This document shows, one piece after another, positions 1-64,000 of a stretch of 64,000 nucleotides of DNA. This stretch comes from Bacteroidales bacterium (lineage in GTDB: Bacteria > Bacteroidota > Bacteroidia > Bacteroidales > WCHB1-69), in assembly GCA_017540505.1 (NCBI GenBank), contig JAFYAW010000012.1:13847-77846 (forward strand), in the 5' to 3' direction. The translations under genes and the position numbers were made by a program. The notes beneath the pieces are model-generated. The model ran no database searches and was not told the DNA's origin. It saw only the letters and a list, made by a program, of their open reading frames with translations. Numbering within the stretch: the first letter of the stretch is position 1; every line of letters begins with the position of its first letter.

Positions 1-680
1 TAATTCCGCTCATCGCGGATGGTCAACGTATGTTCCTTGCACTCTGATATTTGCCACCTGTATTCCTGCACCACCCGATGGGCGGGCTTCTTGGCGGTGG
101 GCCGCACGAACGTGCGTGCGCTACAACACAATCCTGCCGCACGCGCCACAGCATCAAACGCCTCCCCCTCCATCGTAGGCAGTATCAACACGAAACGTCC
201 CGTTTCGCACAGCAGTTCCCGCACGCACGCCACCAACTCCTCAAACGTGAGCTGGCCGTCACCATGTCGGCTTTTCAATCGGGAGGGCTCCGTTGGTTTC
301 AGATCCCGATGGTAAAAGGGCGGATTGCTGACAATCAAATCGAATTTCGGAGCAACATCCATCCGGGCGAAATCCTGGATGCGACCATGCACAAACTGGA
401 AACTGCCGGCAGGAAGCAACGGATAGAGGTTCGCATTATGCTGCGCTTCCGCCACGGAGCCGGCATCGGCATCCACGCCATAGATATGTGCCGACACGCC
501 TTGCCGGGCCATCTTTTGGGCCACACAGAAGGCCACCACCCCGCATCCGCAGCCAATGTCGAGCAGCGACCGCACATCCCGCACATCGGTTAGGGCCGCT
601 AATAACACCGCATCCGTGCCGATTTTCATCGTGCTACGGTCGTGTTCCAACACAAATTTCCTGAACAGAAAAGAGGCCAT
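1..680 (-). CDS. class I SAM-dependent methyltransferase, tRNA1(Val) (adenine37-N6)-methyltransferase-like; C-terminus cut by window edge
   Basis: Absent from the ORF track because it runs off the window. Reverse complement from ATG at 680-678 reads MASFLFRKFVLEHDRSTMKIGTDAVLLAAL...SLLDIGCGCGVVAFCVA (SAM motif I)...FDLIVSNPPFY (N6-adenine NPPF/Y motif), with no stop down to position 1. Confidence 0.7.
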   Translation of the reverse strand, partial: MASFLFRKFVLEHDRSTMKIGTDAVLLAALTDVRDVRSLLDIGCGCGVVAFCVAQKMARQGVSAHIYGVDADAGSVAEAQHNANLYPLLPAGSFQFVHGRIQDFARMDVAPKFDLIVSNPPFYHRDLKPTEPSRLKSRHGDGQLTFEELVACVRELLCETGRFVLILPTMEGEAFDAVARAAGLCCSARTFVRPTAKKPAHRVVQEYRWQISECKEHTLTIRDERN

Positions 681-1664
681 TTAACAGTATATTTCCAACA
701 GGCTTGCCGTCGGAGCCGGCACCAGCGTGATTTCCTGCATGTCGGCGGGCACTAACAGCACATCGCCTTTGTTCATTGTTTCTTCACCGCCGTCAAAGCG
801 CATCCCGGCCTTTCCATTGATGCACATATAAATCACGAAAGAGTCCAACGTCACCAGATTCCTCGTCCACGGCTGATCCAAATCCAGTCGGCCCACATTA
901 AAATACTGGGAGCGCACGAGGCTGACCAGCGCATTTTTCTTGGGCTCGTACGGCATCTTGAACTCGCCGAGGTTCTCCTCCAAGCGGATGGCCTTCAGCG
1001 CCTCCTCCACGTGAAGCTCGCGCGAGCGACCCTCCTCGTCCACCCGGTTCCAGTCGAAGAAGCGGAAGGTGATGTCGGAGGGCTGCTGGATTTCCGCGAG
1101 GAGCACGCCTTTGCCGATGGCGTGGACCGTGCCTGCCGGAATCATGAACGTGTCGCCGGGGCTTACCGGGTAGAAGCGCAGCAGCTCGGCTAACGCGCCA
1201 CTGTTGACAGCGTTTTCAATCTGCTCTAATGTCAGCTTCTCCTTGAATCCAATATAGAGGCCGCTGCCGGGTTCGGCATCCAGCACGTGCCACATCTCCG
1301 TCTTGCCGTTCTGCCCATACTCCTTCTGCGCCAACTCGTCATCGGGATGCACCTGCACCGAGAGATTATCCTGCGCATCTATGTATTTGATCAACAACGG
1401 AAATCCCAAACCATATTTTTCATAATTCTCCTCTCCCACCAGATCCGTAAGGTAAATTTCCAAAAGTTCGTTGAGGTTGTTTTCCGCCAAGAAACCGTTC
1501 GTCACCACCGATTCATCATCCACAAGGCCGGACACCTCCCAGCTCTCGCCACAGCGCGACATGGAGCTGGTGTCACGGCCCAGCAGGCGGGTAATGCGGG
1601 TACCACCCCAGATTTTCTCTTTTACAATAGGTTGGAAACGGAAAGGATAGAGCGAGGAGTGCAT
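681..1664 (-). CDS. manA: mannose-6-phosphate isomerase, type I (cupin)
   Basis: 327 aa. KIWGG near the N-terminus, metal-ligand contexts LSVQVHPDD and GKTEMWHVL, and TVHAIGKG. The stop abuts the start of the downstream methyltransferase. Confidence 0.8.
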   Translation of the reverse strand: MHSSLYPFRFQPIVKEKIWGGTRITRLLGRDTSSMSRCGESWEVSGLVDDESVVTNGFLAENNLNELLEIYLTDLVGEENYEKYGLGFPLLIKYIDAQDNLSVQVHPDDELAQKEYGQNGKTEMWHVLDAEPGSGLYIGFKEKLTLEQIENAVNSGALAELLRFYPVSPGDTFMIPAGTVHAIGKGVLLAEIQQPSDITFRFFDWNRVDEEGRSRELHVEEALKAIRLEENLGEFKMPYEPKKNALVSLVRSQYFNVGRLDLDQPWTRNLVTLDSFVIYMCINGKAGMRFDGGEETMNKGDVLLVPADMQEITLVPAPTASLLEIYC

Positions 1665-1676
1665 ATTTTTCTGATT

Positions 1677-2630
1677 TTAACGTTTTTGCGGGTTATAAAT
1701 CTGCCGAGGCGAATAATGGTAGTCGGGCTTCACCTTGTCGGGGTTGGTGCCGCGCACGCTCTTCATGAAGACCCAGCGGCCCGACTCCTCCACAAAACCT
1801 TGGCTCAAGCTGGACTCGGGCACCAGGAAGGCAGCACTGGATAGGCCCTCCTCCATCGGGATCAGCTCATCGAAGATGATCATCGGCGCATTCACCGCCT
1901 TGTAGTCCATCTCTTTGGTTTTGGGGTTGTATTTCCCCGTACTCACCAGATACTGCTGCTGCTCGTAATTGAGGTGCAGCGTGGCGTTTTTGGAATACTC
2001 GAAGATGACGCGGCTGACCTTTTCAGGGTAGTTCTTGAAAATACGTCCTCCGAAAATCGGCACCTTTTCCTTGTTGAAATGCAGAATCTCGATAATTTTC
2101 TGATTGGTGAGCAGATTATTGCCATTCCATCCCAACAGTGTATAATAGGTGAAATCCTTTCCCTTCACTGGAATTATCTTGTAATAAACCGCGCCATACC
2201 AACGGTTATGGTTGCCGATCATCGTTTTAGGATAATCGATGGCGTTGCGTTTGTCATACAGGGGGAAAAGCAGGAATTTTTTTCTGGATTCATTATATAT
2301 TTGGACAAATCCGAAATTCTCGACGGAATAATCCTGTTTCATCACATACCAGGTGAAAATGCGGAACACATTATCAGGGGAGGTGAGCACGGCGAAGTTC
2401 TTGACGGAATCCCATTTGTGCTCAAACGAGTGCGGGCGTTGCAGGACCTCTTCCAGCAAGGTCATGAAATCCTCGTTCAGGGCCAGGCGTGCGGTCTCGT
2501 CAGGCTCGTTCATCACCTGGTCGCGCAGGGTGATCAGCGAATCCTCCCACAGGCGGAAGCCGTAGTCCTTCTGGGCGGCAATAGGGAGGCCGCAGCAGAT
2601 CAGGATGATATAGGTGAAGATTCGTTTCAT
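1677..2630 (-). CDS. exported hypothetical protein
   Basis: The longest ORF starts at 2651, but a -7 promoter box (2641-2648) lies inside it. The Met8 start at 2630 gives the signal peptide MKRIFTYIILICCGLPIAAQ. I recognise no domain. Confidence 0.55.
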   Translation of the reverse strand: MKRIFTYIILICCGLPIAAQKDYGFRLWEDSLITLRDQVMNEPDETARLALNEDFMTLLEEVLQRPHSFEHKWDSVKNFAVLTSPDNVFRIFTWYVMKQDYSVENFGFVQIYNESRKKFLLFPLYDKRNAIDYPKTMIGNHNRWYGAVYYKIIPVKGKDFTYYTLLGWNGNNLLTNQKIIEILHFNKEKVPIFGGRIFKNYPEKVSRVIFEYSKNATLHLNYEQQQYLVSTGKYNPKTKEMDYKAVNAPMIIFDELIPMEEGLSSAAFLVPESSLSQGFVEESGRWVFMKSVRGTNPDKVKPDYHYSPRQIYNPQKR

Positions 2631-2640
2631 AAAAGGGTGG

Positions 2641-2648
2641 CAAAAATA
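2641..2648 (-). promoter_or_regulatory. Bacteroidetes -7 promoter box (TAnnTTTG)
   Basis: The minus strand reads TATTTTTG about 11 nt upstream of the ATG at 2630. Confidence 0.45.
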
Positions 2649-2695
2649 CAAAAACTTAGGGGAATATCAAAAACGTTCCGTTTCCGTATTTTCTT

Positions 2696-2703
2696 TATCT
2701 TTG
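2696..2703 (+). promoter_or_regulatory. Bacteroidetes -7 promoter box (TAnnTTTG)
   Basis: TATCTTTG lies 38 nt upstream of the ATG at 2741. Confidence 0.5.
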
Positions 2704-2740
2704 CGGCTCATTATGAAATAACCCAAATAAAACAACGAAT

Positions 2741-3946
2741 ATGGCAAAAGTTCTCATCATCGGGGCCGGCGGCGTAGGTGCCGTGGTAGCCCACAAATGC
2801 GCTTCCGTACCGGAAGTCTTCACGGAAATCATGCTCGCCTCCCGCACCAAATCCAAATGCGACAAGATCGCAGCCGAAATCGGAGGCAACCGCATCCAGA
2901 CCGCACAGGTGGATGCCGACAATGTGGAGGAAACCATCCGCCTGATTGAAAGCTATAAACCCGACCTGCTGATCAACGTGGCCCTGCCCTATCAGGACCT
3001 TCCGCTCATGGATGCCTGTCTGGCCACCAAGACCAACTACATGGACACGGCCAACTACGAGCCCCGCGACAAAGCCAAATTCGAGTACAGCTGGCAGTGG
3101 GCCTATCAGGACCGCTTCAAAGAGGCCGGCATCATGGCCCTCCTCGGCTGCGGCTTCGACCCGGGCGTGACCAGCATCTACACCGCATACGCCGCCAAGC
3201 ACTATTTCGATGAGATCCACTACCTCGACATCGTGGACTGCAACGCCGGCGACCACGGCAAGGCCTTCGCCACCAACTTCAATCCCGAAATCAACATCCG
3301 CGAGATCACCCAGCGCGGCAAGTACTGGGAGAACGGCCAATGGGTGGAAATCGACCCAATGTCCATCCACCGTCCCGTGGATTACCCCAACATCGGCGAA
3401 CGCGAATCCTACCTGCTCTACCACGAGGAGCTGGAATCGCTGGTGCGCAGCTACCCATCCATCAAGCGTGCCCGCTTCTGGATGACCTTCGGACAGAAAT
3501 ACATCACCGTGCTCAATGTGCTGCAGGAAATCGGCATGACCAGCATCAAGCCCATCAACTACCAGGGTATGGACATCGTGCCGCTGCAGTTCCTGAAGGC
3601 CGTGCTGCCGGAGCCCTCCTCCTTAGGCGAAGGGTACCACGGACAGACCTCCATCGGCTGCCAGATCAAGGGTATAAAAGACGGGAAAGAGCGCACCTAC
3701 TATGTGTATAACAACTGCGACCACGCCGAATGCTTCAAGGAGATAGGCGCACAGGCCGTCTCTTACACCACGGGGGTGCCCGCCATGCTCTGCGCCAAGA
3801 TGATTCTCACCGGCACTTGGAAAGGCACGGGGGTGTTCAACGTGGAGCAGTTCGATCCGGATCCCTTCATGAAGGAGATCGGCGGCTACGGACTGCCCTG
3901 GCACGAGGTCATCGACCAGTCGCTGCCGGTCTATGCGCACGAATAG
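2741..3946 (+). CDS. saccharopine dehydrogenase family protein, carboxynorspermidine dehydrogenase/synthase-like (polyamine biosynthesis)
   Basis: 401 aa. N-terminal Rossmann motif KVLIIGAGGVGAVVAHK. Length and layout are typical of the bacterial carboxy(nor)spermidine dehydrogenase family. Confidence 0.7.
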   Translation: MAKVLIIGAGGVGAVVAHKCASVPEVFTEIMLASRTKSKCDKIAAEIGGNRIQTAQVDADNVEETIRLIESYKPDLLINVALPYQDLPLMDACLATKTNYMDTANYEPRDKAKFEYSWQWAYQDRFKEAGIMALLGCGFDPGVTSIYTAYAAKHYFDEIHYLDIVDCNAGDHGKAFATNFNPEINIREITQRGKYWENGQWVEIDPMSIHRPVDYPNIGERESYLLYHEELESLVRSYPSIKRARFWMTFGQKYITVLNVLQEIGMTSIKPINYQGMDIVPLQFLKAVLPEPSSLGEGYHGQTSIGCQIKGIKDGKERTYYVYNNCDHAECFKEIGAQAVSYTTGVPAMLCAKMILTGTWKGTGVFNVEQFDPDPFMKEIGGYGLPWHEVIDQSLPVYAHE

Positions 3947-3975
3947 AGCATCTTTGTCAATCTTAAAAGAGAACA

Positions 3976-4398
3976 ATGAAACTCATTCAGAAAATCAAAG
4001 AGAAAAAGCAACAGTTGATCCGGTTCTTGTTCGGCTCGTTCTCCGCCACCGCTCTGATGTTTACCTTTCAGGCTTGCTATGGGCCGCCGACTTTCGAAGA
4101 GGAAGTCCAGATTTTTGGCGTTGTCACAGATGCCGAAACCCAAGAGCCCGTGGAAGGTATCGCCATTGGTTTTGGAGAAGGAGTGCCGGAGGGCATAATA
4201 GACACGACCGACAACACTGGCTCCTTCGGAGATGCTAACCCCAAGTACATTCTATGGTTCGACACTTACCATGTCTATCTATGGGATACCGACAGCACAG
4301 AACATGGCCTGTATGAGTCGAAGACCACCACGCTTTCATTCGAAGACCTGCATTCACCCATCCAGCTGACAGTCAACCGGGTTCATGAAGACGAATAG
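3976..4398 (+). CDS. small putative lipoprotein, radical-SAM-associated
   Basis: 140 aa. Basic N-terminus, hydrophobic stretch ending in Cys (ATALMFTFQAC), then an acidic beta-rich body (VQIFGVVTDAETQEPVEGIAIGFG). Overlaps the next gene by 14 nt. Confidence 0.6.
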   Translation: MKLIQKIKEKKQQLIRFLFGSFSATALMFTFQACYGPPTFEEEVQIFGVVTDAETQEPVEGIAIGFGEGVPEGIIDTTDNTGSFGDANPKYILWFDTYHVYLWDTDSTEHGLYESKTTTLSFEDLHSPIQLTVNRVHEDE

Positions 4399-5443
4399 GC
4401 GAAACCCTTTCAAGAGATGTCTGTTCCGTATCTTCCGTCGGAATGAGACCGCCATTCACGAACTGAATTACCTGTTTTGGGAATGTACCTGGCGGTGCAA
4501 TTTGTCGTGCCGGCACTGCGGCTCCGACTGCAAGACCGAATCCTGTGTCCAGGACATGCCCTTTGCCGACTTCCTCAACGCCATAAAACCTTTGGAAAAA
4601 CGCTATCCGCGCAATACCACCGTCATCGCCATCACGGGTGGCGAGCCGCTGTTGCGCAAGGACTTGGCCGATTGCGGGCGAGCCTTGCGCCAACACGGTT
4701 TCCATTGGGGCATCGTCACCAATGGCATGTTGTACGACGAAACGCGCCACAAGGAGCTTCTGGCAGCGGGCTTAGGTTCCGTCACCGTGAGCTTGGATGG
4801 TTTGGAAGAGACCCACAACTGGCTCCGCCAGCATCCGGAGAGTTTTCAGCGTGCCTTGCGTGCGTTGAAGCTCATAGCCAGTGCGCCGCAGCTCAACTAC
4901 GACGTGGTAACCTGCGTGCACCAACGCAATCTGGCGGAACTTCCAGCCCTCAAGGAGGTGCTCATCGCCAACGGTATCCGGCACTGGCGGCTCTTCACCA
5001 TCGCCCCCATCGGACGCGCCGCCCACGACCACGAGCTACAACTCACCCGCGCACAGGTGGAATCCATGTTCCAGTTCATCGCCGACACACGCCGCGAAGG
5101 GAAAATCGACATCAAATTCAGTTGTGAAGCTTATACGGGCAAATATGAGGAGAGCGTTCGCGACAGCTATTTCTTCTGCCGCGCCGGCATCAACATTGGC
5201 TCCGTGCTCATCAACGGCGACATCTCCGCATGCCCCAACATCAACCGTTCATTCGTGCAAGGCAACATCTACCATGACGACCTTATGGATGTGTGGGACA
5301 ACCGTTTCCAAGTCATGCGCGAACGTGAGTGGATGCGCTGCGGTCCCTGCGCCCGCTGTACCGAATACAAGCAATGCTTGGGTGGGGCCATGCACCTCCG
5401 GGAAAGCCGAGGAGAGAACATCATGCGCTGTTGGAAGTTTTGA
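4385..5443 (+). CDS. radical SAM protein with C-terminal Cys-rich (SPASM/twitch-like) region
   Basis: 352 aa. CNLSCRHC matches the CX3CX2C radical SAM cluster motif. GGEPLL is a SAM-binding motif. C-terminal cluster RCGPCARCTEYKQC. Confidence 0.8.
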   Translation: MKTNRRNPFKRCLFRIFRRNETAIHELNYLFWECTWRCNLSCRHCGSDCKTESCVQDMPFADFLNAIKPLEKRYPRNTTVIAITGGEPLLRKDLADCGRALRQHGFHWGIVTNGMLYDETRHKELLAAGLGSVTVSLDGLEETHNWLRQHPESFQRALRALKLIASAPQLNYDVVTCVHQRNLAELPALKEVLIANGIRHWRLFTIAPIGRAAHDHELQLTRAQVESMFQFIADTRREGKIDIKFSCEAYTGKYEESVRDSYFFCRAGINIGSVLINGDISACPNINRSFVQGNIYHDDLMDVWDNRFQVMREREWMRCGPCARCTEYKQCLGGAMHLRESRGENIMRCWKF

Positions 5444-5473
5444 GAATCCTCCTGCAAATTCCCCGTTTTTTCG

Positions 5474-5481
5474 TATTTTTG
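5474..5481 (+). promoter_or_regulatory. Bacteroidetes -7 promoter box (TAnnTTTG)
   Basis: TATTTTTG lies 41 nt upstream of the rfbB ATG. Confidence 0.5.
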
Positions 5482-5521
5482 CCCCGCAATTATTTAGCAT
5501 TAAAGAATAAAAACATTTTAT

Positions 5522-6574
5522 ATGAAAAAAATCCTGATTACCGGAGGTGCCGGTTTCATCGGCTCCCATGTTGTAAGACTTTTCGTCAACAAATATCCCG
5601 ATTACGACATCTATAACTTAGACAACCTTACATACGCCGGGAACCTCGAAAACCTGACCGATGTGGAAGGAAAAACCAACTACCATTTCATCAAGGGCGA
5701 TATTGCCGATCAGGATTTTATCATGAAAATCTTTCAGGAGCATCAGTTTGACGGGGTCATCCACTTGGCTGCCGAGTCACACGTGGACCGTTCCATCACC
5801 GACCCGATGACTTTCGTGCACACCAACGTGTTAGGCACCGTGCATCTGCTGAATGCCGCCCGCACCATTTGGAACGGCAATTGGGAAGGCAAGAAATACT
5901 ACCAGATCTCCACGGATGAGGTTTACGGAGCATTGGGGGCTACAGGCGCATTCCAGGAGACCACCCCATACAACCCGCACAGTCCCTACTCTGCCGCCAA
6001 GGCCAGTGCCGACCATTTCGTGCGCGCCTACCACGACACATACGGCATGCCGACCGTCATCAGCAACTGCTCCAACAACTATGGTCCGTACCAGTTTCCA
6101 GAAAAGCTTATTCCTTTGTTTATCAATAATATAAAACACAATAAACCGCTTCCTGTGTACGGTCAGGGCATCAACGTGCGTGACTGGCTCTACGTGGAGG
6201 ACCATGCCGAGGCCATCGACCTCATCTTCCACAAGGCCGCTCCCGGCTCTACCTACAACATCGGCGGCAATAACGAGTGGCGCAACATCGACCTCATCAA
6301 GAAGCTGATCGAGATCATGGACCGCAAGCTGGGCCGTCCAGAAGGCACTTCGCTGGCTTTGATTACCTACGTCACCGACCGCGCCGGCCACGACCTACGC
6401 TATGCCATCGACCCTACCAAGATCAAGAACGAGTTGGGCTGGCAGCCGAGAGTGAAGTTCGATGAAGGCTTCGAGAAAACCGTGGACTGGTACTTAGCCA
6501 ACGAGGAGTGGTTCAACCACGTCACCTCTGGAGCCTACGTGGACTACTACAAGAAAATGTACGAGGGACGATAG
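5522..6574 (+). CDS. rfbB: dTDP-glucose 4,6-dehydratase
   Basis: 350 aa. GGAGFIGSH Rossmann motif, SDR catalytic context YSAAKASAD (YxxxK), and LDNLTYAGNLENL typical of RfbB. Confidence 0.9.
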   Translation: MKKILITGGAGFIGSHVVRLFVNKYPDYDIYNLDNLTYAGNLENLTDVEGKTNYHFIKGDIADQDFIMKIFQEHQFDGVIHLAAESHVDRSITDPMTFVHTNVLGTVHLLNAARTIWNGNWEGKKYYQISTDEVYGALGATGAFQETTPYNPHSPYSAAKASADHFVRAYHDTYGMPTVISNCSNNYGPYQFPEKLIPLFINNIKHNKPLPVYGQGINVRDWLYVEDHAEAIDLIFHKAAPGSTYNIGGNNEWRNIDLIKKLIEIMDRKLGRPEGTSLALITYVTDRAGHDLRYAIDPTKIKNELGWQPRVKFDEGFEKTVDWYLANEEWFNHVTSGAYVDYYKKMYEGR

Positions 6575-6604
6575 TCGGCAACGATCCCATAACCTTGCAG
6601 GAAC

Positions 6605-8038
6605 ATGGTTTTCAGCTCGCTGACCTTCTTATTCCTATTTCTCCCCATTGTTATATGCCTGTTGGCACTTTGCCGGCGGGTGCCCTATCAGAACACACTC
6701 CTGTTCGCCGCCAGCATCCTCTTTTATGCTTGGGGCGGTGTCAGCTACACGCTGATTCTCATTGTATCCATATTGGTAAACTACATTTGCGGTTTGCTCA
6801 TCGCCCGACGACGGCGGCGGACCTTCTGGTTAGTGTTAGCCATCATCTTGGATTTGTCCGCGTTAGCATTCTTCAAATACGCCAACTTCATAGTGGACAA
6901 CTTCAACATCTTGGGTGGCATGTTCGGCATGTCGCCAATCACTCTGCGGAACATAGTATTGCCCATCGGCATCTCCTTCTATACCTTCCAGGGCATCTCA
7001 TACATAGTGGACGTATATCGGGGTCAGGTGCAGGCGCAGACCAACCTCATCAAATTAGGCACCTATATTGCTCTGTTCCCGCAACTGATAGCCGGGCCCA
7101 TCATCCGATACCATGAAATCGAGCCGCAACTCTCGAACCGTGATTTCAGCTTCGGGAACATGTATGAGGGCATTCGCCGCTTCTGCATCGGGTTGGCACG
7201 TAAAGTTTTCATCGCGAACCAATTGGCTATCATTGCCGATGACATCTTCGCACGCGCACCGGAAACCATGCCCTGGTGGGCGCTTTGGATCGGCGCCCTT
7301 TGCTACTCGCTGCAAATCTACCACGACTTTGCCGGCTATTCCGACATGGCCATCGGATTGGGCCGGATGTTCGGGTTCCGATTCCCCGAGAACTTCAATT
7401 TCCCGTATCTTGCCACCTCCATCCGTGAATTCTGGCGGCGCTGGCACATCACACTCTCGGCCTGGTTCAAAGATTATCTATACATCCCATTAGGAGGAAA
7501 CCGCAAGGGTGAGAAACGCACTTTTCTCAATCTCTACATCGTGTTCTTCCTCACTGGCCTCTGGCATGGGGCCAGCTGGACCTTCGTGGTATGGGGCCTT
7601 CTGCACGGTTCCTTCATGGTGATAGAGCGCATTGGCTTCGACCGTGTTTTGGGCAAAGTCTTCAAGCCCGCACAACACTTGTACGCACTGCTCGTGGTGG
7701 TCATCGCGTGGGTCTTCTTCCGTGCCGACGGAATAACCTACGCGTTGCACTATGTGCGGCAGATGTTCGCCTTCGTTGGCGGCTCCGGCAGCGGTCTCTT
7801 CCTGCAACAATATCTCCAGCCTTCGTTTATCCTGTTCGCCACGGTAGGCGTAGTCGGATGCACCCCGCTGTTCGCCCGCTGCCATGAAGCCCTTCAGACA
7901 GCCATCGTTAGAGGCAACAAACCTCTTTGGCACCTGCAGCACATCGGCACCATCGCCGCCATCGCCATCCTGTTGTTGACAGTAAGCAGCTTTTTAGTCG
8001 CTGGCAGTTACAATCCTTTCATCTATTTCCGATTCTAA
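6605..8038 (+). CDS. MBOAT family O-acyltransferase (AlgI/DltB/PatA-like)
   Basis: 477 aa polytopic membrane protein. Conserved MBOAT histidine context FWRRWHITLSAWFKDYLYIPLGGNR. Confidence 0.85.
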   Translation: MVFSSLTFLFLFLPIVICLLALCRRVPYQNTLLFAASILFYAWGGVSYTLILIVSILVNYICGLLIARRRRRTFWLVLAIILDLSALAFFKYANFIVDNFNILGGMFGMSPITLRNIVLPIGISFYTFQGISYIVDVYRGQVQAQTNLIKLGTYIALFPQLIAGPIIRYHEIEPQLSNRDFSFGNMYEGIRRFCIGLARKVFIANQLAIIADDIFARAPETMPWWALWIGALCYSLQIYHDFAGYSDMAIGLGRMFGFRFPENFNFPYLATSIREFWRRWHITLSAWFKDYLYIPLGGNRKGEKRTFLNLYIVFFLTGLWHGASWTFVVWGLLHGSFMVIERIGFDRVLGKVFKPAQHLYALLVVVIAWVFFRADGITYALHYVRQMFAFVGGSGSGLFLQQYLQPSFILFATVGVVGCTPLFARCHEALQTAIVRGNKPLWHLQHIGTIAAIAILLLTVSSFLVAGSYNPFIYFRF

Positions 8039-8040
8039 CC

Positions 8041-9207
8041 ATGAAAGAGCGCCAGAACCCCTATATTATCCTCACCGTCATCCTGTTCGTATGCATGCTG
8101 GCCTTCCCTGCCTTCCATTTAGTATGCCATCGCAATCAGGCGACCGACAGCCAACGGGAGAACAGGACCTTGGCTTCATTCCCTTCACTGAATCCGGCCC
8201 GTCTGGACAAATTCCCAGCCCAGTTCGATTACTATTTCAACGACCATTTCCCTTTCCGCGACCGATTCTTGGACGCCTACTTCCTCTATGCCATGTTCAA
8301 CCGACAGTCACCCACACCGTCCGTCGTTCTCGGCAAAGAGGATTTCCTTTTTAGTGGTAAAGAGGAGAAAGAGCTTTTCGAAGGGAAATTGGAGTTTACG
8401 GAGGAGCAGATGGCCATTGTGGCGGATGAGTTGGCACGGCGTTTCGACACTCTTCAAAAGATGGGCATCCGTTACTACGTATTCCTTGCCCCCACTTCAT
8501 ATGAGATCCACCCGGAATATCTGCCTCCCTATTTACGGCGGGCCCCTGAAACAGCTACCGATAAGTTTTGTAAAGTGATGCGTGAGCGTGCGCCAGAAGT
8601 CCCACTCACCTACCTCAAATCCACTCTCCTCAACCATAAAGGGGGCACGCTGCTATACCGCAAAAACGACAACCACTGGAACATGCTTGCGGCTCAATAT
8701 AGTGCTGAAAAAATCCTGAAGACGCTCTCCAAAGACTATCCTATGCTGCCTGCTACCATATGTCAGGATTTTGACCTTAGCCCTTACGTTTATGACGGCG
8801 GCAATCTGTATTCTTGGATCTCCATACGGGGAAATTCTCCCAAATACCGTGCAGATCAGGAATATGGCGTTCTTTACACGGATACTATTGGTTTTATTTC
8901 CATAGAGGATACCGAACAGGACTTCACCCCAACCGAAGGGTTCGCCTATCCGGACGCGTATGAAAAACAATTCCGTACCAACCGCACCGACCACCCAAAA
9001 ATCCTGTTCATCCGTGACTCTTATTGTAACAACATCATCCCCTTTGTATCGCCCTACTTCCATGAGTCGCTTTTCATTTTCGACGCATGGCAATATGGGG
9101 CAAATTACGATATCATACGACAAGTGAATCCTAATATTGTGGTGCTGATGATTTACGAGCCGCACATCCGCAACATATACAAAACGTTAGAATTTTCATG
9201 CAAATAA
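8041..9207 (+). CDS. AlgJ/AlgX-like (DxHW motif) putative polysaccharide O-acetyltransferase partner
   Basis: The ATG at 8041 lies 2 nt after the MBOAT stop; the ORF-track start at 7927 overlaps the MBOAT gene. N-terminal membrane anchor ILTVILFVCMLAFPAF. NDNHWN matches the D-x-H-W motif of AlgJ/AlgX-type proteins. Confidence 0.6.
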   Translation: MKERQNPYIILTVILFVCMLAFPAFHLVCHRNQATDSQRENRTLASFPSLNPARLDKFPAQFDYYFNDHFPFRDRFLDAYFLYAMFNRQSPTPSVVLGKEDFLFSGKEEKELFEGKLEFTEEQMAIVADELARRFDTLQKMGIRYYVFLAPTSYEIHPEYLPPYLRRAPETATDKFCKVMRERAPEVPLTYLKSTLLNHKGGTLLYRKNDNHWNMLAAQYSAEKILKTLSKDYPMLPATICQDFDLSPYVYDGGNLYSWISIRGNSPKYRADQEYGVLYTDTIGFISIEDTEQDFTPTEGFAYPDAYEKQFRTNRTDHPKILFIRDSYCNNIIPFVSPYFHESLFIFDAWQYGANYDIIRQVNPNIVVLMIYEPHIRNIYKTLEFSCK

Positions 9208-10763
9208 AACTCTCGAACATACGGATTCCCGTCGGCTGTAAAGACGGATTGGAGGCTGCGATAGGCCGGCAGTTCGGCATACGGGCGGAAGACTTGCGCG
9301 ACCTCCGGATTGTGCGGCAGGCCATAGATGCCCGCAAGCGGGATCGCGTGGTCTATGATTACCAGGTGTTGGTCACGCTGCCCGAGCAATACCAACACCT
9401 TATGGGTCAAGCAGGTGTGTTCGCGTGGCAGCCTCCCATAGAGGTTGAGTACCCCCGATGGCGCGGCGCACACAGGCCTGTGGTGGTCGGCTTCGGACCC
9501 TCCGGAATGTTCGCAGCCCTATACCTTGCCCGTTGCCAAGCCCGTCCCATCATCCTTGAACGTGGCGAGAAGATTGAAGGACGCAAGAAATCCGTAACGG
9601 ATTTCTTAAACCACAAAACGCTGAAGACCCATTCCAACGTACAGTTCGGTGAAGGCGGTGCCGGCACCTTCTCCGACGGGAAACTGAACACCAACGTCCA
9701 CAGCGAATACAACAATTTCATCCTCAAAGAGTTTTACAAACATGGAGCTAACGAGGACGTCACCTACCTGCAGAATCCGCATGTGGGCACCGACAATTTG
9801 GAGAAAGTGGTCCGCAACATCCGGTTAGAAATCGAATCGTTGGGTGGAGAGTTCCATTTCAACACCACCTTTTTGGACTTCCGGCAGGAGGGTAACCATT
9901 TGCAACTGGTTTGTGACCCGCCGACACCCATCGCCACGCAGCATTTGCTATTGGGGTTGGGGCATTCAGCGCGGGACACCATCCGTCAGATGCACGCCCA
10001 TGGTCTGCTGATGGAGCCCAAGCCTTTCTCCATGGGAGTGCGCATCGAGCATCTCCAGCAACGTGTCAACAGGATGCAGTACGGTGCCGCCGCCAGACTG
10101 TTGCCACCGGCATCCTACAAGGGCGTGGTACACCTGAAAGAGCGTAGCGTCTATACCTTCTGCATGTGCCCCGGCGGCACCGTGATGGCCTCCGCCAGCG
10201 AGCCACACACCATCGTCACCAATGGCATGAGCGAACACCTCCGCGACAAAACCAACGCCAACAGCGCGTTGCTGGTCAACGTGACCCCGGAGGACTACTA
10301 TGTGGACAACCCGCTGGACGGTCTGCTGTATCAGGAGAAATACGAGCGTCTGGCCTTTGAAGTAGCCGGCGACTACCGCGCTCCCGGCAATCTGGTGGGT
10401 GAGTTCCTGCAACAACGCATCGCCACGGGCCATCGCAGCGTACAGCCCTCCTATCCGCACGGCATCATCTTTTGCGACCTCAACCGCTGTCTGCCCGAAT
10501 ATGTGGTGCGAGCCCTTCGCGAGGCCTTACCCCTCTTTGACCGCAAGATGCATGGCTTTGCCGACCCTGATGCAGTCCTGACCGGCGTGGAGACCCGTTC
10601 CTCCTCGCCTGTGCGCATCCTGCGTGGCGATGACCGCCAATGTGCCGTCAAGGGCATTTACCCGATAGGCGAAGGTGCCGGCTATGCCGGCGGCATCATG
10701 AGTGCCGCCATCGACGGCCTCAAAACCGCAATAACCGCCACCAAAAGTTTCTTGAACGAATAG
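9198..10763 (+). CDS. FAD-dependent oxidoreductase (uncharacterised FAD-dependent dehydrogenase family)
   Basis: 521 aa. Dinucleotide-binding motif VVVGFGPSGMFAALYLA and the C-terminal motif IYPIGEGAGYAGGIMSAAIDG typical of this family. Confidence 0.7.
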   Translation: MQIKLSNIRIPVGCKDGLEAAIGRQFGIRAEDLRDLRIVRQAIDARKRDRVVYDYQVLVTLPEQYQHLMGQAGVFAWQPPIEVEYPRWRGAHRPVVVGFGPSGMFAALYLARCQARPIILERGEKIEGRKKSVTDFLNHKTLKTHSNVQFGEGGAGTFSDGKLNTNVHSEYNNFILKEFYKHGANEDVTYLQNPHVGTDNLEKVVRNIRLEIESLGGEFHFNTTFLDFRQEGNHLQLVCDPPTPIATQHLLLGLGHSARDTIRQMHAHGLLMEPKPFSMGVRIEHLQQRVNRMQYGAAARLLPPASYKGVVHLKERSVYTFCMCPGGTVMASASEPHTIVTNGMSEHLRDKTNANSALLVNVTPEDYYVDNPLDGLLYQEKYERLAFEVAGDYRAPGNLVGEFLQQRIATGHRSVQPSYPHGIIFCDLNRCLPEYVVRALREALPLFDRKMHGFADPDAVLTGVETRSSSPVRILRGDDRQCAVKGIYPIGEGAGYAGGIMSAAIDGLKTAITATKSFLNE

Positions 10764-10785
10764 AAGAATCCGACTCCTCTATTCC

Positions 10786-11871
10786 TTATACCTCCATAGT
10801 CAATATCTTTTCTTCATCCATCCCTACGATTTTGGCGACGACAGCTGGCGCCATGCCGTTAGCCAGCATATTCCGTATAAGCATCTGACGCTCCTCTATT
10901 CGACCTTTTTCTATTCCTTTTTCTATTCCTTTTTCTATTTCCTCCTTCATTCCTTTCTTCATTCCTTTCTTCATTCCTTTCTCCATTCCTTTCTCCATTC
11001 CTTTCTCCATTCCTTTCTCCATTCCTTTTTCCATTCCTTTTTCCAACCCCTCTTTCATTCCCTTTTTCAAACCTTCTTTCATCCCTTCTTTCATTCCCTT
11101 TCTCAGCCCCAATTCCTTTCCCTCTTCTATCCCTTGTTTCACCCCTTCACGTCGGCCAACTTTTATCCATGTGGCCTCCACGCTGACAGCATCCCAATAT
11201 TTGTCATATATATAACGCTCTGCATCGCTGTAGTTGATAGCCTCCAATAGCCCGATGGCTTTGGCGATATCATGGTCGGCAAGCAGATCTGGAGGCGGAA
11301 AGCGAGTCTCTTCCTGCATCTCCGTGAAAAAACGCATCCAGAGATCCCGCTTAGAAGAGCCCTTCTCCTGTAACTTCTGAAACTTCTCTATCTCAACAAA
11401 CACGATTTTAAGGCCTTCGAGCACCCTATCCGTGTGATACTCGTGAACGATGCGGTAAGGATGATACCACTCTTCAATGTCCGGATGGCTATTTCCATTG
11501 ACAAAATTCAAAGAATAGACAGGCTGCAGTAAATCATACGTACCCCCCTTCTGAAGTTGATTCACATAAGCTTTTGAGGTGTTGAAAAGAACCCGTTGGT
11601 AAAAGCTTTCCGCCCAATTGAGCTGCATTTCCACAAGAAACTGAGAACCGGAAGAATCCTTACAACAGACATCCACGATACTGTTCTTGCGAGCTGGTGT
11701 CTCAGGCATAAGTTCAGCTGAGATGTAGTGAAAGGATGTTATGGTTCGGCCACCTTCCAACGGCAGGAAAGCATTAAGGAGGCTCGTGGCCAAGTCAATG
11801 TTTTGCCCGAATATTTTACGAAATGTGACATCGGTAATAGGACTATAATATTTAATAGGACCCCTGATCAT
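10786..11871 (-). CDS. Rpn family recombination-promoting nuclease / PD-(D/E)XK putative transposase
   Basis: 361 aa. N-terminal SPITDVTFRKIFG...NSIVDVCCKD...FLVEMQLNW (PD-(D/E)XK core D...E.Q). The C-terminus is a long (E/K)KG(M/I/L) repeat. Confidence 0.75.
   Translation of the reverse strand: MIRGPIKYYSPITDVTFRKIFGQNIDLATSLLNAFLPLEGGRTITSFHYISAELMPETPARKNSIVDVCCKDSSGSQFLVEMQLNWAESFYQRVLFNTSKAYVNQLQKGGTYDLLQPVYSLNFVNGNSHPDIEEWYHPYRIVHEYHTDRVLEGLKIVFVEIEKFQKLQEKGSSKRDLWMRFFTEMQEETRFPPPDLLADHDIAKAIGLLEAINYSDAERYIYDKYWDAVSVEATWIKVGRREGVKQGIEEGKELGLRKGMKEGMKEGLKKGMKEGLEKGMEKGMEKGMEKGMEKGMEKGMKKGMKKGMKEEIEKGIEKGIEKGRIEERQMLIRNMLANGMAPAVVAKIVGMDEEKILTMEV
10909..11100 (-). repeat. about 16 tandem 12-nt units (plus strand (T/C)T(C/T)CATTCCTTT and variants) encoding (E/K)KG(M/I) tetrapeptides
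   Basis: Direct reading: CTCCATTCCTTT x4 (10981-11028), CTTCATTCCTTT x3 (10945-10980), TTCTATTCCTTT x2 (10909-10932), with degenerate units out to about 11100. Protein: GMKEGMKEGLKKGMKEGLEKGMEKGMEKGMEKGMEKGMEKGMKKGMKKGMKEEIEKGIEKGIEKG. Confidence 0.9.
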
Positions 11872-11897
11872 TTAATTTATTTTAAAATTCAACGCAG

Positions 11898-11905
11898 CAA
11901 AAATA
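11898..11905 (-). promoter_or_regulatory. Bacteroidetes -7 promoter box (TAnnTTTG)
   Basis: The minus strand reads TATTTTTG 27 nt upstream of the Rpn ATG at 11871. Confidence 0.45.
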
Positions 11906-12056
11906 CAATATAGTTTACCCCATGTCAAGTGTTAAAACAAAATTTTTTGCCCCTGATTATAAGCAATTTAATAATCAGTGTGAATAATTTAACAACTATT
12001 AGTTAAAAATAAAAACCGAATTTCGGAGAAAAATGGGGATTCTAAAGAAAATATTA

Positions 12057-13694
12057 CTATTTGTCACCATTTATCCGAACCCTTCTCAAATCCAGCATAT
12101 TCACGGGATTGGTGCCCAGGCCGCTGATGTTGGCACGAGTGAAGCGCACCACCTTGTCGTAATAGAGCACCACCACCGGCGCATCGGCCATCAGCATTGC
12201 ATCCATACGGGTGTAATAGTCGTTACGCTTTTCTTCATCCGTACAACGTTGTGAGGCCTCGTACAATTTGTCGAACGCAGGATTCACATAATGGGTGTAA
12301 TTGGAGCCCACGGGCTGCAAATTCTTGGAATAGAAGAGTGCCAGATAATTTTCCGCATCCGGATAGTCGCAAATCCAAGAACCCCGGAAGAAGGGCAGCT
12401 GGTAGTTGCGCATCATTTCCCGCTGCTGGGCGCCCTGCACCACATCCAATTTCAGCTCGATGCCAAGGTCCGCCAACTCATGCTGGATATACTGCACTAA
12501 ATCGGCATAGGAGGCAGACACAGCAACCGAGATGGTCGGCAAGCCCTTGCCATTGGGATAACCGGCCTCGGCCAGCAACTGAGCCGCTTTCTTGGGATTA
12601 TAGTCGTACCCTCCCGTGCGGGCGGGATCGAACGAGGGCATTCCCCGAGGCACGAAACCCGCCGTGCCTGGATAACCCACATTGTTACGCAAATATTTCA
12701 TCATCTTCTCGCGGTCGAAGCCGTAGTTGATGGCCTGACGCACCCGCCTGTCTAACAAAGGATTAGACTTATCCCCCTGTTTTAACATAAATCCCAAATA
12801 CTCCGTATTGAGATACGGCCCCGTGAGCATCTGTATTTTCCCCTTGTACTCGGGATTAAGGTTCCCGTCCTTGGTCAGCAGGGCATCCTTATAGCAGGCC
12901 TCCACACCCGACATGAAATCCAGAGTCCCTTTCATAAACTCCATAAAAACAGACTGTTTGTCCACAATGAACGAGATAGCCACCGCGTCAATATAGGGCA
13001 GACGATTCCCCTGCTCATCACATTCAAAGTAATCGGGATTTCTGCGTAGCACTAATTTCACCCCTTCCTGCCACAGCTGGAATTGGAAGGGACCTGTACC
13101 CACAGGGTGTTTCCGAAAATCCTTGCCGTAATGCTCCACCACCTCTTTCGGGACTACAGAGCAGTATTTCATCGTCAGAATCCCGAGGAACGGCGGAAAA
13201 GCTTCCGACAATTGTATTTGGAACGTCGTGTCATCCAAGGCCTTAAAACAAGGCTTGCCGGCGGCATCGCGACGTACCTTCTGGAAAATCCATGCCCCGG
13301 GCGAGGCCACCTCAGGGTCCAGAATCCGAGAGAAACTATATACAAAATCCTGCGCCGTCACCTTCCTGGCTTTGTCAAAAGGATACTCCTTTGTATTGTG
13401 AAACGTCACATCATCGCGCAAGAAAAACGTATAAGTCAGCCCGTCAGCGGAGATGATCCAGCTTTTGGCGATGGCGGGCACAATATTCAGCGAATCATCC
13501 AAATCCACCAGCCCGTTATAGAGCTGATTGCAGGGCCATAGCGTGGCCTGGCCCGAGGAATATGCCGGATCCAACGACTGTATGCCATTGGACTCGTTAT
13601 AATGAAAGATCTTCTTGTCCGAATGGTCGAACTTCGGTCTGCAACCGGTCATCACCACCATCAGCAAAACCAGACAAAACCAAAACCTCCTCAT
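12057..13694 (-). CDS. ABC-type substrate-binding lipoprotein, family 5 (peptide/nickel, OppA/MppA-like)
   Basis: 545 aa. Lipoprotein signal LLMVVMTGC. Family-5 signature-like AKSWIISADGLTYTFFLRDDVTFHN. No permease or ATPase genes are adjacent. Confidence 0.8.
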   Translation of the reverse strand: MRRFWFCLVLLMVVMTGCRPKFDHSDKKIFHYNESNGIQSLDPAYSSGQATLWPCNQLYNGLVDLDDSLNIVPAIAKSWIISADGLTYTFFLRDDVTFHNTKEYPFDKARKVTAQDFVYSFSRILDPEVASPGAWIFQKVRRDAAGKPCFKALDDTTFQIQLSEAFPPFLGILTMKYCSVVPKEVVEHYGKDFRKHPVGTGPFQFQLWQEGVKLVLRRNPDYFECDEQGNRLPYIDAVAISFIVDKQSVFMEFMKGTLDFMSGVEACYKDALLTKDGNLNPEYKGKIQMLTGPYLNTEYLGFMLKQGDKSNPLLDRRVRQAINYGFDREKMMKYLRNNVGYPGTAGFVPRGMPSFDPARTGGYDYNPKKAAQLLAEAGYPNGKGLPTISVAVSASYADLVQYIQHELADLGIELKLDVVQGAQQREMMRNYQLPFFRGSWICDYPDAENYLALFYSKNLQPVGSNYTHYVNPAFDKLYEASQRCTDEEKRNDYYTRMDAMLMADAPVVVLYYDKVVRFTRANISGLGTNPVNMLDLRRVRINGDK

Positions 13695-13724
13695 TATTAC
13701 TTGTAAATTGTAAACTGTTAATTC

Positions 13725-14687
13725 TTAAGACAGAGCCTGATTGACCTTCTTGGAGGATTCCAAAATGGAATTGTACTCTTCCGGTGTAATGTCGGCGTTG
13801 AAATAATAGACCGGATTCACGGGGGTGCCGTTCTTAATCACCTCGTAATGAAGATGCGAGCCGGACGACATACCCGTAGAGCCCACATATCCAATAAGTT
13901 GTCCACGTTTGACCTTCTGTCCGGGCTTCACCGCCTTTTTTGAAAGATGGGCGTAGAGCGTTTGATAAGAATACCCATGGTTGATGAGTACGGCGATGCC
14001 GTAGCCGCTGCCCGGATTATCGCCCGACACCGTGCCGTCGGCGGTCGCATACACGGGCGTGCCCTTGGGCGCGGTGATATCCACCCCCGTATGGGCGCGC
14101 AAGGTCTTCAAAATCGGATGATAACGCCGCCCAAAACCCGATGTGATCGTGTGCATGTTCTTCAACGGGCGGATGGCCGGAATGGAACTCAGCATGTCGG
14201 ACTTCTTGCTGGCGATCTGTTCCAGCTCCGACAGCGAGCGTGACTGCGCCGCCAAGCGCACCACCAACTGGTCGGCCTTCATATTGGCCTCCTTCAGCTC
14301 GGCATACGCCTCCGAACGGGACAGACTGTCGAACCGCGGATCAGCCAACAAAAGCGGATAACGCTCGGATGCCGGCACCGGATCAGCCTCAAAGACCGTG
14401 CGATAGACATTGTCGTCACGGTCCTCAATGTCGGCCAGAACATCCGAAAGTATGTCAAGGCGGTGCGACAGGTTCTCCACCTCCCCACGCAACTCGTTGT
14501 TCTCCCGCTCTAAAATCTTCACTTTTGGGGAATCTATCGTATAAAAAGCAATCCAAACGAACACCACCGCAAACGCCACCCCGCTGAAGAAAACCCACAC
14601 CAAACGCTTGAAGATGTGCTTGAAGCTCACCTTCACCTTCTCAAACGAGAGCGTCTTGGGGTTAAAATGATAAAACGAGTTTGGCAT
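13725..14687 (-). CDS. M23 family metallopeptidase (peptidoglycan DD-endopeptidase-like) with N-terminal membrane anchor and coiled coil
   Basis: 320 aa. HTGVD matches HxxxD and SHLHYEV matches HxH, so both are intact. TM anchor VWVFFSGVAFAVVFVWIAF. Confidence 0.85.
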   Translation of the reverse strand: MPNSFYHFNPKTLSFEKVKVSFKHIFKRLVWVFFSGVAFAVVFVWIAFYTIDSPKVKILERENNELRGEVENLSHRLDILSDVLADIEDRDDNVYRTVFEADPVPASERYPLLLADPRFDSLSRSEAYAELKEANMKADQLVVRLAAQSRSLSELEQIASKKSDMLSSIPAIRPLKNMHTITSGFGRRYHPILKTLRAHTGVDITAPKGTPVYATADGTVSGDNPGSGYGIAVLINHGYSYQTLYAHLSKKAVKPGQKVKRGQLIGYVGSTGMSSGSHLHYEVIKNGTPVNPVYYFNADITPEEYNSILESSKKVNQALS

Positions 14688-14720
14688 TTGCTTGATTAAT
14701 ACACTTTTATAATAATATCC

Positions 14721-16061
14721 TTATTTGCATCCGATGCAGATGCGGTCTCCGATACCATAGCTGCTGATGGCACCGCTGTTCCGTTTGATGATGATTTTCA
14801 ACTGCACACCATATTTCTGCGCGATATATCGGTACGTGTCGCCCTTCTGTAGCGTATGGTACTCTTCCGGCGACTTGGTGCTCTTCATCTCCAAATAGAC
14901 AACCTCATCCTCAATCGGTTCCGAATCATCATAAACATCATTATACAAACGAAGGTTTTTCTCGGACATCTGCATGGATGTGGCTAACGACTTGTAGGTG
15001 TCACCCTTCCGGGCGATGAGAAACTTGGTTTTGTTGTTCTCATACACAGGACGGCTCGTATAGGGATAATACGCCGATTTGTACGGCACGGCATAGGGAT
15101 TGAGGACGAAAACATTCTTGCCCTGCACCTTTTCCGGCTCCGGCTCCGAAACCTTCTGCACGATGGTGTCCACCTTTGTCGGCTTGGGTTTCTCCGACTT
15201 ATTGACGATGACCTGAATGCCGTTCACCTCCATCGTGTCGGCTTTCGGCTTGGCAGCGGGTTCCGACTTGGGTTCGGGCTTCGCCGGCTTCGTCTCTACC
15301 GTTTCCGTTTGGACAGGTTTTGTCGGCTTTGTTTCTACAGGTTCAGTTTGGACTGGTTTTGCCGGCTGGGTTTCTACCGGTTTCACAGGAGCCGTGGCCA
15401 CGGTTTCAGGTTGTGTGGGCTTGGTTTCTGTTTTCTCCACAGGCTTTGTGACCGGTGTTTGAGTGGTGCTGTTAGACGTAATAGGGTTGGTTTTAGGCAC
15501 AGAAGCAGATGCCAACGCCGCCGTGTCGCCCATCCGCTGGGCCACCTTGCGGTCATAATGCATCAGATAGTATTTTTCGATGATGGAGATCAGCGTGTCG
15601 GCGTAGCGCGGATTGCCGGAATAACCGGCCTCCTTCAGCCCGTGCGCCCAGGATTTGTAGTCGGTAATGGGCAGATAGAAGAGTTTGATATAGCGGCTGC
15701 GCTGCGACAGAAACAGCGAATGGTCGCGGTAGGACTCCTCCACCGAAGCATATTTCCGGAAGCAGTAGTCGCTACTATGGTTCTCCGTCTCATAAAAGGT
15801 GGGACCGGTCCACTCTTTCGTGTGGCACATGATGCCGAAATGGTTGTTCGCCTCCTTGGCGATGCGGTTGGTGCCGCATTTGGAAGCATAGATGGCCTGG
15901 GCCAACGTGATGCTGGCAGGCACCTTATACTGTTCCATCTCCTTCATGGCCAAATCCTTATACTCATCGATATAATCGTAAATCTGGTCTTCCAACGTGT
16001 ACTGGGCATAGGTGGCGGCCATGCCGAACAGGAGGATGCTCAAAATCAGAATTCGTTTCAT
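14721..16061 (-). CDS. glucosaminidase (GH73-like) domain protein with Pro/Thr/Lys repeat linker and two LysM domains; catalytic Glu replaced
   Basis: 446 aa. Signal peptide, then VPASITLAQAIYASKCG...NNHFGI, which aligns to the paralog's IPASITLAQGIFESACG...NNHFGI. C-terminal LysM repeats (IARKGDTYKSLA..., HTLQKGDTYRYIAQKYGV). Confidence 0.8.
   Translation of the reverse strand: MKRILILSILLFGMAATYAQYTLEDQIYDYIDEYKDLAMKEMEQYKVPASITLAQAIYASKCGTNRIAKEANNHFGIMCHTKEWTGPTFYETENHSSDYCFRKYASVEESYRDHSLFLSQRSRYIKLFYLPITDYKSWAHGLKEAGYSGNPRYADTLISIIEKYYLMHYDRKVAQRMGDTAALASASVPKTNPITSNSTTQTPVTKPVEKTETKPTQPETVATAPVKPVETQPAKPVQTEPVETKPTKPVQTETVETKPAKPEPKSEPAAKPKADTMEVNGIQVIVNKSEKPKPTKVDTIVQKVSEPEPEKVQGKNVFVLNPYAVPYKSAYYPYTSRPVYENNKTKFLIARKGDTYKSLATSMQMSEKNLRLYNDVYDDSEPIEDEVVYLEMKSTKSPEEYHTLQKGDTYRYIAQKYGVQLKIIIKRNSGAISSYGIGDRICIGCK
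15237..15464 (-). repeat. imperfect coding tandem repeat (linker TKPxxPVxTExVE units)
   Basis: Residues about 200-275: TQTPVTKPVEKTETKPTQPETVATAPVKPVETQPAKPVQTEPVETKPTKPVQTETVETKPAKPEPKSEPAAKPKAD. The DNA shows repeated GGTTT(C/T)(T/G)(T/C)... units. Confidence 0.7.
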
Positions 16062-16074
16062 AATCGGATTGTAT

Positions 16075-17160
16075 TTAATGTTTTAACAATATCTGGTCGC
16101 CGGGATGGATGATGGAATTCTCATCCAGCGAATTATACTTGAAGATGTAGTGCAGCTGCACGCCGTAACGCTGCGCGATGTATCGCAGGGTCTCGCCAGC
16201 CTGCACGATGTGCACCTTGTTGTTGTGCGTCTTCGCCTTGGCCTCGATATAGACAATCTCGTTCTCCACCGGCTGCGAGTTGGGGTCAAGCACGTCGTTG
16301 AACTTGCGGAGGCTCACCGCAGCCACCTGCACATCGCCGGCAATCTTCTCGTATGTGTCACCCTTCTGGGCGATGATGAAATAGGTGTGGTTGTTCTCGA
16401 AGACCTTGCGGTAGCTGAAAGGACTGGCTCCAGCGGGATACTCGCTGCCGATGGCCGTAAACACCTTGGTCGCTGTTTTGGCAGGCGGCACCGTGATGGG
16501 CTTGTCCGGCGTAGCGGGTTTCACCGGCTGGATGGGTTTTGTGGGCGGGACAGAAGGGCTCATGCCGCCGTTATCCATCGGTTTCCCGCCATTCCCGTAC
16601 GGGTTTTCCGCCACCTCCTGTCCGGCCTCCCCTTTCATGCACACGGTATCCAACCGGGCAATGTTGAAGCGTTCGATCAGGCTGATCAGGCGGTCGGCGT
16701 ACTGCGGGTTGGTGGCGTAGCCGTCGGCCTTGAGCGTGCGGGCCCAGGCCTGGTAATCCAGAATGTCGAGCTGGAAGAGGTTGGCATAGCGCTTGCGGGT
16801 GGTCAGGAACTTCGAGTGGTCGTTGTAGGAACCGGCCACATCCTCGTATTTGCGGAAGCACTCCTGAAGCTCGTCGTCGTCAACGAGAATCGTGTCGCCC
16901 ATCCAGTCCTCGTGGCACTTGATGCCGAAGTGGTTGTTGCCCTCCGTGGCCAGCCGACTCATGCCGCAAGCACTCTCAAAGATTCCTTGCGCCAGCGTGA
17001 TGCTAGCCGGAATGCGGTACTCGTGCATCTTATCCATGGCCACATGCTGGTATTTCACAATATAATCCCGAATGTCCGCCTCAGTATATTGGGCAAGCAC
17101 ATGATTGGAAACCAGCCCTGCCATCACAAGCAGACATCCGATACAGAATATTTTTTTCAC
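16075..17160 (-). CDS. glucosaminidase (GH73-like) + 2x LysM peptidoglycan hydrolase
   Basis: 361 aa. Signal peptide. LAQGIFESACG retains the GH73 catalytic Glu context. LysM repeats (IAQKGDTYEKIA, HIVQAGETLRYIAQRYGV). Confidence 0.85.
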   Translation of the reverse strand: MKKIFCIGCLLVMAGLVSNHVLAQYTEADIRDYIVKYQHVAMDKMHEYRIPASITLAQGIFESACGMSRLATEGNNHFGIKCHEDWMGDTILVDDDELQECFRKYEDVAGSYNDHSKFLTTRKRYANLFQLDILDYQAWARTLKADGYATNPQYADRLISLIERFNIARLDTVCMKGEAGQEVAENPYGNGGKPMDNGGMSPSVPPTKPIQPVKPATPDKPITVPPAKTATKVFTAIGSEYPAGASPFSYRKVFENNHTYFIIAQKGDTYEKIAGDVQVAAVSLRKFNDVLDPNSQPVENEIVYIEAKAKTHNNKVHIVQAGETLRYIAQRYGVQLHYIFKYNSLDENSIIHPGDQILLKH

Positions 17161-17200
17161 TAAATCTATTAATTATTAACTGTAAACTATTAATTATCAA

Positions 17201-18214
17201 TTATTTTCTACCCATTTCCAAATGCAACTTCCTGAGCTCAAACGCCTCCATCACCATCTTCGTATAAAACTCCTTAATATCCAATTTATTGTATTCCACC
17301 TGACCGGGCACGATGCTCATCGCCGTCTGGCCGGGAATCGTATTCACCTCCAGGAAGTAGGGGATGCCGTCGGTTTCGGAGAGGATGAAGTCCACCCGCA
17401 CTACGCCGTGGCAGTCAAGGTTGCGGAAGATGCGGGCGGCGTAGTCGCTCATGAGGGCGGTCTTGTCGTCGTCGATGACGGCGGGCGTGATGAGTTTGTG
17501 GCCCACGGCGGTGTATTTGGCGTTGTAGTCGTAGAATTCGTTGGAGGCCACCACCTCGGTGACAGCCAGCACCTGCACCTTGCCATATACGGAGGTCACG
17601 CCGCAGGTGAACTCGCGCCCACGCACGAACTTCTCCACTATCAGCTGGTTGTCGTATTTGAAGGCCTCCGCGAACGCGCCTGTCAGCTCCTCACGGTTGT
17701 GCACTTTCGTCACGCCGACGCTGGAGCCCGAGTTGCAGGCCTTCACGAAGCACGGGTAGCCGCACACCGCTTCGATGCGCTCGAAGTCTATCGGGTCGTT
17801 CACGTAGAAATGCAACGACGGCGAGATGGGGATGCCCAAGTCGGCCACCGCCAGATTGCAGTAGTATTTGTTGAACGTCAGGGCGGAGCAGAAGACGCCG
17901 CAGCCGGTGTAGGGCAGTCCCACCAGCTCGAAATAGGCCTGCAGCCGCCCGTTCTCGCCGGGCGTGCCATGGATGGCGATGAAGGCCGCATCGAAGGTCA
18001 CCTTCCCGTCGGGGAGGGCCAGCGTGAAGTCGTTCTTGTCCACCTGCCACACGCGCCCGTCGGCATCGGTGTAGTGCCAGTCCGCCCCTTTGAAATGGAT
18101 CAGATAGGGGTTGAACAGGTTCCTGTCCAACTGGTTGAAGATGTTGTCAGCTGTCTTGAGGGATATTTCATATTCGCCGGAATCCCCGCCGGCAATAAGA
18201 GCTATATTATACAT
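17201..18214 (-). CDS. ddl: D-alanine--D-alanine ligase
   Basis: 337 aa. N-terminal IALIAGGDSGEYEISL, ATP-grasp motifs (PCFVKACNSGSSVGV, VRVDFIL..G.PYFLEVNTIPG). Confidence 0.9.
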   Translation of the reverse strand: MYNIALIAGGDSGEYEISLKTADNIFNQLDRNLFNPYLIHFKGADWHYTDADGRVWQVDKNDFTLALPDGKVTFDAAFIAIHGTPGENGRLQAYFELVGLPYTGCGVFCSALTFNKYYCNLAVADLGIPISPSLHFYVNDPIDFERIEAVCGYPCFVKACNSGSSVGVTKVHNREELTGAFAEAFKYDNQLIVEKFVRGREFTCGVTSVYGKVQVLAVTEVVASNEFYDYNAKYTAVGHKLITPAVIDDDKTALMSDYAARIFRNLDCHGVVRVDFILSETDGIPYFLEVNTIPGQTAMSIVPGQVEYNKLDIKEFYTKMVMEAFELRKLHLEMGRK

Positions 18215-18239
18215 AATAATACAATAATTTCAAATTGGG

Positions 18240-18247
18240 CAAAGATA
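18240..18247 (-). promoter_or_regulatory. Bacteroidetes -7 promoter box (TAnnTTTG), candidate promoter of the ddl cell-wall operon
   Basis: The minus strand reads TATCTTTG 26 nt upstream of the ddl ATG. The four downstream minus-strand genes have spacers of only 13-39 nt and no comparable box. Confidence 0.5.
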
Positions 18248-18288
18248 TAGGTTTTCCGTGGGGATACGACAGGATGCCCAATCGTTTT

Positions 18289-19308
18289 TCAAACAGCGGA
18301 ATGTGCATAATACCCGCCCGTCTTGTTGGAGCCTTCACGGTCGATGAGGCCGTCCTCCTTCAGCAGGCGGATGTAGCGGTAAACGCTGCTCGGAGCCAGC
18401 CCGGTTTGTTTCTGGATGTCCTGCGCCGAACAGCGCGGATGAGTGGCAATGTAGTCGTAAATGGCCTTGTAGGTCTTCTCGTTTCGAGGCTGTCCCCATT
18501 CCTCCTGTTGGGTTTTCCCCTGCAGCAAAGGAATCGCACTTTCACGATAAGCATCCGTAATGAGAAGTTGCATATTCCATCCACCATCCCCTCGCAAATC
18601 GACATCCTTTTTGCTAAAATCCGCCACTGCATGACGCAACACAAAGCAATTGCGGGATATGGGCACGATGCCCGCCGTGGCAAGCATATTCTGCAACTGG
18701 GAAAGAGACCCGTAACGGTGATACTTCCTCCCATCCAGAAGGTACACATTCGTGAAGTTGCCATTCTGCTGGCAGTATATTATATCCGCAACCTGGACCA
18801 GCAGATGTTGGCCTTTTTCATCTATCACCTCTATCTGCATATTCTCCTTATACAGCAGCGTTTCGGATATCTTCTTGAGGCGGTGTGTCTCGCGAAGCGC
18901 ACAAATGGTAAAGGATAAGAGCACAAAGCCTGCATCCCGCAGAAAGACACAGATAGAACTGTCTATAAAGAACAACTCTGCTCCCGACACCTTCAACCGC
19001 AACAGATTCGCATGCGATTGCGGGTACACAAGGGCTATTTCGCCCAGTGCCGCCAACAAAGTGGTTAGCAGACTGGCAATCACATATTTCCAAGTCTTAT
19101 TTTGGGCGTACAGCAGAGGGAACCAGAGTTTCTCATTCACAAGCATGGCTGCCAGCACTATGATGGCGCACAGGTACTCCTTGTACAGGCACGGGTAGGC
19201 CACCGGACGCAATAGGGAAACGTGGTGAAAGGCGAATAGCACTATACCACAAAAAACAAGTTGTATCACTACCCCAAATGAAATCCGGATTGCTTCTTTT
19301 TTCTTCAT
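18289..19308 (-). CDS. membrane-anchored LytTR-domain transcriptional regulator with C-terminal winged helix-turn-helix
   Basis: The ORF-track TTG start at 19332 overlaps the -7 box, so I prefer the ATG at 19308 (MKKKEAIRISF...). About 4 hydrophobic helices, a LytTR core (IEVIDEKGQHLLVQVADIIYCQQNGNFTNVYLLDGRKYHRYGSLSQLQNML...ISRNCFVLRHAV) and a wHTH (HPRCSAQDIQKQTGLAPSSVYRYIRLLKEDGLIDREG). Confidence 0.75.
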   Translation of the reverse strand: MKKKEAIRISFGVVIQLVFCGIVLFAFHHVSLLRPVAYPCLYKEYLCAIIVLAAMLVNEKLWFPLLYAQNKTWKYVIASLLTTLLAALGEIALVYPQSHANLLRLKVSGAELFFIDSSICVFLRDAGFVLLSFTICALRETHRLKKISETLLYKENMQIEVIDEKGQHLLVQVADIIYCQQNGNFTNVYLLDGRKYHRYGSLSQLQNMLATAGIVPISRNCFVLRHAVADFSKKDVDLRGDGGWNMQLLITDAYRESAIPLLQGKTQQEEWGQPRNEKTYKAIYDYIATHPRCSAQDIQKQTGLAPSSVYRYIRLLKEDGLIDREGSNKTGGYYAHSAV

Positions 19309-19329
19309 TTTCTTTCTGTTTTTCGCCCG

Positions 19330-19337
19330 CAAAAATA
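19330..19337 (-). promoter_or_regulatory. Bacteroidetes -7 promoter box (TAnnTTTG)
   Basis: The minus strand reads TATTTTTG 22 nt upstream of the ATG at 19308. Confidence 0.45.
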
Positions 19338-19342
19338 CGATT

Positions 19343-19512
19343 TTATTCTCTCATTTTGGGGCCGTTTCGTCATAATGTGACGAAATCGGTTTGGGTGGAA
19401 ATTCTTGAAATTTAAAAAAGACCGTAAAATAGTGGTTTACAATCATATACAACATAATTTATTCTCTCATTTATCCTCTCATTTATTCTCTCATTTTGGG
19501 CCGTTTCGTCAC
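19343..19512. promoter_or_regulatory. cluster of direct, inverted and tandem repeats; candidate LytTR operator sites
   Basis: CCGTTTCGTCA at 19362-19372 (+). CCGATTTCGTCAC at 19377-19389 (-). CCGTTTCGTCAC at 19501-19512 (+). A 30-nt direct repeat TTATTCTCTCATTTTGGG(G)CCGTTTCGTCA at 19343-19372 and 19483-19511. Three in-phase 12-nt units AT(T/C)CTCTCATTT at 19461-19496. Confidence 0.55.
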
Positions 19513-19562
19513 ATTTTCGCCCCTTCGGCCTTTAGTGTTGGTATTTGTGTCTGGGAATGTGT

Positions 19563-19570
19563 TATCTTTG
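19563..19570 (+). promoter_or_regulatory. Bacteroidetes -7 promoter box (TAnnTTTG) with upstream TTTG
   Basis: TATCTTTG at 19563-19570 with TTTG at 19544-19547 (-33-like spacing). About 90 nt upstream of the ATG at 19662. Confidence 0.5.
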
Positions 19571-19590
19571 GGGCGGAAAAACAACATTAA

Positions 19591-19700
19591 CTCCCAACTC
19601 CCTTAACTCCTTAGTTCCTTAACTTCTTAACTTCTTAACTATAACATCAAACCTCAAACACATGAAAAAGCAAACCCTTTTCCTCGCCCTCCTCCTCGTC
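19591..19700 (+). repeat. leader + signal-peptide repeat, copy 1
   Basis: CCAACTCCCTTAACTCCTTAGTTCCTTAACTTCTTAACTTCTTAACTATAACATCAAACCTCAAACACATGAAAAAGCAAACCCTTTTCCTCGC. Near-identical to 21059-21165. Confidence 0.85.
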
Positions 19701-21014
19701 CTTGCCCTTGCCGGGCGGGGACAAGTAGTAGAAGAACTACCGAATTCACCGTCAGACCAAATGTTCTGCGTTTCGCATCCTGTACCCAATATTGTCTATT
19801 GCGGAGGATTGAAAGGACTGTACAAATCTGACGATGATGGGGAGACCTGGAACAAAATCTTTGAATACGACTCGGTTGTGGCACCATTTAAGGGAATCTG
19901 TTTTTTTGATGACACTCTTGGATTTGCTTCCGCGGCTGCCAACCCCAAAAATGCTGGAGCATTTATAGGAACTCCCGAGGACAACAAGTTATATAGAACA
20001 ACGGACGGCGGGATTTCATGGGCTCTCATTGACACCAGCCATTATTTCACCAATATTCGTTTTATAAACAAGGATACTTTGTTTGCAATAGATGAATCCC
20101 CATATCTGTTAAAAAATCCTCGTTCAGATGGGAATTTATATAGAAGTGTGGATGGAGGATGGTCTTGGGAGGAATTGGATGTACTGGGCAATAAAATAAG
20201 TGACTATTCTTTTGTCCCCCCATCAATTGTTTATGCTGTCAAAGGATGTGATCATTGTTACATTACACCACCATATAATTATATTCCTATAGTGTACAAA
20301 AGTACCGATTGGGGTACATCATGGACAACAATATTTTCAGCAGAAAATTTTCAATCTAAAGCACCCATAGAAATAGATCAGATTCATTTTTTTGAGGATA
20401 GGGATGGGGTGCTGATGGGGCATCAGCAAATTTTTACGGAAGATGATTTTACCACATTTGAGATTGCGAATTCAGGGTATTATGTGTCTAATCCTGGTGG
20501 ACCTTATCTTGTTATTCAGGCAAAATACTTGAATAGTGGTTATTGTGTCGCCACATCATGGGCATGGGACCCACACGATATCTTACGTCCCAGTACCATA
20601 CGGTTAAGCAGAGACAAAGGGCATCATTATTTAAAAATAAATTTGGGAGAGGATGTTAGTGACGTGTCAGGATGCGAACAAGACACCACATTCTTTGTTG
20701 TTTATTCTTGGGGCCCCAGCGTTTATAGGATACGTGGCGCTAATTTCCCGAATGTGGCAGTGGAAGATCATAGGAGTCAGGTGGAGGTTTTGGTGTCGCC
20801 TAACCCTGTGACAGACAGGCCCCGCATTCTCTGTGAAAAACCCGTTCAGACAATTCGTGTCTTGGATATGGCAGGCAGGCTAAAGTATCAGCAAACGCCG
20901 CCCATTCCACAAACTGATTTTCTTCTCAACACCTCATCCTGGCCATCAGGTCTCTATCTGCTGGAACTTTTCACCACAAAAGGAAGGACTACTGTAAAGA
21001 TTGTGAAAAAATAA
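19662..21014 (+). CDS. BNR/Asp-box beta-propeller protein with T9SS C-terminal sorting domain
   Basis: 450 aa. Signal peptide MKKQTLFLALLLVLALAG. Four Asp-boxes (SDDDGETW, TTDGGISW, SVDGGWSW, STDWGTSW). CTD: VLVSPNPVTDRPRILCEKPVQTIRVLDMAGRL...GLYLLELFTTKGRTTVKIVKK. Confidence 0.75.
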   Translation: MKKQTLFLALLLVLALAGRGQVVEELPNSPSDQMFCVSHPVPNIVYCGGLKGLYKSDDDGETWNKIFEYDSVVAPFKGICFFDDTLGFASAAANPKNAGAFIGTPEDNKLYRTTDGGISWALIDTSHYFTNIRFINKDTLFAIDESPYLLKNPRSDGNLYRSVDGGWSWEELDVLGNKISDYSFVPPSIVYAVKGCDHCYITPPYNYIPIVYKSTDWGTSWTTIFSAENFQSKAPIEIDQIHFFEDRDGVLMGHQQIFTEDDFTTFEIANSGYYVSNPGGPYLVIQAKYLNSGYCVATSWAWDPHDILRPSTIRLSRDKGHHYLKINLGEDVSDVSGCEQDTTFFVVYSWGPSVYRIRGANFPNVAVEDHRSQVEVLVSPNPVTDRPRILCEKPVQTIRVLDMAGRLKYQQTPPIPQTDFLLNTSSWPSGLYLLELFTTKGRTTVKIVKK

Positions 21015-21058
21015 CACCGCTATTTCATCTTTAAAACAGAATTTTTCTCAAAATCACC

Positions 21059-21165
21059 ACCGCCAACTCTCTTAACTCCTTAGTTCCTTAACTTCTTAAT
21101 TATAACATCAAACCCCCAAAAAACATGAAAAAGCAAACCCTTTTCCTCGCACTCCTGTTTTTTTT
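21059..21165 (+). repeat. leader + signal-peptide repeat, copy 2
   Basis: CCAACTCTCTTAACTCCTTAGTTCCTTAACTTCTTAATTATAACATCAAACCCCCAAAAAACATGAAAAAGCAAACCCTTTTCCTCGC. Confidence 0.85.
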
Positions 21166-21712
21166 GTTGTCGTTCGGAAATTCATTGTACGGACAAAAAG
21201 AGAATAAACATAGTTTGGGACTGTTGTTTGGATATTCAACAATTCCGGGTATTTCCTATAAATATATGCCTACGGAAGATTTTATTATGCAAACAGATTT
21301 GGCAACAAAAATACTTCTTACAGGCAATTTTTTTCATTCAAAAGCAAAATACATCGTTCTACCTCTGATAGAGATTTCCGAAAATTTATTCTATCAACAT
21401 CTATTTGCTGAAAAAGGATTTGTCACATTTCATTACATGATTGGCGGGGGAATTAGTTGTGGTCTCCAACCATTTCAACCTATGATTTGGAAAATCGGCA
21501 GTAACGCTTTTGCTGGTGTCGAATTCCGTTTTTCAAGTAGTCCAGTATCTCTACAACTGGATTTCAGACCCGGATATGGAGTTCTATTTTGGTCTGAAAA
21601 AACTCAAAATGAAATAAATGAGCTATGGAATATACTTACTCCCGGTTTGAGTAAAAGCCCTCAAAGTTGTTTTGACTGGTCTTTAAATTTCATTATAAGA
21701 TTTAGATTATAA
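21125..21712 (+). CDS. small exported protein, possible outer-membrane beta-barrel
   Basis: 195 aa. Signal peptide MKKQTLFLALLFFLLSFGNSLYGQ. Alternating hydrophobic pattern and an aromatic-rich C-terminus (SLNFIIRFRL). I recognise no domain. Confidence 0.5.
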   Translation: MKKQTLFLALLFFLLSFGNSLYGQKENKHSLGLLFGYSTIPGISYKYMPTEDFIMQTDLATKILLTGNFFHSKAKYIVLPLIEISENLFYQHLFAEKGFVTFHYMIGGGISCGLQPFQPMIWKIGSNAFAGVEFRFSSSPVSLQLDFRPGYGVLFWSEKTQNEINELWNILTPGLSKSPQSCFDWSLNFIIRFRL

Positions 21713-21729
21713 ACAAATTATTCTTAAAA

Positions 21730-24700
21730 ATGAAAAATATGAAAAAACTCTTATCTTGCTATTTCGTTGTTTTACTTGGTTTGTTTGCCAACATTCAAGC
21801 GCAGACCTACATTCAGGCTTTTGACAGCGTCTTTGCCAATGTGAGTAGGGCTGGGGCAAATACAGGAATACTCTATGAACGTGTTCTGCCGTTTGCCAAT
21901 TTAACCAACTTCAACTCCTTGTTATCCAATCCAGACACCAGCAATTGTTCACATTTTTTCAGAGCTGCAAATGAACTTCGACGTGCAACATTCAATTTGC
22001 CATGTCCCATTGTTCCCAAAGATAGTATCTTAAAAATCTGTGAATCAGATCCTGATTTGATTCAAATTGGAATGTTGCATTTTGATATTAACACTTTTGA
22101 CGCCAATATGTTACATCAAAAATTATTTTTTGATGGAGATAGCATCCTACAAGAAGACACTTCTGTCTTTGGATCTTTATACAATGAGGAAATGCTTTTT
22201 GTGGCTTCTCCTTTAAGAAGCATCATAAACACAGATAACCCTCTGTTTTATGTTAACTCAATGTTATATTTTGATAACACACATGATAAGATTCAAAAAA
22301 TATATGCAGATTTTGATGATGGTCTTGGGTATAGGCAAATTTTAGTGGATGACATTATTCCCGTTGAATATGACGAAGATGGAATAAAAGTGCTTCGTTT
22401 TCAAGTGAGTTTGAAAAAAGGTGCTACATTATACGCGTATGCGTCAATTGAGGTTAAAACCCGCAATCCTGGAAATGCAGAAAGCGTATATCCTTATGTG
22501 GATGATTATATCGGAAATAATGCAATTGAGGCAAAAATCACCCCTGCAAATCCTTATGATGGAGGCGTGTTCTCAAAAGTCAAAGGTTTTGTACGTATTT
22601 ACTATTCAAATTCAGACAAAATCTTAAGAAAACCGCTGCTCATTATAGATGGTTTCGATCCTATGAATGAGAGGCAATTTGAAACAAGCACTTCTGAAGA
22701 AAAGAAATCTCTATGGGAGATGTTGTATTATAAAAATCAAAATAATCAAACACTCCATCTTGGTTTGCAACTTTTGAATTTGGGATATGATTTGGTCATG
22801 CTTGATTTTCCAGAAGGAGGAACTTACATTGAGCAGAATGCTATGGTTTGTGTGGAGGTAATAAACAGGTTGAACAATCGGTTAAAGCAAAATGGAAGCA
22901 ATGAGAATATTGTTGTTGTTGGACCGAGTATGGGAGGGCAAATTGCCCGTTATGCCCTCACGTATATGGAACAGAATTCAAATGAGAACACGAATTTTGG
23001 TAATCACAACACAAGACTGTGGATTTCGTATGACTCGCCGCACCAAGGAGCCAATATTTCAATAGGTGCACAAGCACTTATAGAACACTATAGTAATGAA
23101 GAAGAGGATGAAGGTGTCTCAAAGATTTGGAAAAATACATTGTGTTGCAAAGCGGCTCAACAAATGTTAATTCATCATAGAAAGGAAACTGCACAACAGA
23201 TTTTCAACACTTACTATGCTCAAATTCAAAACCTCAATATTAGTTCAAATGGGTACCCTATAAATAGTCGTAATATTGCTATTTCAAATGGTAGTTTTAA
23301 TAATATCCCCAATGGTGTGGCACATCAAATCGCATTTGAAAGCATAATAACTATTGGTGTTTACACGTTGGATTTAAGAATTAGAAATGTAGTCAATTCG
23401 GGGACAGGAGATGTTTTTGACTATACTCATTGGATTACGTTTATTCCAATACATTATCATATTCCTTTTACTAATAATTTTGGGAAATGTAGTCCAGATG
23501 TAGCACCAGGTGGTTTCTATAAAACCTTTGAGCAAATAGAAGACGCAGTAAAAAAAATGAAATATATTGGACATTTTGTTCTTTCTGTCAATAATCAAAC
23601 ATCTCATTGTTTCATGCCCATTACCAGTACGTTGGACATCAGCGGTAACATGAACTACTGTACAGACATATCCACTCGGGATTTGGTTGCGGAAGGTTTA
23701 ACTCCGTTTGACAGTTATACTGGAGTTATTGACAGTAATATGGAACATGTTACATTCAATCAGAATATCTTCAATTATCTCATTAACGAAATTGAAACTT
23801 ATATTCAGGGCAACCGCGAAGTGACGATGTGCACTTCGCCTACATACACGTTGCACCTTCCGCAGGATTCTTCCGCTACAGTAACGTGGCTGTGCAGCGA
23901 CAACCTGCAAATAAATACAGGAAATGACCCGTACACTGTGGCCTTATCGCCCTTATCCATAGGTGATGGATGGATTAGTGCCGAAGTATCCACTCTCAAA
24001 CATCGAAAACGCCTTGCCAATTATCCTGTTCATATCATCTCAAACACCTTACCTACAATTGATACCCTTCAGTATTCAGGAGATACGCTTATGGTGGACA
24101 CCACATACGTATTGGGAGATTCTGTATTTGTGGATAGTGGGAAAGTCATGACTATCACAGGCATTCTCCACTGTGCGCCTTCCGCCCGCATCATCGTGCG
24201 GCCCGGCGGGAAGCTTGTGGTGGATGGCGGCACACTCACCGCCGCCTGCGATGCGGAGATGTGGCCCGGCATCACTGTGCTGGGGCATTCGGACAAGCGG
24301 CAGCTAGCCCAAAACCAGGGCAGTGTGGAGCTGCGCAACGGGGCCGTCATCGAACACGCCCGCTGCGGCATCACCCTCGGCGCGGATGAGGACGACCTAC
24401 TCCACACCGGCGGCATCCTCTCCGCCACGGACGCCTTCTTCCGCAACTGCGCACGCGCGGTACACTTCCGCCCATACATGGATTCCACCGCAGGCGTATG
24501 CTGCCGTGCGAACAAGTCCTTCTGCACCCGTGTCACTTTCGTGGTGGACAGCAGCAACCGCTTCGCACAGAACAACACCGCATTTGGCGAACACCTCCTC
24601 CTGCAAGGTGTGTATTCCATCAAATTTCAGGCGTGCTCCCTTTTGAACGTCGGTTTTGTCGGCGGGTTGCAGAATTGCGGCATCCGGGCCTTGGGGGCCA

Positions 24701-25779
24701 CTTTCGGGCTGAGAGACGATGATGACTTGTCATACCCGCCCAACCCCAACATCATCGTGCACCGCTCACTGGTCTCCGGCTTCCACTATGGCGTGTATGC
24801 CTCCGACACCCTCAGCGGGACGGGACCATGCCTCCTCAACACGGTGTTCCGCAACAACATCTACGGGGCCCATCTTCACGACTGCCTGTACACTGTCATA
24901 GAGCGATGCAGTTTCCACCTAGACAGCCTGCCGTTCGTTTCCAACAAGCCTACCATTTACGGCCTGTATCTGTCCAATAGCTATTGGGCGGAATTTGAGG
25001 GCGACACTTTCATTCGGGCCTATAATGTCCCTATCCCAGTGAGCAGGGGAATTTACGCCAGCAATAACACCATGGGTGATGTCATTGTCTATCACAACCT
25101 GTTTGAGAACCTCACCTACGGCATCCATGCCGCCGGCAACAACGGCGACAGCACAAGGGGCCTCCTGTTTTCGTGCAACGAGTTCCTGCACAACAACTAC
25201 GGCATCTACATTCCCAGTTCCTCCACCGTAGCCATGCGGCAGAAGTACCGTGGGTATTCCGCCGCCAACTCCTTCACGGGTGTCACAAACTACGGAATCT
25301 ACAATGCCGGTCCACAGAATATAAACTACTACAACAGCACGGTTGGCCTTGATCCGTCACTGATTTATGGGAGTGTGACCCAGCATTATGGGGCACCCTC
25401 CGGCGGCTGTTTCTTCTCGTGGGACACCATACTCCCCATCGTTGATCCGGAGCCCATCAAGACGGAGGGGGACAGCACGGCGGACACCCCGGACATGGAC
25501 CCTCCGAAGTCGCTTTCGCTGGGTGTTGGCACCGCCGGCACGGGATTAGACGATATGAGGATTTTCCCCAATCCGAACAACGGCCAGTTCTCCATTCACA
25601 GCTCACAATCCACCATTTACCGGATACGGCTTTACGACGTATATGGGAAGCTGTTGAAAACGGTGAATGTGAATGCCAACATGGCGGAGGTTGACGTTCA
25701 TGAGCTGTGCGCGGGCGTGTATGTGCTGCGCGTGGAGACGGACAGCGGCGCGGTGGTGAAAAGGGTGGTGAAAGAGTAA
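21730..25779 (+). CDS. large T9SS cargo: lipase-like alpha/beta-hydrolase region + parallel beta-helix region + C-terminal sorting domain
   Basis: 1349 aa. Signal peptide. PLLIIDGFDP...VVVGPSMGGQIARYAL (GxSxG)...YDSPHQGA. Beta-helix-like repeats (NNIYGAHLHDC, HNNYGIYIP, CGITLGA, CGIRALGA). CTD: MRIFPNPNNGQFSIHS...GVYVLRVETDSGAVVKRVVKE. Confidence 0.8.
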   Translation: MKNMKKLLSCYFVVLLGLFANIQAQTYIQAFDSVFANVSRAGANTGILYERVLPFANLTNFNSLLSNPDTSNCSHFFRAANELRRATFNLPCPIVPKDSILKICESDPDLIQIGMLHFDINTFDANMLHQKLFFDGDSILQEDTSVFGSLYNEEMLFVASPLRSIINTDNPLFYVNSMLYFDNTHDKIQKIYADFDDGLGYRQILVDDIIPVEYDEDGIKVLRFQVSLKKGATLYAYASIEVKTRNPGNAESVYPYVDDYIGNNAIEAKITPANPYDGGVFSKVKGFVRIYYSNSDKILRKPLLIIDGFDPMNERQFETSTSEEKKSLWEMLYYKNQNNQTLHLGLQLLNLGYDLVMLDFPEGGTYIEQNAMVCVEVINRLNNRLKQNGSNENIVVVGPSMGGQIARYALTYMEQNSNENTNFGNHNTRLWISYDSPHQGANISIGAQALIEHYSNEEEDEGVSKIWKNTLCCKAAQQMLIHHRKETAQQIFNTYYAQIQNLNISSNGYPINSRNIAISNGSFNNIPNGVAHQIAFESIITIGVYTLDLRIRNVVNSGTGDVFDYTHWITFIPIHYHIPFTNNFGKCSPDVAPGGFYKTFEQIEDAVKKMKYIGHFVLSVNNQTSHCFMPITSTLDISGNMNYCTDISTRDLVAEGLTPFDSYTGVIDSNMEHVTFNQNIFNYLINEIETYIQGNREVTMCTSPTYTLHLPQDSSATVTWLCSDNLQINTGNDPYTVALSPLSIGDGWISAEVSTLKHRKRLANYPVHIISNTLPTIDTLQYSGDTLMVDTTYVLGDSVFVDSGKVMTITGILHCAPSARIIVRPGGKLVVDGGTLTAACDAEMWPGITVLGHSDKRQLAQNQGSVELRNGAVIEHARCGITLGADEDDLLHTGGILSATDAFFRNCARAVHFRPYMDSTAGVCCRANKSFCTRVTFVVDSSNRFAQNNTAFGEHLLLQGVYSIKFQACSLLNVGFVGGLQNCGIRALGATFGLRDDDDLSYPPNPNIIVHRSLVSGFHYGVYASDTLSGTGPCLLNTVFRNNIYGAHLHDCLYTVIERCSFHLDSLPFVSNKPTIYGLYLSNSYWAEFEGDTFIRAYNVPIPVSRGIYASNNTMGDVIVYHNLFENLTYGIHAAGNNGDSTRGLLFSCNEFLHNNYGIYIPSSSTVAMRQKYRGYSAANSFTGVTNYGIYNAGPQNINYYNSTVGLDPSLIYGSVTQHYGAPSGGCFFSWDTILPIVDPEPIKTEGDSTADTPDMDPPKSLSLGVGTAGTGLDDMRIFPNPNNGQFSIHSSQSTIYRIRLYDVYGKLLKTVNVNANMAEVDVHELCAGVYVLRVETDSGAVVKRVVKE

Positions 25780-26078
25780 AGTTTAGAGTTGAGAGTTTAT
25801 AGTTTAGAGAAAGCCAACGGCCAATAGCTAACGGCCAAAACCCAATGCCCAACCCCCTACTGTTTAGCCCCTTAGTCAAACAATCCCCCACCCATGCTTT
25901 TCACCAGCTTACATATAGCCGTGATCATCATTGCGGCTTTGGTGCTTTGCCTGCTGCTGGCCCACACCCACGAAGAGATTTCGTGCCTTTACACGAATTT
26001 TTAGTGAATAGTGGTCAGTGAATAGTGAAGCGTGCAGATTTTCCGTCTTTTGCCCCTTTGCTCTCCGAGTAATTTTTG

Positions 26079-26086
26079 TATTTTTG
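26079..26086 (+). promoter_or_regulatory. Bacteroidetes -7 promoter box (TAnnTTTG)
   Basis: TATTTTTG lies 60 nt upstream of the ATG at 26146, inside the longer ORF-track ORF that starts at 26032. Confidence 0.45.
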
Positions 26087-26145
26087 CAGCGGATTTACAA
26101 TATAACCGATTTTTTCAAGTTAATACCGTTACGATTTTTCCAAAT

Positions 26146-26727
26146 ATGAAAAAATTAAACTCTGACAAGTTCGGTTTTCATCTGCTGGCCGCCATCGTGC
26201 TCACCATCGTGCTGATGGTGCTGGTGGTGCTGTTCTTACGACTCTTCACCCGCCACGGCAGAGAGTTCGAGATGCCGAGCTTCGTGGGCCAGAACGCGGA
26301 ATCGCTCACCCAGCGCGGACGGACCGAGGGCTTCGTGTTCATCGTGAACGAACACCTGTACGAGGACGGCAAAGCGCCCGGCACCGTACTGAAACAGGAC
26401 CCCGCCGCCGGCGAGAAGGTGAAACGGGGCCGCAAGGTCTATCTGACCGTGGCCACCGACGTGCCGCCCACCATCAAGATGCCCGAACTGCATGACGTAT
26501 CGCTCCGACAGGCCCAGATCATGCTGGAATCGCAGGGGCTGGTGCTGGCCAACATCATCGAAAAGCCAAGCCCGTATGAGAACGCCGTGCTGGAAGTGCT
26601 CTATAAAGGCCATGCCATCGCCGCCGGCACCGACATCAAAATGGGCGAGAAAATCACACTTGTCGTCGGGAAGAACATCGGATACCTGCCGGACACGGAG
26701 GCATCCACCGAAGAAATAACCAACTAA
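26146..26727 (+). CDS. PASTA domain-containing membrane protein
   Basis: Start chosen at MKKLNSDKF, downstream of the -7 box. TM anchor LLAAIVLTIVLMVLVVLFL. Two PASTA-like units (MPSFVGQNAESL...VYLTV; MPELHDVSLRQAQIMLESQGL...ITLVVG). Confidence 0.7.
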   Translation: MKKLNSDKFGFHLLAAIVLTIVLMVLVVLFLRLFTRHGREFEMPSFVGQNAESLTQRGRTEGFVFIVNEHLYEDGKAPGTVLKQDPAAGEKVKRGRKVYLTVATDVPPTIKMPELHDVSLRQAQIMLESQGLVLANIIEKPSPYENAVLEVLYKGHAIAAGTDIKMGEKITLVVGKNIGYLPDTEASTEEITN

Positions 26728-26736
26728 TCACAACGC

Positions 26737-28872
26737 ATGAAACTTGTTTCCAAAACCATTCTCCTTATAATCTGCCTGACCGCGGCCTCCTTCCATCTCC
26801 ATGCTCAAGAGATGCTGACGGGAGTGGTCCGCAACGCCGTCATCGCAAAGGCCGCTGCCAAAAGCCAACCCACCCGTGATCTGCCCACACCCGTGAAACT
26901 GCCCTTCATCGAAGATTTCTCCACCGGCATCGGCTATCCCAACCCGCACTATTGGACCGACCGGCAGGCTTTTGTCAACAACACATATCCCATCTACCCG
27001 CCCTCCATCGGGGTGGCCACGCTAGATGCCTTGGACGAGAACGGACGGGTGTATGCACACGCCGACCGCTCCACATTCCCCGCCGACACCCTCACCTCCG
27101 CACCCATCCGACTGGACAGCAACTTCTCCCAGCACAGACTTATGCGCATCGGTGACTCGCTCTATTTCAGCTTCTACTACCAGCCAGGCGGAGGCTGCCG
27201 CCAAAAACCACCTGTAGAGTGGATGCGTGTCGGCGACAAGCCCGAATATGACGACGAACTCATTCTGGAATTCGGATACGCCACCGGCAACCAGATATTC
27301 ATCGGATTCGCTTACGGCGACTTCACCGTTGGCGAAGGGGAACACTATCAGGCGGGCGACAGCTTGCCTAATCCTTTTATTCCAGGTACTTACTATGTTT
27401 TTGAAAACGCCGCCTTCCCCGGAGAGGTCATCATGATACCCTCCGACTCCCTGTTCGGTCCCGAATATGTGTGGAACGTGGTATGGTCCTCGCACGGCTG
27501 CTCGTTAGACTCCTGGCTGGCGGAAAATCCCTTGGATTATTTCAAACAGGTGATGATTCCCATCACCGACGAGCAATACCTGCGTCCCAACTTCCAATTC
27601 CGCTTCCGCAACTTCGCCTCCTTGGATCTGGACTCCTGGAGCAGCGGCAACATCGTGGGCTGGGCCAGCAACTGCGACCAATGGCACATCGACTACATCC
27701 GTTTGGATATCGGAAGAACTGCCAACAGCCTGTACCCCAGCGATGTGGCTTTTGTTTCGCCCACCACCAGCGCGCTGAATCTGTATCAAGCCATGCCCTG
27801 GAAACAATACCGTCCGTCGGACATGGCCGCCTCTTTCCACAACGACCTCAGCAACCTCTCCTCTTCGGCCATGAATACCTACTACTCCTACTCCGTTGTG
27901 AAAGAGCCCAACAGCTTCGTCTATGCCACGGACACATACAATGCCAACGCCTACCCCTATTATAACGACGGTCTCCATACCTACAGCTACCACGCCGACC
28001 CGTCCATTGATTTCGCCTACACGTATGACGGCCAGGATAGCGCCACGTTCCGCATCATGCACACATTCAGCCTGGTAGGTGCAAACGACGACTGCAAGTC
28101 CAACGACACCTGCATTTTTGAGCAGAAGTTCCACAACTACTACGCCTACGATGACGGCACCGCCGAGGCGGGCTACTGCCTCTACTCCACGATGACGCAT
28201 CCCGAGTCTTATCTGGCCGTCCAGTTCACGCTGGCCCAGCCCGACTCGCTGCAGTGCGTACGCTTCTGGTTCAACAGCGCCTTGAACGACGAAAACATCG
28301 ACTATTTCACCCTCATGGTCTGGGCCGACAACAACGGGGAACCCGGCGAAGTGTTATACTCGCTACCCTCGCAGCTGCCCGGCCACGCGGACGAGTTTCT
28401 GGATTTCGTAAGCTATTACCTCGAAGAGCCTATCGCCATAGAGGGCACCTTCTATGTGGGCTTCTACCAGAACCATAACGTGCAGCTTAACGTCGGCTTC
28501 GACCAGAACAACGACGCCAGCGGCCATTTCTTCTACAAAATTGCCAACGAATGGCTCCCGTCCTACTATGCAGGCGCACCTATGATCCGTCCCGTCGTCG
28601 GCAAGCGTTTCGATCACTCCGGAGTCCCCGCACGCACACAAGCCGACCTGCAGATCTACCCCAACCCCACGCACGACATTCTGCACGTGGAAACCGCTGA
28701 CAATCAAGATAATCTTTCCTATCAGGTATATGACATTTACGGCAAACTGTTGCAGTCAGGTTCCATCCTCTCCAACACCATCCGCTTGGGAGACTATGCC
28801 GACGGCCTCTATTTTGTCCGCATTTTGCAAAACAACCAAATCATCACCACCGAAAAAATCGTAAAGAAATAA
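26737..28872 (+). CDS. T9SS C-terminal sorting domain protein, function unknown
   Basis: 711 aa. Signal peptide MKLVSKTILLIICLTAASFHLHAQ. CTD: LQIYPNPTHDILHVETADNQDNLSYQVYDIYGKLL...GLYFVRILQNNQIITTEKIVKK. Confidence 0.7.
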   Translation: MKLVSKTILLIICLTAASFHLHAQEMLTGVVRNAVIAKAAAKSQPTRDLPTPVKLPFIEDFSTGIGYPNPHYWTDRQAFVNNTYPIYPPSIGVATLDALDENGRVYAHADRSTFPADTLTSAPIRLDSNFSQHRLMRIGDSLYFSFYYQPGGGCRQKPPVEWMRVGDKPEYDDELILEFGYATGNQIFIGFAYGDFTVGEGEHYQAGDSLPNPFIPGTYYVFENAAFPGEVIMIPSDSLFGPEYVWNVVWSSHGCSLDSWLAENPLDYFKQVMIPITDEQYLRPNFQFRFRNFASLDLDSWSSGNIVGWASNCDQWHIDYIRLDIGRTANSLYPSDVAFVSPTTSALNLYQAMPWKQYRPSDMAASFHNDLSNLSSSAMNTYYSYSVVKEPNSFVYATDTYNANAYPYYNDGLHTYSYHADPSIDFAYTYDGQDSATFRIMHTFSLVGANDDCKSNDTCIFEQKFHNYYAYDDGTAEAGYCLYSTMTHPESYLAVQFTLAQPDSLQCVRFWFNSALNDENIDYFTLMVWADNNGEPGEVLYSLPSQLPGHADEFLDFVSYYLEEPIAIEGTFYVGFYQNHNVQLNVGFDQNNDASGHFFYKIANEWLPSYYAGAPMIRPVVGKRFDHSGVPARTQADLQIYPNPTHDILHVETADNQDNLSYQVYDIYGKLLQSGSILSNTIRLGDYADGLYFVRILQNNQIITTEKIVKK

Positions 28873-29750
28873 TGAAACTCAATCTCACCCGCCCTTTGGT
28901 TTTCTTCGATCTTGAAACCACCGGCCTGAATGTCGGCAAAGATCACATTGTGGAAATATCGCTTATCAAAGTCATGCCGGACGGCAGCGAAGAAGAACGC
29001 ACCTACCTCATCCGCCCGGTAAATCTCGTAAAAGGGCTTGACGGCAATGTCCAGGAGATTGAAGTACATATTCCGGAAGAATGCAGTGCCATCCATGGCA
29101 TCTATGATGAGGATGTCTATGACAAACCCTCCTTCCCGGAACTGGCCGACGAGCTGCTGGCCTTCATCGGCGATGCGGATTTGGCCGGATTCAACTCCAA
29201 CAAATTCGATGTTCCTTTACTGCTGGAGGAGTTTTTGAGATGCGGGAAGGAGCTCAATATGCTGAATCGTCAACTTATTGACGTGCAGAACATTTTCCAT
29301 AAGATGGAACCGCGCAACCTGATTGCCGCATACAAGTTCTACTGCCACAAGGACCTGAACAATGCGCACAGTGCCAACGCCGACACGCGTGCCACCTACG
29401 AGGTCTTCAAGGCGCAATTGGAGCGTTACGCCGATACGGAATACACGGACCCCAGAACCCGCAAGGTGTCCAAACCCATCCAGAACGATGTCAAGGCTTT
29501 GAGCGCGTTCACCCGCGAGAACCGCAACGTGGACATGGCCGGGCACATCGTTTGGAACGCCCAGGACCAGGCCGTCTTCAATTTCGGCAAGCACAAGAAT
29601 GTTCCCGTCAAGGAGGTCTTCATGAAAGAACCCGCCTATTACGACTGGATGATGAAAGCCGATTTCCCGTTATACACCAAGGCGAAAATCACCGAATTAT
29701 ACAACGACGTGCGTCTGGAACGCAAATTCAACAGGACGTTGTTTGACTAA
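28872..29750 (+). CDS. 3'-5' exonuclease, DnaQ/DEDDh family
   Basis: 292 aa. ExoI motif VFFDLETTGL, ExoIII context NNAHSANADTRATYEVF. TAATG 1-nt overlap with the upstream gene. Confidence 0.8.
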   Translation: MKLNLTRPLVFFDLETTGLNVGKDHIVEISLIKVMPDGSEEERTYLIRPVNLVKGLDGNVQEIEVHIPEECSAIHGIYDEDVYDKPSFPELADELLAFIGDADLAGFNSNKFDVPLLLEEFLRCGKELNMLNRQLIDVQNIFHKMEPRNLIAAYKFYCHKDLNNAHSANADTRATYEVFKAQLERYADTEYTDPRTRKVSKPIQNDVKALSAFTRENRNVDMAGHIVWNAQDQAVFNFGKHKNVPVKEVFMKEPAYYDWMMKADFPLYTKAKITELYNDVRLERKFNRTLFD

Positions 29751-29778
29751 AAAAGAGGGTTTCGGCCCTCTTTTTTTT
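29751..29778 (+). terminator. rho-independent terminator
   Basis: AAAAGAGGG-TTTCGG-CCCTCTTTTTTTT: a 5-bp GC stem (29755-29759 / 29766-29770), extendable through A-T pairs, a UUCG-type loop and an 8-T run at 29771-29778. Confidence 0.75.
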
Positions 29779-29861
29779 GCCTTTGGAATATCCCTTTTTG
29801 AGGGGATGTAAAATGTGAAAAATTATTCGTTTCCGGCAGCTGAAAATTTCGGAAATAATGT

Positions 29862-29869
29862 TACATTTG
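29862..29869 (+). promoter_or_regulatory. Bacteroidetes -7 promoter box (TAnnTTTG), hydrogenase operon
   Basis: TACATTTG lies about 92 nt upstream of the ATG at 29961. The leader contains the small hairpin ACCCG-TTTTT-CGGGT. Confidence 0.5.
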
Positions 29870-29960
29870 CCCCGCGTTTCGCGTACCCGTTTTTCGGGTG
29901 TTTCGGAACGTCTATATTATTGTGTAACATCCTATAAATCAACAACTAAAACCCAATTAC

Positions 29961-30359
29961 ATGGAAAAAATTAAATCATTGGCTGATCTCAAGAAAAAGA
30001 GAGAAGAGCTCCAATCCAAAATTGAGTTGCGCGAAGAAGGCGACAACGTAGAAAACTTGGTTCAAATCAAGGTTGCTATGGCCACCTGCGGTATCGCTTC
30101 CGGTGCTAAGCAAACGATGGAAGCCATCATTGACGAGTGCAAGAAGCAGAACATCAAGGCTGTGGTTTCCCAGACCGGCTGCATGGGCTACTGCTATGCT
30201 GAGCCCACAGTGGAAGTCAAGAAACCGGGCGAGGATCCTATCGTGTTCGGCCACGTTGACACCAAGAAGGGTCAAGAACTGGTCACCAAATACATCAAGG
30301 ACGGTGAAATCCTCGAAGGCGTCATCCCCGTCAACTACGAAAAAATCGATAACAAATAA
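29961..30359 (+). CDS. thioredoxin-like [2Fe-2S] ferredoxin-domain protein (hydrogenase operon)
   Basis: 132 aa. Four Cys (MATCG, DECKK, TGCMGYC). First gene of the hydrogenase cluster. Confidence 0.6.
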   Translation: MEKIKSLADLKKKREELQSKIELREEGDNVENLVQIKVAMATCGIASGAKQTMEAIIDECKKQNIKAVVSQTGCMGYCYAEPTVEVKKPGEDPIVFGHVDTKKGQELVTKYIKDGEILEGVIPVNYEKIDNK

Positions 30360-30373
30360 CAAGGAGGTCTCCA

Positions 30374-32167
30374 ATGGCAAATTACAAATATCACATTCTG
30401 CTTTGCGGTGGTACTGGATGTACCGCTTCCGAAAGCCCGAAAATCAAAGAGAACTTTATCAACTTATTAGCTGAAAAGAATCTCAGCAACGACGTGCAAG
30501 TAGTCACCACCGGCTGTTTCGGTTTCTGTGAAAAGGGCCCCATCGTCAAGATTCTGCCCGACAACACGTTCTACACACAGGTGAAACCCGAAGACTGCCG
30601 CGAAATCATCGACGAGCACATCATCAAAGGTAGAAAAGTGCAGCGCCTGCTGTACGAAAACCCTGAGGATCAGAAACACATTTCCGACTCCAAGCACATG
30701 GGTTTCTACAAGAAACAGATGCGTATCGCGTTGCGTAACTGCGGTTTCATCGATCCTGAAAACATCGACGAATACATCGCACGCGACGGTTACAAGGCAT
30801 TGGCTTCCGTTCTGGAACAGAACGACCCCAAAGCCACCATCGACCTCATCAAGAAATCCGGTTTGCGTGGCCGTGGCGGCGCTGGCTTCCCCACAGGTTT
30901 GAAATGGGAACTCTGCGCCAAGAACGCCGCTGACCAGAAATACATCATCTGCAACGCTGACGAAGGCGACCCGGGTGCATTCATGGATCGTTCTATCTTG
31001 GAAGGCGACCCGCACTCCATCATCGAGGCTATGGCTATCGGTGGTTTCTGTATCGGTGCCACCATCGGTTTGGTTTACATCCGTGCTGAGTACCCACTGG
31101 CTATCCACCGTCTGCAGGTGGCTATCAAGCAGGCCCGCGAATACGGCCTGCTCGGCAAGGACATCTTCGGAACCGGTTTCGATTTCGACATCATCCTCCG
31201 CTACGGTGCCGGCGCATTCGTCTGCGGTGAGGAAACCGCTTTGATCCACTCCATGGAAGGTCTCCGTGGCGAACCTACCTTCAAACCGCCGTTCCCGGCC
31301 GTTGAAGGTTATCTCAAGAAACCGTCCAACGTGAACAACGTGGAAACCTACGCCAACATCCCTGTTATCATCAACAAGGGTTGGGAATGGTTCTCCTCCA
31401 TTGGAACAGAAAAATCCAAAGGTACGAAAGTGTTCGCTTTGGCTGGCCAGATCAACAACGTCGGTTTGATCGAAGTCCCGATGGGCATCACCCTGCGTGA
31501 GGTCATCTACGAAATCGGCGGCGGCATCAAGGGCGGCAAGAAATTCAAAGCCGTGCAAACCGGTGGTCCTTCCGGCGGTTGCTTGACCGAGAAGTTCCTC
31601 GACACCCCGATCGACTATGACAACCTCGTGGCTGCTGGCTCCATGATGGGCTCCGGCGGTATGATTGTCATGGACGAGACCTCCTGTATGGTTTCCGTGG
31701 CCAAGTTCTACCTCGACTTCACCGTGGAAGAGTCCTGCGGCAAGTGCTCACCCTGCCGTATCGGCAACAAGCGTCTGTGCGAAATCCTCGACAAGATCAC
31801 CAAGGGCCAAGGCACCATGGAAGACCTCGAGAAGCTCCGCAACTTGGCACACGTCATCAAAGATACTGCCCTCTGCGGTCTCGGCCAGACCTCCCCGAAC
31901 CCGGTATTGTCCACCATCGACAACTTCTGGGACGAGTATGTGGCACACGTGGTTGACAAGAAATGTCCTGCCGGCCAGTGCAAAGCCCTGAAACAATATG
32001 TCATCGATCCTGACAAGTGTAAAGGTTGTACGGCTTGCGCCCGCAACTGTCCAGTCGGTGCCATCAAGGGTACGGTGAAGATGCCGCATGAGATCAACCA
32101 AGAGCTCTGTATCAAGTGCGGTACCTGTATTGAAAAATGTAAGTTTAACGCAATTAGTATTAAATAG
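30374..32167 (+). CDS. hydB: NuoF-like NADH-binding flavoprotein subunit of [FeFe]-hydrogenase (HydB-type)
   Basis: 597 aa. N-terminal [2Fe-2S] context LLCGGTGCTAS...TTGCFGFCEKGP. FMN/NADH motif GLRGRGGAGFPTGLKW. ESCGKCSPCR. Two C-terminal ferredoxin motifs (CKGCTACARNCP, CIKCGTCIEKC). Confidence 0.88.
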   Translation: MANYKYHILLCGGTGCTASESPKIKENFINLLAEKNLSNDVQVVTTGCFGFCEKGPIVKILPDNTFYTQVKPEDCREIIDEHIIKGRKVQRLLYENPEDQKHISDSKHMGFYKKQMRIALRNCGFIDPENIDEYIARDGYKALASVLEQNDPKATIDLIKKSGLRGRGGAGFPTGLKWELCAKNAADQKYIICNADEGDPGAFMDRSILEGDPHSIIEAMAIGGFCIGATIGLVYIRAEYPLAIHRLQVAIKQAREYGLLGKDIFGTGFDFDIILRYGAGAFVCGEETALIHSMEGLRGEPTFKPPFPAVEGYLKKPSNVNNVETYANIPVIINKGWEWFSSIGTEKSKGTKVFALAGQINNVGLIEVPMGITLREVIYEIGGGIKGGKKFKAVQTGGPSGGCLTEKFLDTPIDYDNLVAAGSMMGSGGMIVMDETSCMVSVAKFYLDFTVEESCGKCSPCRIGNKRLCEILDKITKGQGTMEDLEKLRNLAHVIKDTALCGLGQTSPNPVLSTIDNFWDEYVAHVVDKKCPAGQCKALKQYVIDPDKCKGCTACARNCPVGAIKGTVKMPHEINQELCIKCGTCIEKCKFNAISIK

Positions 32168-32182
32168 TAAAAGGGTATTAAT

Positions 32183-33970
32183 ATGGATATGATAAAATTA
32201 ACAATAGACAATAGAGAAGTTGAAGTGCCGAAAGGTACCACTATTCTGAAAGCCGCTCAAGGCATGGGTATCGATATTCCTACCCTTTGCCATTTCGAGC
32301 TGAACAATTTAGGCGTGCACAACAAACCCGGCGGATGCCGTATTTGTGTGGTGGAAGTGGCCGGTCGTCGTAACCTGGCTCCCGCCTGTGTCACCGAATG
32401 TATGCCCGACATGGTGGTGAGAACCAACTCCATGCGCGTCATCAACGCCCGCAGAACCGTTCTCGAGCTGATCCTTTCCGACCACCCGGCCGACTGTCTG
32501 CAGTGCGCCAAGAACGGCAACTGCGAGCTGCAGAACCTCGCCGTGCGTTTCGGCATCCGCAAGAACCCGTTCATCGGACCGGAGCACTCCCAATCCTCCT
32601 ATCAGATTGAGGTTTCCCCGTCCATCATCCGCGACATGAACAAGTGCGTCATGTGCCGTCGTTGCGAGACGATGTGTAACGAGATGCAGACGGTGGGCGC
32701 TTTGTCCGCCATCGAGCGTGGTTTCCCGGCAGTGGTCTCCACCGCCTTCAACCAGCATCTGGATCACTCACCGTGTACCTTCTGCGGCCAGTGCGTCGCC
32801 GTTTGTCCGGTGGGCGCTCTTACCGAGGTTGACCACACCGGCGCCGTTCTCCGCGCCATCGTGGATCCTACCAAGAAGACGGTCGTCCAAGTGGCTCCCG
32901 CCGTGCGTGTGGCCATCGGCGAAGAGTTCGGCATGGAGCCCGGCACGATTGCTACGGGCAAGCTGACCGCCGCCCTGAAGGCCCTCGGTTTCGACTATGT
33001 ATTCGACACTGACTGGTCTGCCGACTTGACGATTATGGAAGAAGGCACCGAACTTATCGGCCGTCTGACCAAATATCTGGGTGGTGACAAGAGCGTTCCG
33101 CTTCCTATCCTCACCTCCTGCTGCCCTGCATGGGTGAACTTCTTCGAGCACCAGTTCCCTGAGATGAGAGATCTTCCTTCCACGGCAAAATCTCCGCAAC
33201 AGATGTTCGGTGCTATCGCCAAATCCTATTTTGCTGAAAAGATTGGTATCAAACGCGAAGATATGATCAGCGTGTCTGTGATGCCTTGCTTGGCCAAGAA
33301 ATATGAAGTTGGCCGTGACGAGTTCAAGGTAAATGGCAATCCTGATGTCGATTACTCCATCTCCACCCGCGAGTTGGCTCGTCTCATCAAGATGGCCAAC
33401 ATCGACTTCAAGTCCCTGCCTGATGCTGAATTCGACAGCCCGCTCGGTCAGTCCACTGGTGCTGGTGTTATCTTCGGTACCACGGGCGGTGTGATTGAGG
33501 CCGCTGTCCGTACCGCATACGAAGTCATCACCAAGAAACCGCTTCCGAAGATCGATTTCGAGGAACTGCGTGGTTTGGAAGGTGTTCGTAGCGCCACCAT
33601 CGATGTGGACGGCCTCAAGCTGAACATCGGTATCGCACATGGTCTGAAGAATGCCCGTAAGCTGCTGGAAGACATCAAAGCCGGCAAGTGCCAGTTCCAC
33701 GCCATCGAAATCATGGCTTGTCCTGGTGGTTGTATCGACGGTGCCGGTCAGCCGCTGCACCACGGTAATGCCGACATCATCAAGGCCCGTTGGGAAGCCA
33801 TCTACCGTGCCGATAGAGAGATGCCGATCCGTAAATCCCACGAGAACCCGTCCATCCAGGCCATCTACAAGGAATACCTGGGTGAACCTTGCGGTCACAA
33901 GTCTCACGAATTGTTGCACACCAACTATTTCGACAGACAGACCACCGTGGAAGTGGATTTAAACAAATAA
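32183..33970 (+). CDS. hydA: [FeFe]-hydrogenase catalytic subunit (HydA)
   Basis: 595 aa. N-terminal 2Fe-2S and 4Fe-4S domains (CRICVVEV, CLQCAKNGNCELQ, CVMCRRCETMC, CTFCGQCVAVCP). H-cluster motifs TSCCPAW, VMPCLAKKYE and EIMACPGGCIDGAGQP. Confidence 0.92.
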   Translation: MDMIKLTIDNREVEVPKGTTILKAAQGMGIDIPTLCHFELNNLGVHNKPGGCRICVVEVAGRRNLAPACVTECMPDMVVRTNSMRVINARRTVLELILSDHPADCLQCAKNGNCELQNLAVRFGIRKNPFIGPEHSQSSYQIEVSPSIIRDMNKCVMCRRCETMCNEMQTVGALSAIERGFPAVVSTAFNQHLDHSPCTFCGQCVAVCPVGALTEVDHTGAVLRAIVDPTKKTVVQVAPAVRVAIGEEFGMEPGTIATGKLTAALKALGFDYVFDTDWSADLTIMEEGTELIGRLTKYLGGDKSVPLPILTSCCPAWVNFFEHQFPEMRDLPSTAKSPQQMFGAIAKSYFAEKIGIKREDMISVSVMPCLAKKYEVGRDEFKVNGNPDVDYSISTRELARLIKMANIDFKSLPDAEFDSPLGQSTGAGVIFGTTGGVIEAAVRTAYEVITKKPLPKIDFEELRGLEGVRSATIDVDGLKLNIGIAHGLKNARKLLEDIKAGKCQFHAIEIMACPGGCIDGAGQPLHHGNADIIKARWEAIYRADREMPIRKSHENPSIQAIYKEYLGEPCGHKSHELLHTNYFDRQTTVEVDLNK

Positions 33971-33992
33971 TTAATCTGAAAAAAGCATAAAT

Positions 33993-34490
33993 ATGGATAA
34001 CAAGAAGATTATAATAAAAATGAAACCTGAGGTCAGGGAAAAAGTTATTGAAATTTGCGATAACTTCGGCAACAACCCTGGCGAACTCATCAATGTCTTA
34101 CATCAAACGCAGGATTTCCTCGGTTATCTGCCGGCAGAGGTTCAGGAGTTGATTGCTGAAAGACTGCACATGCCGACCGCCAAGGTTTACGGTGTGGTTT
34201 CCTTCTACGCATTCTTCACCATGACCCCGAAGGGCAAGTATCCCGTATCCGTGTGTATGGGTACCGCATGCTACGTGCGTGGTGGCGAGAAGATCCTGGA
34301 CGCCTTCAAGAAAGAGCTGGGCGTGGAAGTGGGCCAGACGGATGCCAACGGCCTCTTCTCCCTCACCTCTTTGCGTTGCGTGGGCGCCTGCGGTCTGGCA
34401 CCTGTCTGCCTCGTGGACGGCAAGGTGTATGGCCGTCTGGCTCCTGCCATGGTCAAGGACATTGTCAAGGAATACCGCGACAAAGAGTAG
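33993..34490 (+). CDS. hydC: NuoE-like [2Fe-2S] subunit of [FeFe]-hydrogenase (HydC-type)
   Basis: 165 aa. VSVCMGTACYVRGG...LRCVGACGLAP matches the Cx4C...CxxxC thioredoxin-like 2Fe-2S pattern. Confidence 0.85.
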   Translation: MDNKKIIIKMKPEVREKVIEICDNFGNNPGELINVLHQTQDFLGYLPAEVQELIAERLHMPTAKVYGVVSFYAFFTMTPKGKYPVSVCMGTACYVRGGEKILDAFKKELGVEVGQTDANGLFSLTSLRCVGACGLAPVCLVDGKVYGRLAPAMVKDIVKEYRDKE

Positions 34491-34510
34491 TGTTTTCCGC
34501 TACTGCTGAA

Positions 34511-34540
34511 AAAAGTCGGTCCATCGGGCCGACTTTTTTT
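34511..34540 (+). terminator. rho-independent terminator after the hydrogenase operon
   Basis: GTCGGTCC-ATC-GGGCCGAC: an 8-bp stem (one G-U pair) at 34515-34533, followed by 7 T and preceded by an A run. Confidence 0.8.
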
Positions 34541-34560
34541 GTGTGTATATATAAAATATG

Positions 34561-34568
34561 TATTTTTG
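34561..34568 (+). promoter_or_regulatory. Bacteroidetes -7 promoter box (TAnnTTTG)
   Basis: TATTTTTG lies 21 nt upstream of the ATG at 34589. Confidence 0.5.
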
Positions 34569-34588
34569 CCCTTGCAAAAGAAGAGATT

Positions 34589-34885
34589 ATGGACAGTAAA
34601 ATGATAGAGACCATCCGCGAGTATTTCAAGACCCAGCCGGTGTTGAAGGCCTGGATATTCGGCTCGTATGCGCGTGGGGAGGAGACTCCCGAAAGCGATG
34701 TGGACATCTTGGTGGATTTTGACAGAAACGCCAAGGTATCCCTTATAGGTCATGCAACAATGTTGTTAGACCTAGAGGATTTATTGAACCGAAAGGTTGA
34801 TTTAGTCAAGAATGGAACCCTATTGCCTTTTGCCGTTGAAACAGCAAATAGAGATAAAATACTGATTTATGAGAAGTCCGCTTAA
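34589..34885 (+). CDS. mntA: MNT-type nucleotidyltransferase antitoxin
   Basis: 98 aa from MDSKMIETIRE; the ORF-track start at 34253 runs through the terminator and promoter. GSYARGEETPESDVDILVDF matches the GSx10-13DxD nucleotidyltransferase motif. Confidence 0.8.
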   Translation: MDSKMIETIREYFKTQPVLKAWIFGSYARGEETPESDVDILVDFDRNAKVSLIGHATMLLDLEDLLNRKVDLVKNGTLLPFAVETANRDKILIYEKSA

Positions 34886-35222
34886 CGATAAAACAAAATT
34901 GGAACATATCCAAAATGCAATACTCACTATTGAGGAATATGTGGATGGAAAGATATTTGAAGACATCGTTTCCGATAAGATCCTGCGTCATGCGCTGACA
35001 TGGAACGTGCAAGTTATTGGCGAAGCCTCTAACAGATTATCTAAGGAGTTTCTTGAGGCCCATCCTGCCACAAATTGGCGCGGAGTGATTGGGATGCGGC
35101 ATGTCCTCGTCCATGACTATTATCAGATAGACGAAGATGAGCTATGGAACGTTATTGAAAAGGATCTCCCACCTCTCAAAGCCCAAATTGAACAATATTT
35201 GTCCGAAATGGACGAACAATAA
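34869..35222 (+). CDS. hepT: HepT-like (DUF86) RNase toxin
   Basis: 117 aa. RHVLVHDY matches the Rx4HxY catalytic motif. Overlaps the antitoxin gene by 17 nt. Confidence 0.8.
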   Translation: MRSPLNDKTKLEHIQNAILTIEEYVDGKIFEDIVSDKILRHALTWNVQVIGEASNRLSKEFLEAHPATNWRGVIGMRHVLVHDYYQIDEDELWNVIEKDLPPLKAQIEQYLSEMDEQ

Positions 35223-35245
35223 CGATATGCAATCCCAATTTTTCA

Positions 35246-35253
35246 TACCTTTG
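35246..35253 (+). promoter_or_regulatory. Bacteroidetes -7 promoter box (TAnnTTTG)
   Basis: TACCTTTG lies 40 nt upstream of the ATG at 35293. Confidence 0.5.
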
Positions 35254-35292
35254 CGGTCCTTAATTTAATATTAACCTATTAATACAAAAACT

Positions 35293-35796
35293 ATGGATTT
35301 AACCAGTATCATCAATTCCCTCACCGGCAACAATATGATCGGTGAAATCAGCAAGAAATTCAACATCGACACGACCAAGATAGTCAATGTCATCAAGGCG
35401 GCCATCCCGAAATTCCTGGGAGCCATGCAGAAGAACGCCGGCACTGCCGCGGGCGCATCCGCTCTGGTGCAGGCACTGAGCAGCCACGCGGGCCAAGGCA
35501 TGGGCATCAACATCGAAGACGGTAAAAAGATCCTCAGCAAGATCTTCGGCGGCAACCTCGGCTCCGTCATCTCCGGACTCTCCAGCCAGACCAGCACCAC
35601 CAACGATCAGGTTTCCAACATCCTGGCCTCCATCGCCCCTAACCTGCTCTCCATCTTAGGTAAGAACCACGCTTCTGCCGGCAGCAATATCGGCAATGTG
35701 CTGGGTTCCCTGCTGGGCGGCAGCAGCAGCTCGTCCACAACCTCTGGCGCCGGTAAGATTCTCGGCGGCCTGTTTGGCAAACTGATCAAGAAATAA
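35293..35796 (+). CDS. DUF937-like protein (Gly/Ser/Ala-rich, unknown function)
   Basis: 167 aa. MDLTSIINSLTGNNMIGEISKKFNID...ILGGLFGKLIKK. The composition and motifs resemble the DUF937 family. Confidence 0.6.
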   Translation: MDLTSIINSLTGNNMIGEISKKFNIDTTKIVNVIKAAIPKFLGAMQKNAGTAAGASALVQALSSHAGQGMGINIEDGKKILSKIFGGNLGSVISGLSSQTSTTNDQVSNILASIAPNLLSILGKNHASAGSNIGNVLGSLLGGSSSSSTTSGAGKILGGLFGKLIKK

Positions 35797-35827
35797 GACC
35801 TTGCGGTCTCACCTTGCATTCCCGCCC

Positions 35828-37441
35828 ATGAGAAGGATACGGTTGCTTCTGCTCGTTTTGCTGGCCAACATCCAGCTATCCAGTGCCCAAGTGACCCTCT
35901 CCTTTTCCAAACCCGGCGGATGCTATGCGGATGCCTTCACCCTTGCCATTACGGCGGGAAACGATGAGGACATCCCCTTCCAAATCCGATACACTCTCAA
36001 CGGAGGCACTCCCTCCGTTGGGAGTTTTTTGTACAAAAAGCCCCTACCACTTGATGCCTGCCTCTACCCTACGTCCGATATTTACAAGATACCCAATGCG
36101 ATAGACAAATATCAGTCACCCATTCCTTCTGGGGTGGAACATATTATCGTGGTGCGGGCCGCCGCCTTCACCCTTGACGGCCAACGCTGCTCGGAGGTGA
36201 TCACCGCCTCCTACGTCATCACTTCGCTGCTGGGCCGGAAACTTTCGCTACCCGTTGTCTCCTTGTGCGCCGACTCCGCCGACCTCTTCGATTTTGAGCG
36301 AGGCATCTTCATCCCCGGAGCCTCCTTCAATCCCGCGCGCCCCGTTGAAACCGGCAACTACTATCTTTCGGGCCGGGAGCATGAGATTGCGGGGTATGTG
36401 GAGCTGATAGACGGGAACTGTATGCTGTCGCAGGAGTGCGGCGTGCGCACGCACGGCAACATCGGACGACGTTATTCCCAAAAGGGACTTTCCCTTTACG
36501 CCCGGAAAGAGTACGGCAAAAAGAAATTCAACCCCGTTTTTGACAACACCTCATTCAAACCCAAGCATCTGGTACTAAAACCGTTCCGTTGCGCGTGGAC
36601 CTCCACGGGCTTTCAAGACCACCTATGCCAACAGATGGCCAAACTGTTTCCCGGTTTCGAGTCGCTCCACTCCCGCCCGGTGGTGCTGTTCCTCAACGGT
36701 GAATACTGGGGCATCTATTTTCTGGAAGAAAAGCCCGACGAACGCTATATCCAAAGCCATTTCGGCATTGACGACAAAGAGGTGCGTATTGTGCGCGACT
36801 GGGTAGGGCACGACAAACACGGGGATGTGGACTCCGCCTTCGTCCTGCTAATGAAATGGCTGCAAACTGCCAACCTTTCAGAAGACCAATCCTACGCAAA
36901 ACTCCAACAAATGGTTGACGTGCAGTCTTTTACCGACTATATCCTCTTCGAGACCTTTATCGGTAACCGCGACTGGCCCGCTAACAACATGCGCTGTTGG
37001 TCAGCAAACGGGTCGCCGTGGCGCTTCATATTCTTTGATGGGGATGCCATCCGCTCGCAATCCTTTGCGGCGGTGGACAACGCGCTTTTCGAGGGCAGCC
37101 GCCAGTGTTGGCCCTCCTCGCCCGAGGCCACACTGCTGCTTCGCCGGCTGCTGCAGAACCCTAACTATAGGACGTACTTTCTAAAGCGGGTACACGAAAT
37201 GGCACGAGTTTTTTCATACCGTTATGGTTCGCCCTTGCGCCATCATTTCAACAACACCAAGGCATCCTTGGGAACAGAAATACCCTATCAGTCAAAACGT
37301 TTCGGATTTCCCGAAAGCAAACGAGCTTGGAAAAAGGCTGTCCGCCAACAACGGCGGTACTGGCGGCGGCACTGCCGCAAAGTGGAGTGCGACTGGAAAA
37401 AGGCTGTCCGCCAACGCAACGGGGAATCCATTGCGATTTAA
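35828..37441 (+). CDS. CotH kinase family protein, secreted
   Basis: Start at MRRIRLLLLVLLANIQLSSAQ (signal peptide). The context VLFLNGEYWGIYFLEEKPDERYI is typical of CotH. Very basic C-terminal tail with a duplicated WKKAVRQ. Confidence 0.65.
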   Translation: MRRIRLLLLVLLANIQLSSAQVTLSFSKPGGCYADAFTLAITAGNDEDIPFQIRYTLNGGTPSVGSFLYKKPLPLDACLYPTSDIYKIPNAIDKYQSPIPSGVEHIIVVRAAAFTLDGQRCSEVITASYVITSLLGRKLSLPVVSLCADSADLFDFERGIFIPGASFNPARPVETGNYYLSGREHEIAGYVELIDGNCMLSQECGVRTHGNIGRRYSQKGLSLYARKEYGKKKFNPVFDNTSFKPKHLVLKPFRCAWTSTGFQDHLCQQMAKLFPGFESLHSRPVVLFLNGEYWGIYFLEEKPDERYIQSHFGIDDKEVRIVRDWVGHDKHGDVDSAFVLLMKWLQTANLSEDQSYAKLQQMVDVQSFTDYILFETFIGNRDWPANNMRCWSANGSPWRFIFFDGDAIRSQSFAAVDNALFEGSRQCWPSSPEATLLLRRLLQNPNYRTYFLKRVHEMARVFSYRYGSPLRHHFNNTKASLGTEIPYQSKRFGFPESKRAWKKAVRQQRRYWRRHCRKVECDWKKAVRQRNGESIAI

Positions 37442-37632
37442 AAGGACTATAACGAAAAACGTATCGTTGATTAATTTCACCGAATATTTTTTCATAAAAT
37501 TCGAGGCAAAACGACATCCTCACACCTCCTATTTTTTACTCATTAACATATTTTAACATTTATAATTTACTTATATTCAATCTTCTATGTTATATAAAAA
37601 ATCATAAAATCGTTTTGTAACACATAAAGCAC

Positions 37633-37640
37633 TATTTTTG
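37633..37640 (+). promoter_or_regulatory. Bacteroidetes -7 promoter box (TAnnTTTG)
   Basis: TATTTTTG lies 48 nt upstream of the ATG at 37688, inside a 246-nt AT-rich spacer. Confidence 0.5.
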
Positions 37641-37687
37641 CCGCCGATTTAAAATCACGATTTTTTATAAAGAAGACGCATTAAAAT

Positions 37688-38827
37688 ATGAAAATACTTT
37701 TTGTCATTGAAACCATAGACAACCAGAACGGAACCAGTGTTTCCGCCAGAAGGTTCGCTTCAGAATTGAGAAGTCGCGGACATGAGGTGAAGTTTCTTAC
37801 AACCGGAATACCGGATGGTAACCGTTTTGTGGTCCCAGAATTGCATCTTCCGCTGGTCAACCGATTGGTCAAACGTCATGGCTTTCAGTATTCCAAAGCG
37901 GATGAAGATGTCATCCGTGAAGCCTTGGAGTGGTGTGACATAGCGCACTGTTTCATGCCTTTTGGATTGGAGGTTGCGACGAAGCGGATGGCCGACAAAA
38001 TAGGAAAGCCTTGTACGGCGGCCTTCCATGTGCAACCGGAAAATGTGACAGCCACCTTCCACATGCAAAATGTAAAGTGGTTAAACACATTGATATATAA
38101 TTACTTCTATCGTCATTTTTATAGGTTTTTCCGTCATATACACTGTCCAAGCCGATTCATAACTGACTATTTGGTACAAATTGGGTACACTAGTCAAATG
38201 CACGTTATCAGCAACGGCTGTCCTTCGCAATTCTCCTGGCACAAATGCGACAAACCCTCCTGGTGTGCCGACAAGTTCGTGGTGCTGATGGTAGGCCGAC
38301 TGTCGCCAGAAAAGCACCAGGAAACCATCTTGGAGGCTGTCCGACATTCGGCATACGAATCGAAAATCCAGGTGATTTTAGTGGGGACTGGCTTAAGTGA
38401 GAAAAAATTGCGCAAGAAAGGGAAGAAACTTTCCAATCCGCCCCGTATCGGCTACATGTCCGACCGGCAACTGATGAAAGCATTAGGATATGCGGACCTG
38501 TACGTGCATGCGGGCGAAGTGGAATTGGAATCCCTTTCATGCCTGGAGGCAATGGGCTCTGGACTGGTGCCGCTTATTTCAAGCAGTTCGCAAAGCGCAA
38601 CACCCCAGTTCGCCTTAGACAGCCGCAGTCTGTTCACGCCTCGCAAACCACAGCTGCTGGCGCAAAAAATCGACTATTGGATTGAACATCCGGAAGCCAG
38701 AAAAGAAATGGAAAGAAAATACGCTAATCTTGTTAAGCAATACAGTATAACAGAATCAGTGGCAAATTTCGAGAAAATGCTGATGGAGGAAATTGCGGAT
38801 CATGAGACAACCAACCGGAAAAAATAG
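37688..38827 (+). CDS. glycosyltransferase, GT4/GT-B family
   Basis: 379 aa. GT-B layout with C-terminal LYVHAGEVELESLSCLEAMGSGLVPL (the E-x7-E-like region of GT4 enzymes). Confidence 0.75.
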   Translation: MKILFVIETIDNQNGTSVSARRFASELRSRGHEVKFLTTGIPDGNRFVVPELHLPLVNRLVKRHGFQYSKADEDVIREALEWCDIAHCFMPFGLEVATKRMADKIGKPCTAAFHVQPENVTATFHMQNVKWLNTLIYNYFYRHFYRFFRHIHCPSRFITDYLVQIGYTSQMHVISNGCPSQFSWHKCDKPSWCADKFVVLMVGRLSPEKHQETILEAVRHSAYESKIQVILVGTGLSEKKLRKKGKKLSNPPRIGYMSDRQLMKALGYADLYVHAGEVELESLSCLEAMGSGLVPLISSSSQSATPQFALDSRSLFTPRKPQLLAQKIDYWIEHPEARKEMERKYANLVKQYSITESVANFEKMLMEEIADHETTNRKK

Positions 38828-39968
38828 CTGCAGACTGGTTATCCTGCTCTTACTGTTCCCCATTCTCGCAGGAGCACAACCAACCGAATCCAGCTCCCCC
38901 ATATATAATGAAGACGGATCCGTGACATTTGTTCTCAAAAGACCAGAAAGCCGCCGTGTGCGGATATATTGCGATTGCGCATTGCGGAACAAGAAGTACA
39001 ACGTGAACAGGGAAAACCTGCAATCGGCACGCATGCACCTTGACCCAAGCGGACTGTTTACATACACTACCCCTCCGCTCGCGCCGGAAGTCTATACCTA
39101 TCGGTTCCAATCGCACGGGCAAAAACTGACAGATCCCAACAATGCGGATTCCATCCGGATTTCAAACGGGAAACGGAGTGTGTTCGTCATTCCCGGATCC
39201 TCCCTGTCGGACTTGTGCCGCACCGACTCGTTGGCCGGAAAGACAGAAGCGTGCGAGTTTTGGGATTCCGCCTGCGGGAAGACACGCCGCATCCTACTAT
39301 ACCTGCCACCAGACTATTACCATACAGAGCAAAAATATCCCGTACTTTATCTCTTGCACGGCATAGATGGTAATGAGCAGGCTTGGCACGACCGCGGACG
39401 AGCGGTGCAGATGGCAGATAACCTGATACAGCAAGGCAAAGCCACACCGATGATTATCGTGATGCCTGACGCCAACCCAAAAAAAATTATCGGCCAAAAC
39501 GAAAACGTGGGATTGATACGGAATCTGCTCCTTTACTCTTCCTGGTTTCACCACGACTTCGAGCGAATATTCCTACAACTGGACAGTTTTTTATCCGCCC
39601 GTTATCGTATATCCTCCGACATGAACATGCGAGCAGTGGCCGGATTATCGGCGGGAGCCACCCAATCAGCCGCACTTGCCAACATGTACGAGGACAATTT
39701 CAAATATGTGGGGTTATTTTCTCCGATTGTGCATCGCAAGCAACAGCCAAAGCATCGAAACACCATCTATTGGATCGGAACAGGCAAACGGGACATCTTC
39801 CATCCACAAAGCAGGCGTTTTGCCCGAAAAACAGACCTTCAACAAATCCCATACATTTATTATGAAACCAAAGGGGGCCATGTATGGCGCAATTGGAGAC
39901 TTTATCTCTCCGATTTTCTGCCATATATTTTTAAAGAGATTGAAAACAAGTCCGACAATGGGTTTTAG
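38793..39968 (+). CDS. alpha/beta-hydrolase esterase with N-terminal Ig-like (E-set) domain
   Basis: 391 aa. Signal peptide LLLLFPILAGAQ. YPVLYLLHGIDGNEQAW and nucleophile elbow AGLSAGA (GxSxG). Overlaps the GT gene by 35 nt; an alternative start at 38802 is possible. Confidence 0.7.
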   Translation: MRIMRQPTGKNSCRLVILLLLFPILAGAQPTESSSPIYNEDGSVTFVLKRPESRRVRIYCDCALRNKKYNVNRENLQSARMHLDPSGLFTYTTPPLAPEVYTYRFQSHGQKLTDPNNADSIRISNGKRSVFVIPGSSLSDLCRTDSLAGKTEACEFWDSACGKTRRILLYLPPDYYHTEQKYPVLYLLHGIDGNEQAWHDRGRAVQMADNLIQQGKATPMIIVMPDANPKKIIGQNENVGLIRNLLLYSSWFHHDFERIFLQLDSFLSARYRISSDMNMRAVAGLSAGATQSAALANMYEDNFKYVGLFSPIVHRKQQPKHRNTIYWIGTGKRDIFHPQSRRFARKTDLQQIPYIYYETKGGHVWRNWRLYLSDFLPYIFKEIENKSDNGF

Positions 39969-40021
39969 AGGGAGGATGAAACTGCCGTAATCGGTCGCGC
40001 GGACACCGACATTGCCTTTTC

Positions 40022-41662
40022 TTAATCGTGCACACAGCGGACCGAATTTCCGTAATATAATTGTCTTGTATTAAATGGATTTGGAGAGGCTCCACCCATA
40101 GTCAGGGAGAAGACTTGACCTTGATTCTGTTGCATGTTAGGAGTCCAAAAATGAGCAGCTCCCCAGAAATCACCATAAGAACCGTAGTAACTCCCTGCCG
40201 GCATCGCACTAAAACCGGTGGCATTATTCGCGGATGGATTATTACCCACACTACAGGTATTGGGCGATGTTCCCCATCCTTCCGTGGAGGCTAACGCTTT
40301 GGCAATATAATTAGAATTATTATTACACCAATATTGACTCTGGCTCCCAACATAGTTTGTAAGATCAAACCATTCATTTATATCGGGCAAATGCCAACGG
40401 ACAGGACAAATATTCCGATTCGGCATACCAGATGCGGTTACCCCCACCGCTGCCGTCCTATTGTACAACAACCCATATAGTGGCACAGTGGTGGCATCGT
40501 TGTGCGGATAGTACCAATAAGCCACATCCACAGACGTTGAGCTTCCCTGTTGGATGGGTGTGCCGTCGGAATAGTGCGTCGTGCGCAGATTCTCTTTCAT
40601 CCAGCATTGGGTTCCAAGCTGCAATGTGGTGTATGTGTTTCCGTCAATATCGACAACCAAATCTATTCCGCAATGAAAGGCGGGCCAGGTGGTGAAACTC
40701 ACAGTGTCGCCATACGCTGTGCCCATTATGTTCACTGCGTATGCCCGTACGTAGTACCGGGTTCCGGGTGTCAGCCCCGTGAGATAGCTGGTGAAACTTC
40801 CCAAACTGTCACCCTCTGTTGTGTGGTTGTCGCTGACAGTAGGATTAGGCGAGGTGCTCCAACACAAGCCGCGGGCCGTTACAGGGGCGCCGCCACCGGA
40901 TATCACACGGCCGCCTCCTGTCGCTGTAGTGTCCGTAAATTCCACAATGGCATTCGTAAGCACTTCCGGCAGAAAGCACTGCGCTTCCGAGAAATGCAGT
41001 GTGCACGTGATATGAAAAAGTTGTGTCACAACATGTCGGCTCTCCGCCTCCGCACCGCATATATCGGCATAGCCCACATACTCCATCGTGTCGCCATGAT
41101 TGTACGGATTGGTGTTGACGGATTTCAACATATAGTCGATGTCCGGACCAGCACCCAAGTAATCTATGTTATCGGATCCCGCCCCTCGGTTGCAGACCAT
41201 TTTGACGGAGCCGCTTTGGCCGTTCTGACGTGCGGTCATCACGTATGTGCCCGCCGACGAGAGGGTGACGCGGAAGCAGTGGACCCCCCGTTGCAGTGAC
41301 ATCTCCTGAGAAGACACCAACCTCCCACGCAAGTCCGTCATCTCCAACTGTACCGGGCCGTCTTCCGGCACTGCCAAACACACCTCCGTAGTACCGTCGC
41401 ATGGATTTGGTTTGTTTTGCAACACAACTACCCTGCTGACTTTCCCATAATCGTCAATTCCTGTTCCAAGTTGCATCGTCAGCGCAGTGTCGGGCCAGAA
41501 AATGGTTTCCTGCCAGTTTTTACTTAAGTTCGTGATTGTCACACGATTCAGCCGAACAGGATAGGCATTCGTGTCTTGGGCCGTGAAGGAGATGGTAACG
41601 GTTTGGGACGACGCGGCAATGCTCACAAACAAAAGAAGCAAAGAAAGAATCTGCCTTTTCAT
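40022..41662 (-). CDS. FISUMP (Fibrobacter succinogenes major paralogous) domain protein, secreted
   Basis: 546 aa. Signal peptide MKRQILSLLLLFVSIAASSQ. Fn3-like segment (ARGLCWSTSPNPTVSDNHT). C-terminal FISUMP-type segment DIDGNTYTTLQLGTQCWMKENLRTTHYSDGTPI...NSVRCVHD. Confidence 0.75.
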   Translation of the reverse strand: MKRQILSLLLLFVSIAASSQTVTISFTAQDTNAYPVRLNRVTITNLSKNWQETIFWPDTALTMQLGTGIDDYGKVSRVVVLQNKPNPCDGTTEVCLAVPEDGPVQLEMTDLRGRLVSSQEMSLQRGVHCFRVTLSSAGTYVMTARQNGQSGSVKMVCNRGAGSDNIDYLGAGPDIDYMLKSVNTNPYNHGDTMEYVGYADICGAEAESRHVVTQLFHITCTLHFSEAQCFLPEVLTNAIVEFTDTTATGGGRVISGGGAPVTARGLCWSTSPNPTVSDNHTTEGDSLGSFTSYLTGLTPGTRYYVRAYAVNIMGTAYGDTVSFTTWPAFHCGIDLVVDIDGNTYTTLQLGTQCWMKENLRTTHYSDGTPIQQGSSTSVDVAYWYYPHNDATTVPLYGLLYNRTAAVGVTASGMPNRNICPVRWHLPDINEWFDLTNYVGSQSQYWCNNNSNYIAKALASTEGWGTSPNTCSVGNNPSANNATGFSAMPAGSYYGSYGDFWGAAHFWTPNMQQNQGQVFSLTMGGASPNPFNTRQLYYGNSVRCVHD

Positions 41663-41686
41663 TTTATATCATTATAAGAATTGGTG

Positions 41687-41694
41687 CAAAGATA
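41687..41694 (-). promoter_or_regulatory. Bacteroidetes -7 promoter box (TAnnTTTG)
   Basis: The minus strand reads TATCTTTG 25 nt upstream of the ATG at 41662. Confidence 0.5.
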
Positions 41695-41743
41695 ATCTAT
41701 TTTATAAAAAACAACGGTCTGGTTAAAAAAAGTTTTTTTTTAT

Positions 41744-41751
41744 TATCTTTG
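41744..41751 (+). promoter_or_regulatory. Bacteroidetes -7 promoter box (TAnnTTTG)
   Basis: TATCTTTG lies 63 nt upstream of the ATG at 41814, divergent from the box at 41687. Confidence 0.5.
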
Positions 41752-41813
41752 CGCTCGTAAAATGACTAATAACTTGGTGGCATGAAATCCGCCATCGCTC
41801 TGAAAAACTTGAA

Positions 41814-42671
41814 ATGTTAGAGGACTATTCATCTTTTGGCCCTGCGTATCGGAACTTCAAGGTTCGCGAAGGGGTGTATGTCCCCGAACCGGCAGAGGAA
41901 TTCTCGGGAGACAATCCTTTCACAAGGATGGCCCCCATACGCGGGGAGCTCAAGGACATAAAATTTGACGGAACGTATCCGTATCTTGACAAATCCCTGA
42001 AATTCAAGATTTGGCATTTTCTCATTTACCTTACACTTTGGATTGCGGCTTTCCCATTAAACCGTATCCGCTATGGTCTCCGGATTGAAGGCCGTGAGAA
42101 GATCCGCCAGAACCGCAAACTCTTCGCCAACGGCATGATGACCGTTTGCAACCACGTGCACCGATGGGATATGATTAGCGTGTTGCAGGCAATGCGTTAC
42201 CGCCACGCATGGATTCCCATGTATGCCCAGCCTTTCCGGGGCAAAGATGGTTTCCTGATGAAAAACATCGGAGGCATCGCCATTCCAGAGGAACGCAGCG
42301 GACTGAGAGCATTTGACAAGGCACTGGACGAGCTGCACGCCAGGAAACAGTGGATACACATATTCCCTGAAAGTTGCAGTTGGAAATTCTATTCTCCGCT
42401 AAGACCTTTCAAGACAGGTGCTTTCAACATGGCCTACAAGTATGCCCTCCCGATTATCCCAATGGTGATCTCCTTCAGGCCCCGCACCGGATGGCGCAGA
42501 TTCTTCTGCCAAGGCGAACCTTTGGTCACCATCCATGTGGGCGATCCCATCATCCCGGACCTCACCGCATCCCGCAAGGAGGAGACGGCACGAATGCGCG
42601 ACCTCGCACACAAGACTATGCTTGACATGGCCGGTATAGTCTCCAATCCGTGGCCATCCAGTATTGATTGA
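41814..42671 (+). CDS. lysophospholipid/1-acyl-glycerol-3-phosphate-type O-acyltransferase (GlsA-like)
   Basis: 285 aa. NHVHRWD matches the Hx4D acyltransferase motif, plus a downstream IFPES block. Adjacent to a GNAT N-acyltransferase gene. Confidence 0.7.
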   Translation: MLEDYSSFGPAYRNFKVREGVYVPEPAEEFSGDNPFTRMAPIRGELKDIKFDGTYPYLDKSLKFKIWHFLIYLTLWIAAFPLNRIRYGLRIEGREKIRQNRKLFANGMMTVCNHVHRWDMISVLQAMRYRHAWIPMYAQPFRGKDGFLMKNIGGIAIPEERSGLRAFDKALDELHARKQWIHIFPESCSWKFYSPLRPFKTGAFNMAYKYALPIIPMVISFRPRTGWRRFFCQGEPLVTIHVGDPIIPDLTASRKEETARMRDLAHKTMLDMAGIVSNPWPSSID

Positions 42672-42685
42672 CCTTTTCTAACATT

Positions 42686-43750
42686 ATGAAAAAAATAATA
42701 GATCCTGTACCGGTAGAACTGCTCAAGGCAGAACTCACCAAATCCAAGAAGCTGGAAGACACCAACAAGGGGCACAACGAGCTCTACATCGTCACGTGGC
42801 AGGATTCCCCCAATGTCGTCACCGAAATCGGCAGGCTGCGTGAGCTGACCTTCCGCGAGGCCGGCGGTTCCACGGGCAAAGACATAGACCTGGATGAATA
42901 CGACAAGATGGAGAATCCCTACAAACAGCTGATTGTCTGGGATCCGGACAACGAAGCGATAATCGGAGGGTACCGCTTCCTCTTCGGTTCCGAAGCGACG
43001 TTTGACGAAAAGGGCCAGCCTATAATGGCAAGTGCCCATCAGTTCCACTTTTCCCAGAAATTCATCGACGAGTACCTGCCGCACGTCCTGGAACTTGGCC
43101 GCAACTTTGTGGCTCCGGAGTACCAAAGTTCCAAGAATGGTGCAAAATCCATATTCACCTTCGACAACCTTTGGGATGGCCTCGTGGCCATTATCATGAA
43201 ATACCCCAGACTGCTCTATTTCTTTGGGAAAATAACCCTGTATCCTTCATACGACCATATCGCCAAAGACTTGATCTACCATTTCCTCTGGAAGCATTTC
43301 GGAGACAAGGAAGAGCTTATCCGCCCATGGGACGACTATGCGATAACGCCGGGTTCCGACCCCGAACTGATGGATCTGATTTTGAACAAGGACGACCTGT
43401 TAGAAGACTACAAACTGCTTAAGGCGGCGGCCCGAATGAGGGGTGTGAACGTTCCGCCGAACATGACGGCCTATATCTCCATCACCTCCCAGATGCTCAT
43501 GTTCGGCACGGCGGTGAACCGGCTGATGCACAACATCGAAGACACGGCTGTACTTATTCCGTTCGATGAAATCTACCATGACAAGAAGAGCCGCCATATA
43601 GGAACCTATCTTCGCTTTCATCAATTAAAAAGGCGCAAAAAAGAGATTCTGGAAACTCCCATGGACGAAAACGAGATGATTGAGGAGTGGTTGGTCAAGC
43701 GGAACAACAAGGTACGGCGCCTGCTTAAGAGAGTTGGGCGGAAGATGTAG
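42686..43750 (+). CDS. GNAT-family N-acyltransferase of the OlsB/GlsB (N-acyl amino acid, commendamide-type) class
   Basis: ATG at 42686 (MKKIIDPVP); the ORF-track TTG start is at 42668. IGRLRELTFREAGGSTGKDIDLDEYD is typical of hemolysin-like/OlsB-type lipoamino-acid N-acyltransferases. Confidence 0.65.
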   Translation: MKKIIDPVPVELLKAELTKSKKLEDTNKGHNELYIVTWQDSPNVVTEIGRLRELTFREAGGSTGKDIDLDEYDKMENPYKQLIVWDPDNEAIIGGYRFLFGSEATFDEKGQPIMASAHQFHFSQKFIDEYLPHVLELGRNFVAPEYQSSKNGAKSIFTFDNLWDGLVAIIMKYPRLLYFFGKITLYPSYDHIAKDLIYHFLWKHFGDKEELIRPWDDYAITPGSDPELMDLILNKDDLLEDYKLLKAAARMRGVNVPPNMTAYISITSQMLMFGTAVNRLMHNIEDTAVLIPFDEIYHDKKSRHIGTYLRFHQLKRRKKEILETPMDENEMIEEWLVKRNNKVRRLLKRVGRKM

Positions 43751-43823
43751 TCCAACAACATTCCCCAAAATCCACACATTTTATTTTCAAATTTCTGCAA
43801 TTGTTTCATCAAAAGAAAATACA

Positions 43824-45077
43824 ATGAAAAAAATCCACACTATTTTACTGCCGTGCCTCGCCATCGTGTGTGCGGTGCTTTTGCTGACCGCCTGTAACAG
43901 CAAGAGCAACACTTTCAAGGAGAATCCCGATATGGAATACCGCACGTTAGGCAGCACCGGCCTGCGCGTGGGCGTCATTGGACTCGGCTGCGGCGGCTTC
44001 GATGAAATCGACTCCGCCACCTCCCGCGAGCTGGTCACCGCCGCCCTTGACCGCGGCATGAACTGCATGGACCTGTACGACGCCAACCCCAAGGTGCGCA
44101 GCAACATCGGCTACGGCCTCGGCGACCGCCGCAAGGAGATGATCATCCAGGGCCACATCGGATGCTGGTGGAACGGCGACAGCTACGAGCGCACCCGCGA
44201 CGTGGAGAAGTGCAAGAAGGGCTTCGAGGACCTGCTCACACGCCTGAACACCGACTATATAGATATTGGTATGATGCACATATTCGACAAGATGGAGGAT
44301 TGGAACGCCGTACAAGGCAGCCCATACCTGCAATATGTGCAGGATTTGAAAAAAGAGGGCAAGATCAAGCATATCGGCGTGAGCAGCCACAACGCCGAGG
44401 TGGCCCTCGCCATTGCCAAGAGCGGGCTGGTGGAGGTGATCATGTTCAGCCTCAACCCCGCCTTCGACCGTGTGCTGTCGGGGAAAAGCCCGTGGGATCC
44501 GGAGACCTTCAACGACATGCTGCCCGGCATCGACCCCGTGCGTGTGGAACTGTACGACTACTGCGCCCAGCACAACATCGCCATCACGGTCATGAAAGCC
44601 TACGGTGGCGGCGACCGTCTGTTGGATGCGGAGAAGTCGCCGCTGAAGGTGGCCCTCACCCGCGACCAGTGCGTGGCCTACGCGTTGGCAAAACCATGTG
44701 TGGCTGTGAGTTTCTGCAGCGCCGACAACGCCAACAAATTGGACGAATACCTGCATTATCTGAAAGCCACCGAGGAGGAAAAAGACTATAACGCCGTGCT
44801 GAACCGTCAGACGGCACAGGCGGAGGCTGGCACGGGTGGCTGCACCTACTGCAAGCACTGCGCCCCCTGTCCCATCGGCATTGACATCGCCAAGGTGAAC
44901 GAACTCTACGACGAGGCTCAAAAAGACGGTCTTTCCGCCCAGTTAGCTGCGGAGTACAAGCAATTGGCACATCACGCGGGCGAGTGTGTGGAATGCGGCG
45001 CGTGCGAGGAGCGCTGCCCTTTCGGTGTGCCCGTACGCGAGCGCATGAAACAGGCGGAAGCCCTGTTCGGGTATTAG
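43824..45077 (+). CDS. aldo/keto reductase with C-terminal 2x[4Fe-4S] ferredoxin-like domain
   Basis: AKR core from MEYRTLGSTGLRVGVIGLGCGG. C-terminal CTYCKHCAPCP and CVECGACEERCP. The start is ambiguous: 43824 adds a lipoprotein-like signal (LLLTAC), while 43932 gives a cytoplasmic protein. Confidence 0.7.
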   Translation: MKKIHTILLPCLAIVCAVLLLTACNSKSNTFKENPDMEYRTLGSTGLRVGVIGLGCGGFDEIDSATSRELVTAALDRGMNCMDLYDANPKVRSNIGYGLGDRRKEMIIQGHIGCWWNGDSYERTRDVEKCKKGFEDLLTRLNTDYIDIGMMHIFDKMEDWNAVQGSPYLQYVQDLKKEGKIKHIGVSSHNAEVALAIAKSGLVEVIMFSLNPAFDRVLSGKSPWDPETFNDMLPGIDPVRVELYDYCAQHNIAITVMKAYGGGDRLLDAEKSPLKVALTRDQCVAYALAKPCVAVSFCSADNANKLDEYLHYLKATEEEKDYNAVLNRQTAQAEAGTGGCTYCKHCAPCPIGIDIAKVNELYDEAQKDGLSAQLAAEYKQLAHHAGECVECGACEERCPFGVPVRERMKQAEALFGY

Positions 45078-45088
45078 AAAAAAATGCT

Positions 45089-45096
45089 TACTTTTG
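45089..45096 (+). promoter_or_regulatory. Bacteroidetes -7 promoter box (TAnnTTTG)
   Basis: TACTTTTG lies 166 nt upstream of the ATG at 45262, giving an unusually long leader. Confidence 0.35.
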
Positions 45097-45261
45097 CAGC
45101 GTCAAACGTGCGATGAAATCTTGACGGTTTGCGGACGTGAGGATACACCTGAAAAAGCGTTAAAATCCGACCCCCACGCTCTTTTCATGTGGTTATTTTA
45201 GACACTATCAAAACTGTCCTGCATCGGGAGTCTGCAGGATGCTGTTGCTAATTTTTATAGA

Positions 45262-45858
45262 ATGAAGAAATTTGTATTCATTTCAGTATTATCGTTACTG
45301 TTTTTCTTTTCTAACGCACAGAATCATGGCGTTTCCCTTAGCTATGCCCCATGGGGATATGAACGAATTAGAACTCACGCCACCATATCCGGCGTGGATG
45401 AACCTCAAGAGGTTATTTTGAAGGGTTACCATTCTTTTCTCAAACCGGTTTTGAAATTCGACTTCGAGACACATTGGGGTTCAACTATCCATCTGATTGA
45501 AGCCGCCTATTCCACAGCAGATCTTACAGGACAGTTCACTATTAATACAACAGATACAACCAGTTTTAGCTTCTCTGCCACGTACAATGTGAAACAGTTG
45601 GGCATATACTGGCATCCCGGCTTTGTCATCATGCCCCAACGACGTGTCCAGATTCCTGTGTTTGCCGGAATGGGATTTAACTATTATTTCAGCGATGTAC
45701 GTTTATTTATGTTTGATTTGAGCCTCATGGCACAAGTTAGGGTGTATCTTATCAACCAGTTGGCTTTGTTTGGAGCATATTCGATGCATTATGGTTTCAC
45801 CAAGCAGTCAAGCGGATTCAAACATTTCCCGGAAATAGGTCTTATATACGAGTTTTAA
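45262..45858 (+). CDS. small exported protein, possible outer-membrane beta-barrel
   Basis: 198 aa. Signal peptide MKKFVFISVLSLLFFFSNAQ. Alternating beta-strand pattern and a C-terminal aromatic residue (IGLIYEF). Confidence 0.5.
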   Translation: MKKFVFISVLSLLFFFSNAQNHGVSLSYAPWGYERIRTHATISGVDEPQEVILKGYHSFLKPVLKFDFETHWGSTIHLIEAAYSTADLTGQFTINTTDTTSFSFSATYNVKQLGIYWHPGFVIMPQRRVQIPVFAGMGFNYYFSDVRLFMFDLSLMAQVRVYLINQLALFGAYSMHYGFTKQSSGFKHFPEIGLIYEF

Positions 45859-45882
45859 CCCCCTGAAAAAAACAATAGCATC

Positions 45883-47412
45883 ATGAAAAAAATTCTTGTT
45901 TTAGGCTTGCTAGTTGTATTGTCAAGCATATCATTGGCACAAAAGGTCAGCTATCCTGCACTGGTGCAACAAGCCTTGGCCAACGGGCGGGGTAATCTGG
46001 GGAAAGGGTATTATATGTTTCGTCCACAAGGAAATGTCGTGCCCCATGACGAGTTTCGCGAATATATGTTGAGAAACCGCTACTTCCTTATTCAAGGCAG
46101 CAACTGGGCTGTTGGAAGCCAAGTGCGGTTCGGGAACACAGTCAAGACGGTCCTTTCCGCGGATTTCCTGCCTGAAAGCGAGATAGGATATTTTTTGGCG
46201 GGAATGAGAACCCCTGACGCGAAAAAAGGGAAAGCTTATCTGTTCCCGGGATCCAATTCTTCGAATGCGATGGATGTGGAATGGGACGGCGAACTGTCCA
46301 ACGGCTATATTGAAGGATATGGTTCAGGAGTTGTCTCGCTTGGGAATCGCCAGTATTATCTGTTCTCCGGCAGATTTCACAACGGCATCGTCAATGGCAA
46401 TCTCACGATAACCCAAGCCACAGTAAGAATCACAGATCGCAATGCCATTCTCGATTGCGTGTTCTTCCCTGCTGAGACAAAAAAGGTGACAAAGGCATCC
46501 TATTATGTGGGGGATTTCATCAATGGATTTGCCCCTTACTCCCAAAACAACAAGTGGGGTTTTGTTGACCAGTATGGCAATCTTGTGGTCAAACCCATTT
46601 ATGGAAGTATTGTATCCTCATTTAACTCTGAAGGATACGCCGTTGTACTAAACAACAAGAAAGAAGAGATAAAGGTAAATAAATATGGGACGGAGATGGG
46701 TTATTCCGACCATCAGGCGGCGATTTACGAAGAGCAGCGTCTGGCTGCCGAGCGAGAGGCAGCACGCATAGCTGAGGAGAAACGTCAGGCTGAAAGGAAA
46801 GCGGCGGAAATCAAGAAATACATGGCCGCCAAGGAGTACTATAGAAGCTTCAACAACACCGATTTCAAAACCGCATACGAGGAATACATGAAAGAGTATC
46901 CCAACGACATGCCCGTACACCGCATTGACCTGGAAAAGATGAAAAGTAACTTGCCTTCCCGCGAGAGCAGAATTGCAAAAGGAATGGATATGAGCAAGTG
47001 GCATGAGGGAGACCAAGTCTGCGTAAGCCATGATAACGGTCTTCTTTACGGTATTGTGGAAAGACTTAACAACGAGCGCACTGCCGCACAGGTGAGGATT
47101 ATTTCCGGACCAAGCGGATACTATGAAAGCCAGGCCTTGAAACATGGCAGCACAATTTGGATCCAGAAAAACAAAGGCTGGCATATAGCCCTTGATGAAG
47201 AAATCGAATATGCCAACGAAAGCAATGGCATTTACAAACCGATAGAAGAGCGAGACACGAGATTATGCGGTTCATGTGCAGGAAAAGGATATACCATTTG
47301 CAGCAGTTGCAAAGGAAGTGGCTGGAATTATAATGATCGCAGATGTTCCAGCTGCGACGGTCTTGGTAAAAAATATTGTTATTCTTGCGACGGTACCGGA
47401 GTAAAGAGATAA
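45883..47412 (+). CDS. secreted multi-domain protein: MORN-like/WG repeats, coiled coil, SH3/Tudor-like segment, C-terminal CxxCxGxG zinc-finger
   Basis: 509 aa. Signal peptide. NNKWGFVDQYGNLVVKPIY (WG/KWG repeat). EEQRLAAEREAARIAEEKRQAERKAAEIKKY. C-terminal CGSCAGKGYTICSSCKGSGWNYNDRRCSSCDGLGKKYCYSCDGTG. Confidence 0.6.
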   Translation: MKKILVLGLLVVLSSISLAQKVSYPALVQQALANGRGNLGKGYYMFRPQGNVVPHDEFREYMLRNRYFLIQGSNWAVGSQVRFGNTVKTVLSADFLPESEIGYFLAGMRTPDAKKGKAYLFPGSNSSNAMDVEWDGELSNGYIEGYGSGVVSLGNRQYYLFSGRFHNGIVNGNLTITQATVRITDRNAILDCVFFPAETKKVTKASYYVGDFINGFAPYSQNNKWGFVDQYGNLVVKPIYGSIVSSFNSEGYAVVLNNKKEEIKVNKYGTEMGYSDHQAAIYEEQRLAAEREAARIAEEKRQAERKAAEIKKYMAAKEYYRSFNNTDFKTAYEEYMKEYPNDMPVHRIDLEKMKSNLPSRESRIAKGMDMSKWHEGDQVCVSHDNGLLYGIVERLNNERTAAQVRIISGPSGYYESQALKHGSTIWIQKNKGWHIALDEEIEYANESNGIYKPIEERDTRLCGSCAGKGYTICSSCKGSGWNYNDRRCSSCDGLGKKYCYSCDGTGVKR

Positions 47413-47442
47413 TGTTATTAATCTTTTAATACTCAAAAAATT

Positions 47443-48849
47443 ATGGGCGGTTTTTTTGGTGTTGTCTCGAACGGACCCTGCAATCCGGACCTTTTCTACG
47501 GTATAGACTACCACTCCCACCTCGGCACGAAACGCGCCGGTATGGTGACCCTTGACGAGAATCTCTTCCATCGTTCCATCCACAACATACAGAACTCCTA
47601 CTTCCGCACCAAATTCGGCGAGGACCTGGAAAAATTCAAGGGGAACCTTGGCATCGGTGTCATCAGCGACACGGATGCACAACCCATCGTGGTGAATTCC
47701 CATTTAGGCCGTTTTGCCATTGTCACGGTGGCCAAAATCAACAATATAGCGGAATTGGAGCAGGAATGCCTCAACAAAAACCAGCAGTTCACCGAGTTGA
47801 GTTCCGGCGCCACCAACCCCACCGAACTCGTCGCCCTGATGATCACGCAGGGCAAGACCTTTGTGGATGGTATCCAGAACGTATATCGCAAAGTCAAAGG
47901 GTCTTGTTCCATGCTGATACTGACCAACGACGGCATCATCGCCGCCCGCGACTATTACGGGCGCACGCCCATCGTCATCGGCAAGAAAAGCTCCGGCTAC
48001 GCACTCGCCTTCGACAGCCACAGTTTCGCCAATCTGGACTACGCCATCGAACGTTTTGTGGGTCCGGGCGAGATTGTCAAGGTGACCGCCAACGGATACG
48101 AACAGCTGCTGGCCCCCAATGAGAAGATGCAGATATGCTCCTTCCTGTGGATTTACTACGGGTATCCATCCTCTGAATATGAGGGTGTGAATGTGGAGAA
48201 CACACGATACATGTACGGCTACGAAATGGGCCGCGAGGACGATGTGGAGGCCGACTTCGTGTCCGCCATCCCGGATTCCGGCATCGGCATGGCCTTAGGC
48301 TACGCCATGGGCAAGCAGATACCCTACCGTCGGGGTATCATCAAGTACACACCCACCTGGTCGAGAAGCTTTATGCCCGTCAATCAGGAAACCCGAGAGC
48401 ATGTGGCCCGCATGAAGCTGCTGCCTAACACTAAAATCCTTGAGGGCCAGCGGATTGTCTTCTGCGACGACTCCATCGTGCGAGGCACCCAGCTGCGTGA
48501 CAATGTGCGCAAGCTATACGAATATGGGGCCAAGGAGGTCCACATCCGCATCAGCTGTCCGCCGCTGCTTTACGGATGCCATTTCCTGAACTTTTCCGCA
48601 TCCAAAACAGAAATGGAACTGATTACCCGTCAGGTGATTGAGGAATTGGAGGGCGACAGCACCAAGAACCTGCACCTATACTGTGATGACACCACTCCGC
48701 AATATGCCAACCTTGTGGAACGCATCCGCCAACACCTCGGCGTGGACACGCTGAAATTCAACAAGCTGGCCACCATATCCAAAGCGCTCGGTCTTCCCAA
48801 AGAGCGCATCTGCACCCACTGTTTCGACGGATCCAGCTTCGGCCAGTAA
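47443..48849 (+). CDS. amidophosphoribosyltransferase-like protein lacking the N-terminal catalytic Cys
   Basis: 468 aa. MGGFFGVVS aligns with the canonical (M)CG(I/V)(V/F)GI. PRTase motif IVFCDDSIVRGTQL is present. Confidence 0.7.
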   Translation: MGGFFGVVSNGPCNPDLFYGIDYHSHLGTKRAGMVTLDENLFHRSIHNIQNSYFRTKFGEDLEKFKGNLGIGVISDTDAQPIVVNSHLGRFAIVTVAKINNIAELEQECLNKNQQFTELSSGATNPTELVALMITQGKTFVDGIQNVYRKVKGSCSMLILTNDGIIAARDYYGRTPIVIGKKSSGYALAFDSHSFANLDYAIERFVGPGEIVKVTANGYEQLLAPNEKMQICSFLWIYYGYPSSEYEGVNVENTRYMYGYEMGREDDVEADFVSAIPDSGIGMALGYAMGKQIPYRRGIIKYTPTWSRSFMPVNQETREHVARMKLLPNTKILEGQRIVFCDDSIVRGTQLRDNVRKLYEYGAKEVHIRISCPPLLYGCHFLNFSASKTEMELITRQVIEELEGDSTKNLHLYCDDTTPQYANLVERIRQHLGVDTLKFNKLATISKALGLPKERICTHCFDGSSFGQ

Positions 48850-48852
48850 TCG

Positions 48853-51852
48853 CTAACGTTTCACCACCTTCCGAACGCACATCGAGCCATCGGTGCGCAT
48901 AACCTTCAGCAGCAGCACCCCTGACGGCATTTGCCCGATGGAGATTCTGCATTGGTCTTGGCTGCAACTTTCCGACATTAAAAGCTGTCCCGTAAGGCTG
49001 TATATCTCAATACGCTGCAAGTCCTGTCCCGAAACCGTGATCTGGTCAAATGCCGGATTGGGATACACACGCACACTCTCCGCCAATGTCGCATCATGAA
49101 CACCGCTGTTAAAGAAGTGCACATGGAACGTAAGGTTGCTTCCGTTTTCTTGTATATTCGTGATTTCAAAGCTGTTCTCCGGCGTGCCGTCCGTCAGATA
49201 AGGATACGGGTCCGTGGTCGGGCCAAAGGAGGTGCGCCCTTCCGCCGCGCAGAAATGCGCCATATTGATGTCGCCGTTCATCGTGTCACAATTGCTACCC
49301 GGACGGAAAATCCAGTACTGGTGCGCCTGATGCTCATAATCGAAAAAGGCGTTGGCAAACATACCTTGATAGTTCAGCGGAACCGTATCGTTCCAGCGTC
49401 CGATGATCAGTCCCGTGCCGGGAATGCCCTCATCGAACAGGTCGGCCTGGTTACGATACTCCAGAGTGAACCACTGGGTGCTGTCAATGGCGGAGCGAAT
49501 ATAATAGCAGCTCTGCGTTGGGGACGTAGCGTTGCTCAACAGTGTATAATCCCCATCCTCCGTAATCTCTACAGGTTCATCCGCCACCCGTAAAATCTTG
49601 GATTTGAACATCATATTCGTATGGTTCGGCGCATAGTTGCGACACATCATATCCCAATAGCCTGCAGGGTCAACCTCCGAATAACCCGTATAATGGTACA
49701 GGTCCGGCATGTTAAGCGAATGTCCCATCTCGTGCCGGAAGACATTTGCAGAGAAAAGAGAAGAGGATGCGCCCTCAAACTCGAAATTGAACGTATTGGG
49801 TTTCATCCCGTTGATACGGACCGGATAATCAATGGAATCATGAGGGAAAAACTCCATATGCGGCCAAAGTATGGAGGCCCAAGCCCCAGTCCCTCCTTTG
49901 ACGATGAAGCTGACGTTGTCAATATAGCCGTCACCGTCGCCGTCTAAGGTCACGTAAGTGTCCACCAATCTGTTGTTGTTCACATATTGCATGGCAGCGG
50001 CCAGCAGCTGAGCCTCCCGCATGGAGATGCCCACAAACGGGTTGGGACCTTGATACCCATCCGGATTGGTGGGGCTGTAAGGCTCGTAATAGCCGCGCGG
50101 ATGCTCGTCCATATACGAGACAATATGGTTCCCATACACTTGGTTGGCATATTTCGTGACATATCTTATTTTGCCGTATGACATTGTTTCAAAGAAATTA
50201 TAGACGCTCAAAAAGCCTGGCGTTTTACCATTGAACATAGTGTCAATCTGAGCAAAATCATGAGTTATCTCCTCATCATCGGCGAAGCGGATGAAAATCA
50301 CCAAGTTGGTGAGCTCCGACCGATTGCTGTCCACCACCCAGAAATCAATATCCGTGCGGAATTGTGCCGGAAACTGCATAGCACCCAAGGTGTTGGAGGC
50401 GTTGATGTCAATGGAATCGGAACTGCGATACATCATCACGTAATAGCTGCCCACAGGCAGATCGACGGTGTTCTGGAAGGCGTATTGCAGCGTGTCGCCG
50501 GCGGCAATGGTGAGATGCTGCACATCCAGCCATTTCACAAACTGCTGGCTGAGGTTCTCAATGATAGCCTGGCCCACAAAAAAATCGTCAGTAGTGTCAC
50601 CAACATTCACCATCCGGCTGTGTCCGCCCAACACGCCACCCTTCTGCACGCGGTCGGTGTCAAGGGAGGTTGTCTGCAGCAGGTCCGTAAACGGCGGATT
50701 GCCGGTGGTGGCAGGAACAAGGCCAAACGTGGCATTCTCATCGTGTGAGAAATTATAGTAGTAGGGAGTCAACGCCTCAATGGCAAAGTAAGCATCGTAA
50801 GAACCACCCCACCCCCAGTTCACATGAAAGTAGTCATCGTTGTCGTAACCGTCAATGATGAAGGCGTGTGCGCCAGAGTACGTGCCATTAACCGGATCAT
50901 AGTACGAGCTTCCGCTGTAGAGGACGGGAATCTGGTTGTCTAGGTCATTTTTGATCAGATTTTTCCATTGTGCATCTGTATAATTAGCCCTTTCACAAAG
51001 GGTTGCACTGTTCGAATAGCCGAAGAAGCGGGTGGCGCCATAATACTGCGACGACATCAGGGCGGCACTGCTGCCATTGCAGTCGCTATTGTATCTCATG
51101 TTCACAGCCACACCGCAATGGTAAAGCAGGGTGGCCACCGCTGTGCGCTCCGCCTGCGAGCTGCTGTCGGTAAGGCGAATGGGCATGTGGGCCCAGTCAT
51201 ACGTGGTGGCCCCGAAATTAGCCGACAGGGTATCATAATGCCAACAGGAATAGGATCCTTCCAAGGAGTAGGCGTGAGAGCCCCGGCCTTGCAGCGGCCA
51301 CTGCCAGTAGCGCATCACCTGGCCCAAGGCTAATGCCACACATCCCACAGCGGGATGCCCTCCATACTGGGGCAATGAAGTGTCCACTGGACAGAGGGCG
51401 TTGTAGCCATTTCCATTCGGGGAAGACTGATTCCATCGGGTAGCGATGAGCGGACTCACAGCACGGTCGTTCCGAGTGGGTTGATAGGCACAAGATTGGG
51501 CACCATCAGCCAAGGACTTTAGCTGAACCTCATACAAGGAGAGCCATCCGGTGAGTGCTTCAGGCATATCGGAGGATTCAAAGCTGCCGCTTTCGGAATA
51601 GGCCAGCACGGGACGTGTGCGGTCGTCGCCGCTCACCACCACAAAGCCGCCGCCTTCCACGTTGAACACAAAAAGGTGCTGGAACGGGGTGGTGACACTA
51701 TACACTTGATTGTCAGACCTTGTGGGATGATGGGCATTCACAAAGCCCAACGCCACATTCTTGGCAGAAAGGGGATCCACCGGCGCGGCGGGGGTCAGCA
51801 TCGGACATACACACAGGAAAAAGGCGATAATTGGAATGTAGAAATTTCTCAT
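48853..51852 (-). CDS. T9SS-secreted dual protease: C10 (streptopain-like) cysteine peptidase + HExxH (M6-like) metallopeptidase + CTD
   Basis: Start at MRNFYIPIIAFFLCVC, because the -7 box at 51872-51879 lies inside the longer ORF. C10 contexts ATRWNQSSPNGNGYNALCP and SGAHAFIIDGYD. Metalloprotease motif VFRHEMGHSLNMPDLYHY. CTD: VRVYPNPAFDQITVSG...GVLLLKVMRTDGSMCVRKVVKR. Confidence 0.75.
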   Translation of the reverse strand: MRNFYIPIIAFFLCVCPMLTPAAPVDPLSAKNVALGFVNAHHPTRSDNQVYSVTTPFQHLFVFNVEGGGFVVVSGDDRTRPVLAYSESGSFESSDMPEALTGWLSLYEVQLKSLADGAQSCAYQPTRNDRAVSPLIATRWNQSSPNGNGYNALCPVDTSLPQYGGHPAVGCVALALGQVMRYWQWPLQGRGSHAYSLEGSYSCWHYDTLSANFGATTYDWAHMPIRLTDSSSQAERTAVATLLYHCGVAVNMRYNSDCNGSSAALMSSQYYGATRFFGYSNSATLCERANYTDAQWKNLIKNDLDNQIPVLYSGSSYYDPVNGTYSGAHAFIIDGYDNDDYFHVNWGWGGSYDAYFAIEALTPYYYNFSHDENATFGLVPATTGNPPFTDLLQTTSLDTDRVQKGGVLGGHSRMVNVGDTTDDFFVGQAIIENLSQQFVKWLDVQHLTIAAGDTLQYAFQNTVDLPVGSYYVMMYRSSDSIDINASNTLGAMQFPAQFRTDIDFWVVDSNRSELTNLVIFIRFADDEEITHDFAQIDTMFNGKTPGFLSVYNFFETMSYGKIRYVTKYANQVYGNHIVSYMDEHPRGYYEPYSPTNPDGYQGPNPFVGISMREAQLLAAAMQYVNNNRLVDTYVTLDGDGDGYIDNVSFIVKGGTGAWASILWPHMEFFPHDSIDYPVRINGMKPNTFNFEFEGASSSLFSANVFRHEMGHSLNMPDLYHYTGYSEVDPAGYWDMMCRNYAPNHTNMMFKSKILRVADEPVEITEDGDYTLLSNATSPTQSCYYIRSAIDSTQWFTLEYRNQADLFDEGIPGTGLIIGRWNDTVPLNYQGMFANAFFDYEHQAHQYWIFRPGSNCDTMNGDINMAHFCAAEGRTSFGPTTDPYPYLTDGTPENSFEITNIQENGSNLTFHVHFFNSGVHDATLAESVRVYPNPAFDQITVSGQDLQRIEIYSLTGQLLMSESCSQDQCRISIGQMPSGVLLLKVMRTDGSMCVRKVVKR

Positions 51853-51871
51853 AGCCGTAAAAAACAAGGCG

Positions 51872-51879
51872 CAAAAATA
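51872..51879 (-). promoter_or_regulatory. Bacteroidetes -7 promoter box (TAnnTTTG)
   Basis: The minus strand reads TATTTTTG 20 nt upstream of the ATG at 51852. Confidence 0.5.
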
Positions 51880-51921
51880 GTAAAAATGCAACATATATTT
51901 TTCCCCTTCCGAGAGTTGTTG

Positions 51922-51929
51922 TATTTTTG
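51922..51929 (+). promoter_or_regulatory. Bacteroidetes -7 promoter box (TAnnTTTG)
   Basis: TATTTTTG lies 42 nt upstream of the ATG at 51971. Confidence 0.5.
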
Positions 51930-51970
51930 CACTTTAATTAAAAACTTCTTTTTCACTTATAAATACAAAC

Positions 51971-52429
51971 ATGAACACGTTCCGCATTCTCTTTGTGTGC
52001 CACGGCAACATCTGCCGGAGCCCGATGGCCGAATTTGTGTTGAAGCAGAAGGTGGCGGAGCGGGGACTTTCCACGCAGTTTGAGATCGCTTCCGCCGCCA
52101 CAAGCCGGGAGGAGATCGGCAATCCCGTATATCCGTGCGCCCGCAGGATGTTGCAGGCGCACGGAATCTCCTGTGCGGGCAAGACCGCCCAACAGATGAC
52201 GCGTGCCGACTACGACTACTATGATTACATCATTGCGATGGACCGGAACAACCTGCGGAACATGCAACGGATTGTGGGACCGGATGTGGAAGGCAAGATT
52301 TCGTTGCTGATGGACTACACCAACACGCCACGCGACGTGGCCGACCCCTGGTACACCGGTAACTTCCAGGCTACCTGGGATGATGTCCAAGAGGGCTGTG
52401 AGGGACTGCTAAACGAGATTCTTGGATAA
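51971..52429 (+). CDS. low-molecular-weight protein-tyrosine phosphatase
   Basis: 152 aa. ILFVCHGNICRSPMAE matches the CX5R(S/T) P-loop. DPWY context near the C-terminus. Confidence 0.88.
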   Translation: MNTFRILFVCHGNICRSPMAEFVLKQKVAERGLSTQFEIASAATSREEIGNPVYPCARRMLQAHGISCAGKTAQQMTRADYDYYDYIIAMDRNNLRNMQRIVGPDVEGKISLLMDYTNTPRDVADPWYTGNFQATWDDVQEGCEGLLNEILG

Positions 52430-52519
52430 TCGGAAATAGACTATATGAACCTTCGGGTTGGTGGAGAAAAGATGGAGATTTTTCGGAATAGTCGCGACAC
52501 CATTTACGAAGAAAATGTG

Positions 52520-52527
52520 TACCTTTG
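52520..52527 (+). promoter_or_regulatory. Bacteroidetes -7 promoter box (TAnnTTTG)
   Basis: TACCTTTG lies 20 nt upstream of the radA ATG. Confidence 0.5.
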
Positions 52528-52546
52528 CCGATTAAAACTGTAAAGC

Positions 52547-53917
52547 ATGGCGAAAAGCAAAACCCAGTATTTCTGCAAGAACTGCGGCGCGCAGTCGGCG
52601 CAATGGATCGGCCGCTGCCCGTCGTGCGGGGAGTGGAACACCTTCGTGGAAGAGGTCATCGAGCGGGAAGCCCCGGCCAAGGGCCGCTCACATGCGGTGC
52701 CGCCGCAACATCACCCCAAACCCATCGACGAGGTGTCGCTGCTGCAACTGCCCCGCGTGTCCACCGGCTTCACCGAGTTCGACCGCGTGCTGGGCGGCGG
52801 CATCGTGGCAGGCTCGATCATCCTGCTGGGCGGCGAGCCCGGCATCGGCAAGTCCACCCTGCTGCTCCAGATGGCACTACATATCCGGAACTGCAAGATC
52901 CTGTACGTCTCCGGAGAAGAGAGTGAAGCCCAGCTCAAAATGCGGGCCTCGCGAATCTCCAACCAACCGGCCCCGCACTGCTATGTGCTTACCGAAACGG
53001 ACACAAGCCAGATTTTCAAGCATATAGAAGAGCTCCAACCCGACATGGTCATCACCGACTCCATCCAGACCATGCAGAGCAACCTGCTGGATTCCGCCGC
53101 TGGCTCCATCTCCCAACTCAAAGAGTGCGCCGCCGAGTTCCAGCATCTGGCCAAGACCACTGGCATCCCCGTCTTCCTGATCGGGCATATCACCAAGGAC
53201 GGCACGCTGGCAGGCCCCAAAATCTTAGAGCACATCGTGGACACGGTGCTGCAGTTCGAGGGCGACCAGCATTACGGCTACCGCATTGTGCGATGCATCA
53301 AAAACCGCTTCGGATCCACCTCCGAGATGGGCATCTTCGAGATGACACAGACCGGCCTCAACGAGATCCACAACCCGTCGGAGATCCTGCTGTCGCAGCA
53401 TGAGGAGGACTACAGCGGCCATGCGGTGGCTTCGATTATGGAGGGCAACCGCCCCATGATGATCGAGACGCAGGCCCTGGTCAGCTCGGCGGTCTATGGC
53501 ATGCCGCAGCGTTCCGCTACCGGCTATGACATCCGCCGCATGAACATGCTGCTGGCGGTGCTTGAGAAACGATGCCATTTCAAACTCGGTGCCAAGGATG
53601 TGTTCCTGAACATCGCCGGCGGCATCCGGGTGGACGACCCTGCCATCAACCTCTCCATTGTGGCCGCCATCCTCTCCTCCGCCACCGACATTGCCATCGA
53701 CACCAAGACCTGCTTCGCCGGCGAAATGGGCCTCAGCGGCGAGGTGCGCCCCGTAAGCCGCATCATCCAACGCATCGCCGAGGCCGACAAGCTCGGCTTC
53801 CGCCGGATGTTCATCTCCAAATACAATATGAAAGGCCTCAACCCCAAAGACTTCCAGCTGACCATCATCCCCATCGTCAAGGTGGAAGAGATGTTCCGTT
53901 TGCTGTTCGAAGCCTAA
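52547..53917 (+). CDS. radA: DNA repair protein RadA/Sms
   Basis: 456 aa. Zinc finger CKNCGAQSAQWIGRCPSCGEW, Walker A GGEPGIGKST, KNRFG motif and a Lon-like C-terminal domain. Confidence 0.92.
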   Translation: MAKSKTQYFCKNCGAQSAQWIGRCPSCGEWNTFVEEVIEREAPAKGRSHAVPPQHHPKPIDEVSLLQLPRVSTGFTEFDRVLGGGIVAGSIILLGGEPGIGKSTLLLQMALHIRNCKILYVSGEESEAQLKMRASRISNQPAPHCYVLTETDTSQIFKHIEELQPDMVITDSIQTMQSNLLDSAAGSISQLKECAAEFQHLAKTTGIPVFLIGHITKDGTLAGPKILEHIVDTVLQFEGDQHYGYRIVRCIKNRFGSTSEMGIFEMTQTGLNEIHNPSEILLSQHEEDYSGHAVASIMEGNRPMMIETQALVSSAVYGMPQRSATGYDIRRMNMLLAVLEKRCHFKLGAKDVFLNIAGGIRVDDPAINLSIVAAILSSATDIAIDTKTCFAGEMGLSGEVRPVSRIIQRIAEADKLGFRRMFISKYNMKGLNPKDFQLTIIPIVKVEEMFRLLFEA

Positions 53918-53933
53918 TCCAAATCCGAATCCC

Positions 53934-54359
53934 ATGACAGAAGAAAATACCATTTGCAAGGAAGGCATCGTACGGGCCGTGCGCGGCGAGGATATCGATG
54001 TGGAAATCACCGTCAGCTCGGCGTGTAGCGAGTGCCACGCCAAAAGCATCTGCATACCCTCCGATCAGCGGCAGGAGTTCGTCACCGCCCAGGCATTGTA
54101 CGGCGAGACGTTCCAGATTGGCGAGCGCGTGCACCTCGTGCTGAAACAGAAGGCGGGCTGGAAAGCCATCCTGATCGCCTACCTCATCCCGTTTCTGGTC
54201 CTGATAGCGGCCCTGTTCGGCTCCTACGCCATTTTCCACAACGAGCTGGCCAGCGTCATCGCCAGTCTTCTCTTCCTGGTGGCATACTATTTCCTGTTAA
54301 AGCATTTCCGGCACAAAATCGACAAGCAGTTCACCTTTTTTGTGACGAAACTTCCATAA
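53934..54359 (+). CDS. RseC/MucC family (SoxR-reducing system-like) small membrane protein
   Basis: 141 aa. N-terminal Cys pair SSACSECHAKSIC followed by two TM helices (ILIAYLIPFLVLIAALF, IASLLFLVAYYFLL). Confidence 0.6.
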   Translation: MTEENTICKEGIVRAVRGEDIDVEITVSSACSECHAKSICIPSDQRQEFVTAQALYGETFQIGERVHLVLKQKAGWKAILIAYLIPFLVLIAALFGSYAIFHNELASVIASLLFLVAYYFLLKHFRHKIDKQFTFFVTKLP

Positions 54360-55365
54360 ACACCGGCAGATGGTCGGAGAAGCCGCCCACATAGCGCGGA
54401 CCGAGGAAGGTGCGGTAGTTCTTCACCCCGCCATATTTCTCATCCGGCACTAACAGGAAATCATCCCGGAACACATGGGCTCTCCGCCCAACGATGCACA
54501 TTCCACCCGTCCCGAACATCAAAGCCCGCGAAACCACCATTTGGTCCAGGCAACCCCAAAAGTCCTCATGTTTATGGGAACCCATATTCGATTCTTTTTC
54601 AAAGGCATACATCAGATTGTAGAGCGTATCGCCTCCATTGTCAGGCGAATACCTGCGGGCGCGCAGATGCCGCTCCATGCTCACATCGGTGGGATAGTCG
54701 TTGAAGTCGCCCATCAGCAGGATATTGGCTGATGAATCACCTGCTAAGACGGAATCCACGCAGGCGCGTGCCACATCCGCACAGACGTTCCGCTTGGGCA
54801 CGGTGGCGGCATAGCCCCCGTAGCGCGATGTCCAATGGTTGACAATGACGTGCAGCGAATCGCCCTCGGGGAAACGCAGGCACACGTACAGCAGGTCGCG
54901 CGTGCGTGCCAACGTGTCAAAAGGGAAGCGTACCGACAGCTTGCGCTCCCGCACCACACTCACAAGGCTGTCGCGGTAGAGCAGTGCCACATCCACGCCA
55001 CGGCGGTCCGGCGAGTCGTGATGCACATAACGGTAGCCGAACTTGCGCAACGGCGAATGGTAGCACAAATCCTTGAGCACCTGCTCACATTCGATTTCGG
55101 CCAGTCCCACCACGGCCGGAGGATGCCCCCGTCCCATGGCGATCAGGACTTTAGCCACATTGCTTATTTTACGATAATATTTTGCATAGCTCCAATGATA
55201 CGAGCCCGTTGGCGTGAACGCCTCATCCGCCGTCAGGGAATCATCGGAAGGGTGGAACAGATTCTCCACATTGTAGAATGCCACCCTGTAAAGGGAATCC
55301 GTCTGCCCCATAAGGGCCACTCCCCACATCACCAGGCACAAACCCAACAATAACCACTTCTTCAT
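54331..55365 (-). CDS. endonuclease/exonuclease/phosphatase (EEP) family protein, exported
   Basis: Start at MKKWLLLGLCLVMWGV, because the -7 box at 55387-55394 overlaps the longer ORF start at 55389. EEP blocks: AFYNVENLF, LLMGDFND, GFSDHLPV. The 3' end overlaps the convergent rseC-like gene by 29 nt. Confidence 0.75.
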   Translation of the reverse strand: MKKWLLLGLCLVMWGVALMGQTDSLYRVAFYNVENLFHPSDDSLTADEAFTPTGSYHWSYAKYYRKISNVAKVLIAMGRGHPPAVVGLAEIECEQVLKDLCYHSPLRKFGYRYVHHDSPDRRGVDVALLYRDSLVSVVRERKLSVRFPFDTLARTRDLLYVCLRFPEGDSLHVIVNHWTSRYGGYAATVPKRNVCADVARACVDSVLAGDSSANILLMGDFNDYPTDVSMERHLRARRYSPDNGGDTLYNLMYAFEKESNMGSHKHEDFWGCLDQMVVSRALMFGTGGMCIVGRRAHVFRDDFLLVPDEKYGGVKNYRTFLGPRYVGGFSDHLPVFMEVSSQKR

Positions 55366-55386
55366 CACAGTCCTTTTTTCAGGGGA

Positions 55387-55394
55387 CAAAGATA
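55387..55394 (-). promoter_or_regulatory. Bacteroidetes -7 promoter box (TAnnTTTG)
   Basis: The minus strand reads TATCTTTG 22 nt upstream of the ATG at 55365. Confidence 0.5.
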
Positions 55395-55586
55395 CAACAA
55401 AGCACTAGGGCTTGTCAAGACCAGAAGAATATTTTTAGGAAAATTTAAGAAATATTCGTTAGTTCTTATTTGTTTTGACAAAAGAAAAATTTTATGGTTT
55501 TGTTTTGAGGATTCTTTCGTATTGTTTTTTTCCCTATCTTTACCGCCCGAAAAAACAAATTCCAAACCCCAAAACAAGCCCCAATT

Positions 55587-57611
55587 ATGAAACACAATCT
55601 TCCCCTTTACCAATTGATTCTTGCCATTCTCATTGCCAATTTCCCTTTCCTGACTGCGTACCCGCAGGGCGAGTGGAAGTGGGCGCACAGCTGGACCGGC
55701 AGCGGTGGCTCATACACTCAGATTTTCAACCAGATAACCAATACGGCGTTTGACGAGGATGGCAACATATACGTGTACGGCTCCATGGGAGGCAACCCCG
55801 AGATGGACGGGCAACACTTTCTCACTGATGTCCCTTCGGAGGTTTCGAACGGGGCCATCCCCACCATCTTGCTGGCCAAATTCGACACGTTGGGCAACAT
55901 GCTCTGGCACAAGATTGTGAAGTGCAGCGATGACGGAGGTCACATGTCCTCTCCCCAATGGATGGAAGTGCGGAACCGGAGGGTTTACATATCGGGGATA
56001 ACCGGTTTGTGGGGCGACTTCCCGACCGGCACATGGCTGTATTACATGGATACCCTGATACGGAAAGGGCAGGTTGACAGTATGCCCGAGAACGAACGGA
56101 GGCCGCCGTTCAAACGTAGCCAGTGGACCTTTTTCGCACAATTTGACCTGGACGGGAATCTGTTGGAGGACCATTTTGTGGAGGCGTACACGAGAGATAA
56201 AATCTTGAACGGGACAACATATATCCGACCTGTGCGACCTGTTGGTCAGGAAGGGGCAATGCCCACGCATGTGGATGATGGAGGCAATGTTTACCTGTTT
56301 GCGCGTTTTTATTATGCTGGAAACGAGGAAGATCCCTATACTATAGTGGTGGACGGGGATACGAACAAAACATACGACATATATCTGCCCGGAAGTGCTT
56401 GTAATTCCTACATGGCTTTCTGGAATACCATGTTTTACAAGTTCACGCCGGATTGGGAGCTGGAGTTTGCCAAACTGGTTGTGCAACAGACGGACGGGAT
56501 TGCCGCATCATGGGAATTTTTAGCGGATAGTGTGAACCCTCATTATGATATCAGGCCGGAGGGTATGTCTTACGATGAGGATGGCAACATGTATTTGTCA
56601 GGCTATATATTAATTTACATGTTCGACTATGAGACAGGGGGGCATCTGCACCATTACCCCATCCACATCTGGTGGGACAGCACCCACTGCGCCACCATAC
56701 AGGATATGAGCGGGGCATACCGTACGAACTTTATTATAAAATATGACACAAACGGTCGTGTGCAGTGGTGCAACCAGATGTACACAAAGGGTAACTCAAT
56801 AGAAACACCCTATGCGAGGGCCGAGTGGCGGAGAAACTGTATCAATAATGATTATATATACATACTTGGGGATGCGGCCTATACTCCAAACAGTTATGCG
56901 AATATCTATTTTGACACTGAAAACGACAGTTTGCGCCGATTTGTTCCATACGATTTCGGAATAGGTTTTTTCGTAAGGTATGACAAGAGAACTGGCCGTT
57001 ATGTTTCTCATGGGATTGTACCTGCGGAAAACGTGTTGACTTGTTTGACTCCTGCCGTTATTCAAAACCGGGTTTTTATGCTTGCCTCATTTGATTACGA
57101 AAGAAATTGTATGTACACCGAATTGAGTAGTGACGGTCATGAAATCAAGGCAGATACAATCAATACGTCTCAGCCAAAAATGCGAAAATCGTATGGGGTG
57201 ACCGCCAATGCGGACGGTTCCCTGCTGCTGTCGCTGACTTCGTTTTCGCCCGTGACGTTCAGCGATGACGTTGTGTCCAACAGCAATCCGGGGTCTGACA
57301 ACGCGGTGTTCGCGTTGTACAGGAATCCGGAATATGCGGAGCCTTACGTGGGGATTGCCGGTTATGGGGAAAGGGTGTCGGATCTGAGACTGTGGCCGAA
57401 CCCCGCTGGTGGCATCCTCCATGTGGAGGGCGGCCGGTCGCCCATGGACTACATCACCGTCAGCGACCTGAACGGACGGACGCTTTTGCGCAGGAGCGTC
57501 GGGGCCGGTTCCGCAACGATAGACGTTTCGCGGCTGCCTGCCGGAACCTATATCCTGGAGGCGGTGGGGAAAGGGGATGTGCGTACGGAAAAATTTGTCA
57601 AGACCAATTAG
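55587..57611 (+). CDS. T9SS C-terminal sorting domain protein with beta-propeller-like (SBBP-type) repeats
   Basis: 674 aa. Signal peptide. Repeated D(E/D)DGN(I/M)Y(V/L).G segments. CTD: LRLWPNPAGGILHVEGG...GTYILEAVGKGDVRTEKFVKTN. Confidence 0.7.
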   Translation: MKHNLPLYQLILAILIANFPFLTAYPQGEWKWAHSWTGSGGSYTQIFNQITNTAFDEDGNIYVYGSMGGNPEMDGQHFLTDVPSEVSNGAIPTILLAKFDTLGNMLWHKIVKCSDDGGHMSSPQWMEVRNRRVYISGITGLWGDFPTGTWLYYMDTLIRKGQVDSMPENERRPPFKRSQWTFFAQFDLDGNLLEDHFVEAYTRDKILNGTTYIRPVRPVGQEGAMPTHVDDGGNVYLFARFYYAGNEEDPYTIVVDGDTNKTYDIYLPGSACNSYMAFWNTMFYKFTPDWELEFAKLVVQQTDGIAASWEFLADSVNPHYDIRPEGMSYDEDGNMYLSGYILIYMFDYETGGHLHHYPIHIWWDSTHCATIQDMSGAYRTNFIIKYDTNGRVQWCNQMYTKGNSIETPYARAEWRRNCINNDYIYILGDAAYTPNSYANIYFDTENDSLRRFVPYDFGIGFFVRYDKRTGRYVSHGIVPAENVLTCLTPAVIQNRVFMLASFDYERNCMYTELSSDGHEIKADTINTSQPKMRKSYGVTANADGSLLLSLTSFSPVTFSDDVVSNSNPGSDNAVFALYRNPEYAEPYVGIAGYGERVSDLRLWPNPAGGILHVEGGRSPMDYITVSDLNGRTLLRRSVGAGSATIDVSRLPAGTYILEAVGKGDVRTEKFVKTN

Positions 57612-57637
57612 TCATCAACCTTTAAAAGCACATCATT

Positions 57638-60600
57638 ATGAATAACACGCGTTTGTCTTTGCTGCTTCCGTTCCTGTTCGCGGTCAGTTTCGCTACGGCG
57701 CAGAACCAGCCGACGTGCAGGGTGTATATAAGCACCGGTTTCGACTCCGACTGCCTGCTGGACGAATACCCCGAACGGCTCCCAAACATGTTGGACCAGG
57801 GATCGGACGACTGCATGCTGGCCTGCAAGGGGAATGAGGTGGTTTACACCGCCGTCTGCGACAGCGGGATCCGGTTCACATGGAACATTTCCGGCGCGGC
57901 ATCCTATTATCTGACCGACCAGGACAGGACGGCAAATGTCAGATGGGGTGACGGGAATACGGGCAGCCTGTCGGTGACGGTGATTACTACAGACTCCAAC
58001 ATCTGCTCGGACGGGGTGTGCGTGCTCCTGATGGACCCGCCTGTGGCGGGATGCTCCTCCGTGCCCGCCTATTACATAGACTCGGCCGGGAACAAGGTGG
58101 TTGAGATCTGCCAGGGGGAGACGATATACTTCACGGACAGGAGCCGCGCGGGGCGCACACCCATCACCGGCTACGGGTGGAACAGCTGCTTCGGGGATGC
58201 CAGCACACAGAATTACACACTCACCCCTGCATTTGGAGGGGAATACCCGTTGCACCATTATGTGTGGAACGAGTGCGGATGCATGAACGAGGAGATTATC
58301 TATCTCAGAATAGGGCAGGAAGCCCGTCTTGAGCTGTCCTGCCACGGGACCGTCTGCGAGAACACCACGGCTACTTATACGGTGAACAGCCCCTCCTGCT
58401 CCCATTACCATTGGAGCGTGGAAGGGGGAACACTTGCGGGTCAGGATTCCCCCGAGATCACGGTCCAGTGGGGCAGTCCATCATCGGGCTACGGGGTCAT
58501 CTCGCTGGACCCCTATTTCTGCGACGGCGGCTGTCACTCCCTCTTTTCGGAGAGGATCCCGATTATTGTGGACCATGCTGTGATTAAGGGGTCCGACGAG
58601 GCCTGTGTGGGCGAGATCCAGCTGTACGAGCTTCCGATGTGGGGTTCCACCTGGTACCAGTGGCAGGTTCTGCCGGACAGCAACAGCACGGTTGCAGGCC
58701 ATGAGACGGAATACCGGAACCAGTGCATGCCGGAGTTCAAGCAGCCGGGGACCTATACCGTAAGGGCCGTGTACGCCTGCGAGTTCCTGGAGTGCGGCCC
58801 GTTCACCGCGCAGAAGACCGTCATCGTGAAGGACACCATGAGCGTCCGTTCCACGGACAGCGTGCTCTGCAGGGGCGACACCGGACGCTACACCACCTGG
58901 CACGGCAACAGTGTCACCTGGCGGGTGTACCGGCAGAACACGCATAACAGCTCCCTGCTGCACACCTCTGCCGGAATCGGCCTGGACTACGTTTTCGTAA
59001 CCCCGGGCAACTACAGGGTCGTGGCGTCAAACCCCGGCTATTGCAGGGATGCGGAGTTCCATGTGACGGTGCTGGACAACCCGCCCGCGCTGACCGCCGT
59101 GCAGGGGCCCGACGAGGCCTGTCCCAACAGTTCCATTCTCCTGTCGGCCACGCCCACCGCCCCCAACTACTACCTGCGGTGGGCCCCGCTCTGCCCCACG
59201 GCCACTCCTACGTCCGTGGAGGGCGATGAGGTGACGGTGAACTTCGGGGCCGAGGTGTGCGGTGTGGCGGTCTGTCAGGTGGACGACGAGTACGGCTGCC
59301 GCTCGGAGGCTTACGTCCATACGGTGGACACCTTCCGGCTGGCGCCCCACGGGCTGCCGGAGTTGAGCCACACCTGCGCCGGCTCCACGGTGACCTTCTC
59401 CGTTCCCGCACAGCCGGAACAGGTGACCTACGAGTGGACCCTGTCGCCCACCAACGCCGCGACGGTTGTCGGCGACCATCTCTCCCCGACGGTGCAGATA
59501 CTGACCAACCGCCTGAACGGGTTCACCTCCCCGACCATGGTGTATGTGACGCTGAAGAGGACCTGGTGCTCCAATCTGGAGGTGTATGAGACGGTGCGGA
59601 TTTCCGTTGAGAATGTGGAGGCGCCTTCGGTGGTGTATGAGGACACCGTCTGTGTGAACACCCCGGACTATTTCGTGGCCACTACGGGTACCCTTGACAA
59701 CAGGCATTACACATGGATATTCGACAGTTCCACTGTCGTACCGAGGATACGGGGTACGGATTACAGGTTCTCCACACCGGGAATCCACACATTCACGCTC
59801 AATTACCACCCGAATCCCCATTGCGACGCCGCCACCGTGTCGGGACAGGTGGTGGTGATGGCTCAACCTTCCTCTGAAATCACGTTTGCCGGCGACAGCC
59901 TGTATGTGGCGGTGCAGCCGGATGTGAGCTGTGCATGGGAGTTTGACGGGAATCCCATCCCCAATGCGCTTGGCCCGGCCTGCGCCGTTACGGATACGGG
60001 GACCTACACCTGTACGGTCACCAGCAATCTTCCGCCGTACTGCAGCAGCCATTCGGATTATTCCAACAGTATTCCAGACCCTGATCCGTGTCTGCTTTTC
60101 CCGCTGATAAATACTTTTGTCGATTGCACAGAGGCAATGATAATTGCACAAAATCCGACCAATAGCAAAATTCGTTGGAGTTCCCCGTGTGAGCCGAACT
60201 ATGATACAGACACGACCACTGCCATATTTGACGAACCTGGAATATACACGATTTTAGCGCAAACAGAGGATAGCGGGCAGTGCTATGTAGGATTGACGAA
60301 TGTTATTATAGACTGCGTCCCTGTTTTGCAGGTCAGATACGACTGCAACGGTCACCTTATAGTAAAGGACACCTCCCGATACCGTTACGGTTTCGCCATG
60401 CCCGCCCGCACCATTACGGTTGGGGGGACGGGGCTTACGGCCACCCTTACGGGCACCAACCGCACGGCCACCATTCCCATTGACACCTTGTCCCCCGGGG
60501 AATACACAGTGACGATGGACATGGGCATGGTGGTCCCGTGCAGCGCCACCGCCGTCTTCAGCTATGCGGGGAATCCTTCTGTCTCCGGCATCGGCATCCG

Positions 60601-62359
60601 CCGCAAGATGTGTGCGGGCACGCCCTTCCTGTTCACCGCCAGCGCCACGGGAAATATTGCACACTACCGGTGGAATTTCGGGGACAATTCCTATAACTTT
60701 GGGGACAGCATTTACCATACTTACTCCGATGCCCAAAATAGAATGGTTGTCACTCTTATTGTGACAGATTCGTGGGGTTGTACGGCTTCCGACACGGCGC
60801 ATGTGTTAGTTGGCGGGGAGATTTTGAATGGTCATTTGGATAAAGTAGGCTCTGCGGTATGTCCGGGAGAGTTCAGAAGAATCACATATACGGAGTTTTC
60901 TCCTTATAATGCCTATTACTGGAACTATGACATAATTCCATCACATAGCAACCAGTACAATACGACTGCCACGGGGGACTATTCCGTGATGGTGGAGACA
61001 GATGTCTGGGGTTGCCGGGCGGAGCGCCGCTGCAATGTGGGCTTCCTCAACGCACCCGTGGCCCGCATAAACGGAAGCACGGAGTACTGCCCGGGCGAGC
61101 CGGTGAGGCTCAAGGGCAACACGGGAAACTCAAACAGGTACAAATGGGTCATATCAGGGCCGGAGAACCATGTCTTCACCACGCCCAACATCAAATTCAA
61201 GCCTTCCACCAGCGGAAACTACTCGGTGTCGCTCCAGGTGACCAGTCCCGACGGCTGCGTTGATACGGCATCCTACTCGTTTGTGGTACATCCCAAACCT
61301 GTCACCCCTACAATCAAGTTGAGCGGATGTATTCATCAGGAGCCCGTCATAGCCACATGCACATCCGGACAGAACCTTCTGTGGAGCAACGGAGAATACG
61401 ACAGAGAGACAGGCTATTATGAAGATGGTTATCTTTCCGCTTATTACATAGATGCCATAACAGGCTGTCCGTCAGACAGGGTGTACGCCTACATCGAACC
61501 CGCACCCAACTACGATGCGCTGCTGACTGGTTGCTACACGATGTGTCCGGATTCCTTCATTTATCGTCTTCCCGTTTACGGGCTTTACCCTTATCATGCA
61601 TCGCAGATGCTTTGGCGTTGGTATCACGATGTTCAGGGCGAGATTGCCCATGGTACGAATCTGGACCCCAATTTGCCTTTGATTGATTATGGCAAGTACG
61701 AGATGGAAACAGAATACGGAGACAACTGTGTTTACAAGTCACCTGTTCTGTCAATAGAGCCAAAGGAACTTTGCCCGTGTGAGAAGATAGAGTTGACGAT
61801 TGAGGATATCCAATGCTATGTGGAGGAATGTAGAATGTATATCCATCTCTCCTTTGATGTCGCCAATTACGGCTCAAATCCTGTCACTTTTGACGACATA
61901 CAGGTGTTTATGGATAATAACATTTTGAATGTCACAGGATTGCCAATGTATCTTCCATCATACGGGAGTGATTTTTTAGAGCTTGATGTGGAGATATCGG
62001 ACCTTATAAGTTCCCTATTGGAGTTTGTGCTAATAGATTCGCAGATCGGCTGCGAGAAACGCTATACACAATGTCTGGATTTCTATCAGGAGGCCTATGA
62101 TTGCTTTGAAACGGATTGCAATCCGGACTATGTGTCATTGGACTTCTATCCGGATTTCATTCTGTCGCATCAAACGGCATACTTCCACTTTTATGCTCAC
62201 ATCCCGGCTGCGACAGATGTGGTTTCCGTATGGAGTACCCCTTCGCAAGTGATCAGCTTCATATCATATCCGCCAGATAATTTGGATGGTCTGCTGATGT
62301 TGGACTATGGTCGGCTGATGCAGATGGCAATGAATGGGAGTATGTTTGCATTAATATGA
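57638..62359 (+). CDS. giant Cys-rich PKD/Ig-like repeat surface protein (adhesin-like), lacking its own T9SS CTD
   Basis: 1573 aa. Signal peptide MNNTRLSLLLPFLFAVSFATAQ. Many Cys-framed Ig-like modules. One clear PKD motif: HYRWNFGDNSYNFGDSIYHTYSDAQNRMVVTLIVTDSWGCTASD. Ends at the TGA at 62357-62359, inside an ATGA overlap. Confidence 0.75.
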   Translation: MNNTRLSLLLPFLFAVSFATAQNQPTCRVYISTGFDSDCLLDEYPERLPNMLDQGSDDCMLACKGNEVVYTAVCDSGIRFTWNISGAASYYLTDQDRTANVRWGDGNTGSLSVTVITTDSNICSDGVCVLLMDPPVAGCSSVPAYYIDSAGNKVVEICQGETIYFTDRSRAGRTPITGYGWNSCFGDASTQNYTLTPAFGGEYPLHHYVWNECGCMNEEIIYLRIGQEARLELSCHGTVCENTTATYTVNSPSCSHYHWSVEGGTLAGQDSPEITVQWGSPSSGYGVISLDPYFCDGGCHSLFSERIPIIVDHAVIKGSDEACVGEIQLYELPMWGSTWYQWQVLPDSNSTVAGHETEYRNQCMPEFKQPGTYTVRAVYACEFLECGPFTAQKTVIVKDTMSVRSTDSVLCRGDTGRYTTWHGNSVTWRVYRQNTHNSSLLHTSAGIGLDYVFVTPGNYRVVASNPGYCRDAEFHVTVLDNPPALTAVQGPDEACPNSSILLSATPTAPNYYLRWAPLCPTATPTSVEGDEVTVNFGAEVCGVAVCQVDDEYGCRSEAYVHTVDTFRLAPHGLPELSHTCAGSTVTFSVPAQPEQVTYEWTLSPTNAATVVGDHLSPTVQILTNRLNGFTSPTMVYVTLKRTWCSNLEVYETVRISVENVEAPSVVYEDTVCVNTPDYFVATTGTLDNRHYTWIFDSSTVVPRIRGTDYRFSTPGIHTFTLNYHPNPHCDAATVSGQVVVMAQPSSEITFAGDSLYVAVQPDVSCAWEFDGNPIPNALGPACAVTDTGTYTCTVTSNLPPYCSSHSDYSNSIPDPDPCLLFPLINTFVDCTEAMIIAQNPTNSKIRWSSPCEPNYDTDTTTAIFDEPGIYTILAQTEDSGQCYVGLTNVIIDCVPVLQVRYDCNGHLIVKDTSRYRYGFAMPARTITVGGTGLTATLTGTNRTATIPIDTLSPGEYTVTMDMGMVVPCSATAVFSYAGNPSVSGIGIRRKMCAGTPFLFTASATGNIAHYRWNFGDNSYNFGDSIYHTYSDAQNRMVVTLIVTDSWGCTASDTAHVLVGGEILNGHLDKVGSAVCPGEFRRITYTEFSPYNAYYWNYDIIPSHSNQYNTTATGDYSVMVETDVWGCRAERRCNVGFLNAPVARINGSTEYCPGEPVRLKGNTGNSNRYKWVISGPENHVFTTPNIKFKPSTSGNYSVSLQVTSPDGCVDTASYSFVVHPKPVTPTIKLSGCIHQEPVIATCTSGQNLLWSNGEYDRETGYYEDGYLSAYYIDAITGCPSDRVYAYIEPAPNYDALLTGCYTMCPDSFIYRLPVYGLYPYHASQMLWRWYHDVQGEIAHGTNLDPNLPLIDYGKYEMETEYGDNCVYKSPVLSIEPKELCPCEKIELTIEDIQCYVEECRMYIHLSFDVANYGSNPVTFDDIQVFMDNNILNVTGLPMYLPSYGSDFLELDVEISDLISSLLEFVLIDSQIGCEKRYTQCLDFYQEAYDCFETDCNPDYVSLDFYPDFILSHQTAYFHFYAHIPAATDVVSVWSTPSQVISFISYPPDNLDGLLMLDYGRLMQMAMNGSMFALI

Positions 62360-62754
62360 TTGTGTGTGTTGACGGGGGCGGGTTATGCCGCACACAGTAT
62401 TGCATCCTGGCGTCGGATCTGTTGGCTGACATTCCCGAGGTGTTCCGTCATCTTTCCGATTCTTCCATGGCGGATAACGACACCACCCGCAGCCTCCGCT
62501 TCGGAGATGTAGGGGGACAGTCATCAGCTAAGCCATATCTCGCGCCCAACCCCGCCCGTGACGAGGTGACGGTGATGGGTATCCCTCCTGGGGAAGTGGC
62601 CGAGATAATGGTCCTTACCATGCAGGGCGGCCAGGTTGCCATCTACCGCAACGACTGCCGTTTCGATGTCAGCCGCCTCGCCAAGGCGAGCTACATCGTC
62701 CGCGTGATTACCAACGACAGGAAGGTGCATTATCTAAAATTGGTGAGGCAGTAG
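62356..62754 (+). CDS. detached T9SS C-terminal sorting domain ORF (probably the displaced 3' end of the upstream gene)
   Basis: 132 aa, no signal peptide. C-terminal 75 aa are a type-A CTD: PYLAPNPARDEVTVMGIPPGEVAEIMVLTMQGGQVAIYRNDCRFDVSRLAKASYIVRVITNDRKVHYLKLVRQ. The frame differs from 57638-62359. Confidence 0.6.
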   Translation: MIVCVDGGGLCRTQYCILASDLLADIPEVFRHLSDSSMADNDTTRSLRFGDVGGQSSAKPYLAPNPARDEVTVMGIPPGEVAEIMVLTMQGGQVAIYRNDCRFDVSRLAKASYIVRVITNDRKVHYLKLVRQ

Positions 62755-62767
62755 GTAATTCTTCAAA

Positions 62768-63733
62768 TCACCACCCGAACGGGTGCGGCTCCAAGGGAAG
62801 TGCGGCCAAAGGATGGTAATCGCCCTTCAAGCCCACAGGAACAGCATTGCGGATATCGTAAACGATTTGGATGCAGTTTCTTACCTCATCCAATCCGAAG
62901 CCATTACCGGCTAAAATCTGCCGGTAGCTCTCCGTATGCAAATCGGTGAACCCGCCGCTAAACTCGAACTCCTCATCGCCAATGCGGATGGACCGGTACG
63001 TGCGCAAGCCATTGTCGCGGGCCTCGGGAGGCAAGGTGTTGGGATTGATACTCAGGAAATAACGCACGCGGGCCTTCTTCAACCTCAAAAAACCGGCCAC
63101 ACGGTCAAACGAAGAGACATGCACGATGTTCTCTTCCACATCGCCGAAGATATAGGCTAACATATCGTAGAAATGCACCCCGATGTTGGTAGCTATGCCG
63201 CCACTCTTGCGCGCGTCGCCCTTCCAGGAGATGTAGTACCACTTCCCGCGGGCAGTAATATACGTCAAATCAACATCATACACCACGTCGCGAGGACCTT
63301 CCTCCACCTTCTTCTTCAAGGCCACAATAGAGGGATGCAACCGCAGCTGGAGAATATTGTTGACCTTCCGGCCCGTCTCCTCCTCCACTTTCTGAATGCC
63401 GTCGATATTCCAGGGATTCAGCACCAACGGCTTCTCGCAGATGACATCCGCGCCGAGACGCAACGCGTAGCGCGTATGCGAATCGTGCAGGTAGTTGGGC
63501 GTGCACACCGACACCATGTCCACCTGTCCGGACGTACCCTTCAGCTTCGTGCAGTGGCGGTCGAAAAGCTCCAACTCTGTGAAAAAGGAGGCATCCGGGA
63601 AATAGCTGTCGATAATGCCAACACTGTCTGACGTGTCGTAGGCGGCCACCAAACTGTTGCCCGTTTCGGCGATGGCCTTCAGATGACGCGGGGCCACATA
63701 GCCACCCACTCCTATTATGGCGAAATTTTTCAT
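62768..63733 (-). CDS. Gfo/Idh/MocA family oxidoreductase (WbpB-like nucleotide-sugar dehydrogenase)
   Basis: 321 aa. N-terminal Rossmann motif FAIIGVGGYVAPRHL. The context CEKPL is typical of the family. Overlaps the upstream CapD-like gene by 4 nt. Confidence 0.75.
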   Translation of the reverse strand: MKNFAIIGVGGYVAPRHLKAIAETGNSLVAAYDTSDSVGIIDSYFPDASFFTELELFDRHCTKLKGTSGQVDMVSVCTPNYLHDSHTRYALRLGADVICEKPLVLNPWNIDGIQKVEEETGRKVNNILQLRLHPSIVALKKKVEEGPRDVVYDVDLTYITARGKWYYISWKGDARKSGGIATNIGVHFYDMLAYIFGDVEENIVHVSSFDRVAGFLRLKKARVRYFLSINPNTLPPEARDNGLRTYRSIRIGDEEFEFSGGFTDLHTESYRQILAGNGFGLDEVRNCIQIVYDIRNAVPVGLKGDYHPLAALPLEPHPFGW

Positions 63734-64000
63734 CTTGATGATTCTAAATAGCTGTTCTGCTTGTCAATAACTTCAAATTCGGAATTCTGGCTCTTGTATT
63801 CGTGAACCACCTCCTTCATCTGCGCCACGATGGTGAAATCGTCCTCGTTTTGCAGGTCGATGAGCTTCTGGATGGCGGGTGCCAACGTCTCATACTCATA
63901 CGTGCGCACCTTGGCGATCATGATTTTTTTGTGTTCCGTCTTGATGGTGTTCTCCTCCGTGGCTAATAATTCCTCATACAGTTTCTCACCCGGCCGCAAA
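63730..64000 (-). CDS. polysaccharide biosynthesis protein, CapD/WbpM-like nucleotide-sugar dehydratase/epimerase; C-terminal part only, 5' end outside the window
   Basis: RPGEKLYEELLATEENTIKTEHKKIMIAKV is the conserved C-terminal block of the CapD/FlaA1 family. Confidence 0.7.
   Translation of the reverse strand, partial: LRPGEKLYEELLATEENTIKTEHKKIMIAKVRTYEYETLAPAIQKLIDLQNEDDFTIVAQMKEVVHEYKSQNSEFEVIDKQNSYLESSR

Follow-up and report, generated by a model that had tools for sequence, protein, structure and literature searches.

An overlapping gene pair in a Bacteroidales bacterium joins a TIGR04133-family radical SAM/SPASM enzyme to a small putative pre-lipoprotein with a candidate X-Tyr-Gly modification site

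The window analyzed here, a stretch of 64,000 nucleotides of DNA from a Bacteroidales bacterium, carries the gene for a radical SAM/SPASM enzyme of the TIGR04133 family that overlaps the gene for a small putative pre-lipoprotein. Conserved elements of the small protein and of the corresponding partners of related enzymes are a signal-peptide-like leader and, after it, the motif X-Y-G-x-P, which in the window reads C34-Y35-G36-P37-P38. From these comparisons, we give an even chance to the reading that the enzyme modifies the pre-lipoprotein in a splicease-like manner ahead of Sec export and uses the signal peptide as its leader. The features of the locus are as follows.

2741 to 3946: carboxynorspermidine synthase-like gene, a neighbor of the pair
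3976 to 4398, + strand: small-protein gene, an ATG ORF of 140 aa that starts MKLIQKIKEKKQQLIRFLFGSFSATALMFTFQAC; putative pre-lipoprotein of the TIGR04134 type and candidate partner or precursor
3976 to 4074, + strand: leader, residues 1 to 33, with the basic n-region KIKEKKQQLIR and the hydrophobic segment FLFGSFSATALMFTFQA; signal-peptide-like
4075 to 4083, + strand: codons of C34-Y35-G36, the putative lipobox Cys and X-Tyr-Gly, all three invariant; proposed site of radical SAM modification
4084 to 4089, + strand: P37-P38, the "x-P" after Y-G; P38 is invariant
4096 to 4374, + strand: body, residues 41 to 133, a predicted acidic transthyretin-like or carboxypeptidase-regulatory-like beta-sandwich; putative variable cargo domain
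4385 to 4398, + strand: 14-nt overlap of the two genes, with the enzyme ATG within the last codons of the partner
4385 to 5443, + strand: enzyme gene, an ORF of 352 aa; TIGR04133-family radical SAM/SPASM
4496 to 4519, + strand: CX3CX2C motif CNLSCRHC (C38/C42/C45) for the radical SAM [4Fe-4S] cluster; it shows no variation in 18 family members
5123 to 5431, + strand: SPASM region for auxiliary Fe-S clusters, with C247, C265, C283, C322, C325, C331, and C349 invariant in the alignment
5522 to 6574: dTDP-glucose 4,6-dehydratase gene, a neighbor of the pair, followed by genes for an MBOAT and an ALGX-domain protein

The two reading frames and their overlap, described in a first-pass annotation of this DNA, were reproduced from the sequence, as were the flanking polyamine and dTDP-sugar genes that it had called functionally unrelated to the pair. 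Its remark that transporter and peptidase genes are absent beside the pair agrees with the inspection of the genes in the window, where none adjoins it. At least 23 metagenome contigs encode an identical enzyme in this genomic setting, and on them the two genes are again called with lengths of 140 and 352 aa. These recurring calls, together with 96 homologues of the small protein and thousands of homologues of the enzyme, among them homologues with 62 to 91% identity, show that both ORFs are real genes, and their 14-nt overlap suggests that they are translationally coupled. A promoter and terminator scan of positions 3700 to 5700 gave nothing that exceeds the shuffled expectation, and an Rfam search of the window returned zero matches.

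Profile searches of both proteins against NCBIfam and Pfam, which had been proposed at the outset, place the enzyme in TIGR04133 with 476.3 bits (E value of 4.9e-143, profile positions 9 to 344 of 350), above the cutoff of 425. In Pfam, it matches Radical_SAM with 63.1 bits and SPASM with 28.8 bits (cutoff, 21.5) at residues 265 to 326. The small protein matches TIGR04134 ("radical SAM-associated putative lipoprotein") with 31 bits and an E value of 2.2e-7, which does not reach the cutoff of 39.8. Several of its homologues carry that same name at NCBI or JGI, including P0013 and P0031, which are 45 to 52% identical to it. By these scores, the window partner appears to be a divergent relative of TIGR04134, outside the membership that the model defines. 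Both the CNLSCRHC motif and a C-terminal Cys cluster had been pointed out in the enzyme, and both were found, with CGPCARCTEYKQC close to the C terminus; the first Cys of the cluster, C319, is not conserved.

The AF2 model of the enzyme is of moderate quality (pLDDT of 66) and informs on the fold class only. SkfB, SuiB, PqqE, and anSME (4k39) are among its best matches in Foldseek, and BlsE, a nucleoside decarboxylase, ranks second. In the model, the fold seems to resemble that of peptide-modifying SPASM enzymes. Beyond its own family, the enzyme scores 122 bits with TIGR04053, 119.5 with AhbD, 115.7 with NirJ2, 114 with MftC, 113 with TIGR04103, 113 with TIGR03913, 107.5 with NirJ, and 81.7 with PqqE. 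The scores for AhbD and both NirJ profiles lie below curated cutoffs of 500 or more, and those for MftC and PqqE lie below cutoffs of 265 and 381 bits; a PqqD-like gene was not found adjacent, and the Tyr of the partner is internal and N-terminal. TIGR04103, which we take to be the PlpX family, has a cutoff of 725 bits. The PlpX family corresponds to IPR026482. At 113 bits the enzyme stands outside this type, and the other verified splicease types are phylogenetically distinct (PMC11414181).

The closest match in PLSDB outside the family is an enzyme of Agathobacter rectalis (143 bits), which has TIGR04103 as its own best NCBIfam family, at 235 bits, and is flanked on one side by an MYG peptide that is not annotated and on the other by an MFS transporter. 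True AhbD proteins, with 125 bits by BLAST, are the second-closest outgroup and are thus near that value. The similarity of the enzyme therefore fails to separate spliceases from AhbD-like enzymes, and the NCBIfam profiles of the outgroup relatives are likewise nondiscriminating. Generic SPASM loci from two collection scans (L031 to L080 and L141 to L160) served as controls; those tested are AhbD-like, and YG-rich neighbors are absent.

The leader is the best-conserved portion of the small protein. In an alignment of 32 homologues with 32 to 77% identity, residues R16, L18, F19, G20, F22, T25, A26, M28, F29, F31, and Q32 are invariant. The AF2 model shows a single long helix at residues 2 to 35, which ends at C34-Y35 and is followed by a G-P-P linker. 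The features of the putative lipobox signal are the basic n-region, a hydrophobic segment of 15 residues, and F-Q-A-C34, in which the Gln at position −2 is atypical; related partners have canonical lipoboxes, LLGFSSC or LGFGC, with acidic residues next. The signal is of the Sec type, and a twin arginine is absent. The first-pass description of a basic N terminus, a hydrophobic stretch leading to a Cys, and an acidic beta-rich body agrees with a pI of 10.6 for the leader (residues 1 to 33) and of 4.05 for the body, where 22 D/E residues face 3 K/R residues across 106 positions. The body is modeled as a beta-sandwich (mean pLDDT of the whole model, 84.8) and matches the transthyretin-like domain of carboxypeptidase D and the NTE domain of SusC in the PDB by Foldseek with E values of about 4e-4, together with a weak match to Pfam PF13715. 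Across 16 loci, each invariant residue of F-Q-A-C-Y-G is encoded by two to four synonymous codons, so selection acts at the level of the protein. An RNA or DNA element behind the N-terminal conservation was ruled out by these several synonymous codons and by the empty Rfam search.

Conserved adjacency of the two genes had been set beforehand as the test of a functional link, and the genes do remain neighbors in the relatives. A signal-peptide partner with YG was detected automatically at 69 of the 82 testable loci (relatives with 500 nt or more of flanking sequence upstream), and five more (L088, L114, L129, L116, and L025) were recovered by hand; the enzymes at L013 and L021 are without an adjacent partner. 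No third gene is conserved across the loci of the relatives, and the pair is found in wholly different genomic contexts; its carriers belong to at least four phyla. Gene order and overlap are as in annotated examples: the two genes of Treponema saccharophilum (WP_002703396.1 and WP_141607155.1) likewise share 14 nt, and those of Parabacteroides distasonis (WP_005853865.1 and WP_036633130.1) are separated by 5 nt. The pairing had been put forward as catalogued and restricted to Bacteroidetes. It is indeed catalogued, as the two hypothetical equivalogs TIGR04133 ("rSAM_w_lipo") and TIGR04134 ("lipo_with_rSAM") with no reaction assigned, but it is not so restricted: besides Parabacteroides distasonis, Phocaeicola, and metagenome-assembled genomes (MAGs) labeled Prevotella and Alistipes, family members, or near relatives that have this partner, are found in MAGs of Treponema, Bradymonadales, Clostridia, and Anaeromyxobacteraceae (Myxococcota) and in the cultured Treponema saccharophilum.

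The position of X-Y-G-x-P in the partners varies from the lipobox Cys itself to about 33 residues beyond it. The window partner belongs to an FQAC-YG subtype in which the motif abuts the putative lipobox and X is its Cys. A YG within 45 aa past the lipobox Cys is present in 71 of 78 adjacent partners, versus 12 of 136 control ORFs (Fisher P = 2e-35), the controls being other lipobox ORFs within the same loci. Among 91 high-confidence partners, X is M in 29, E in 24, C in 20, V in 7, L in 6, and A in 4, and a Pro stands two residues past the Gly in 75. A few partners have Y-A in place of Y-G (L116 and a second copy in L027). The length of the partners is also variable: 22 of the 91 have at most 100 aa, the shortest (53 to 80 aa) have an acidic tail and no fold, and only an acidic tail follows the leader in the short partners inspected (L003, L006, L011, L014, L022, L023, L028, and L029). 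The folded body is thus dispensable, a variable beta-sandwich that 22 of the 91 partners replace with a short acidic tail. At 16 loci, two to four partners stand in tandem, and distant relatives such as L026, L124, and L129 carry three to five repeats of (V/L)YGPP within one protein; such tandem partners and repeated motifs are hallmarks of RiPP-type precursors. From this pattern we infer that the motif is the probable substrate site.

A radical SAM/SPASM gene that adjoins an X-Y-G precursor is one criterion for spliceotide systems, and the window pair has this arrangement. Scott et al. reportedly predicted 939 splicease systems in 2022, 27 spliceases count as verified, and to our knowledge no other characterized radical SAM family is defined by X-Y-G. 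Spliceases are radical SAM/SPASM enzymes with natural sites MYG or LYG (PMC11414181, PMC10533398, PMC11626197), and X-Y-G with a variable X is their recognition motif (PMC11414181, PMC10533398). The splice tag of PlpA2, ...PLYGLPI, has the Y-G-x-P of the window motif (PMC10533398); another tag is AAMYGVVFPG, substrates include proteins as well as peptides, and binary systems that have no Y protein occur (PMC11414181, PMC10533398, PMC11626197). In the binary Rha system, the precursor leader contains an alpha-helix for which docking on the enzyme is predicted, and fusions of leader and enzyme give leader-independent splicing (PMC11414181, PMC10533398, PMC11626197). The partners, in which X varies and Y-G is fixed, would follow the logic of a splice site, with X becoming the beta-residue.

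In the systems of the spliceases PlpX/PcpX, which come with a Y protein, and in the binary systems RhaX/RhaA, RcsX, and RasX, a radical SAM/SPASM gene adjoins an X-Y-G precursor, as it does in the window. Spliceotide precursors may hold several sites each, sometimes as Y-G-x-P, which is similar to partners of the TIGR04134 type. They differ in having leaders of the Nif11/NHLP type, whereas the window leader is a Sec/lipoprotein signal peptide, and the window pair has no gene for a Y protein, a protease, or a transporter. The window enzyme also belongs to a family distinct from the PlpX type, and the partners in this family often have Cys or Glu at X. The literature search, with the main splicease survey (Scott 2022) outside its scope, gave no link between the TIGR04133/TIGR04134 lipoprotein pair and spliceotides. 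The sole mention of "TIGR04134" in the literature is an apparent miscitation, in which the number is given to a C-terminal domain of type B T9SS.

A precedent for modification before export is anSME, a cytoplasmic radical SAM/SPASM enzyme whose target is a short motif of Sec-exported sulfatases, often lipoproteins in Bacteroides, which it modifies ahead of their export. It oxidizes Cys or Ser to formylglycine, whereas position X of the window family has no conserved Cys, and anSME genes are not tied to one dedicated substrate gene, unlike those of TIGR04133. The window enzyme matches 73 families, the best 25 of which do not include TIGR03942 (anSME), and the motif C/S-x-P/A-x-R is missing from the small protein, where Y-G-P-P-T follows Cys34 and Arg is absent at position +4. 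An anSME-like formylglycine at the lipobox Cys is excluded by the missing motif and the unconserved Cys. Systems with the GDL motif (a TIGR03913 enzyme with DUF1843/DUF1842 proteins) form a neighboring SPASM family with 108 to 124 bits to the window enzyme. Their small proteins are adjacent and multicopy and have x-Y-G (occasionally Y-A or Y-M) near the N terminus or at a domain junction, as in MLYGG, KPYGV, and AMYGV. They are, however, cytoplasmic, helical, and devoid of a signal peptide, unlike the window partner, and the enzymes are larger, at about 475 to 520 aa, and no closer to the window enzyme than AhbD is. AhbD/NirJ enzymes are of similar size (339 to 360 aa) and of comparable similarity (119 bits by profile and 125 by BLAST), and they act on tetrapyrroles; no peptide or protein is encoded beside them as a dedicated partner.

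The latter similarity bears on the possibility, considered quite unlikely, that the small protein is not a substrate and that the enzyme takes a small molecule, such as a tetrapyrrole, a lipid, or a cofactor, with the lipoprotein acting as an anchor, regulator, or product carrier. AhbD, NirJ2, and TIGR04053 are among the best NCBIfam scores outside the family, true AhbD proteins form the second-closest BLAST outgroup, and the invariant Tyr might in principle ligate heme. The enzyme nevertheless falls far short of the AhbD cutoff (119 versus 500), and the partner is conserved only in its leader and a short linear motif, while the bodies differ or become acidic tails in partners of 53 to 80 aa. 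Tandem copies and internal repeats of the motif typify substrates, not carriers, and a Sec-type signal that lacks a twin arginine would take the protein unfolded across the membrane, with no cofactor loaded in the cytoplasm. Maturation of a cofactor carried by the partner, which the first-pass annotation had offered as a second option, is disfavored by this Sec-type signal and by partners as short as 53 to 80 aa. That the two genes are unrelated and stand together and overlap here by chance has a negligible probability. The functionally unrelated polyamine and dTDP-sugar surroundings and the partnerless enzymes at L013 and L021 would fit such an accident, but the pair moves together among unlike contexts with no third conserved gene, spans at least four phyla, keeps a tight start/stop spacing down to the identical overlap in Treponema saccharophilum, and each of the two NCBIfam families is defined by the other. 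Chance adjacency is already refuted by these co-occurrence data.

A more substantial alternative, although still an unlikely one, retains the same substrate and site and replaces splicing with a Tyr-centered C-C or C-S crosslink, an epimerization, or a modification at the Calpha or Cbeta of Tyr or Gly; a crosslink could be a three-residue cyclophane Y-G-X or a thioether from a neighboring Cys or Met. All of the comparative evidence for the motif as the target fits such chemistry equally well, SPASM enzymes catalyze many peptide reactions, and crosslinking is the activity of SkfB, SuiB, and PqqE, the best structural matches. A sulfur residue (M or C) is at X in 49 of the 91 partners, but X is E, V, L, or A in 41, which argues against a general crosslink at X, and the residue past the Gly varies (T, P, V, S, M, or C), which makes a fixed cyclophane acceptor less likely. 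The combination of a constant Y-G and an unrestricted X is, in turn, the specific signature of spliceases (PMC11414181, PMC10533398). Several observations count against splicing. Glu is common at X (24 of 91), and the only acidic site tested in the literature examined, the DYG site of RcsA, is not spliced (PMC11626197). The few Y-A partners (L116 and the L027 copy) and the partnerless enzymes at L013 and L021 count in the same direction. Furthermore, X in the window is the putative lipobox Cys, so Lgt and LspA would meet a keto-beta-Cys, and an N-terminal keto-amide that lacks P2 to P4 residues would be an odd protease inhibitor.

In the splicease-like reading, the TIGR04133 enzyme would be made in the cytoplasm from the overlapping downstream gene and would bind the N-terminal helix of the unfolded precursor, with the signal peptide doubling as a RiPP-type leader or activator. 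It would act at X-Tyr-Gly ahead of Sec export. The likeliest chemistry would be of the splicease type, in which a tyramine equivalent (C8H9NO, −135.07 Da) is cut from Tyr35 and the backbone is rejoined. The general Sec/Lgt/LspA machinery would then export and lipidate the protein and take off the leader, which would account for the lack of a dedicated transporter or peptidase gene. The product would be a protein or acidic peptide that is anchored to the membrane or surface and carries an electrophilic keto-amide at its lipid anchor or close to it; this product could serve as a protease-inhibiting or covalently reactive warhead. Modification of the exported small protein by the radical SAM enzyme, as the first-pass annotation had proposed, is the best-supported reading, and its likely target is X-Tyr-Gly-x-Pro rather than the variable acidic body. 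The chemistry had been called unknown there; the database entries are indeed without a reaction, but the motif matches the X-Y-G site of spliceases. A broader proposal is tentative and, on balance, doubtful: that a widespread module of gut Bacteroidales, Treponema, and Clostridia backbone-splices exported lipoproteins, with the signal peptide as RiPP leader or activator helix, signal peptidase II as leader peptidase, and Sec as exporter, and yields a lipid-anchored electrophilic warhead on the surface.

Common gut bacteria of humans and animals carry the TIGR04133/TIGR04134 pair, which is catalogued but has no function assigned, and the recognition of X-Tyr-Gly as its constant feature narrows an "unknown chemistry" to a defined question at Tyr35. 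If splicing is correct, it would extend beta-amino keto-amide backbone splicing from secreted peptide products to lipid-anchored envelope proteins, and a modifying enzyme would use an ordinary signal peptide as its leader, so that protease and transporter genes would be unneeded. This would be a protein-level class of spliceotides that depends on housekeeping machinery, none of which was found in the literature examined. It would also be a natural two-gene tool that puts a reactive keto-amide beside a membrane anchor, where such a surface warhead might function in protease inhibition, in covalent attachment, or in making the anchor linker resistant to proteolysis. Should the mass shift prove to be a different one, the family would still provide a substrate and a site, both defined, with which a new radical SAM reaction could be found.

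The two genes of the pair overlap by 14 nt in the window sequence, on the same strand:

3976-4398, + strand, small-protein ORF (ATG), 140 aa
4385-5443, + strand, enzyme ORF (ATG), 352 aa

The small protein begins with a basic stretch, MKLIQKIKEKKQQLIR, followed by a hydrophobic segment with FQAC34 at its end, and the rest is strongly acidic (22 D/E versus 3 K/R; pI 4.05). The enzyme carries CNLSCRHC (C38/C42/C45) and a C terminus rich in Cys. At least 23 metagenome contigs carry the identical enzyme sequence in an unchanged context, and gene callers predict both genes there; the overlapping ORFs described in the first-pass annotation are borne out. The pair is flanked by genes for a carboxynorspermidine synthase-like protein, a dTDP-glucose 4,6-dehydratase, an MBOAT protein, and an ALGX-domain protein; annotation of these neighbors retrieved no adjoining peptidase or transporter gene, as had also been noted from the sequence. 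The MBOAT gene (DltB-like, 166 bits, under cutoff) and the ALGX-domain gene (6605-9207, + strand) lie directly 3' of the dehydratase gene and are likely a polysaccharide O-acylation pair with no relation to the module. Farther downstream (10786-11871, − strand), an Rpn-family recombination-promoting nuclease/putative transposase (TIGR01784, 122.8 bits) has a striking stretch of KGME/KGMK repeats at its C terminus, (E)KGMEKGMEKGMEKGMEKGMKKGMKKGM.

The enzyme belongs to NCBIfam TIGR04133, "rSAM_w_lipo" (476.3 bits; cutoff, 425), with Radical_SAM and SPASM domains in Pfam. The small protein scores 31 bits, under the 39.8 cutoff, against TIGR04134, "radical SAM-associated putative lipoprotein," a name borne by its homologues (45 to 52% identity) in NCBI and JGI records; Pfam gives just a weak CarboxypepD_reg-like hint. 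The lipoprotein-enzyme pairing that the first-pass annotation referred to in databases is TIGR04133/TIGR04134, which is already catalogued without an assigned function. Since TIGR04134 is this lipoprotein model, its citation for type B C-terminal domains in a T9SS review (PMC11611037) looks mistaken. Alignment of the enzyme family reveals seven invariant C-terminal cysteines (C247, C265, C283, C322, C325, C331, and C349); C319, the first Cys of the CGPC in the Cys cluster pointed out earlier, is not among the conserved ones.

Scanning the enzyme alignment against one-genome-per-species contigs and metagenome contigs retrieved 87 loci with a clear relative (≥200 bits against the family HMM). 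A signal-peptide protein with YG was detected automatically in 69 of the 82 loci whose upstream flank is 500 nt or longer, on the same strand as the enzyme gene, adjoining it and mainly upstream, and five further partners were recovered by hand (L088, L114, L129, L116, and L025). This conserved adjacency refutes a chance association. Among close family members, L013 and L021 clearly lack an adjacent partner by both automatic detection and hand check. Clustering of all flanking ORFs gave no third conserved gene, and the pair is therefore a two-gene module set in varied contexts. Contrary to the restriction to Bacteroidetes that had been supposed, its hosts also include Treponema, Bradymonadales, Anaeromyxobacteraceae, and Clostridia MAGs. 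Among cultured bacteria, it is present in Treponema saccharophilum, where the genes overlap by 14 nt as in the window, Parabacteroides distasonis, and Phocaeicola massiliensis; PGAP annotates both genes by name in the first two. In an Alistipes MAG (L022; 6716-7747, + strand), two body-type partners are separated from the TIGR04133 gene by a second radical SAM/SPASM gene, distinct from the first, with a 61-aa partner behind it.

The most conserved region of the partner is its "signal peptide," while the body is variable (32 homologues, 32 to 77% identity). The invariant residues are R16, L18, F19, G20, F22, T25, A26, M28, F29, F31, Q32, C34, Y35, G36, and P38. Ordinary signal peptides are not known to be this conserved. 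Because these residues use two to four synonymous codons each (16 loci), the constraint acts on the protein. Across the wider family, the single constant pattern is a signal peptide/lipobox followed by X-Y-G-x-P. In window-type partners (FQAC-YGMP, for example), the motif sits right at the lipobox Cys; in others it lies up to ~33 residues past a canonical lipobox and acidic stretch, as in LLGFSSCSQSGDMYGTP and LGFGCSSSSDEPDILVMYGTP. Among 91 high-confidence partners, X is Met (29), Glu (24), Cys (20), Val (7), Leu (6), or Ala (4), and Pro is the second residue after Gly in 75. Tyr and Gly are universal in this set by construction, since it was chosen on the YG motif; the invariance of Y35 and G36 in the 32 aligned homologues holds apart from that selection. 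Of the small lipobox ORFs that adjoin the enzyme gene, 71 of 78 have YG in the 45 residues past the lipobox Cys; the count for the other lipobox ORFs of these loci, which served as the control, is 12 of 136 (Fisher p = 2e-35), and 5 of those 12 are partners adjoining truncated enzyme genes.

The body of the partner varies down to absence. Partners of 100 aa or less number 22 of the 91, and the short ones looked at (e.g., L003, L006, L011, L023, L028, and L029) have an acidic tail only, without a folded domain. Two to four tandem partners occur at 16 loci. Four partner genes precede one enzyme gene in L020 (6067-7926, motif MYGTP) and L016 (6070-7952, motif EYGCPY), and in L014 (6959-7998) two partners with bodies and one 53-aa copy do so. 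In partners of distant enzyme relatives (200 to 350 bits, best model still TIGR04133), (V/L)YGPP is repeated three to five times (e.g., L026, L124, and L129). In some Clostridia-like relatives (L025, 2990-3247, + strand; L132, 170-1428, + strand), the partner is a small membrane protein, not a lipoprotein, in which x-Y-G (VAYGVP, LAYGPM, or DMYGTF) precedes hydrophobic segments that are putatively transmembrane.

The AF2 model of the small protein (mean pLDDT, 84.8) presents a single long helix (residues 2 to 35) terminating at C34-Y35, a G-P-P linker, and a beta-sandwich (residues 41 to 133) that resembles, by structure comparison, the carboxypeptidase D transthyretin-like domain and the SusC N-terminal extension. 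The modeled sandwich is a generic scaffold, which would fit variable cargo. Divergent bodies in many loci have an acidic loop in common, D-x-D-(G/S)-x-x-N-G-x-(F/Y), possibly a Ca2+-binding site judging from its sequence (DTDSTEHGLYE in the window, 4285-4320, residues ~104 to 115; elsewhere EDVDGADNGSF and DIDGEANGGDF). The enzyme model is of moderate quality (pLDDT, 66), with a core like those of SkfB, BlsE, SuiB, PqqE, and anSME, a resemblance found by sequence comparison as well.

Spliceases are radical SAM/SPASM enzymes that cut out a tyramine equivalent (C8H9NO) at X-Y-G (PMC11414181, PMC10533398), with MYG and LYG as natural sites (PMC10533398); their spliceotide products inhibit Ser and Cys proteases (PMC11626197). 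The fixed Tyr-Gly after a freely variable X in the partners is the recognition logic described for these enzymes, and the PlpA2 splice tag PIRPLYGLPI shares their Y-G-x-P (PMC10533398). Binary systems of enzyme and precursor, without a Y protein, exist; in the binary Rha system the prediction is that a leader alpha-helix docks onto the enzyme, splicing becomes leader independent when the leader is fused to RhaX, and folded proteins can serve as substrates (PMC11414181). Given this match in recognition logic, the TIGR04133 enzyme is proposed to be a splicease acting on a pre-lipoprotein, a reading to which we give about an even chance. The enzyme would splice X-Y-G in the cytoplasm, with the conserved signal-peptide helix serving as leader; Sec, Lgt, and LspA would then export and lipidate the partner and remove the leader, so that the module would need no protease or transporter of its own. 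Modification ahead of export has a precedent in the anaerobic sulfatase-maturing enzyme anSME, which acts in this way on Sec-exported sulfatases.

Against splicing, X is the lipidated Cys itself in the window subtype, Glu is common at X, and Y-A replaces Y-G in a few partners. We give a lower but appreciable chance to some other chemistry at this motif, for instance crosslinking or epimerization. That the enzyme instead acts on a small molecule, the lipoprotein being an anchor or a carrier, is improbable: the partner body is dispensable, partners occur in tandem and motifs are repeated, and the partner signal is of the Sec type.

The enzyme itself discriminates little. Outside its own family, it scores 113 bits with TIGR04103, which we take to be the PlpX family (PlpX being sourced as IPR026482 only), not above AhbD (119.5), TIGR04053 (122), MftC (114), or TIGR03913 (113). 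A tblastn search of every plasmid record in PLSDB gives, as its best match outside the family, an enzyme of Agathobacter rectalis (143 bits), whose best NCBIfam model is TIGR04103 (235 bits, under cutoff). The similarity of true AhbD enzymes (125 bits) is about equal to that of this TIGR04103-like outgroup, and it is therefore the substrate side that carries the splicease case. The A. rectalis locus (L167; NZ_CP143948.1) has an unannotated short ORF, MFNLEELSLEFVKISELKTSKNLFGPVMYGTGVRM (~2845-2949, + strand), just 5' of the radical SAM/SPASM gene (3031-4185) and an MFS transporter gene 3' of it; the arrangement resembles a classic leader-core peptide cluster with an MYG site, left without annotation although the host is a Firmicute common in the human gut. 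In GDL-motif systems, TIGR03913 radical SAM/SPASM maturases likewise adjoin small x-Y-G proteins (L168, Azospirillum lipoferum; L169, Burkholderia pseudomallei; L170, Aureibacter tunicatorum; L171, Ralstonia solanacearum). Their peptides (DUF1843 and DUF1842-DUF1843 fusions) have x-Y-G near the N terminus or at the domain junction, as MLYGG, KPYGV, TPYGV, AMYGV, or PMYGV, with Y-A or Y-M in some copies, and may use the same X-Y-G logic.

The literature searched, to which Scott et al. 2022 does not belong, links spliceases neither to lipoproteins nor to TIGR04133. That key survey covers 27 systems that are verified and 939 that are predicted, from 189 genera, and the TIGR04133 family may already be among them. 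The main new result is what is conserved in the partner, namely, the leader together with X-Y-G-x-P.

Follow-up and report, generated by a model that had tools for sequence, protein, structure and literature searches.

A predicted membrane-anchored LytTR and winged-helix regulator facing a conserved two-motif spacer beside envelope and secreted protein genes in Bacteroidales

A membrane protein with tandem LytTR and winged-helix domains

The window analyzed here, the whole 64,000-nucleotide stretch of a rumen Bacteroidales genome, contains a minus-strand gene coding for a 339-residue protein (18289 to 19308; ATG at 19308, stop codon at 18289 to 18291), separated by a divergent spacer of 353 nt from a plus-strand cargo gene. 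An alternative TTG start listed at 19332 would overlap the -7 box of the gene's own promoter, and the homologues start with MKKKEAIR. The earlier note had described about four N-terminal hydrophobic helices followed by a LytTR domain and a C-terminal winged helix-turn-helix (wHTH), and this architecture is borne out by Pfam, AlphaFold2, and Foldseek. The N-terminal membrane domain (residues 1 to 157; 18838 to 19308, minus strand) has four predicted transmembrane (TM) helices, which appear in the AlphaFold2 model (mean pLDDT of 83.8) as long helices at residues 3 to 33, 42 to 67, 72 to 104, and 110 to 156, joined by loops of 4 to 8 residues. In the model they are followed by a beta-rich domain (residues 158 to 262; 18523 to 18837, minus strand), a disordered linker (residues 263 to 276), and the wHTH (modeled at residues 277 to 335 and assigned to residues 277 to 339; 18292 to 18480, minus strand), in which helices at residues 277 to 289, 295 to 302, and 306 to 318 and strands at 322 to 324 and 333 to 335 make up a three-helix bundle with a beta wing.

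The LytTR-fold assignment of the beta-rich domain draws on Pfam (PF04397 at residues 169 to 234, with 29.7 bits against a cutoff of 22.6, a partial match to positions 4 to 68 of a 98-position profile), on the model, and on Foldseek, which aligns the domain with the LytTR domains of AgrA (4xqj) and ComE (4cbv) at an E value of 1e-5 and a target TM-score of 0.79. The wHTH is recognized in the model and by Pfam at residues 281 to 325 (HTH_24, E value of 4.5e-8; HTH_IclR, E value of 2.3e-7), and it is the only part found by PDB sequence searches with the regulator, with profile matches to IclR (1mkm) and XylR (4ija). Pfam finds no Response_reg domain in the protein, and there is no kinase or receiver domain in the open reading frames between 13.7 and 28.9 kb, as had been suggested.

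The regulator belongs to a sizeable family without a name, with 149 clusters at E values below 1e-30 and at least 100 clusters at 50% identity, and neither NCBIfam nor Pfam has a model covering the whole protein; the architecture is thus no isolated case but defines a family. A literature search for tandem LytTR and wHTH factors gave nothing relevant. Several polar residues of the membrane domain are invariant in the family (R34, Y42-K43-E44-Y45, and E90, with R124 nearly invariant), and the TM3-TM4 loop is hypervariable. The wHTH is the best-conserved domain and has the wing motif GSNKTGGY. We note that when the recognition helix and wing are compared with box variants, this wing tracks the clades that keep TTCGTCA-like boxes, although in a small sample.

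The gene next downstream of the regulator is ddl (17201 to 18214), and the open reading frames from 13.7 to 28.9 kb code for an M23 peptidase, two glucosaminidase-LysM proteins, Ddl, the cargo genes, a PASTA protein, and another type IX secretion system (T9SS) cargo. Across the spacer lie three plus-strand genes: gene 1 (19662 to 21014) codes for a BNR/sortilin-like protein with a T9SS C-terminal sorting domain (E value of 1e-6), gene 2 (21125 to 21712) for a 195-residue secreted protein with no family match, and gene 3 (21730 to 25779) for a 1,349-residue PGAP1-like alpha/beta hydrolase that also has a T9SS sorting domain (E value of 5e-13), T9SS cargo being defined here by a Por_Secre_tail/TIGR04183 C-terminal sorting domain. 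Gene 2 has no such domain and shares with gene 1 both a leader and the signal peptide MKKQTLFLALL. Of the three genes in the T9SS cargo islet of the earlier note, two code for sorting domains.

A spacer with two types of repeats between divergent promoters

The spacer is bounded by two Bacteroidetes-type -7 boxes at the positions proposed previously, TATTTTTG on the regulator side (19330 to 19337, minus strand) and TATCTTTG on the cargo side (19563 to 19570, plus strand), the latter extended by a conserved GGGCGGAAAAACA (together 19563 to 19583). Both fit TAnnTTTG, the Bacteroidetes housekeeping -7 element, and both are kept in four close relatives (L001 to L004). The regulator -7 box and the next ∼13 nt pair with the cargo-side core promoter as the arms of a 21-nt inverted repeat. 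We considered an invertible promoter flanked by this repeat (19317 to 19337 and 19563 to 19583) and rejected it, because its arms coincide with the divergent core promoters, each a -7 box plus GGGCGRAAAAAC, and because the end carrying the first A-type unit and the palindrome faces the regulator gene or its remnant in every copy seen.

Two types of repeats lie between these promoters. The A-type unit ATTCTCTCATTT occurs singly at 19345 to 19356 (A1, plus strand), between the palindrome and the regulator -7 box, and as three tandem, in-phase 12-nt units AT(T/C)CTCTCATTT at 19461 to 19496 (plus strand), which agrees with the earlier reading of the sequence; relatives have two or three tandem units. 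Allowing up to one mismatch, ATTCTCTCATTT has five matches against 0.34 expected. The B-type boxes comprise a palindromic site near the regulator, CCGTTTCGTCA-TAATG-TGACGAAATCGG (19362 to 19389), and a single cargo-side copy, CCGTTTCGTCACATT (19501 to 19515, plus strand). The two exact copies of CCGTTTCGTCA, at 19362 and 19501, are the only ones in the 64 kb; the palindrome TTTCGTCA-N5-TGACGAAA at 19365 to 19385, with the 5-nt gap given in the earlier note, is unique, with 0.02 expected; and there are no further good B boxes in the window. The three B-type copies lie where they had been placed, but the consensus written for them was off by one base, the two plus-strand copies being CCG-TTTCGTCA (11 nt) and the minus-strand copy CCGA-TTTCGTCA (12 nt). 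Similarly, the 30-nt direct repeat reported around them is present but carries a 1-nt indel.

An element shared by both sides, TTTCGTCACATT, points at each promoter, at 19374 to 19385 on the minus strand, as the regulator-pointing half of the palindrome, and at 19504 to 19515 on the plus strand. In the window, the TGACGAA core of the palindrome begins 48 nt from the start of the regulator -7 box, and the TTCGTCA core of the cargo-side box begins 58 nt upstream of the cargo -7 box. Farther downstream there is a pyrimidine-rich leader element, TTAACTCCTTAGTTCCTTAACTTCTTAAC(TTCTTAAC), at 19603 to 19639 (plus strand), with a second copy ahead of gene 2 (21072 to 21100); the leader is also present in L001, L003, and L027. 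An Rfam search of the spacer at permissive E values gave two chance-level matches far under the gathering score, and terminator-like structures were not found in the spacer.

Box conservation in close and distant relatives

The conservation of the boxes beside orthologous regulators had been proposed as a check, and it holds. The regulators of L001 to L004 have 79 to 93% amino acid identity to that of the window, and the boxes are 92 to 100% identical (92 to 98% for the block of A1 and palindrome), compared with 69 to 71% for the central spacer in L002 to L004 and 80 to 83% for third codon positions of the regulator gene. Conservation among the relatives stops at about the cargo-side -7 box and GGGCGGAAAAACA (19563 to 19583). 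The stretch from box to -7 box on the cargo side is the least conserved of that spacer half, with 57% identity in L002 and L003, and its length is fixed, with exactly 47 nt from GCCGTTTCGTCACATT to the -7 box in 17 of 17 window-clade module copies. In the L002 regulator gene, codon positions 1 and 2 are 90.5% identical versus 83.3% at position 3, and the nonsynonymous/synonymous ratio of the regulator looks high from these alignments, which would count against the operator reading that we favor below. The contigs of L005 to L007 all end 61 nt upstream of the gene and looked like a variable junction, an idea that was rejected because an exact 30-nt repeat within the spacer breaks k=31 assemblies.

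The boxes are also conserved next to regulators that are only 25 to 37% identical, at fixed distances from both -7 boxes. Exact TTCGTCA is found in the spacers of six such loci (L008, L013, L014, L016, L017, and L030), and over 13 loci its density is 4.55 per kb within the spacers versus 0.14 per kb in the remaining 141 kb. The exact core is present in four of seven independent distant clades, with ∼0.04 expected per spacer and a binomial estimate of ∼1e-4, and two more clades have one-mismatch variants, such that boxes accompany the regulator in six of the seven; L012, also a distant locus, lacks any such box. From the start of the cargo-side box to the -7 box there are 58 nt in the window and L001 to L004, 58 and 48 nt in L009, 59 nt in L030, and 66 nt in L015; L008 carries ACCGTTCGTCA at this position, 69 nt (by hand count) from TTTTTTTG, which does not have the consensus TA. 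On the other side, the distance from TGACGAA to the regulator -7 box is 38 nt in L008, L013, and L014 and 47 to 48 nt in the window, L016, and L017; L030 has 59 nt, and L009 has both 58 and 68 nt. On either side the distances step by about one helical turn, and L030, which was selected before its sequence was read and after the spacing rule was stated, fitted. A units are recognizable in L016 as TCTCTCA/ACTCTCA at 110 and 87 nt before the -7 box, versus 100, 88, and 76 nt in the window, and B boxes are absent from the cargo side in L016 and L017.

A predicted operator and its alternatives

The spacer boxes are probably binding sites of the adjacent regulator, and we favor, with some reserve, the explanation that this is a membrane-anchored regulator for which the spacer repeats are the operator and the divergent envelope or secreted protein gene is the target. 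The regulator would be a one-component transcription factor, with a four-helix membrane domain, LytTR, and winged helix, and the operator would combine two types of motif: B boxes with the core TTTCGTCA(C/T)AT, in palindromic form close to the regulator's promoter and, 58 nt ahead of the neighbor's -7 box, as one oriented copy, and A boxes (ATTCTCTCATTT), one beside the palindrome and two or three in tandem just upstream of the cargo-side B box. A signal in or at the membrane would be sensed by the TM bundle, through its conserved polar residues and short outer loops, altering the occupancy of the sites by the cytoplasmic domains, and the outcome would be to set the regulator's own transcription and to switch on the divergent promoter of the surface or secreted protein gene. 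We infer activation because the center of the box lies far upstream of the core promoter and the sequence from box to -7 box is not conserved. Control may extend to the whole of 19662 to 25779, an idea on which gene 2's own copy of the leader bears.

It is unlikely that the spacer is instead mainly a portable cassette of promoter, leader, and signal peptide, or else a hot spot of recombination, copied in front of many surface-protein genes, with the repeats marking or being kept by this recombination or duplication and the adjacent regulator incidental. Such mobility would account for the leader element and signal peptide being duplicated within the window, and for the gene behind the module being different in almost every genome of the window clade. 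It always codes for an envelope or secreted protein, including BNR cargo, other sorting-domain cargo, an OMP barrel, MBOAT-DltD, an S74-like protein with a C10 protease, a lipoprotein, a DUF6383-tailed protein, and BspA-LRR cargo; the T9SS islet is not a conserved partner of the regulator. It would also account for a full orphan copy of the spacer in L003, which has no adjacent regulator and lies 3 kb from the regulator-linked copy, and for L027, in which an orphan-type left flank stands beside the last seven codons of the regulator gene. However, no recombinase or integrase gene is recognized beside the module in the window (13.7 to 28.9 kb), the neighbors in related loci having been taken from precomputed Pfam tables alone, and the constant orientation of the A1 and palindrome end toward the regulator gene or remnant gives no sign of inversion. 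Moreover, the usual divergent partner of the regulator family is a Cys-rich lipoprotein, for which NCBIfam and Pfam have no model and which tblastn does not find in the window or L001 to L005; distant clades in which this partner is constant still keep TTCGTCA boxes at the same -7 distances, which fits an operator rather than the exchange of cassettes. The two readings are compatible, as a mobile module can carry an operator.

A point against the favored explanation is that the regulator is dispensable in nature: L027 has lost it, and in L020, L021, L023, and L024 the gene carries internal deletions or frameshifts, all with intact boxes. Where boxes outlast the regulator, they are read either by a regulator copy that serves several modules in trans or by a different factor. 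The latter bears on a further alternative, that the boxes are real operator sites of a different, unlinked factor and that the LytTR-wHTH protein has its targets elsewhere or does not regulate through DNA binding at all; the weakness of the LytTR match by sequence is in its favor, and we nonetheless judge it distinctly unlikely. The box adjoins the regulator in most of the distant clades, by exact core or by variant, and the variant changes with the clade of the adjacent regulator while being the same, or nearly so, on both sides of the locus, as with TTCGTCAC in the window, TTCGTCC twice in L015, and TTTGTCA twice and TTCATCA twice in L009. A metagenome scan for the composite box, which demands exact matches such that diverged sites would escape, returned 12 of 12 loci as spacers of this type and no wider regulon; the lack of a regulon beyond this spacer suits an unlinked factor, but the restriction to this spacer type argues against one.

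By sequence, the C-terminal domain is closest to wHTH proteins of the MarR and IclR types, which are often palindrome-binding repressors, and A1 (19345 to 19356) is just 7 nt from the regulator -7 box, where a -33 element would be expected. It is nonetheless quite improbable that the regulator is a repressor or purely negative autoregulator, with the A unit and palindrome covering the upstream portion of the regulator's promoter and a membrane signal relieving repression. On the cargo side, 47 nt separate the end of the B box from the -7 box and the A repeats are farther upstream, a typical activator position, and the stretch between that box and the -7 box is the least conserved of its half; a mixed mode, with the regulator's own promoter repressed and the neighbor activated, is possible.

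We advance one further reading as a tentative and rather doubtful conjecture: that the family is a hitherto undescribed, dual-reader class of membrane-bound transcription factors whose LytTR and wHTH domains each read one motif type (the CTCTCA repeats and the TTCGTCA boxes) in a composite operator, that the regulator, operator, promoter, leader, and signal peptide are a portable cassette recombined before interchangeable T9SS cargo and OMP genes in rumen Bacteroidales, and that the orphan operators form a small trans-regulon.

Relation to known systems and significance

The closest parallel in domain layout is HigX of Caulobacter crescentus, a 4TM-LytTR factor anchored in the membrane that binds an inverted repeat of 8 bp, depends on its TM domain to be active, and targets envelope-related genes (PMC13384398); the 4TM-LytTR architecture was first noted in a bioinformatic study of LytTR proteins (reference 23 of PMC13384398). 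Both proteins have four N-terminal TM helices, no sizeable periplasmic domain, a cytoplasmic LytTR domain, and no receiver, and the window protein likewise faces a palindrome and adjoins envelope or secreted protein genes. They differ in phylum (Bacteroidales versus Alphaproteobacteria), in the extra C-terminal wHTH of the window protein, which is absent in HigX, and in motif, with TTTCGTCA-N5-TGACGAAA and CTCTCA direct repeats in the window and ATGTTASC/GSTACCAT without a spacer for HigX. We class the window regulator as a variant of the HigX type of transmembrane LytTR regulators with an added wHTH.

Membrane linkage of LytTR activity is also seen in HdrRM and BrsRM of Streptococcus mutans, in which an autoregulated LytTR factor is tied to a membrane module of three to four TM helices with no periplasmic domain (PMC6193735). 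In those systems a separate membrane inhibitor is encoded downstream, whereas in the window the TM module is fused to the factor, ddl is the next gene, and there is an extra wHTH. Among transmembrane regulators such as ToxR, CadC, and BcrR, in which a survey finds Bacteroidia to be enriched (PMC10269533), the likeness is that of a one-component membrane-bound factor with promoters adjoining its own gene. ToxR and CadC have an N-terminal wHTH, a single TM helix, and a periplasmic sensor, whereas the window protein has the reversed order, with the TM helices first and two DNA-binding-type domains in tandem last.

The LytTR domain of AlgR binds CCGTTCGTC (PMC4787818), a site to which the earlier note had likened the B boxes. 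In the window, the copies at 19362 and 19501 read CCGTTTCGTC, one T longer than the AlgR site. The exact AlgR 9-mer is present in L008 and absent from the window, and the likeness is a resemblance in sequence only. AlgR, AgrA, and ComE share the LytTR fold with the window protein (by Foldseek to the AgrA and ComE structures) but are response regulators, whereas the window protein is membrane anchored and has neither a receiver nor a partner kinase. AgrA and ComE sites consist of two direct repeats about 12 bp apart, in contrast to the palindrome and distant single copy of the window.

Outside a few model systems, little is known of how Bacteroidales regulate the genes for T9SS cargo and other surface proteins, and the characterization of membrane-bound LytTR factors has only just begun. 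This locus is a compact and testable system, with a one-component membrane regulator and a precisely predicted two-motif operator in which the spacing of box and promoter is kept across at least seven clades, and rumen metagenomes already hold natural knockouts in the form of deleted or decayed regulators and orphan operators. If the two domains do read the two motifs, the protein would be unusual among bacterial factors in combining two different DNA-binding folds in tandem; if they do not, it still represents a clearly delimited new subfamily for which a binding site is predicted, useful for annotation.

Architecture of the regulator

The regulator gene (18289-19308, minus strand) codes for a 339-aa product that had been read as a membrane protein with a LytTR domain and a C-terminal winged helix-turn-helix (wHTH), and Pfam, an AlphaFold2 model, and Foldseek agree on this reading. 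Pfam places LytTR at aa 169-234 (29.7 bits versus a cut-off of 22.6, covering only profile positions 4-68 of 98) and the winged helix at aa 281-325 (HTH_24, E 4.5e-8; HTH_IclR, 2.3e-7). The AlphaFold2 model, computed from a family alignment of 31 sequences (mean pLDDT 83.8), has four long helices (aa 3-33, 42-67, 72-104, and 110-156), a beta-rich domain (aa 158-262), a disordered linker (aa 263-276), and a three-helix-plus-wing domain (aa 277-335). In Foldseek comparisons with the PDB, the beta domain superposes on the LytTR domain of AgrA (4xqj; E 1e-5, target TM-score 0.79), with that of ComE as a further match, and the last domain matches wHTHs of the IclR and MarR types.

The ORFs around the regulator (13.7-28.9 kb) code for an M23 peptidase, two glucosaminidase-LysM proteins, Ddl, the three islet genes, a PASTA protein, and a further T9SS cargo; as the earlier note had stated, there is neither a kinase nor a receiver among them. 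Its description of the islet as T9SS cargo applies to the two genes with a sorting domain and not to the third, which lacks one. The glucosaminidase-LysM genes are tandem paralogues (14721-16061 and 16075-17160, minus strand), the first with a long low-complexity linker containing repeats such as KPVETKPTKPVQTE.

The regulator family is sizeable, with 35 clusters at 90% identity in a profile search and 149 representatives at E<1e-30 in an exhaustive HMMER search; about 100 of these are full length, and the family also includes shorter TM-LytTR forms without the wHTH. NCBIfam has no model for it, and we found no occurrence of the regulator protein outside Bacteroidales metagenome assemblies. 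R34, Y42-K43-E44-Y45, and E90 are invariant in the family and R124 is nearly so. Among close relatives, amino acid changes are concentrated in the TM3-TM4 loop (window aa 100-125, 46-58% identity), the wHTH (aa 277-339) is 83-100% identical, and changes are numerous relative to silent ones, with divergence at codon positions 1 and 2 more than half that at position 3. These unequal rates suggest that selection on the presumed sensor part is relaxed or diversifying.

Repeats and promoters in the divergent spacer

The spacer between the regulator and its divergent cargo gene contains two types of repeat, 12-nt A units and B boxes with a TTCGTCA core. Within the 64-kb window, CCGTTTCGTCA occurs exactly only at 19362 and 19501, and the palindrome TTTCGTCA-N5-TGACGAAA (19365-19385) only once (0.02 expected). 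The A unit ATTCTCTCATTT is present as a single copy at 19345 (A1) and as three tandem copies at 19461-19496, with five matches at up to one mismatch versus 0.34 expected. The repeats reported earlier are thus real, but the consensus written for them is off by one base, because the minus-strand copy, CCGATTTCGTCA, exceeds the plus-strand copies by one base. A common element, TTTCGTCACATT, is directed in the same orientation to each promoter (19374-19385, minus strand, and 19504-19515, plus strand). Both -7 boxes fit TAnnTTTG, and the two divergent core promoters form a 21-nt inverted repeat (19317-19337 and 19563-19583) with the common sequence TAnnTTTG-sGGGCGrAAAAAC.

Conservation of the boxes

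Four close-relative loci (L001-L004, of which L001 and L002 have contig names, RUI and RUG, that suggest rumen origin) code for regulators with 79-93% amino acid identity. Their spacers are alignable throughout, to about 10 nt past the cargo-side -7 box, and beyond that the sequences are unlike each other except for a leader element. The block containing A1 and the palindrome is 92-98% identical to the window, versus 69-71% for the central AT-rich spacer and 80-83% for regulator third codon positions in L002-L004, and by this alignment the boxes are therefore conserved above near-neutral sites. The tandem 12-mers vary between two and three copies. Three independent Logan contigs (L005, L006, and L007) each stop inside the box, 61 nt before the regulator gene, likely because the exact 30-nt repeat within the spacer breaks k=31 assembly graphs; these ends warn that short-read assemblies will often lack the spacer.

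We also examined nine distant homologues (L008, L009, L012-L017, and L030; 24-37% identical). In all except L015, about 230-390 nt of spacer separates the regulator from a divergent gene for a conserved Cys-rich lipoprotein with 162-177 aa (L008 2201-2707, L009 2208-2708, L012 21-554, L013 2176-2688, L014 2188-2700, L016 2201-2695, L017 127-621, and L030 2186-2674, all minus strand). The lipoprotein has conserved motifs, GHxxxxCxGC...HxxCxxxGxxC...LNIPAQxVYRDxxxLQFTFTGLFY, of which the last is C-terminal, and L015 has just an 81-aa version with that C-terminal motif. It matches nothing significantly in Pfam and nothing in NCBIfam, and is absent from the window. The genes that come next code, in most distant loci, for sorting-domain proteins, an RHS/SpvB toxin-like protein, or further proteins of very large size. 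A PDDEXK_2/Rpn-like gene (recombination-promoting nuclease or transposase-like) is directly 3' of the regulator in L030 (4146-5060, minus strand).

TTCGTCA occurs at 4.55/kb in 13 spacers versus 0.14/kb in the remaining 141 kb of those loci. The exact core is present in four of seven independent distant clades (binomial estimate ∼1e-4, at ∼0.04 expected per spacer), and two more have a one-mismatch variant, identical or nearly so on both sides of the locus. TTCGTCC occurs twice in L015, and L009 has tandem TTTGTCATAT twice and TTCATCATAT twice. The boxes are thus conserved beside orthologous regulators, as a footprint in the close relatives and as a core or near-core in most of the distant clades. 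The most distant locus, L012, has no B box and a different palindrome instead. A-type CTCTCA units are at equivalent positions in L016, and A-like repeats are discernible by eye in L009 and L015; L008 carries ACCGTTCGTCA, the exact AlgR 9-mer consensus (PMC4787818).

The boxes have fixed positions. Between the starts of the box and of the -7 box, the distance is 58 nt on the cargo side in the window and L001-L004, 58 and 48 nt in L009, 59 nt in L030, 66 nt in L015, and 69 nt in L008 (counted by hand to TTTTTTTG, a sequence without the consensus TA). On the regulator side, it is 38 nt in L008, L013, and L014, 47-48 nt in the window, L016, and L017, 58 and 68 nt in L009, and 59 nt in L030, the distances differing in steps of about one helical turn. 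L030 was retrieved only once the spacing rule was on record, and it has, both where predicted, a TTTCGTCA-AAAA-TGACGAAA palindrome as well as TTCGTCA on the cargo side.

Genes behind the module and natural variants

The module, comprising the spacer with its boxes and the cargo-side promoter, precedes many different genes. JGI metagenomes, scanned for exact matches to the composite box CTCTCATTT-N3-4-GCCGTTTCGTCA, gave 12 loci, all 12 with a window-type spacer, and the -7 box is exactly 47 nt past GCCGTTTCGTCACATT in 17 of 17 window-clade copies. The first gene codes for a BNR-type T9SS cargo (window and L020), another sorting-domain cargo (L001), an OMP beta-barrel (L002, L025, and L029), MBOAT-DltD (L003), an S74-like sorting-domain protein followed by a C10 protease (L004), a lipoprotein (L019), a DUF6383-tailed protein (L022 and L027), a BspA-LRR cargo (L028), or an unnamed secreted protein (L018, L021, L023, L024, and the second copy of L003); every product is an envelope or secreted protein.

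Some modules are without an adjacent regulator. L003 has a second, complete spacer (∼840-1100) that is regulator-less and 3 kb from the regulator-linked copy. L027 (spacer 6230-6580) matches the window in its ddl context, and its regulator gene is reduced to the last 7 codons, abutting an orphan-type flank that replaces the rest; these two orphan copies share a left flank of their own of about 110 nt. Regulator pseudogenes with boxes and cargo promoter intact are present in L020 (1085-1582), L021 (567-939), L023, and L024, the remnants being frameshifted and internally deleted (aa 52-211, or aa 55-282 with a frameshift). In L021, a 63-aa ORF with the wHTH alone is still open, and a homologue of the Cys-rich lipoprotein (∼1360-1855, plus strand) is 3' of the remnant. 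Such orphan and regulator-less variants imply either that a single regulator copy acts in trans on several modules or that some other factor participates.

The 5' leader of islet gene 1 contains a pyrimidine-rich element of 29 nt, TTAACTCCTTAGTTCCTTAACTTCTTAAC (19603-19631, or 19603-19639 as also delimited), with a second copy ahead of gene 2 (21072-21100), and each of these two genes begins with the signal peptide MKKQTLFLALL. In relatives (L001, ∼2195-2225; L003, ∼3640-3720, two copies; L027, ∼6600-6640), the element precedes unrelated genes, including an MBOAT gene. It may act in translation or stability, or be left over from cassette recombination.

Proposed mechanism and comparison with known systems

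We consider it fairly probable that the regulator is a membrane-anchored one-component factor with the A and B boxes as its operator. Via the palindrome and A1 it would regulate its own promoter, and via the A repeats together with the oriented B box the divergent one; activation of the latter is suggested by this box lying about 58 nt ahead of the -7 box and by the poor conservation of the stretch between them. The signal would presumably be sensed in the membrane or at short outer loops holding R34, Y42-K43-E44-Y45, E90, and R124. The earlier interpretation is partly supported, in that all of its computationally testable parts held. The analysis shows the architecture together with the enrichment, conservation, and spacing of the boxes; from these we infer binding to the boxes, the sign of regulation, the signal, and which motif belongs to which domain.

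Lacking a receiver domain, the regulator falls outside the AlgR/AgrA-type response regulators, and for want of a separate membrane inhibitor the locus is not an HdrRM-type LytTR regulatory system. Transmembrane regulators are common in Bacteroidia (PMC10269533). 4TM-LytTR membrane proteins were first noted in an earlier bioinformatic LytTR study (reference 23 of PMC13384398), and one of them, HigX of Caulobacter, is now characterized; it requires its TM domain, targets envelope genes, and recognizes an inverted repeat of 8 bp (PMC13384398). Our literature search found no paper describing a tandem LytTR-wHTH factor. What is new here is the extra wHTH after the LytTR domain, a two-motif candidate operator with conserved phasing, a lipoprotein partner conserved across most of the family, and the cassette-like behavior of the module in the window clade.

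Follow-up and report, generated by a model that had tools for sequence, protein, structure and literature searches.

Two adjacent ORFs of an uncultured rumen Bacteroidales lineage are very probably one T9SS surface-protein gene split by the loss of a single G

Two overlapping ORFs in the window, which is the whole 64-kb stretch of metagenome-assembled DNA analysed here, are very probably the halves of one T9SS surface-protein gene. The split is traced to the real loss of a single G, and the result appears to be a recent loss-of-function allele of single origin. The first-pass annotation had described a giant surface protein separated from its sorting domain by a frame change and had proposed that the two ORFs belong together; the observation is confirmed and its core interpretation is supported. 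The coordinates given for both ORFs and for their ATGA overlap match the ORF list and translations exactly, and the frames are as described (57638 is 2 mod 3, 62356 is 1 mod 3, and the CTD frame is shut upstream by the TAA at 62278-62280). The features of the region are the following.

55587-57611, + strand: upstream gene, 674 aa, with its own T9SS CTD (Por_Secre_tail, 34 bits, aa 602-670)
57638-62359, + strand: large ORF, 1573 aa (NCBI MBR6160819.1, 'PKD domain-containing protein')
57638-57700, + strand: Sec signal peptide, MNNTRLSLLLPFLFAVSFATA|Q (by eye: basic n-region, hydrophobic core, A-x-A site then Gln)
57638-62338, + strand: 5' part of the ancestral gene in the original frame, residues 1-1567 of 1705 (collinear with intact allele P0023 to '...QMAMNG')
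58346-58486, + strand: PKD_6-type module, aa 237-283 (PF19408, 37.7 bits)
60572-60805, + strand: PKD domain, aa 979-1056 (PF18911, 71.1 bits; weak match to collagenase PKD domains 4jrw/2y72)
62129-62448, + strand: penultimate beta-sandwich domain, predicted, residues 223-329 of a 430-aa model, cut by the frame break (pLDDT 77-89)
62336-62338, + strand: lesion site, GGG where intact alleles have GGGG (window AATGGGAGTATG, loci L044-L049 AATGGGGAGTATG)
62338-62754, + strand: 3' remainder of the ancestral gene, coding for residues 1568-1705 in what is now the -1 frame, EYVCINMIVC...KLVRQ (comparison with intact alleles)
62339-62359, + strand: out-of-frame tail SMFALI and first out-of-frame stop, TGA (translation)
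62356-62754, + strand: small ORF, 132 aa (NCBI MBR6160820.1, 'T9SS type A sorting domain-containing protein')
62452-62526, + strand: predicted disordered linker from the last beta-sandwich domain to the CTD (pLDDT <50, model residues 331-355)
62542-62748, + strand: T9SS type A CTD, aa 63-131 of the small ORF (TIGR04183, PF18962; seven-strand beta-sandwich at model residues 359-428)

As had been reported, the 1573-aa ORF has a signal peptide and PKD matches, and a Pfam search of it found no CTD; the small ORF has a CTD and no signal peptide. The PKD matches (families PF18911 and PF00801 were tested) lie above the Pfam gathering score, with PKD_4 at 71.1 bits (cut-off 27), PKD at 40.1 (23.5) and PKD_6 at 37.7 (25). 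The 'dozens' of Ig/PKD modules suggested earlier are an overcount, as Pfam recognizes about three PKD-type regions and 1.6 kaa has room for roughly 15-18 beta-sandwich modules. The CTD of the small ORF was correctly recognized, although calling it 'textbook' was slightly generous, since PF18962 scores 26.3 bits, marginally below its cut-off of 27, while TIGR04183 scores 24.9 bits against a cut-off of 23. In the homologue P0001 the CTD scores 31.1 bits with PF18962. The conserved last ~300 aa of the passenger before the CTD had no match in Pfam. A Foldseek comparison of the C-terminal model with the PDB gave generic multi-Ig or macroglobulin-type matches alone (TM 0.14-0.25), which are uninformative beyond 'tandem beta-sandwiches', and a sequence search of solved structures found nothing but collagenase PKD domains, with E ~1e-3. 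The upstream 674-aa gene stops 26 nt before the start codon at 57638 and is present at every allele locus; the two genes are probably co-transcribed. The window also codes for at least four further CTD proteins, an indirect hint that the genome has the T9SS machinery (PorK/L/M/N, SprA/Sov, PorV, PorU).

The site of the frame change can be identified by comparison with near-identical strains. At 62333-62344 the window reads AATGGGAGTATG, while strains that match it at 99.9% identity over 7-12 kb have AATGGGGAGTATG there and code for a single protein of 1705 aa. The difference between GGGG and GGG is the sole indel between the window and the intact loci, at an identity of 99.88-99.94% over the same 7-12 kb. 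This indicates that one G has been lost in the window, where the run is now G3 and not G4. The 1-nt deletion lies 18 nt upstream of the ATGA and moves the frame by -1, and a single-base repair of the window gene restores exactly 1705 aa. The junction in the restored frame reads LMQMAMNGEYVCINM, the out-of-frame alternative being NGSMFALI. Of the options put forward earlier, a fixed indel, that is, a pseudogene allele, is thus supported by the 1-nt deletion relative to the 1705-aa alleles. The frame change had been placed at the ATGA overlap; the true site is the GGG upstream of it, which does fall within the interval bracketed earlier, 62281-62359.

That the ORFs represent one gene and not two is borne out by homologues, relatives in other species and near-identical strains, nearly all of which have a single ORF through the junction. 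When a fusion of both ORF ends was used as a query, homologues covered 100% of it as single ORFs. A comparison of orthologues had been proposed as a check for a fused ORF, and in it all nine protein homologues retrieved and 22 of the 23 other-species genomic relatives are in frame at the junction. These relatives are uncultured Bacteroidales genomes, in which the gene encodes 1340-1744 aa where it lies wholly inside the fetched DNA. The repaired junction, 'QMAMNG|EYVCINMIVC', fits the family motif 'QMAxxGExVCxHxIVC' without gaps. The 90% cluster of the window protein includes intact alleles of 1702-1706 aa, and all close alleles outside the G3 clade are in frame at the junction. One intact allele, MBQ6071452.1 (P0023, 1705 aa), was found on 19 contigs with the same gene neighbours; in it the signal peptide and CTD are on the same polypeptide, whereas in the window they are in different frames with a stop codon between them. 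The close alleles were located through the protein cluster and not through the GTDB species-representative genomes, which lack a close copy (best 54% identity). A scan of JGI metagenomes with GGCAATGAATGGN{0,3}AGTATGTTTGCATT, a pattern that covers G2-G5 alleles, gave zero matches; the sources of the organism are ENA, Logan and NCBI data only.

The position of the break within the protein is also informative. In the AlphaFold model the break falls at residues 292/293, inside a confidently predicted beta-sandwich (pLDDT 77-89) and outside the linker (model residues 331-355), and strands of this domain at residues 294-303 and 307-316 follow the break. The last two strands of the penultimate domain, one helix and four Cys that are invariant in the homologue alignment (C296, C302, C309 and C314, just past the junction) are coded in the downstream frame only. 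A break inside a predicted domain suggests that the ATGA overlap is coincidental. The ATG of the small ORF lies within the ancestral gene, where it codes for an internal Met, as intact alleles also read 'VCINMIVC', and the TGA of the ATGA is merely the first out-of-frame stop. The ATGA as a designed coupling signal was rejected on the ground that its ATG is an internal codon shared with intact alleles.

The G3 allele circulates beside intact alleles in ruminant-gut metagenomes. The split arrangement recurs, identical base for base, on 12 or more contigs that come from at least seven samples and three assembly types (ENA scaffold assemblies, ENA k141 assemblies and Logan assemblies, from different samples). 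The G3 data sets include ERZ28653461 (SAMN15830045), ERZ28654247 (SAMN15830000), ERZ28019012, ERZ27256859 and SRR31077518, and those with G4 include ERZ28018714, SAMN15829925 and SRR12529377/383/030/378. When the window was compared with 14 loci (15 sequences in all), G3 showed complete linkage with a single haplotype defined by four SNPs (59450, 59931, 60440 and 61167), while among these assembled contigs G4 is confined to other SNP haplotypes. In one of the G3 strains, L005, a further stop (Gly1193stop) removes another 380 residues. The four SNPs within the G3 clade comprise one nonsense, two missense and one synonymous change, too few events for a test of selection, and the divergence of ~0.1% between G3 and intact alleles gives almost no power to detect relaxed selection. 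In L008 the G3 allele adjoins a divergent downstream polysaccharide gene, which suggests that the allele has outlasted one or more recombination events in its vicinity.

The first-pass annotation had also noted that the last part of the large ORF is AT-richer and had taken this as a hint of a swapped 3' module. GC does drop over the last ~1 kb, to 0.41 at 61650-62099 from 0.69 at 59100-59399. Third codon positions show the drop as well, with a GC3 of 0.7-0.9 that declines to about 0.5 over the 3' third. Alleles within the same 90% cluster are mosaic, and the swapped-module hint has some support on that account; together with the fall in GC3 this upholds it in part.

Several other explanations of the split were considered. 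Homopolymer miscounts are a frequent type of sequencing and assembly error, and the window comes from a metagenome-assembled genome, so the true sequence might have been G4 with one G dropped by the pipeline. This is scarcely credible, however, as the same G3 recurs across the independent contigs, samples and assembly types given above, which excludes the assembly error offered as an option earlier. In addition, G4 was correctly assembled by the same pipelines in other samples, and G3, unlike an error, goes together with four SNPs that lie as much as 2.9 kb from it. A programmed -1 frameshift within 62281-62359, or termination and reinitiation at the ATGA with two cooperating products, would account for the required shift of -1 and for the overlap of stop and start, and we consider it extremely unlikely. 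As claimed earlier, the longest homopolymer in 62281-62359 is 3 nt and there is no X XXY YYZ heptamer (62270-62362 was examined), where re-pairing would reach at best two of three bases per codon. The RNA at 62339-62440 folds no better than shuffled sequences; its MFE is -25.5 kcal/mol, and the shuffles average -29.8 (z = +1.27). Programmed frameshifting was rejected on these heptamer and RNA-fold tests. The frame break is missing from close and distant homologues, which indicates that it is not a conserved feature, and the earlier preference for a fixed indel over slippage holds on all three grounds, the heptamer, the downstream structure and the homologues. Coupling at the ATGA, also offered as an option, is unsupported given the origin of the ATG and TGA described above. 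Either form of this explanation must also contend with a break inside a domain, and under coupling the CTD fragment, which has no signal peptide, would be unable to enter the periplasm; CTDs are not known to act in trans.

Surface proteins are often subject to phase variation, for which they are typical targets, and the lesion consists of one base lost or gained in a homopolymer. Both tract lengths occur in near-identical strains among samples of the same study. A G tract that switches reversibly between G4 (on) and G3 (off), toggling the surface protein within the population, might be expected to look like this. It is nevertheless very unlikely that the allele is such a phase-off form, although G3 samples might harbour low-level G4 subpopulations. 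Slippage-prone homopolymers are usually at least 7 nt long and a 4-nt tract is far below this, among the assembled sequences G3 occurs on one SNP haplotype only and G4 on others only, and the repaired 'on' protein of the window haplotype is missing among 15 billion proteins. The nonsense mutation in one G3 strain would be intolerable for a reversible switch. Nor is there a conserved G tract, since the codon pair at the break varies in P0026, an intact allele that is divergent at the junction, and in more distant relatives ('ETGED', 'VNDEY', 'EHDEW', 'ANNES'). There is a similarly slender chance that the CTD-less protein is not null and has been retained for a useful periplasmic or vesicle-borne role. 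G3 is fairly widespread and has persisted in L008 through recombination nearby, as this would predict, but the break destroys a domain where a useful truncation might be trimmed at a boundary, a further 380 residues are dispensed with in one strain, and the CTD-less architecture is found in no relative, 22 of 23 in other species being in frame here.

We therefore favour a simple loss of function. The intact gene encodes a T9SS cargo of ~1705 residues, with a Sec signal peptide, a long chain of PKD/Ig-like beta-sandwiches and, after a short disordered linker, a type A CTD, and one G was lost from the GGGG (62336-62338) in the lineage of the window. As a consequence, translation from the normal start would depart from the frame after residue 1567, add six wrong residues and stop at 62357-62359. 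The product would keep its signal peptide and would be without the last two strands of the penultimate domain, the linker and the CTD. Judging from other T9SS cargo, it would reach the periplasm and would not be handed over to the T9SS, and so would never appear at the cell surface. The 132-aa ORF would be an accident of ORF calling, made up of an internal Met and an orphaned 3' end, whose product, if translated at all, would have no signal peptide and would stay in the cytoplasm. A CTD-less protein stranded in the periplasm most likely makes this a null allele, by analogy with such cargo, although the truncated 1573-aa protein could in principle still do something useful in the periplasm or leave the cell through lysis or vesicles.

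It is conceivable, if improbable, that the G3 null does more than drift. Loss of the surface protein may sometimes be advantageous, for example as an escape from phage, host antibody or protozoal grazing directed at it, and this would maintain the null at appreciable frequency in ruminant-gut populations. The protein would then be restored by occasional reversion of G3 to G4 or by recombination with one of the intact mosaic alleles. If so, an uncultured rumen Bacteroidales lineage would have a T9SS adhesin with a slow on/off polymorphism. The allele has little importance beyond correct annotation. MBR6160819.1 and MBR6160820.1 are best merged into a single frameshifted gene that is a pseudogene allele of MBQ6071452.1. 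For catalogues of T9SS cargo from MAGs it is a clear model case: an orphan CTD ORF without a signal peptide beside a CTD-less giant indicates a broken gene and not a new architecture. Among near-clonal rumen strains, the allele is also a record of natural polymorphism for the presence or absence of a large surface protein. A literature search on frameshifted T9SS cargo returned nothing specific.

The intact allele resembles T9SS type A CTD cargo such as P. gingivalis RgpB (TIGR04183 / PF18962) in having a Sec signal peptide, an Ig-like/PKD passenger and a beta-sandwich CTD of ~70 aa. The window allele differs in that its CTD is in another frame, off the exported polypeptide, and the passenger family here is uncharacterised. 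In the summary given in PMC5445135, RgpB truncated in its CTD accumulates in the periplasm and is not secreted (Seers et al. 2006; Nguyen et al. 2007). These truncations, like the window allele, are of cargo with an intact signal peptide and no CTD, and the periplasmic phenotype that we predict is based on them. They were engineered in a cultured species, whereas the window allele is a natural one from an uncultured rumen Bacteroidales. With homopolymer phase-variable surface genes the allele shares a frame that is toggled by one base more or less in a G run, but here the tract has only 4 nt, different haplotypes carry the two states and there is no evidence of reversion. The allele is also like ordinary frameshift pseudogenes and strain-polymorphic nulls of surface proteins, with an indel in a short homopolymer, intact sister alleles and, in the extra stop of L005, perhaps the first of the secondary disabling mutations. 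Nothing material separates the window allele from these, except that it is very young, at ~0.1% from the intact form. It is best read as an ordinary, recent loss-of-function allele.

The gene considered here is present in the window as two overlapping ORFs:

57638-62359, + strand, large ORF, 1573 aa
62356-62754, + strand, small ORF, 132 aa

The ORF list agrees with the first-pass annotation that the two meet in an ATGA overlap, that their frames differ (2 mod 3 for the large ORF, 1 mod 3 for the small ORF) and that a TAA at 62278-62280 shuts the small-ORF frame upstream. The products are deposited at NCBI as MBR6160819.1 (large) and MBR6160820.1 (small), both from a 'Bacteroidales bacterium' metagenome-assembled genome (MAG). 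The proposed location of the T9SS type A C-terminal sorting domain (CTD), on the small ORF only, was confirmed. In a Pfam search the large ORF has matches to PKD_4 (71 bits), PKD and PKD_6 and none to a sorting domain, while residues 63-131 of the small ORF are a T9SS sorting domain, scoring 24.9 bits for TIGR04183 (cut-off 23) and 26.3 bits for the Pfam model PF18962 (cut-off 27). The 'dozens' of modules originally described are an overstatement, since only about three regions of the large ORF score as PKD and its length fits roughly 15-18 modules. Judged by eye, its N-terminus, MNNTRLSLLLPFLFAVSFATA|Q, reads as a putative Sec signal peptide.

At least four further CTD proteins are encoded in the 64-kb window, consistent with a T9SS-using Bacteroidales:

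21730-25779, CTD protein
26737-28872, CTD protein
48853-51894, - strand, Peptidase_C10 (streptopain-like) CTD protein with an Inhibitor_I69 prodomain
55587-57611, + strand, CTD protein (674 aa) upstream of the large ORF

One of these four carries a PGAP1-like lipase/esterase domain. Elsewhere in the window (30374-33970), a NuoF-like flavoprotein subunit gene adjoins a [FeFe]-hydrogenase large subunit gene, and the pair resembles part of an electron-bifurcating-type hydrogenase module, unrelated to the frameshift.

When the last ~300 aa of the large ORF were fused to the small ORF and searched against the protein collection, the best matches (P0001-P0008 and P0013) were single proteins with 31-54% identity covering 81-100% of the fusion. 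All of them read through the junction, and a CTD is recorded in most. At the junction the homologues share the motif '...LTQMAxxGExVCFHxIVCxDxxxLCHxKxC...', of which the window's upstream frame supplies 'QMAMNG' and its downstream frame 'EYVCINMIVCVDGGGLCRTQYC'. With a join at 62338, the two halves align to the homologues without gaps, including four invariant cysteines right after the break, which predicted that one base is missing at the GGG of 62336-62338. A single open frame crosses the break point in 22 of 23 relatives among GTDB species representatives, and wherever the fetched DNA spans the complete gene it encodes 1340-1744 aa. These relatives all belong to uncultured Bacteroidales, sampled from rumen, horse, reindeer, yak and similar sources. 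In another MAG (CALDIA010000177.1) a relative of the gene, as assembled, has an independent frame break of its own, at about 6240-6250 ('...SPELQIE|REYCPCE...'), which lies upstream of the position where the window gene is broken; near-identical intact sequences exist as a cluster (P0002).

The 90%-identity cluster of the window protein includes members of 1702-1706 aa. One of these, P0023 (MBQ6071452.1), reads '...QMAMNGEYVCINMIVC...', matching the predicted repair exactly. It is encoded on 19 contigs and is flanked there as in the window, with the 674-aa CTD protein before it and, on the opposite strand, a GFO/IDH/MocA oxidoreductase after it. Across 7-12 kb the DNA of these loci matches the window with 99.88-99.94% identity, and the sole indel is AATGGGGAGTATG (intact) versus AATGGGAGTATG (window); insertion of one G into the window restores a 1705-aa ORF. 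The suggestion that one gene had been split by a frame-changing indel is thus resolved to the base, as G4 to G3.

An assembly or sequencing error, one of the explanations first offered, is rejected. At least 12 contigs, drawn from several samples and assembly types (ENA 'scaffold' assemblies of several SAMN158300xx samples, ENA k141 assemblies ERZ28019012 and ERZ27256859, and Logan SRR31077518), share the G3 arrangement to the base, and the same pipelines assembled G4 in other samples. G3 is also perfectly linked to one haplotype, defined by SNPs at 59450, 59931, 60440 and 61167, and an error would not co-segregate with SNPs up to 2.9 kb away. The same haplotype structure argues against a phase-off allele: in the 15 sequences compared (14 loci plus the window) G3 and G4 never share a haplotype, and the 'on' version, the repaired protein of the window haplotype, was not found in a collection of 15 billion proteins. 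The tract at the lesion is only 4 nt, and no homopolymer longer than 3 nt occurs within 62281-62359 of the window. One G3 strain has decayed further. In it (L005, ERZ28654247 scaffold_426) a G>T change at window position 61214 gives Gly1193stop, a second disabling hit, and the gene is called as 1192 + 377 + 132 aa; of two other G3 strains, one has F14L and the other S1203N plus one synonymous change.

Programmed frameshifting, already disfavoured from the sequence, is rejected by both the heptamer scan and the RNA-fold test. The permitted interval contains no X XXY YYZ heptamer, only 2 of 3 bases would pair again after a -1 slip at the GGG codon, and the next 100 nt, in place of a stimulatory structure, are less stable than shuffled controls (z = +1.27). 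Nor does translational coupling explain the ATGA, which is coincidental because its ATG is an internal Met codon also present in intact alleles ('INMIVC') and its TGA is the stop codon that the shifted frame meets first.

The last 430 residues of the repaired protein were modelled with AlphaFold2 (10-sequence alignment, mean pLDDT 74) as beta-sandwich domains in series, followed by a disordered linker (residues 331-355, pLDDT <50) and the CTD sandwich (359-428). Foldseek matches of this model in the PDB were only generic multi-Ig or macroglobulin-like folds. The break falls between model residues 292 and 293, within the penultimate domain (223-329, pLDDT 77-89), and immediately precedes that domain's final two strands and a helix. 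The 1573-aa product therefore ends in a truncated domain and lacks the CTD, and the small ORF, having no signal peptide, cannot be T9SS cargo. We infer that the window allele is null for surface display. The stretch of ~300 aa that separates the last PKD-like region from the CTD (61465-62450, in the repaired protein about residues 1277-1600) is a family-specific module, rich in Cys (about 10 of them invariant) and predicted to form tandem beta-sandwiches. No Pfam or NCBIfam model matches it, and in the searches made it was seen only in uncultured herbivore-gut Bacteroidales.

The reported fall in GC toward the 3' end of the large ORF is borne out by composition. GC3 is 0.7-0.9 across the 5' two-thirds of the gene and then alternates between 0.47 and 0.80, with 0.48-0.57 in the ~1.2 kb that precedes the CTD and 0.72 within it; the dip is much smaller in relatives of similar overall GC (L023, L030). 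Comparison of P0022, P0024 and P0026 shows mosaic structure among alleles of the 90% cluster. The identity of P0024 to P0023 is 84-98% across the first 1400 aa and 100% across the last 300, and P0024 has a different signal peptide; in P0026 identity falls to 53% at aa 1500-1600. It is therefore plausible that 3' segments of the gene have been exchanged by recombination, as in the earlier suggestion of a swapped 3' module; this is unrelated to the frameshift. The CTD segment (62539-62751, within the last 216 nt of the ORF) is 74-83% identical in protein and 75-81% in DNA to three relatives of other species (L010, L016, L017), versus only 33-46% in protein for the 300 aa before it. Among relatives of low GC, the CTD has a GC3 of about 0.8 and the remainder of the gene one of about 0.4. 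This could reflect CTD cassette exchange, gene conversion or strong codon constraint. A CTD 78% identical to that of the window family is encoded on a 2.6-kb contig of a Selenomonadaceae-labelled MAG (JAFYNH010000077.1), probably a Bacteroidales contig binned as contamination into a Firmicutes-labelled MAG. Another scaffold (ERZ28654293 scaffold_8022) shows 100% identity to the window across the adhesin and downstream oxidoreductase genes and then diverges abruptly over 63747-64000, where a Polysacc_synt_2 (CapD-like) gene begins, with 204 mismatches in ~250 nt; a strain-variable polysaccharide locus appears to have its recombination boundary here, about 1 kb from the broken gene.

The window carries a young allele of a T9SS cargo gene, of single origin, in which a 1-nt deletion has the predicted effect of a loss of function; sister strains carry intact alleles. 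The broken gene is a real but ordinary feature, and its main practical value lies in the correction of the annotation and in the caution it suggests for cargo surveys built on metagenome-assembled genomes.
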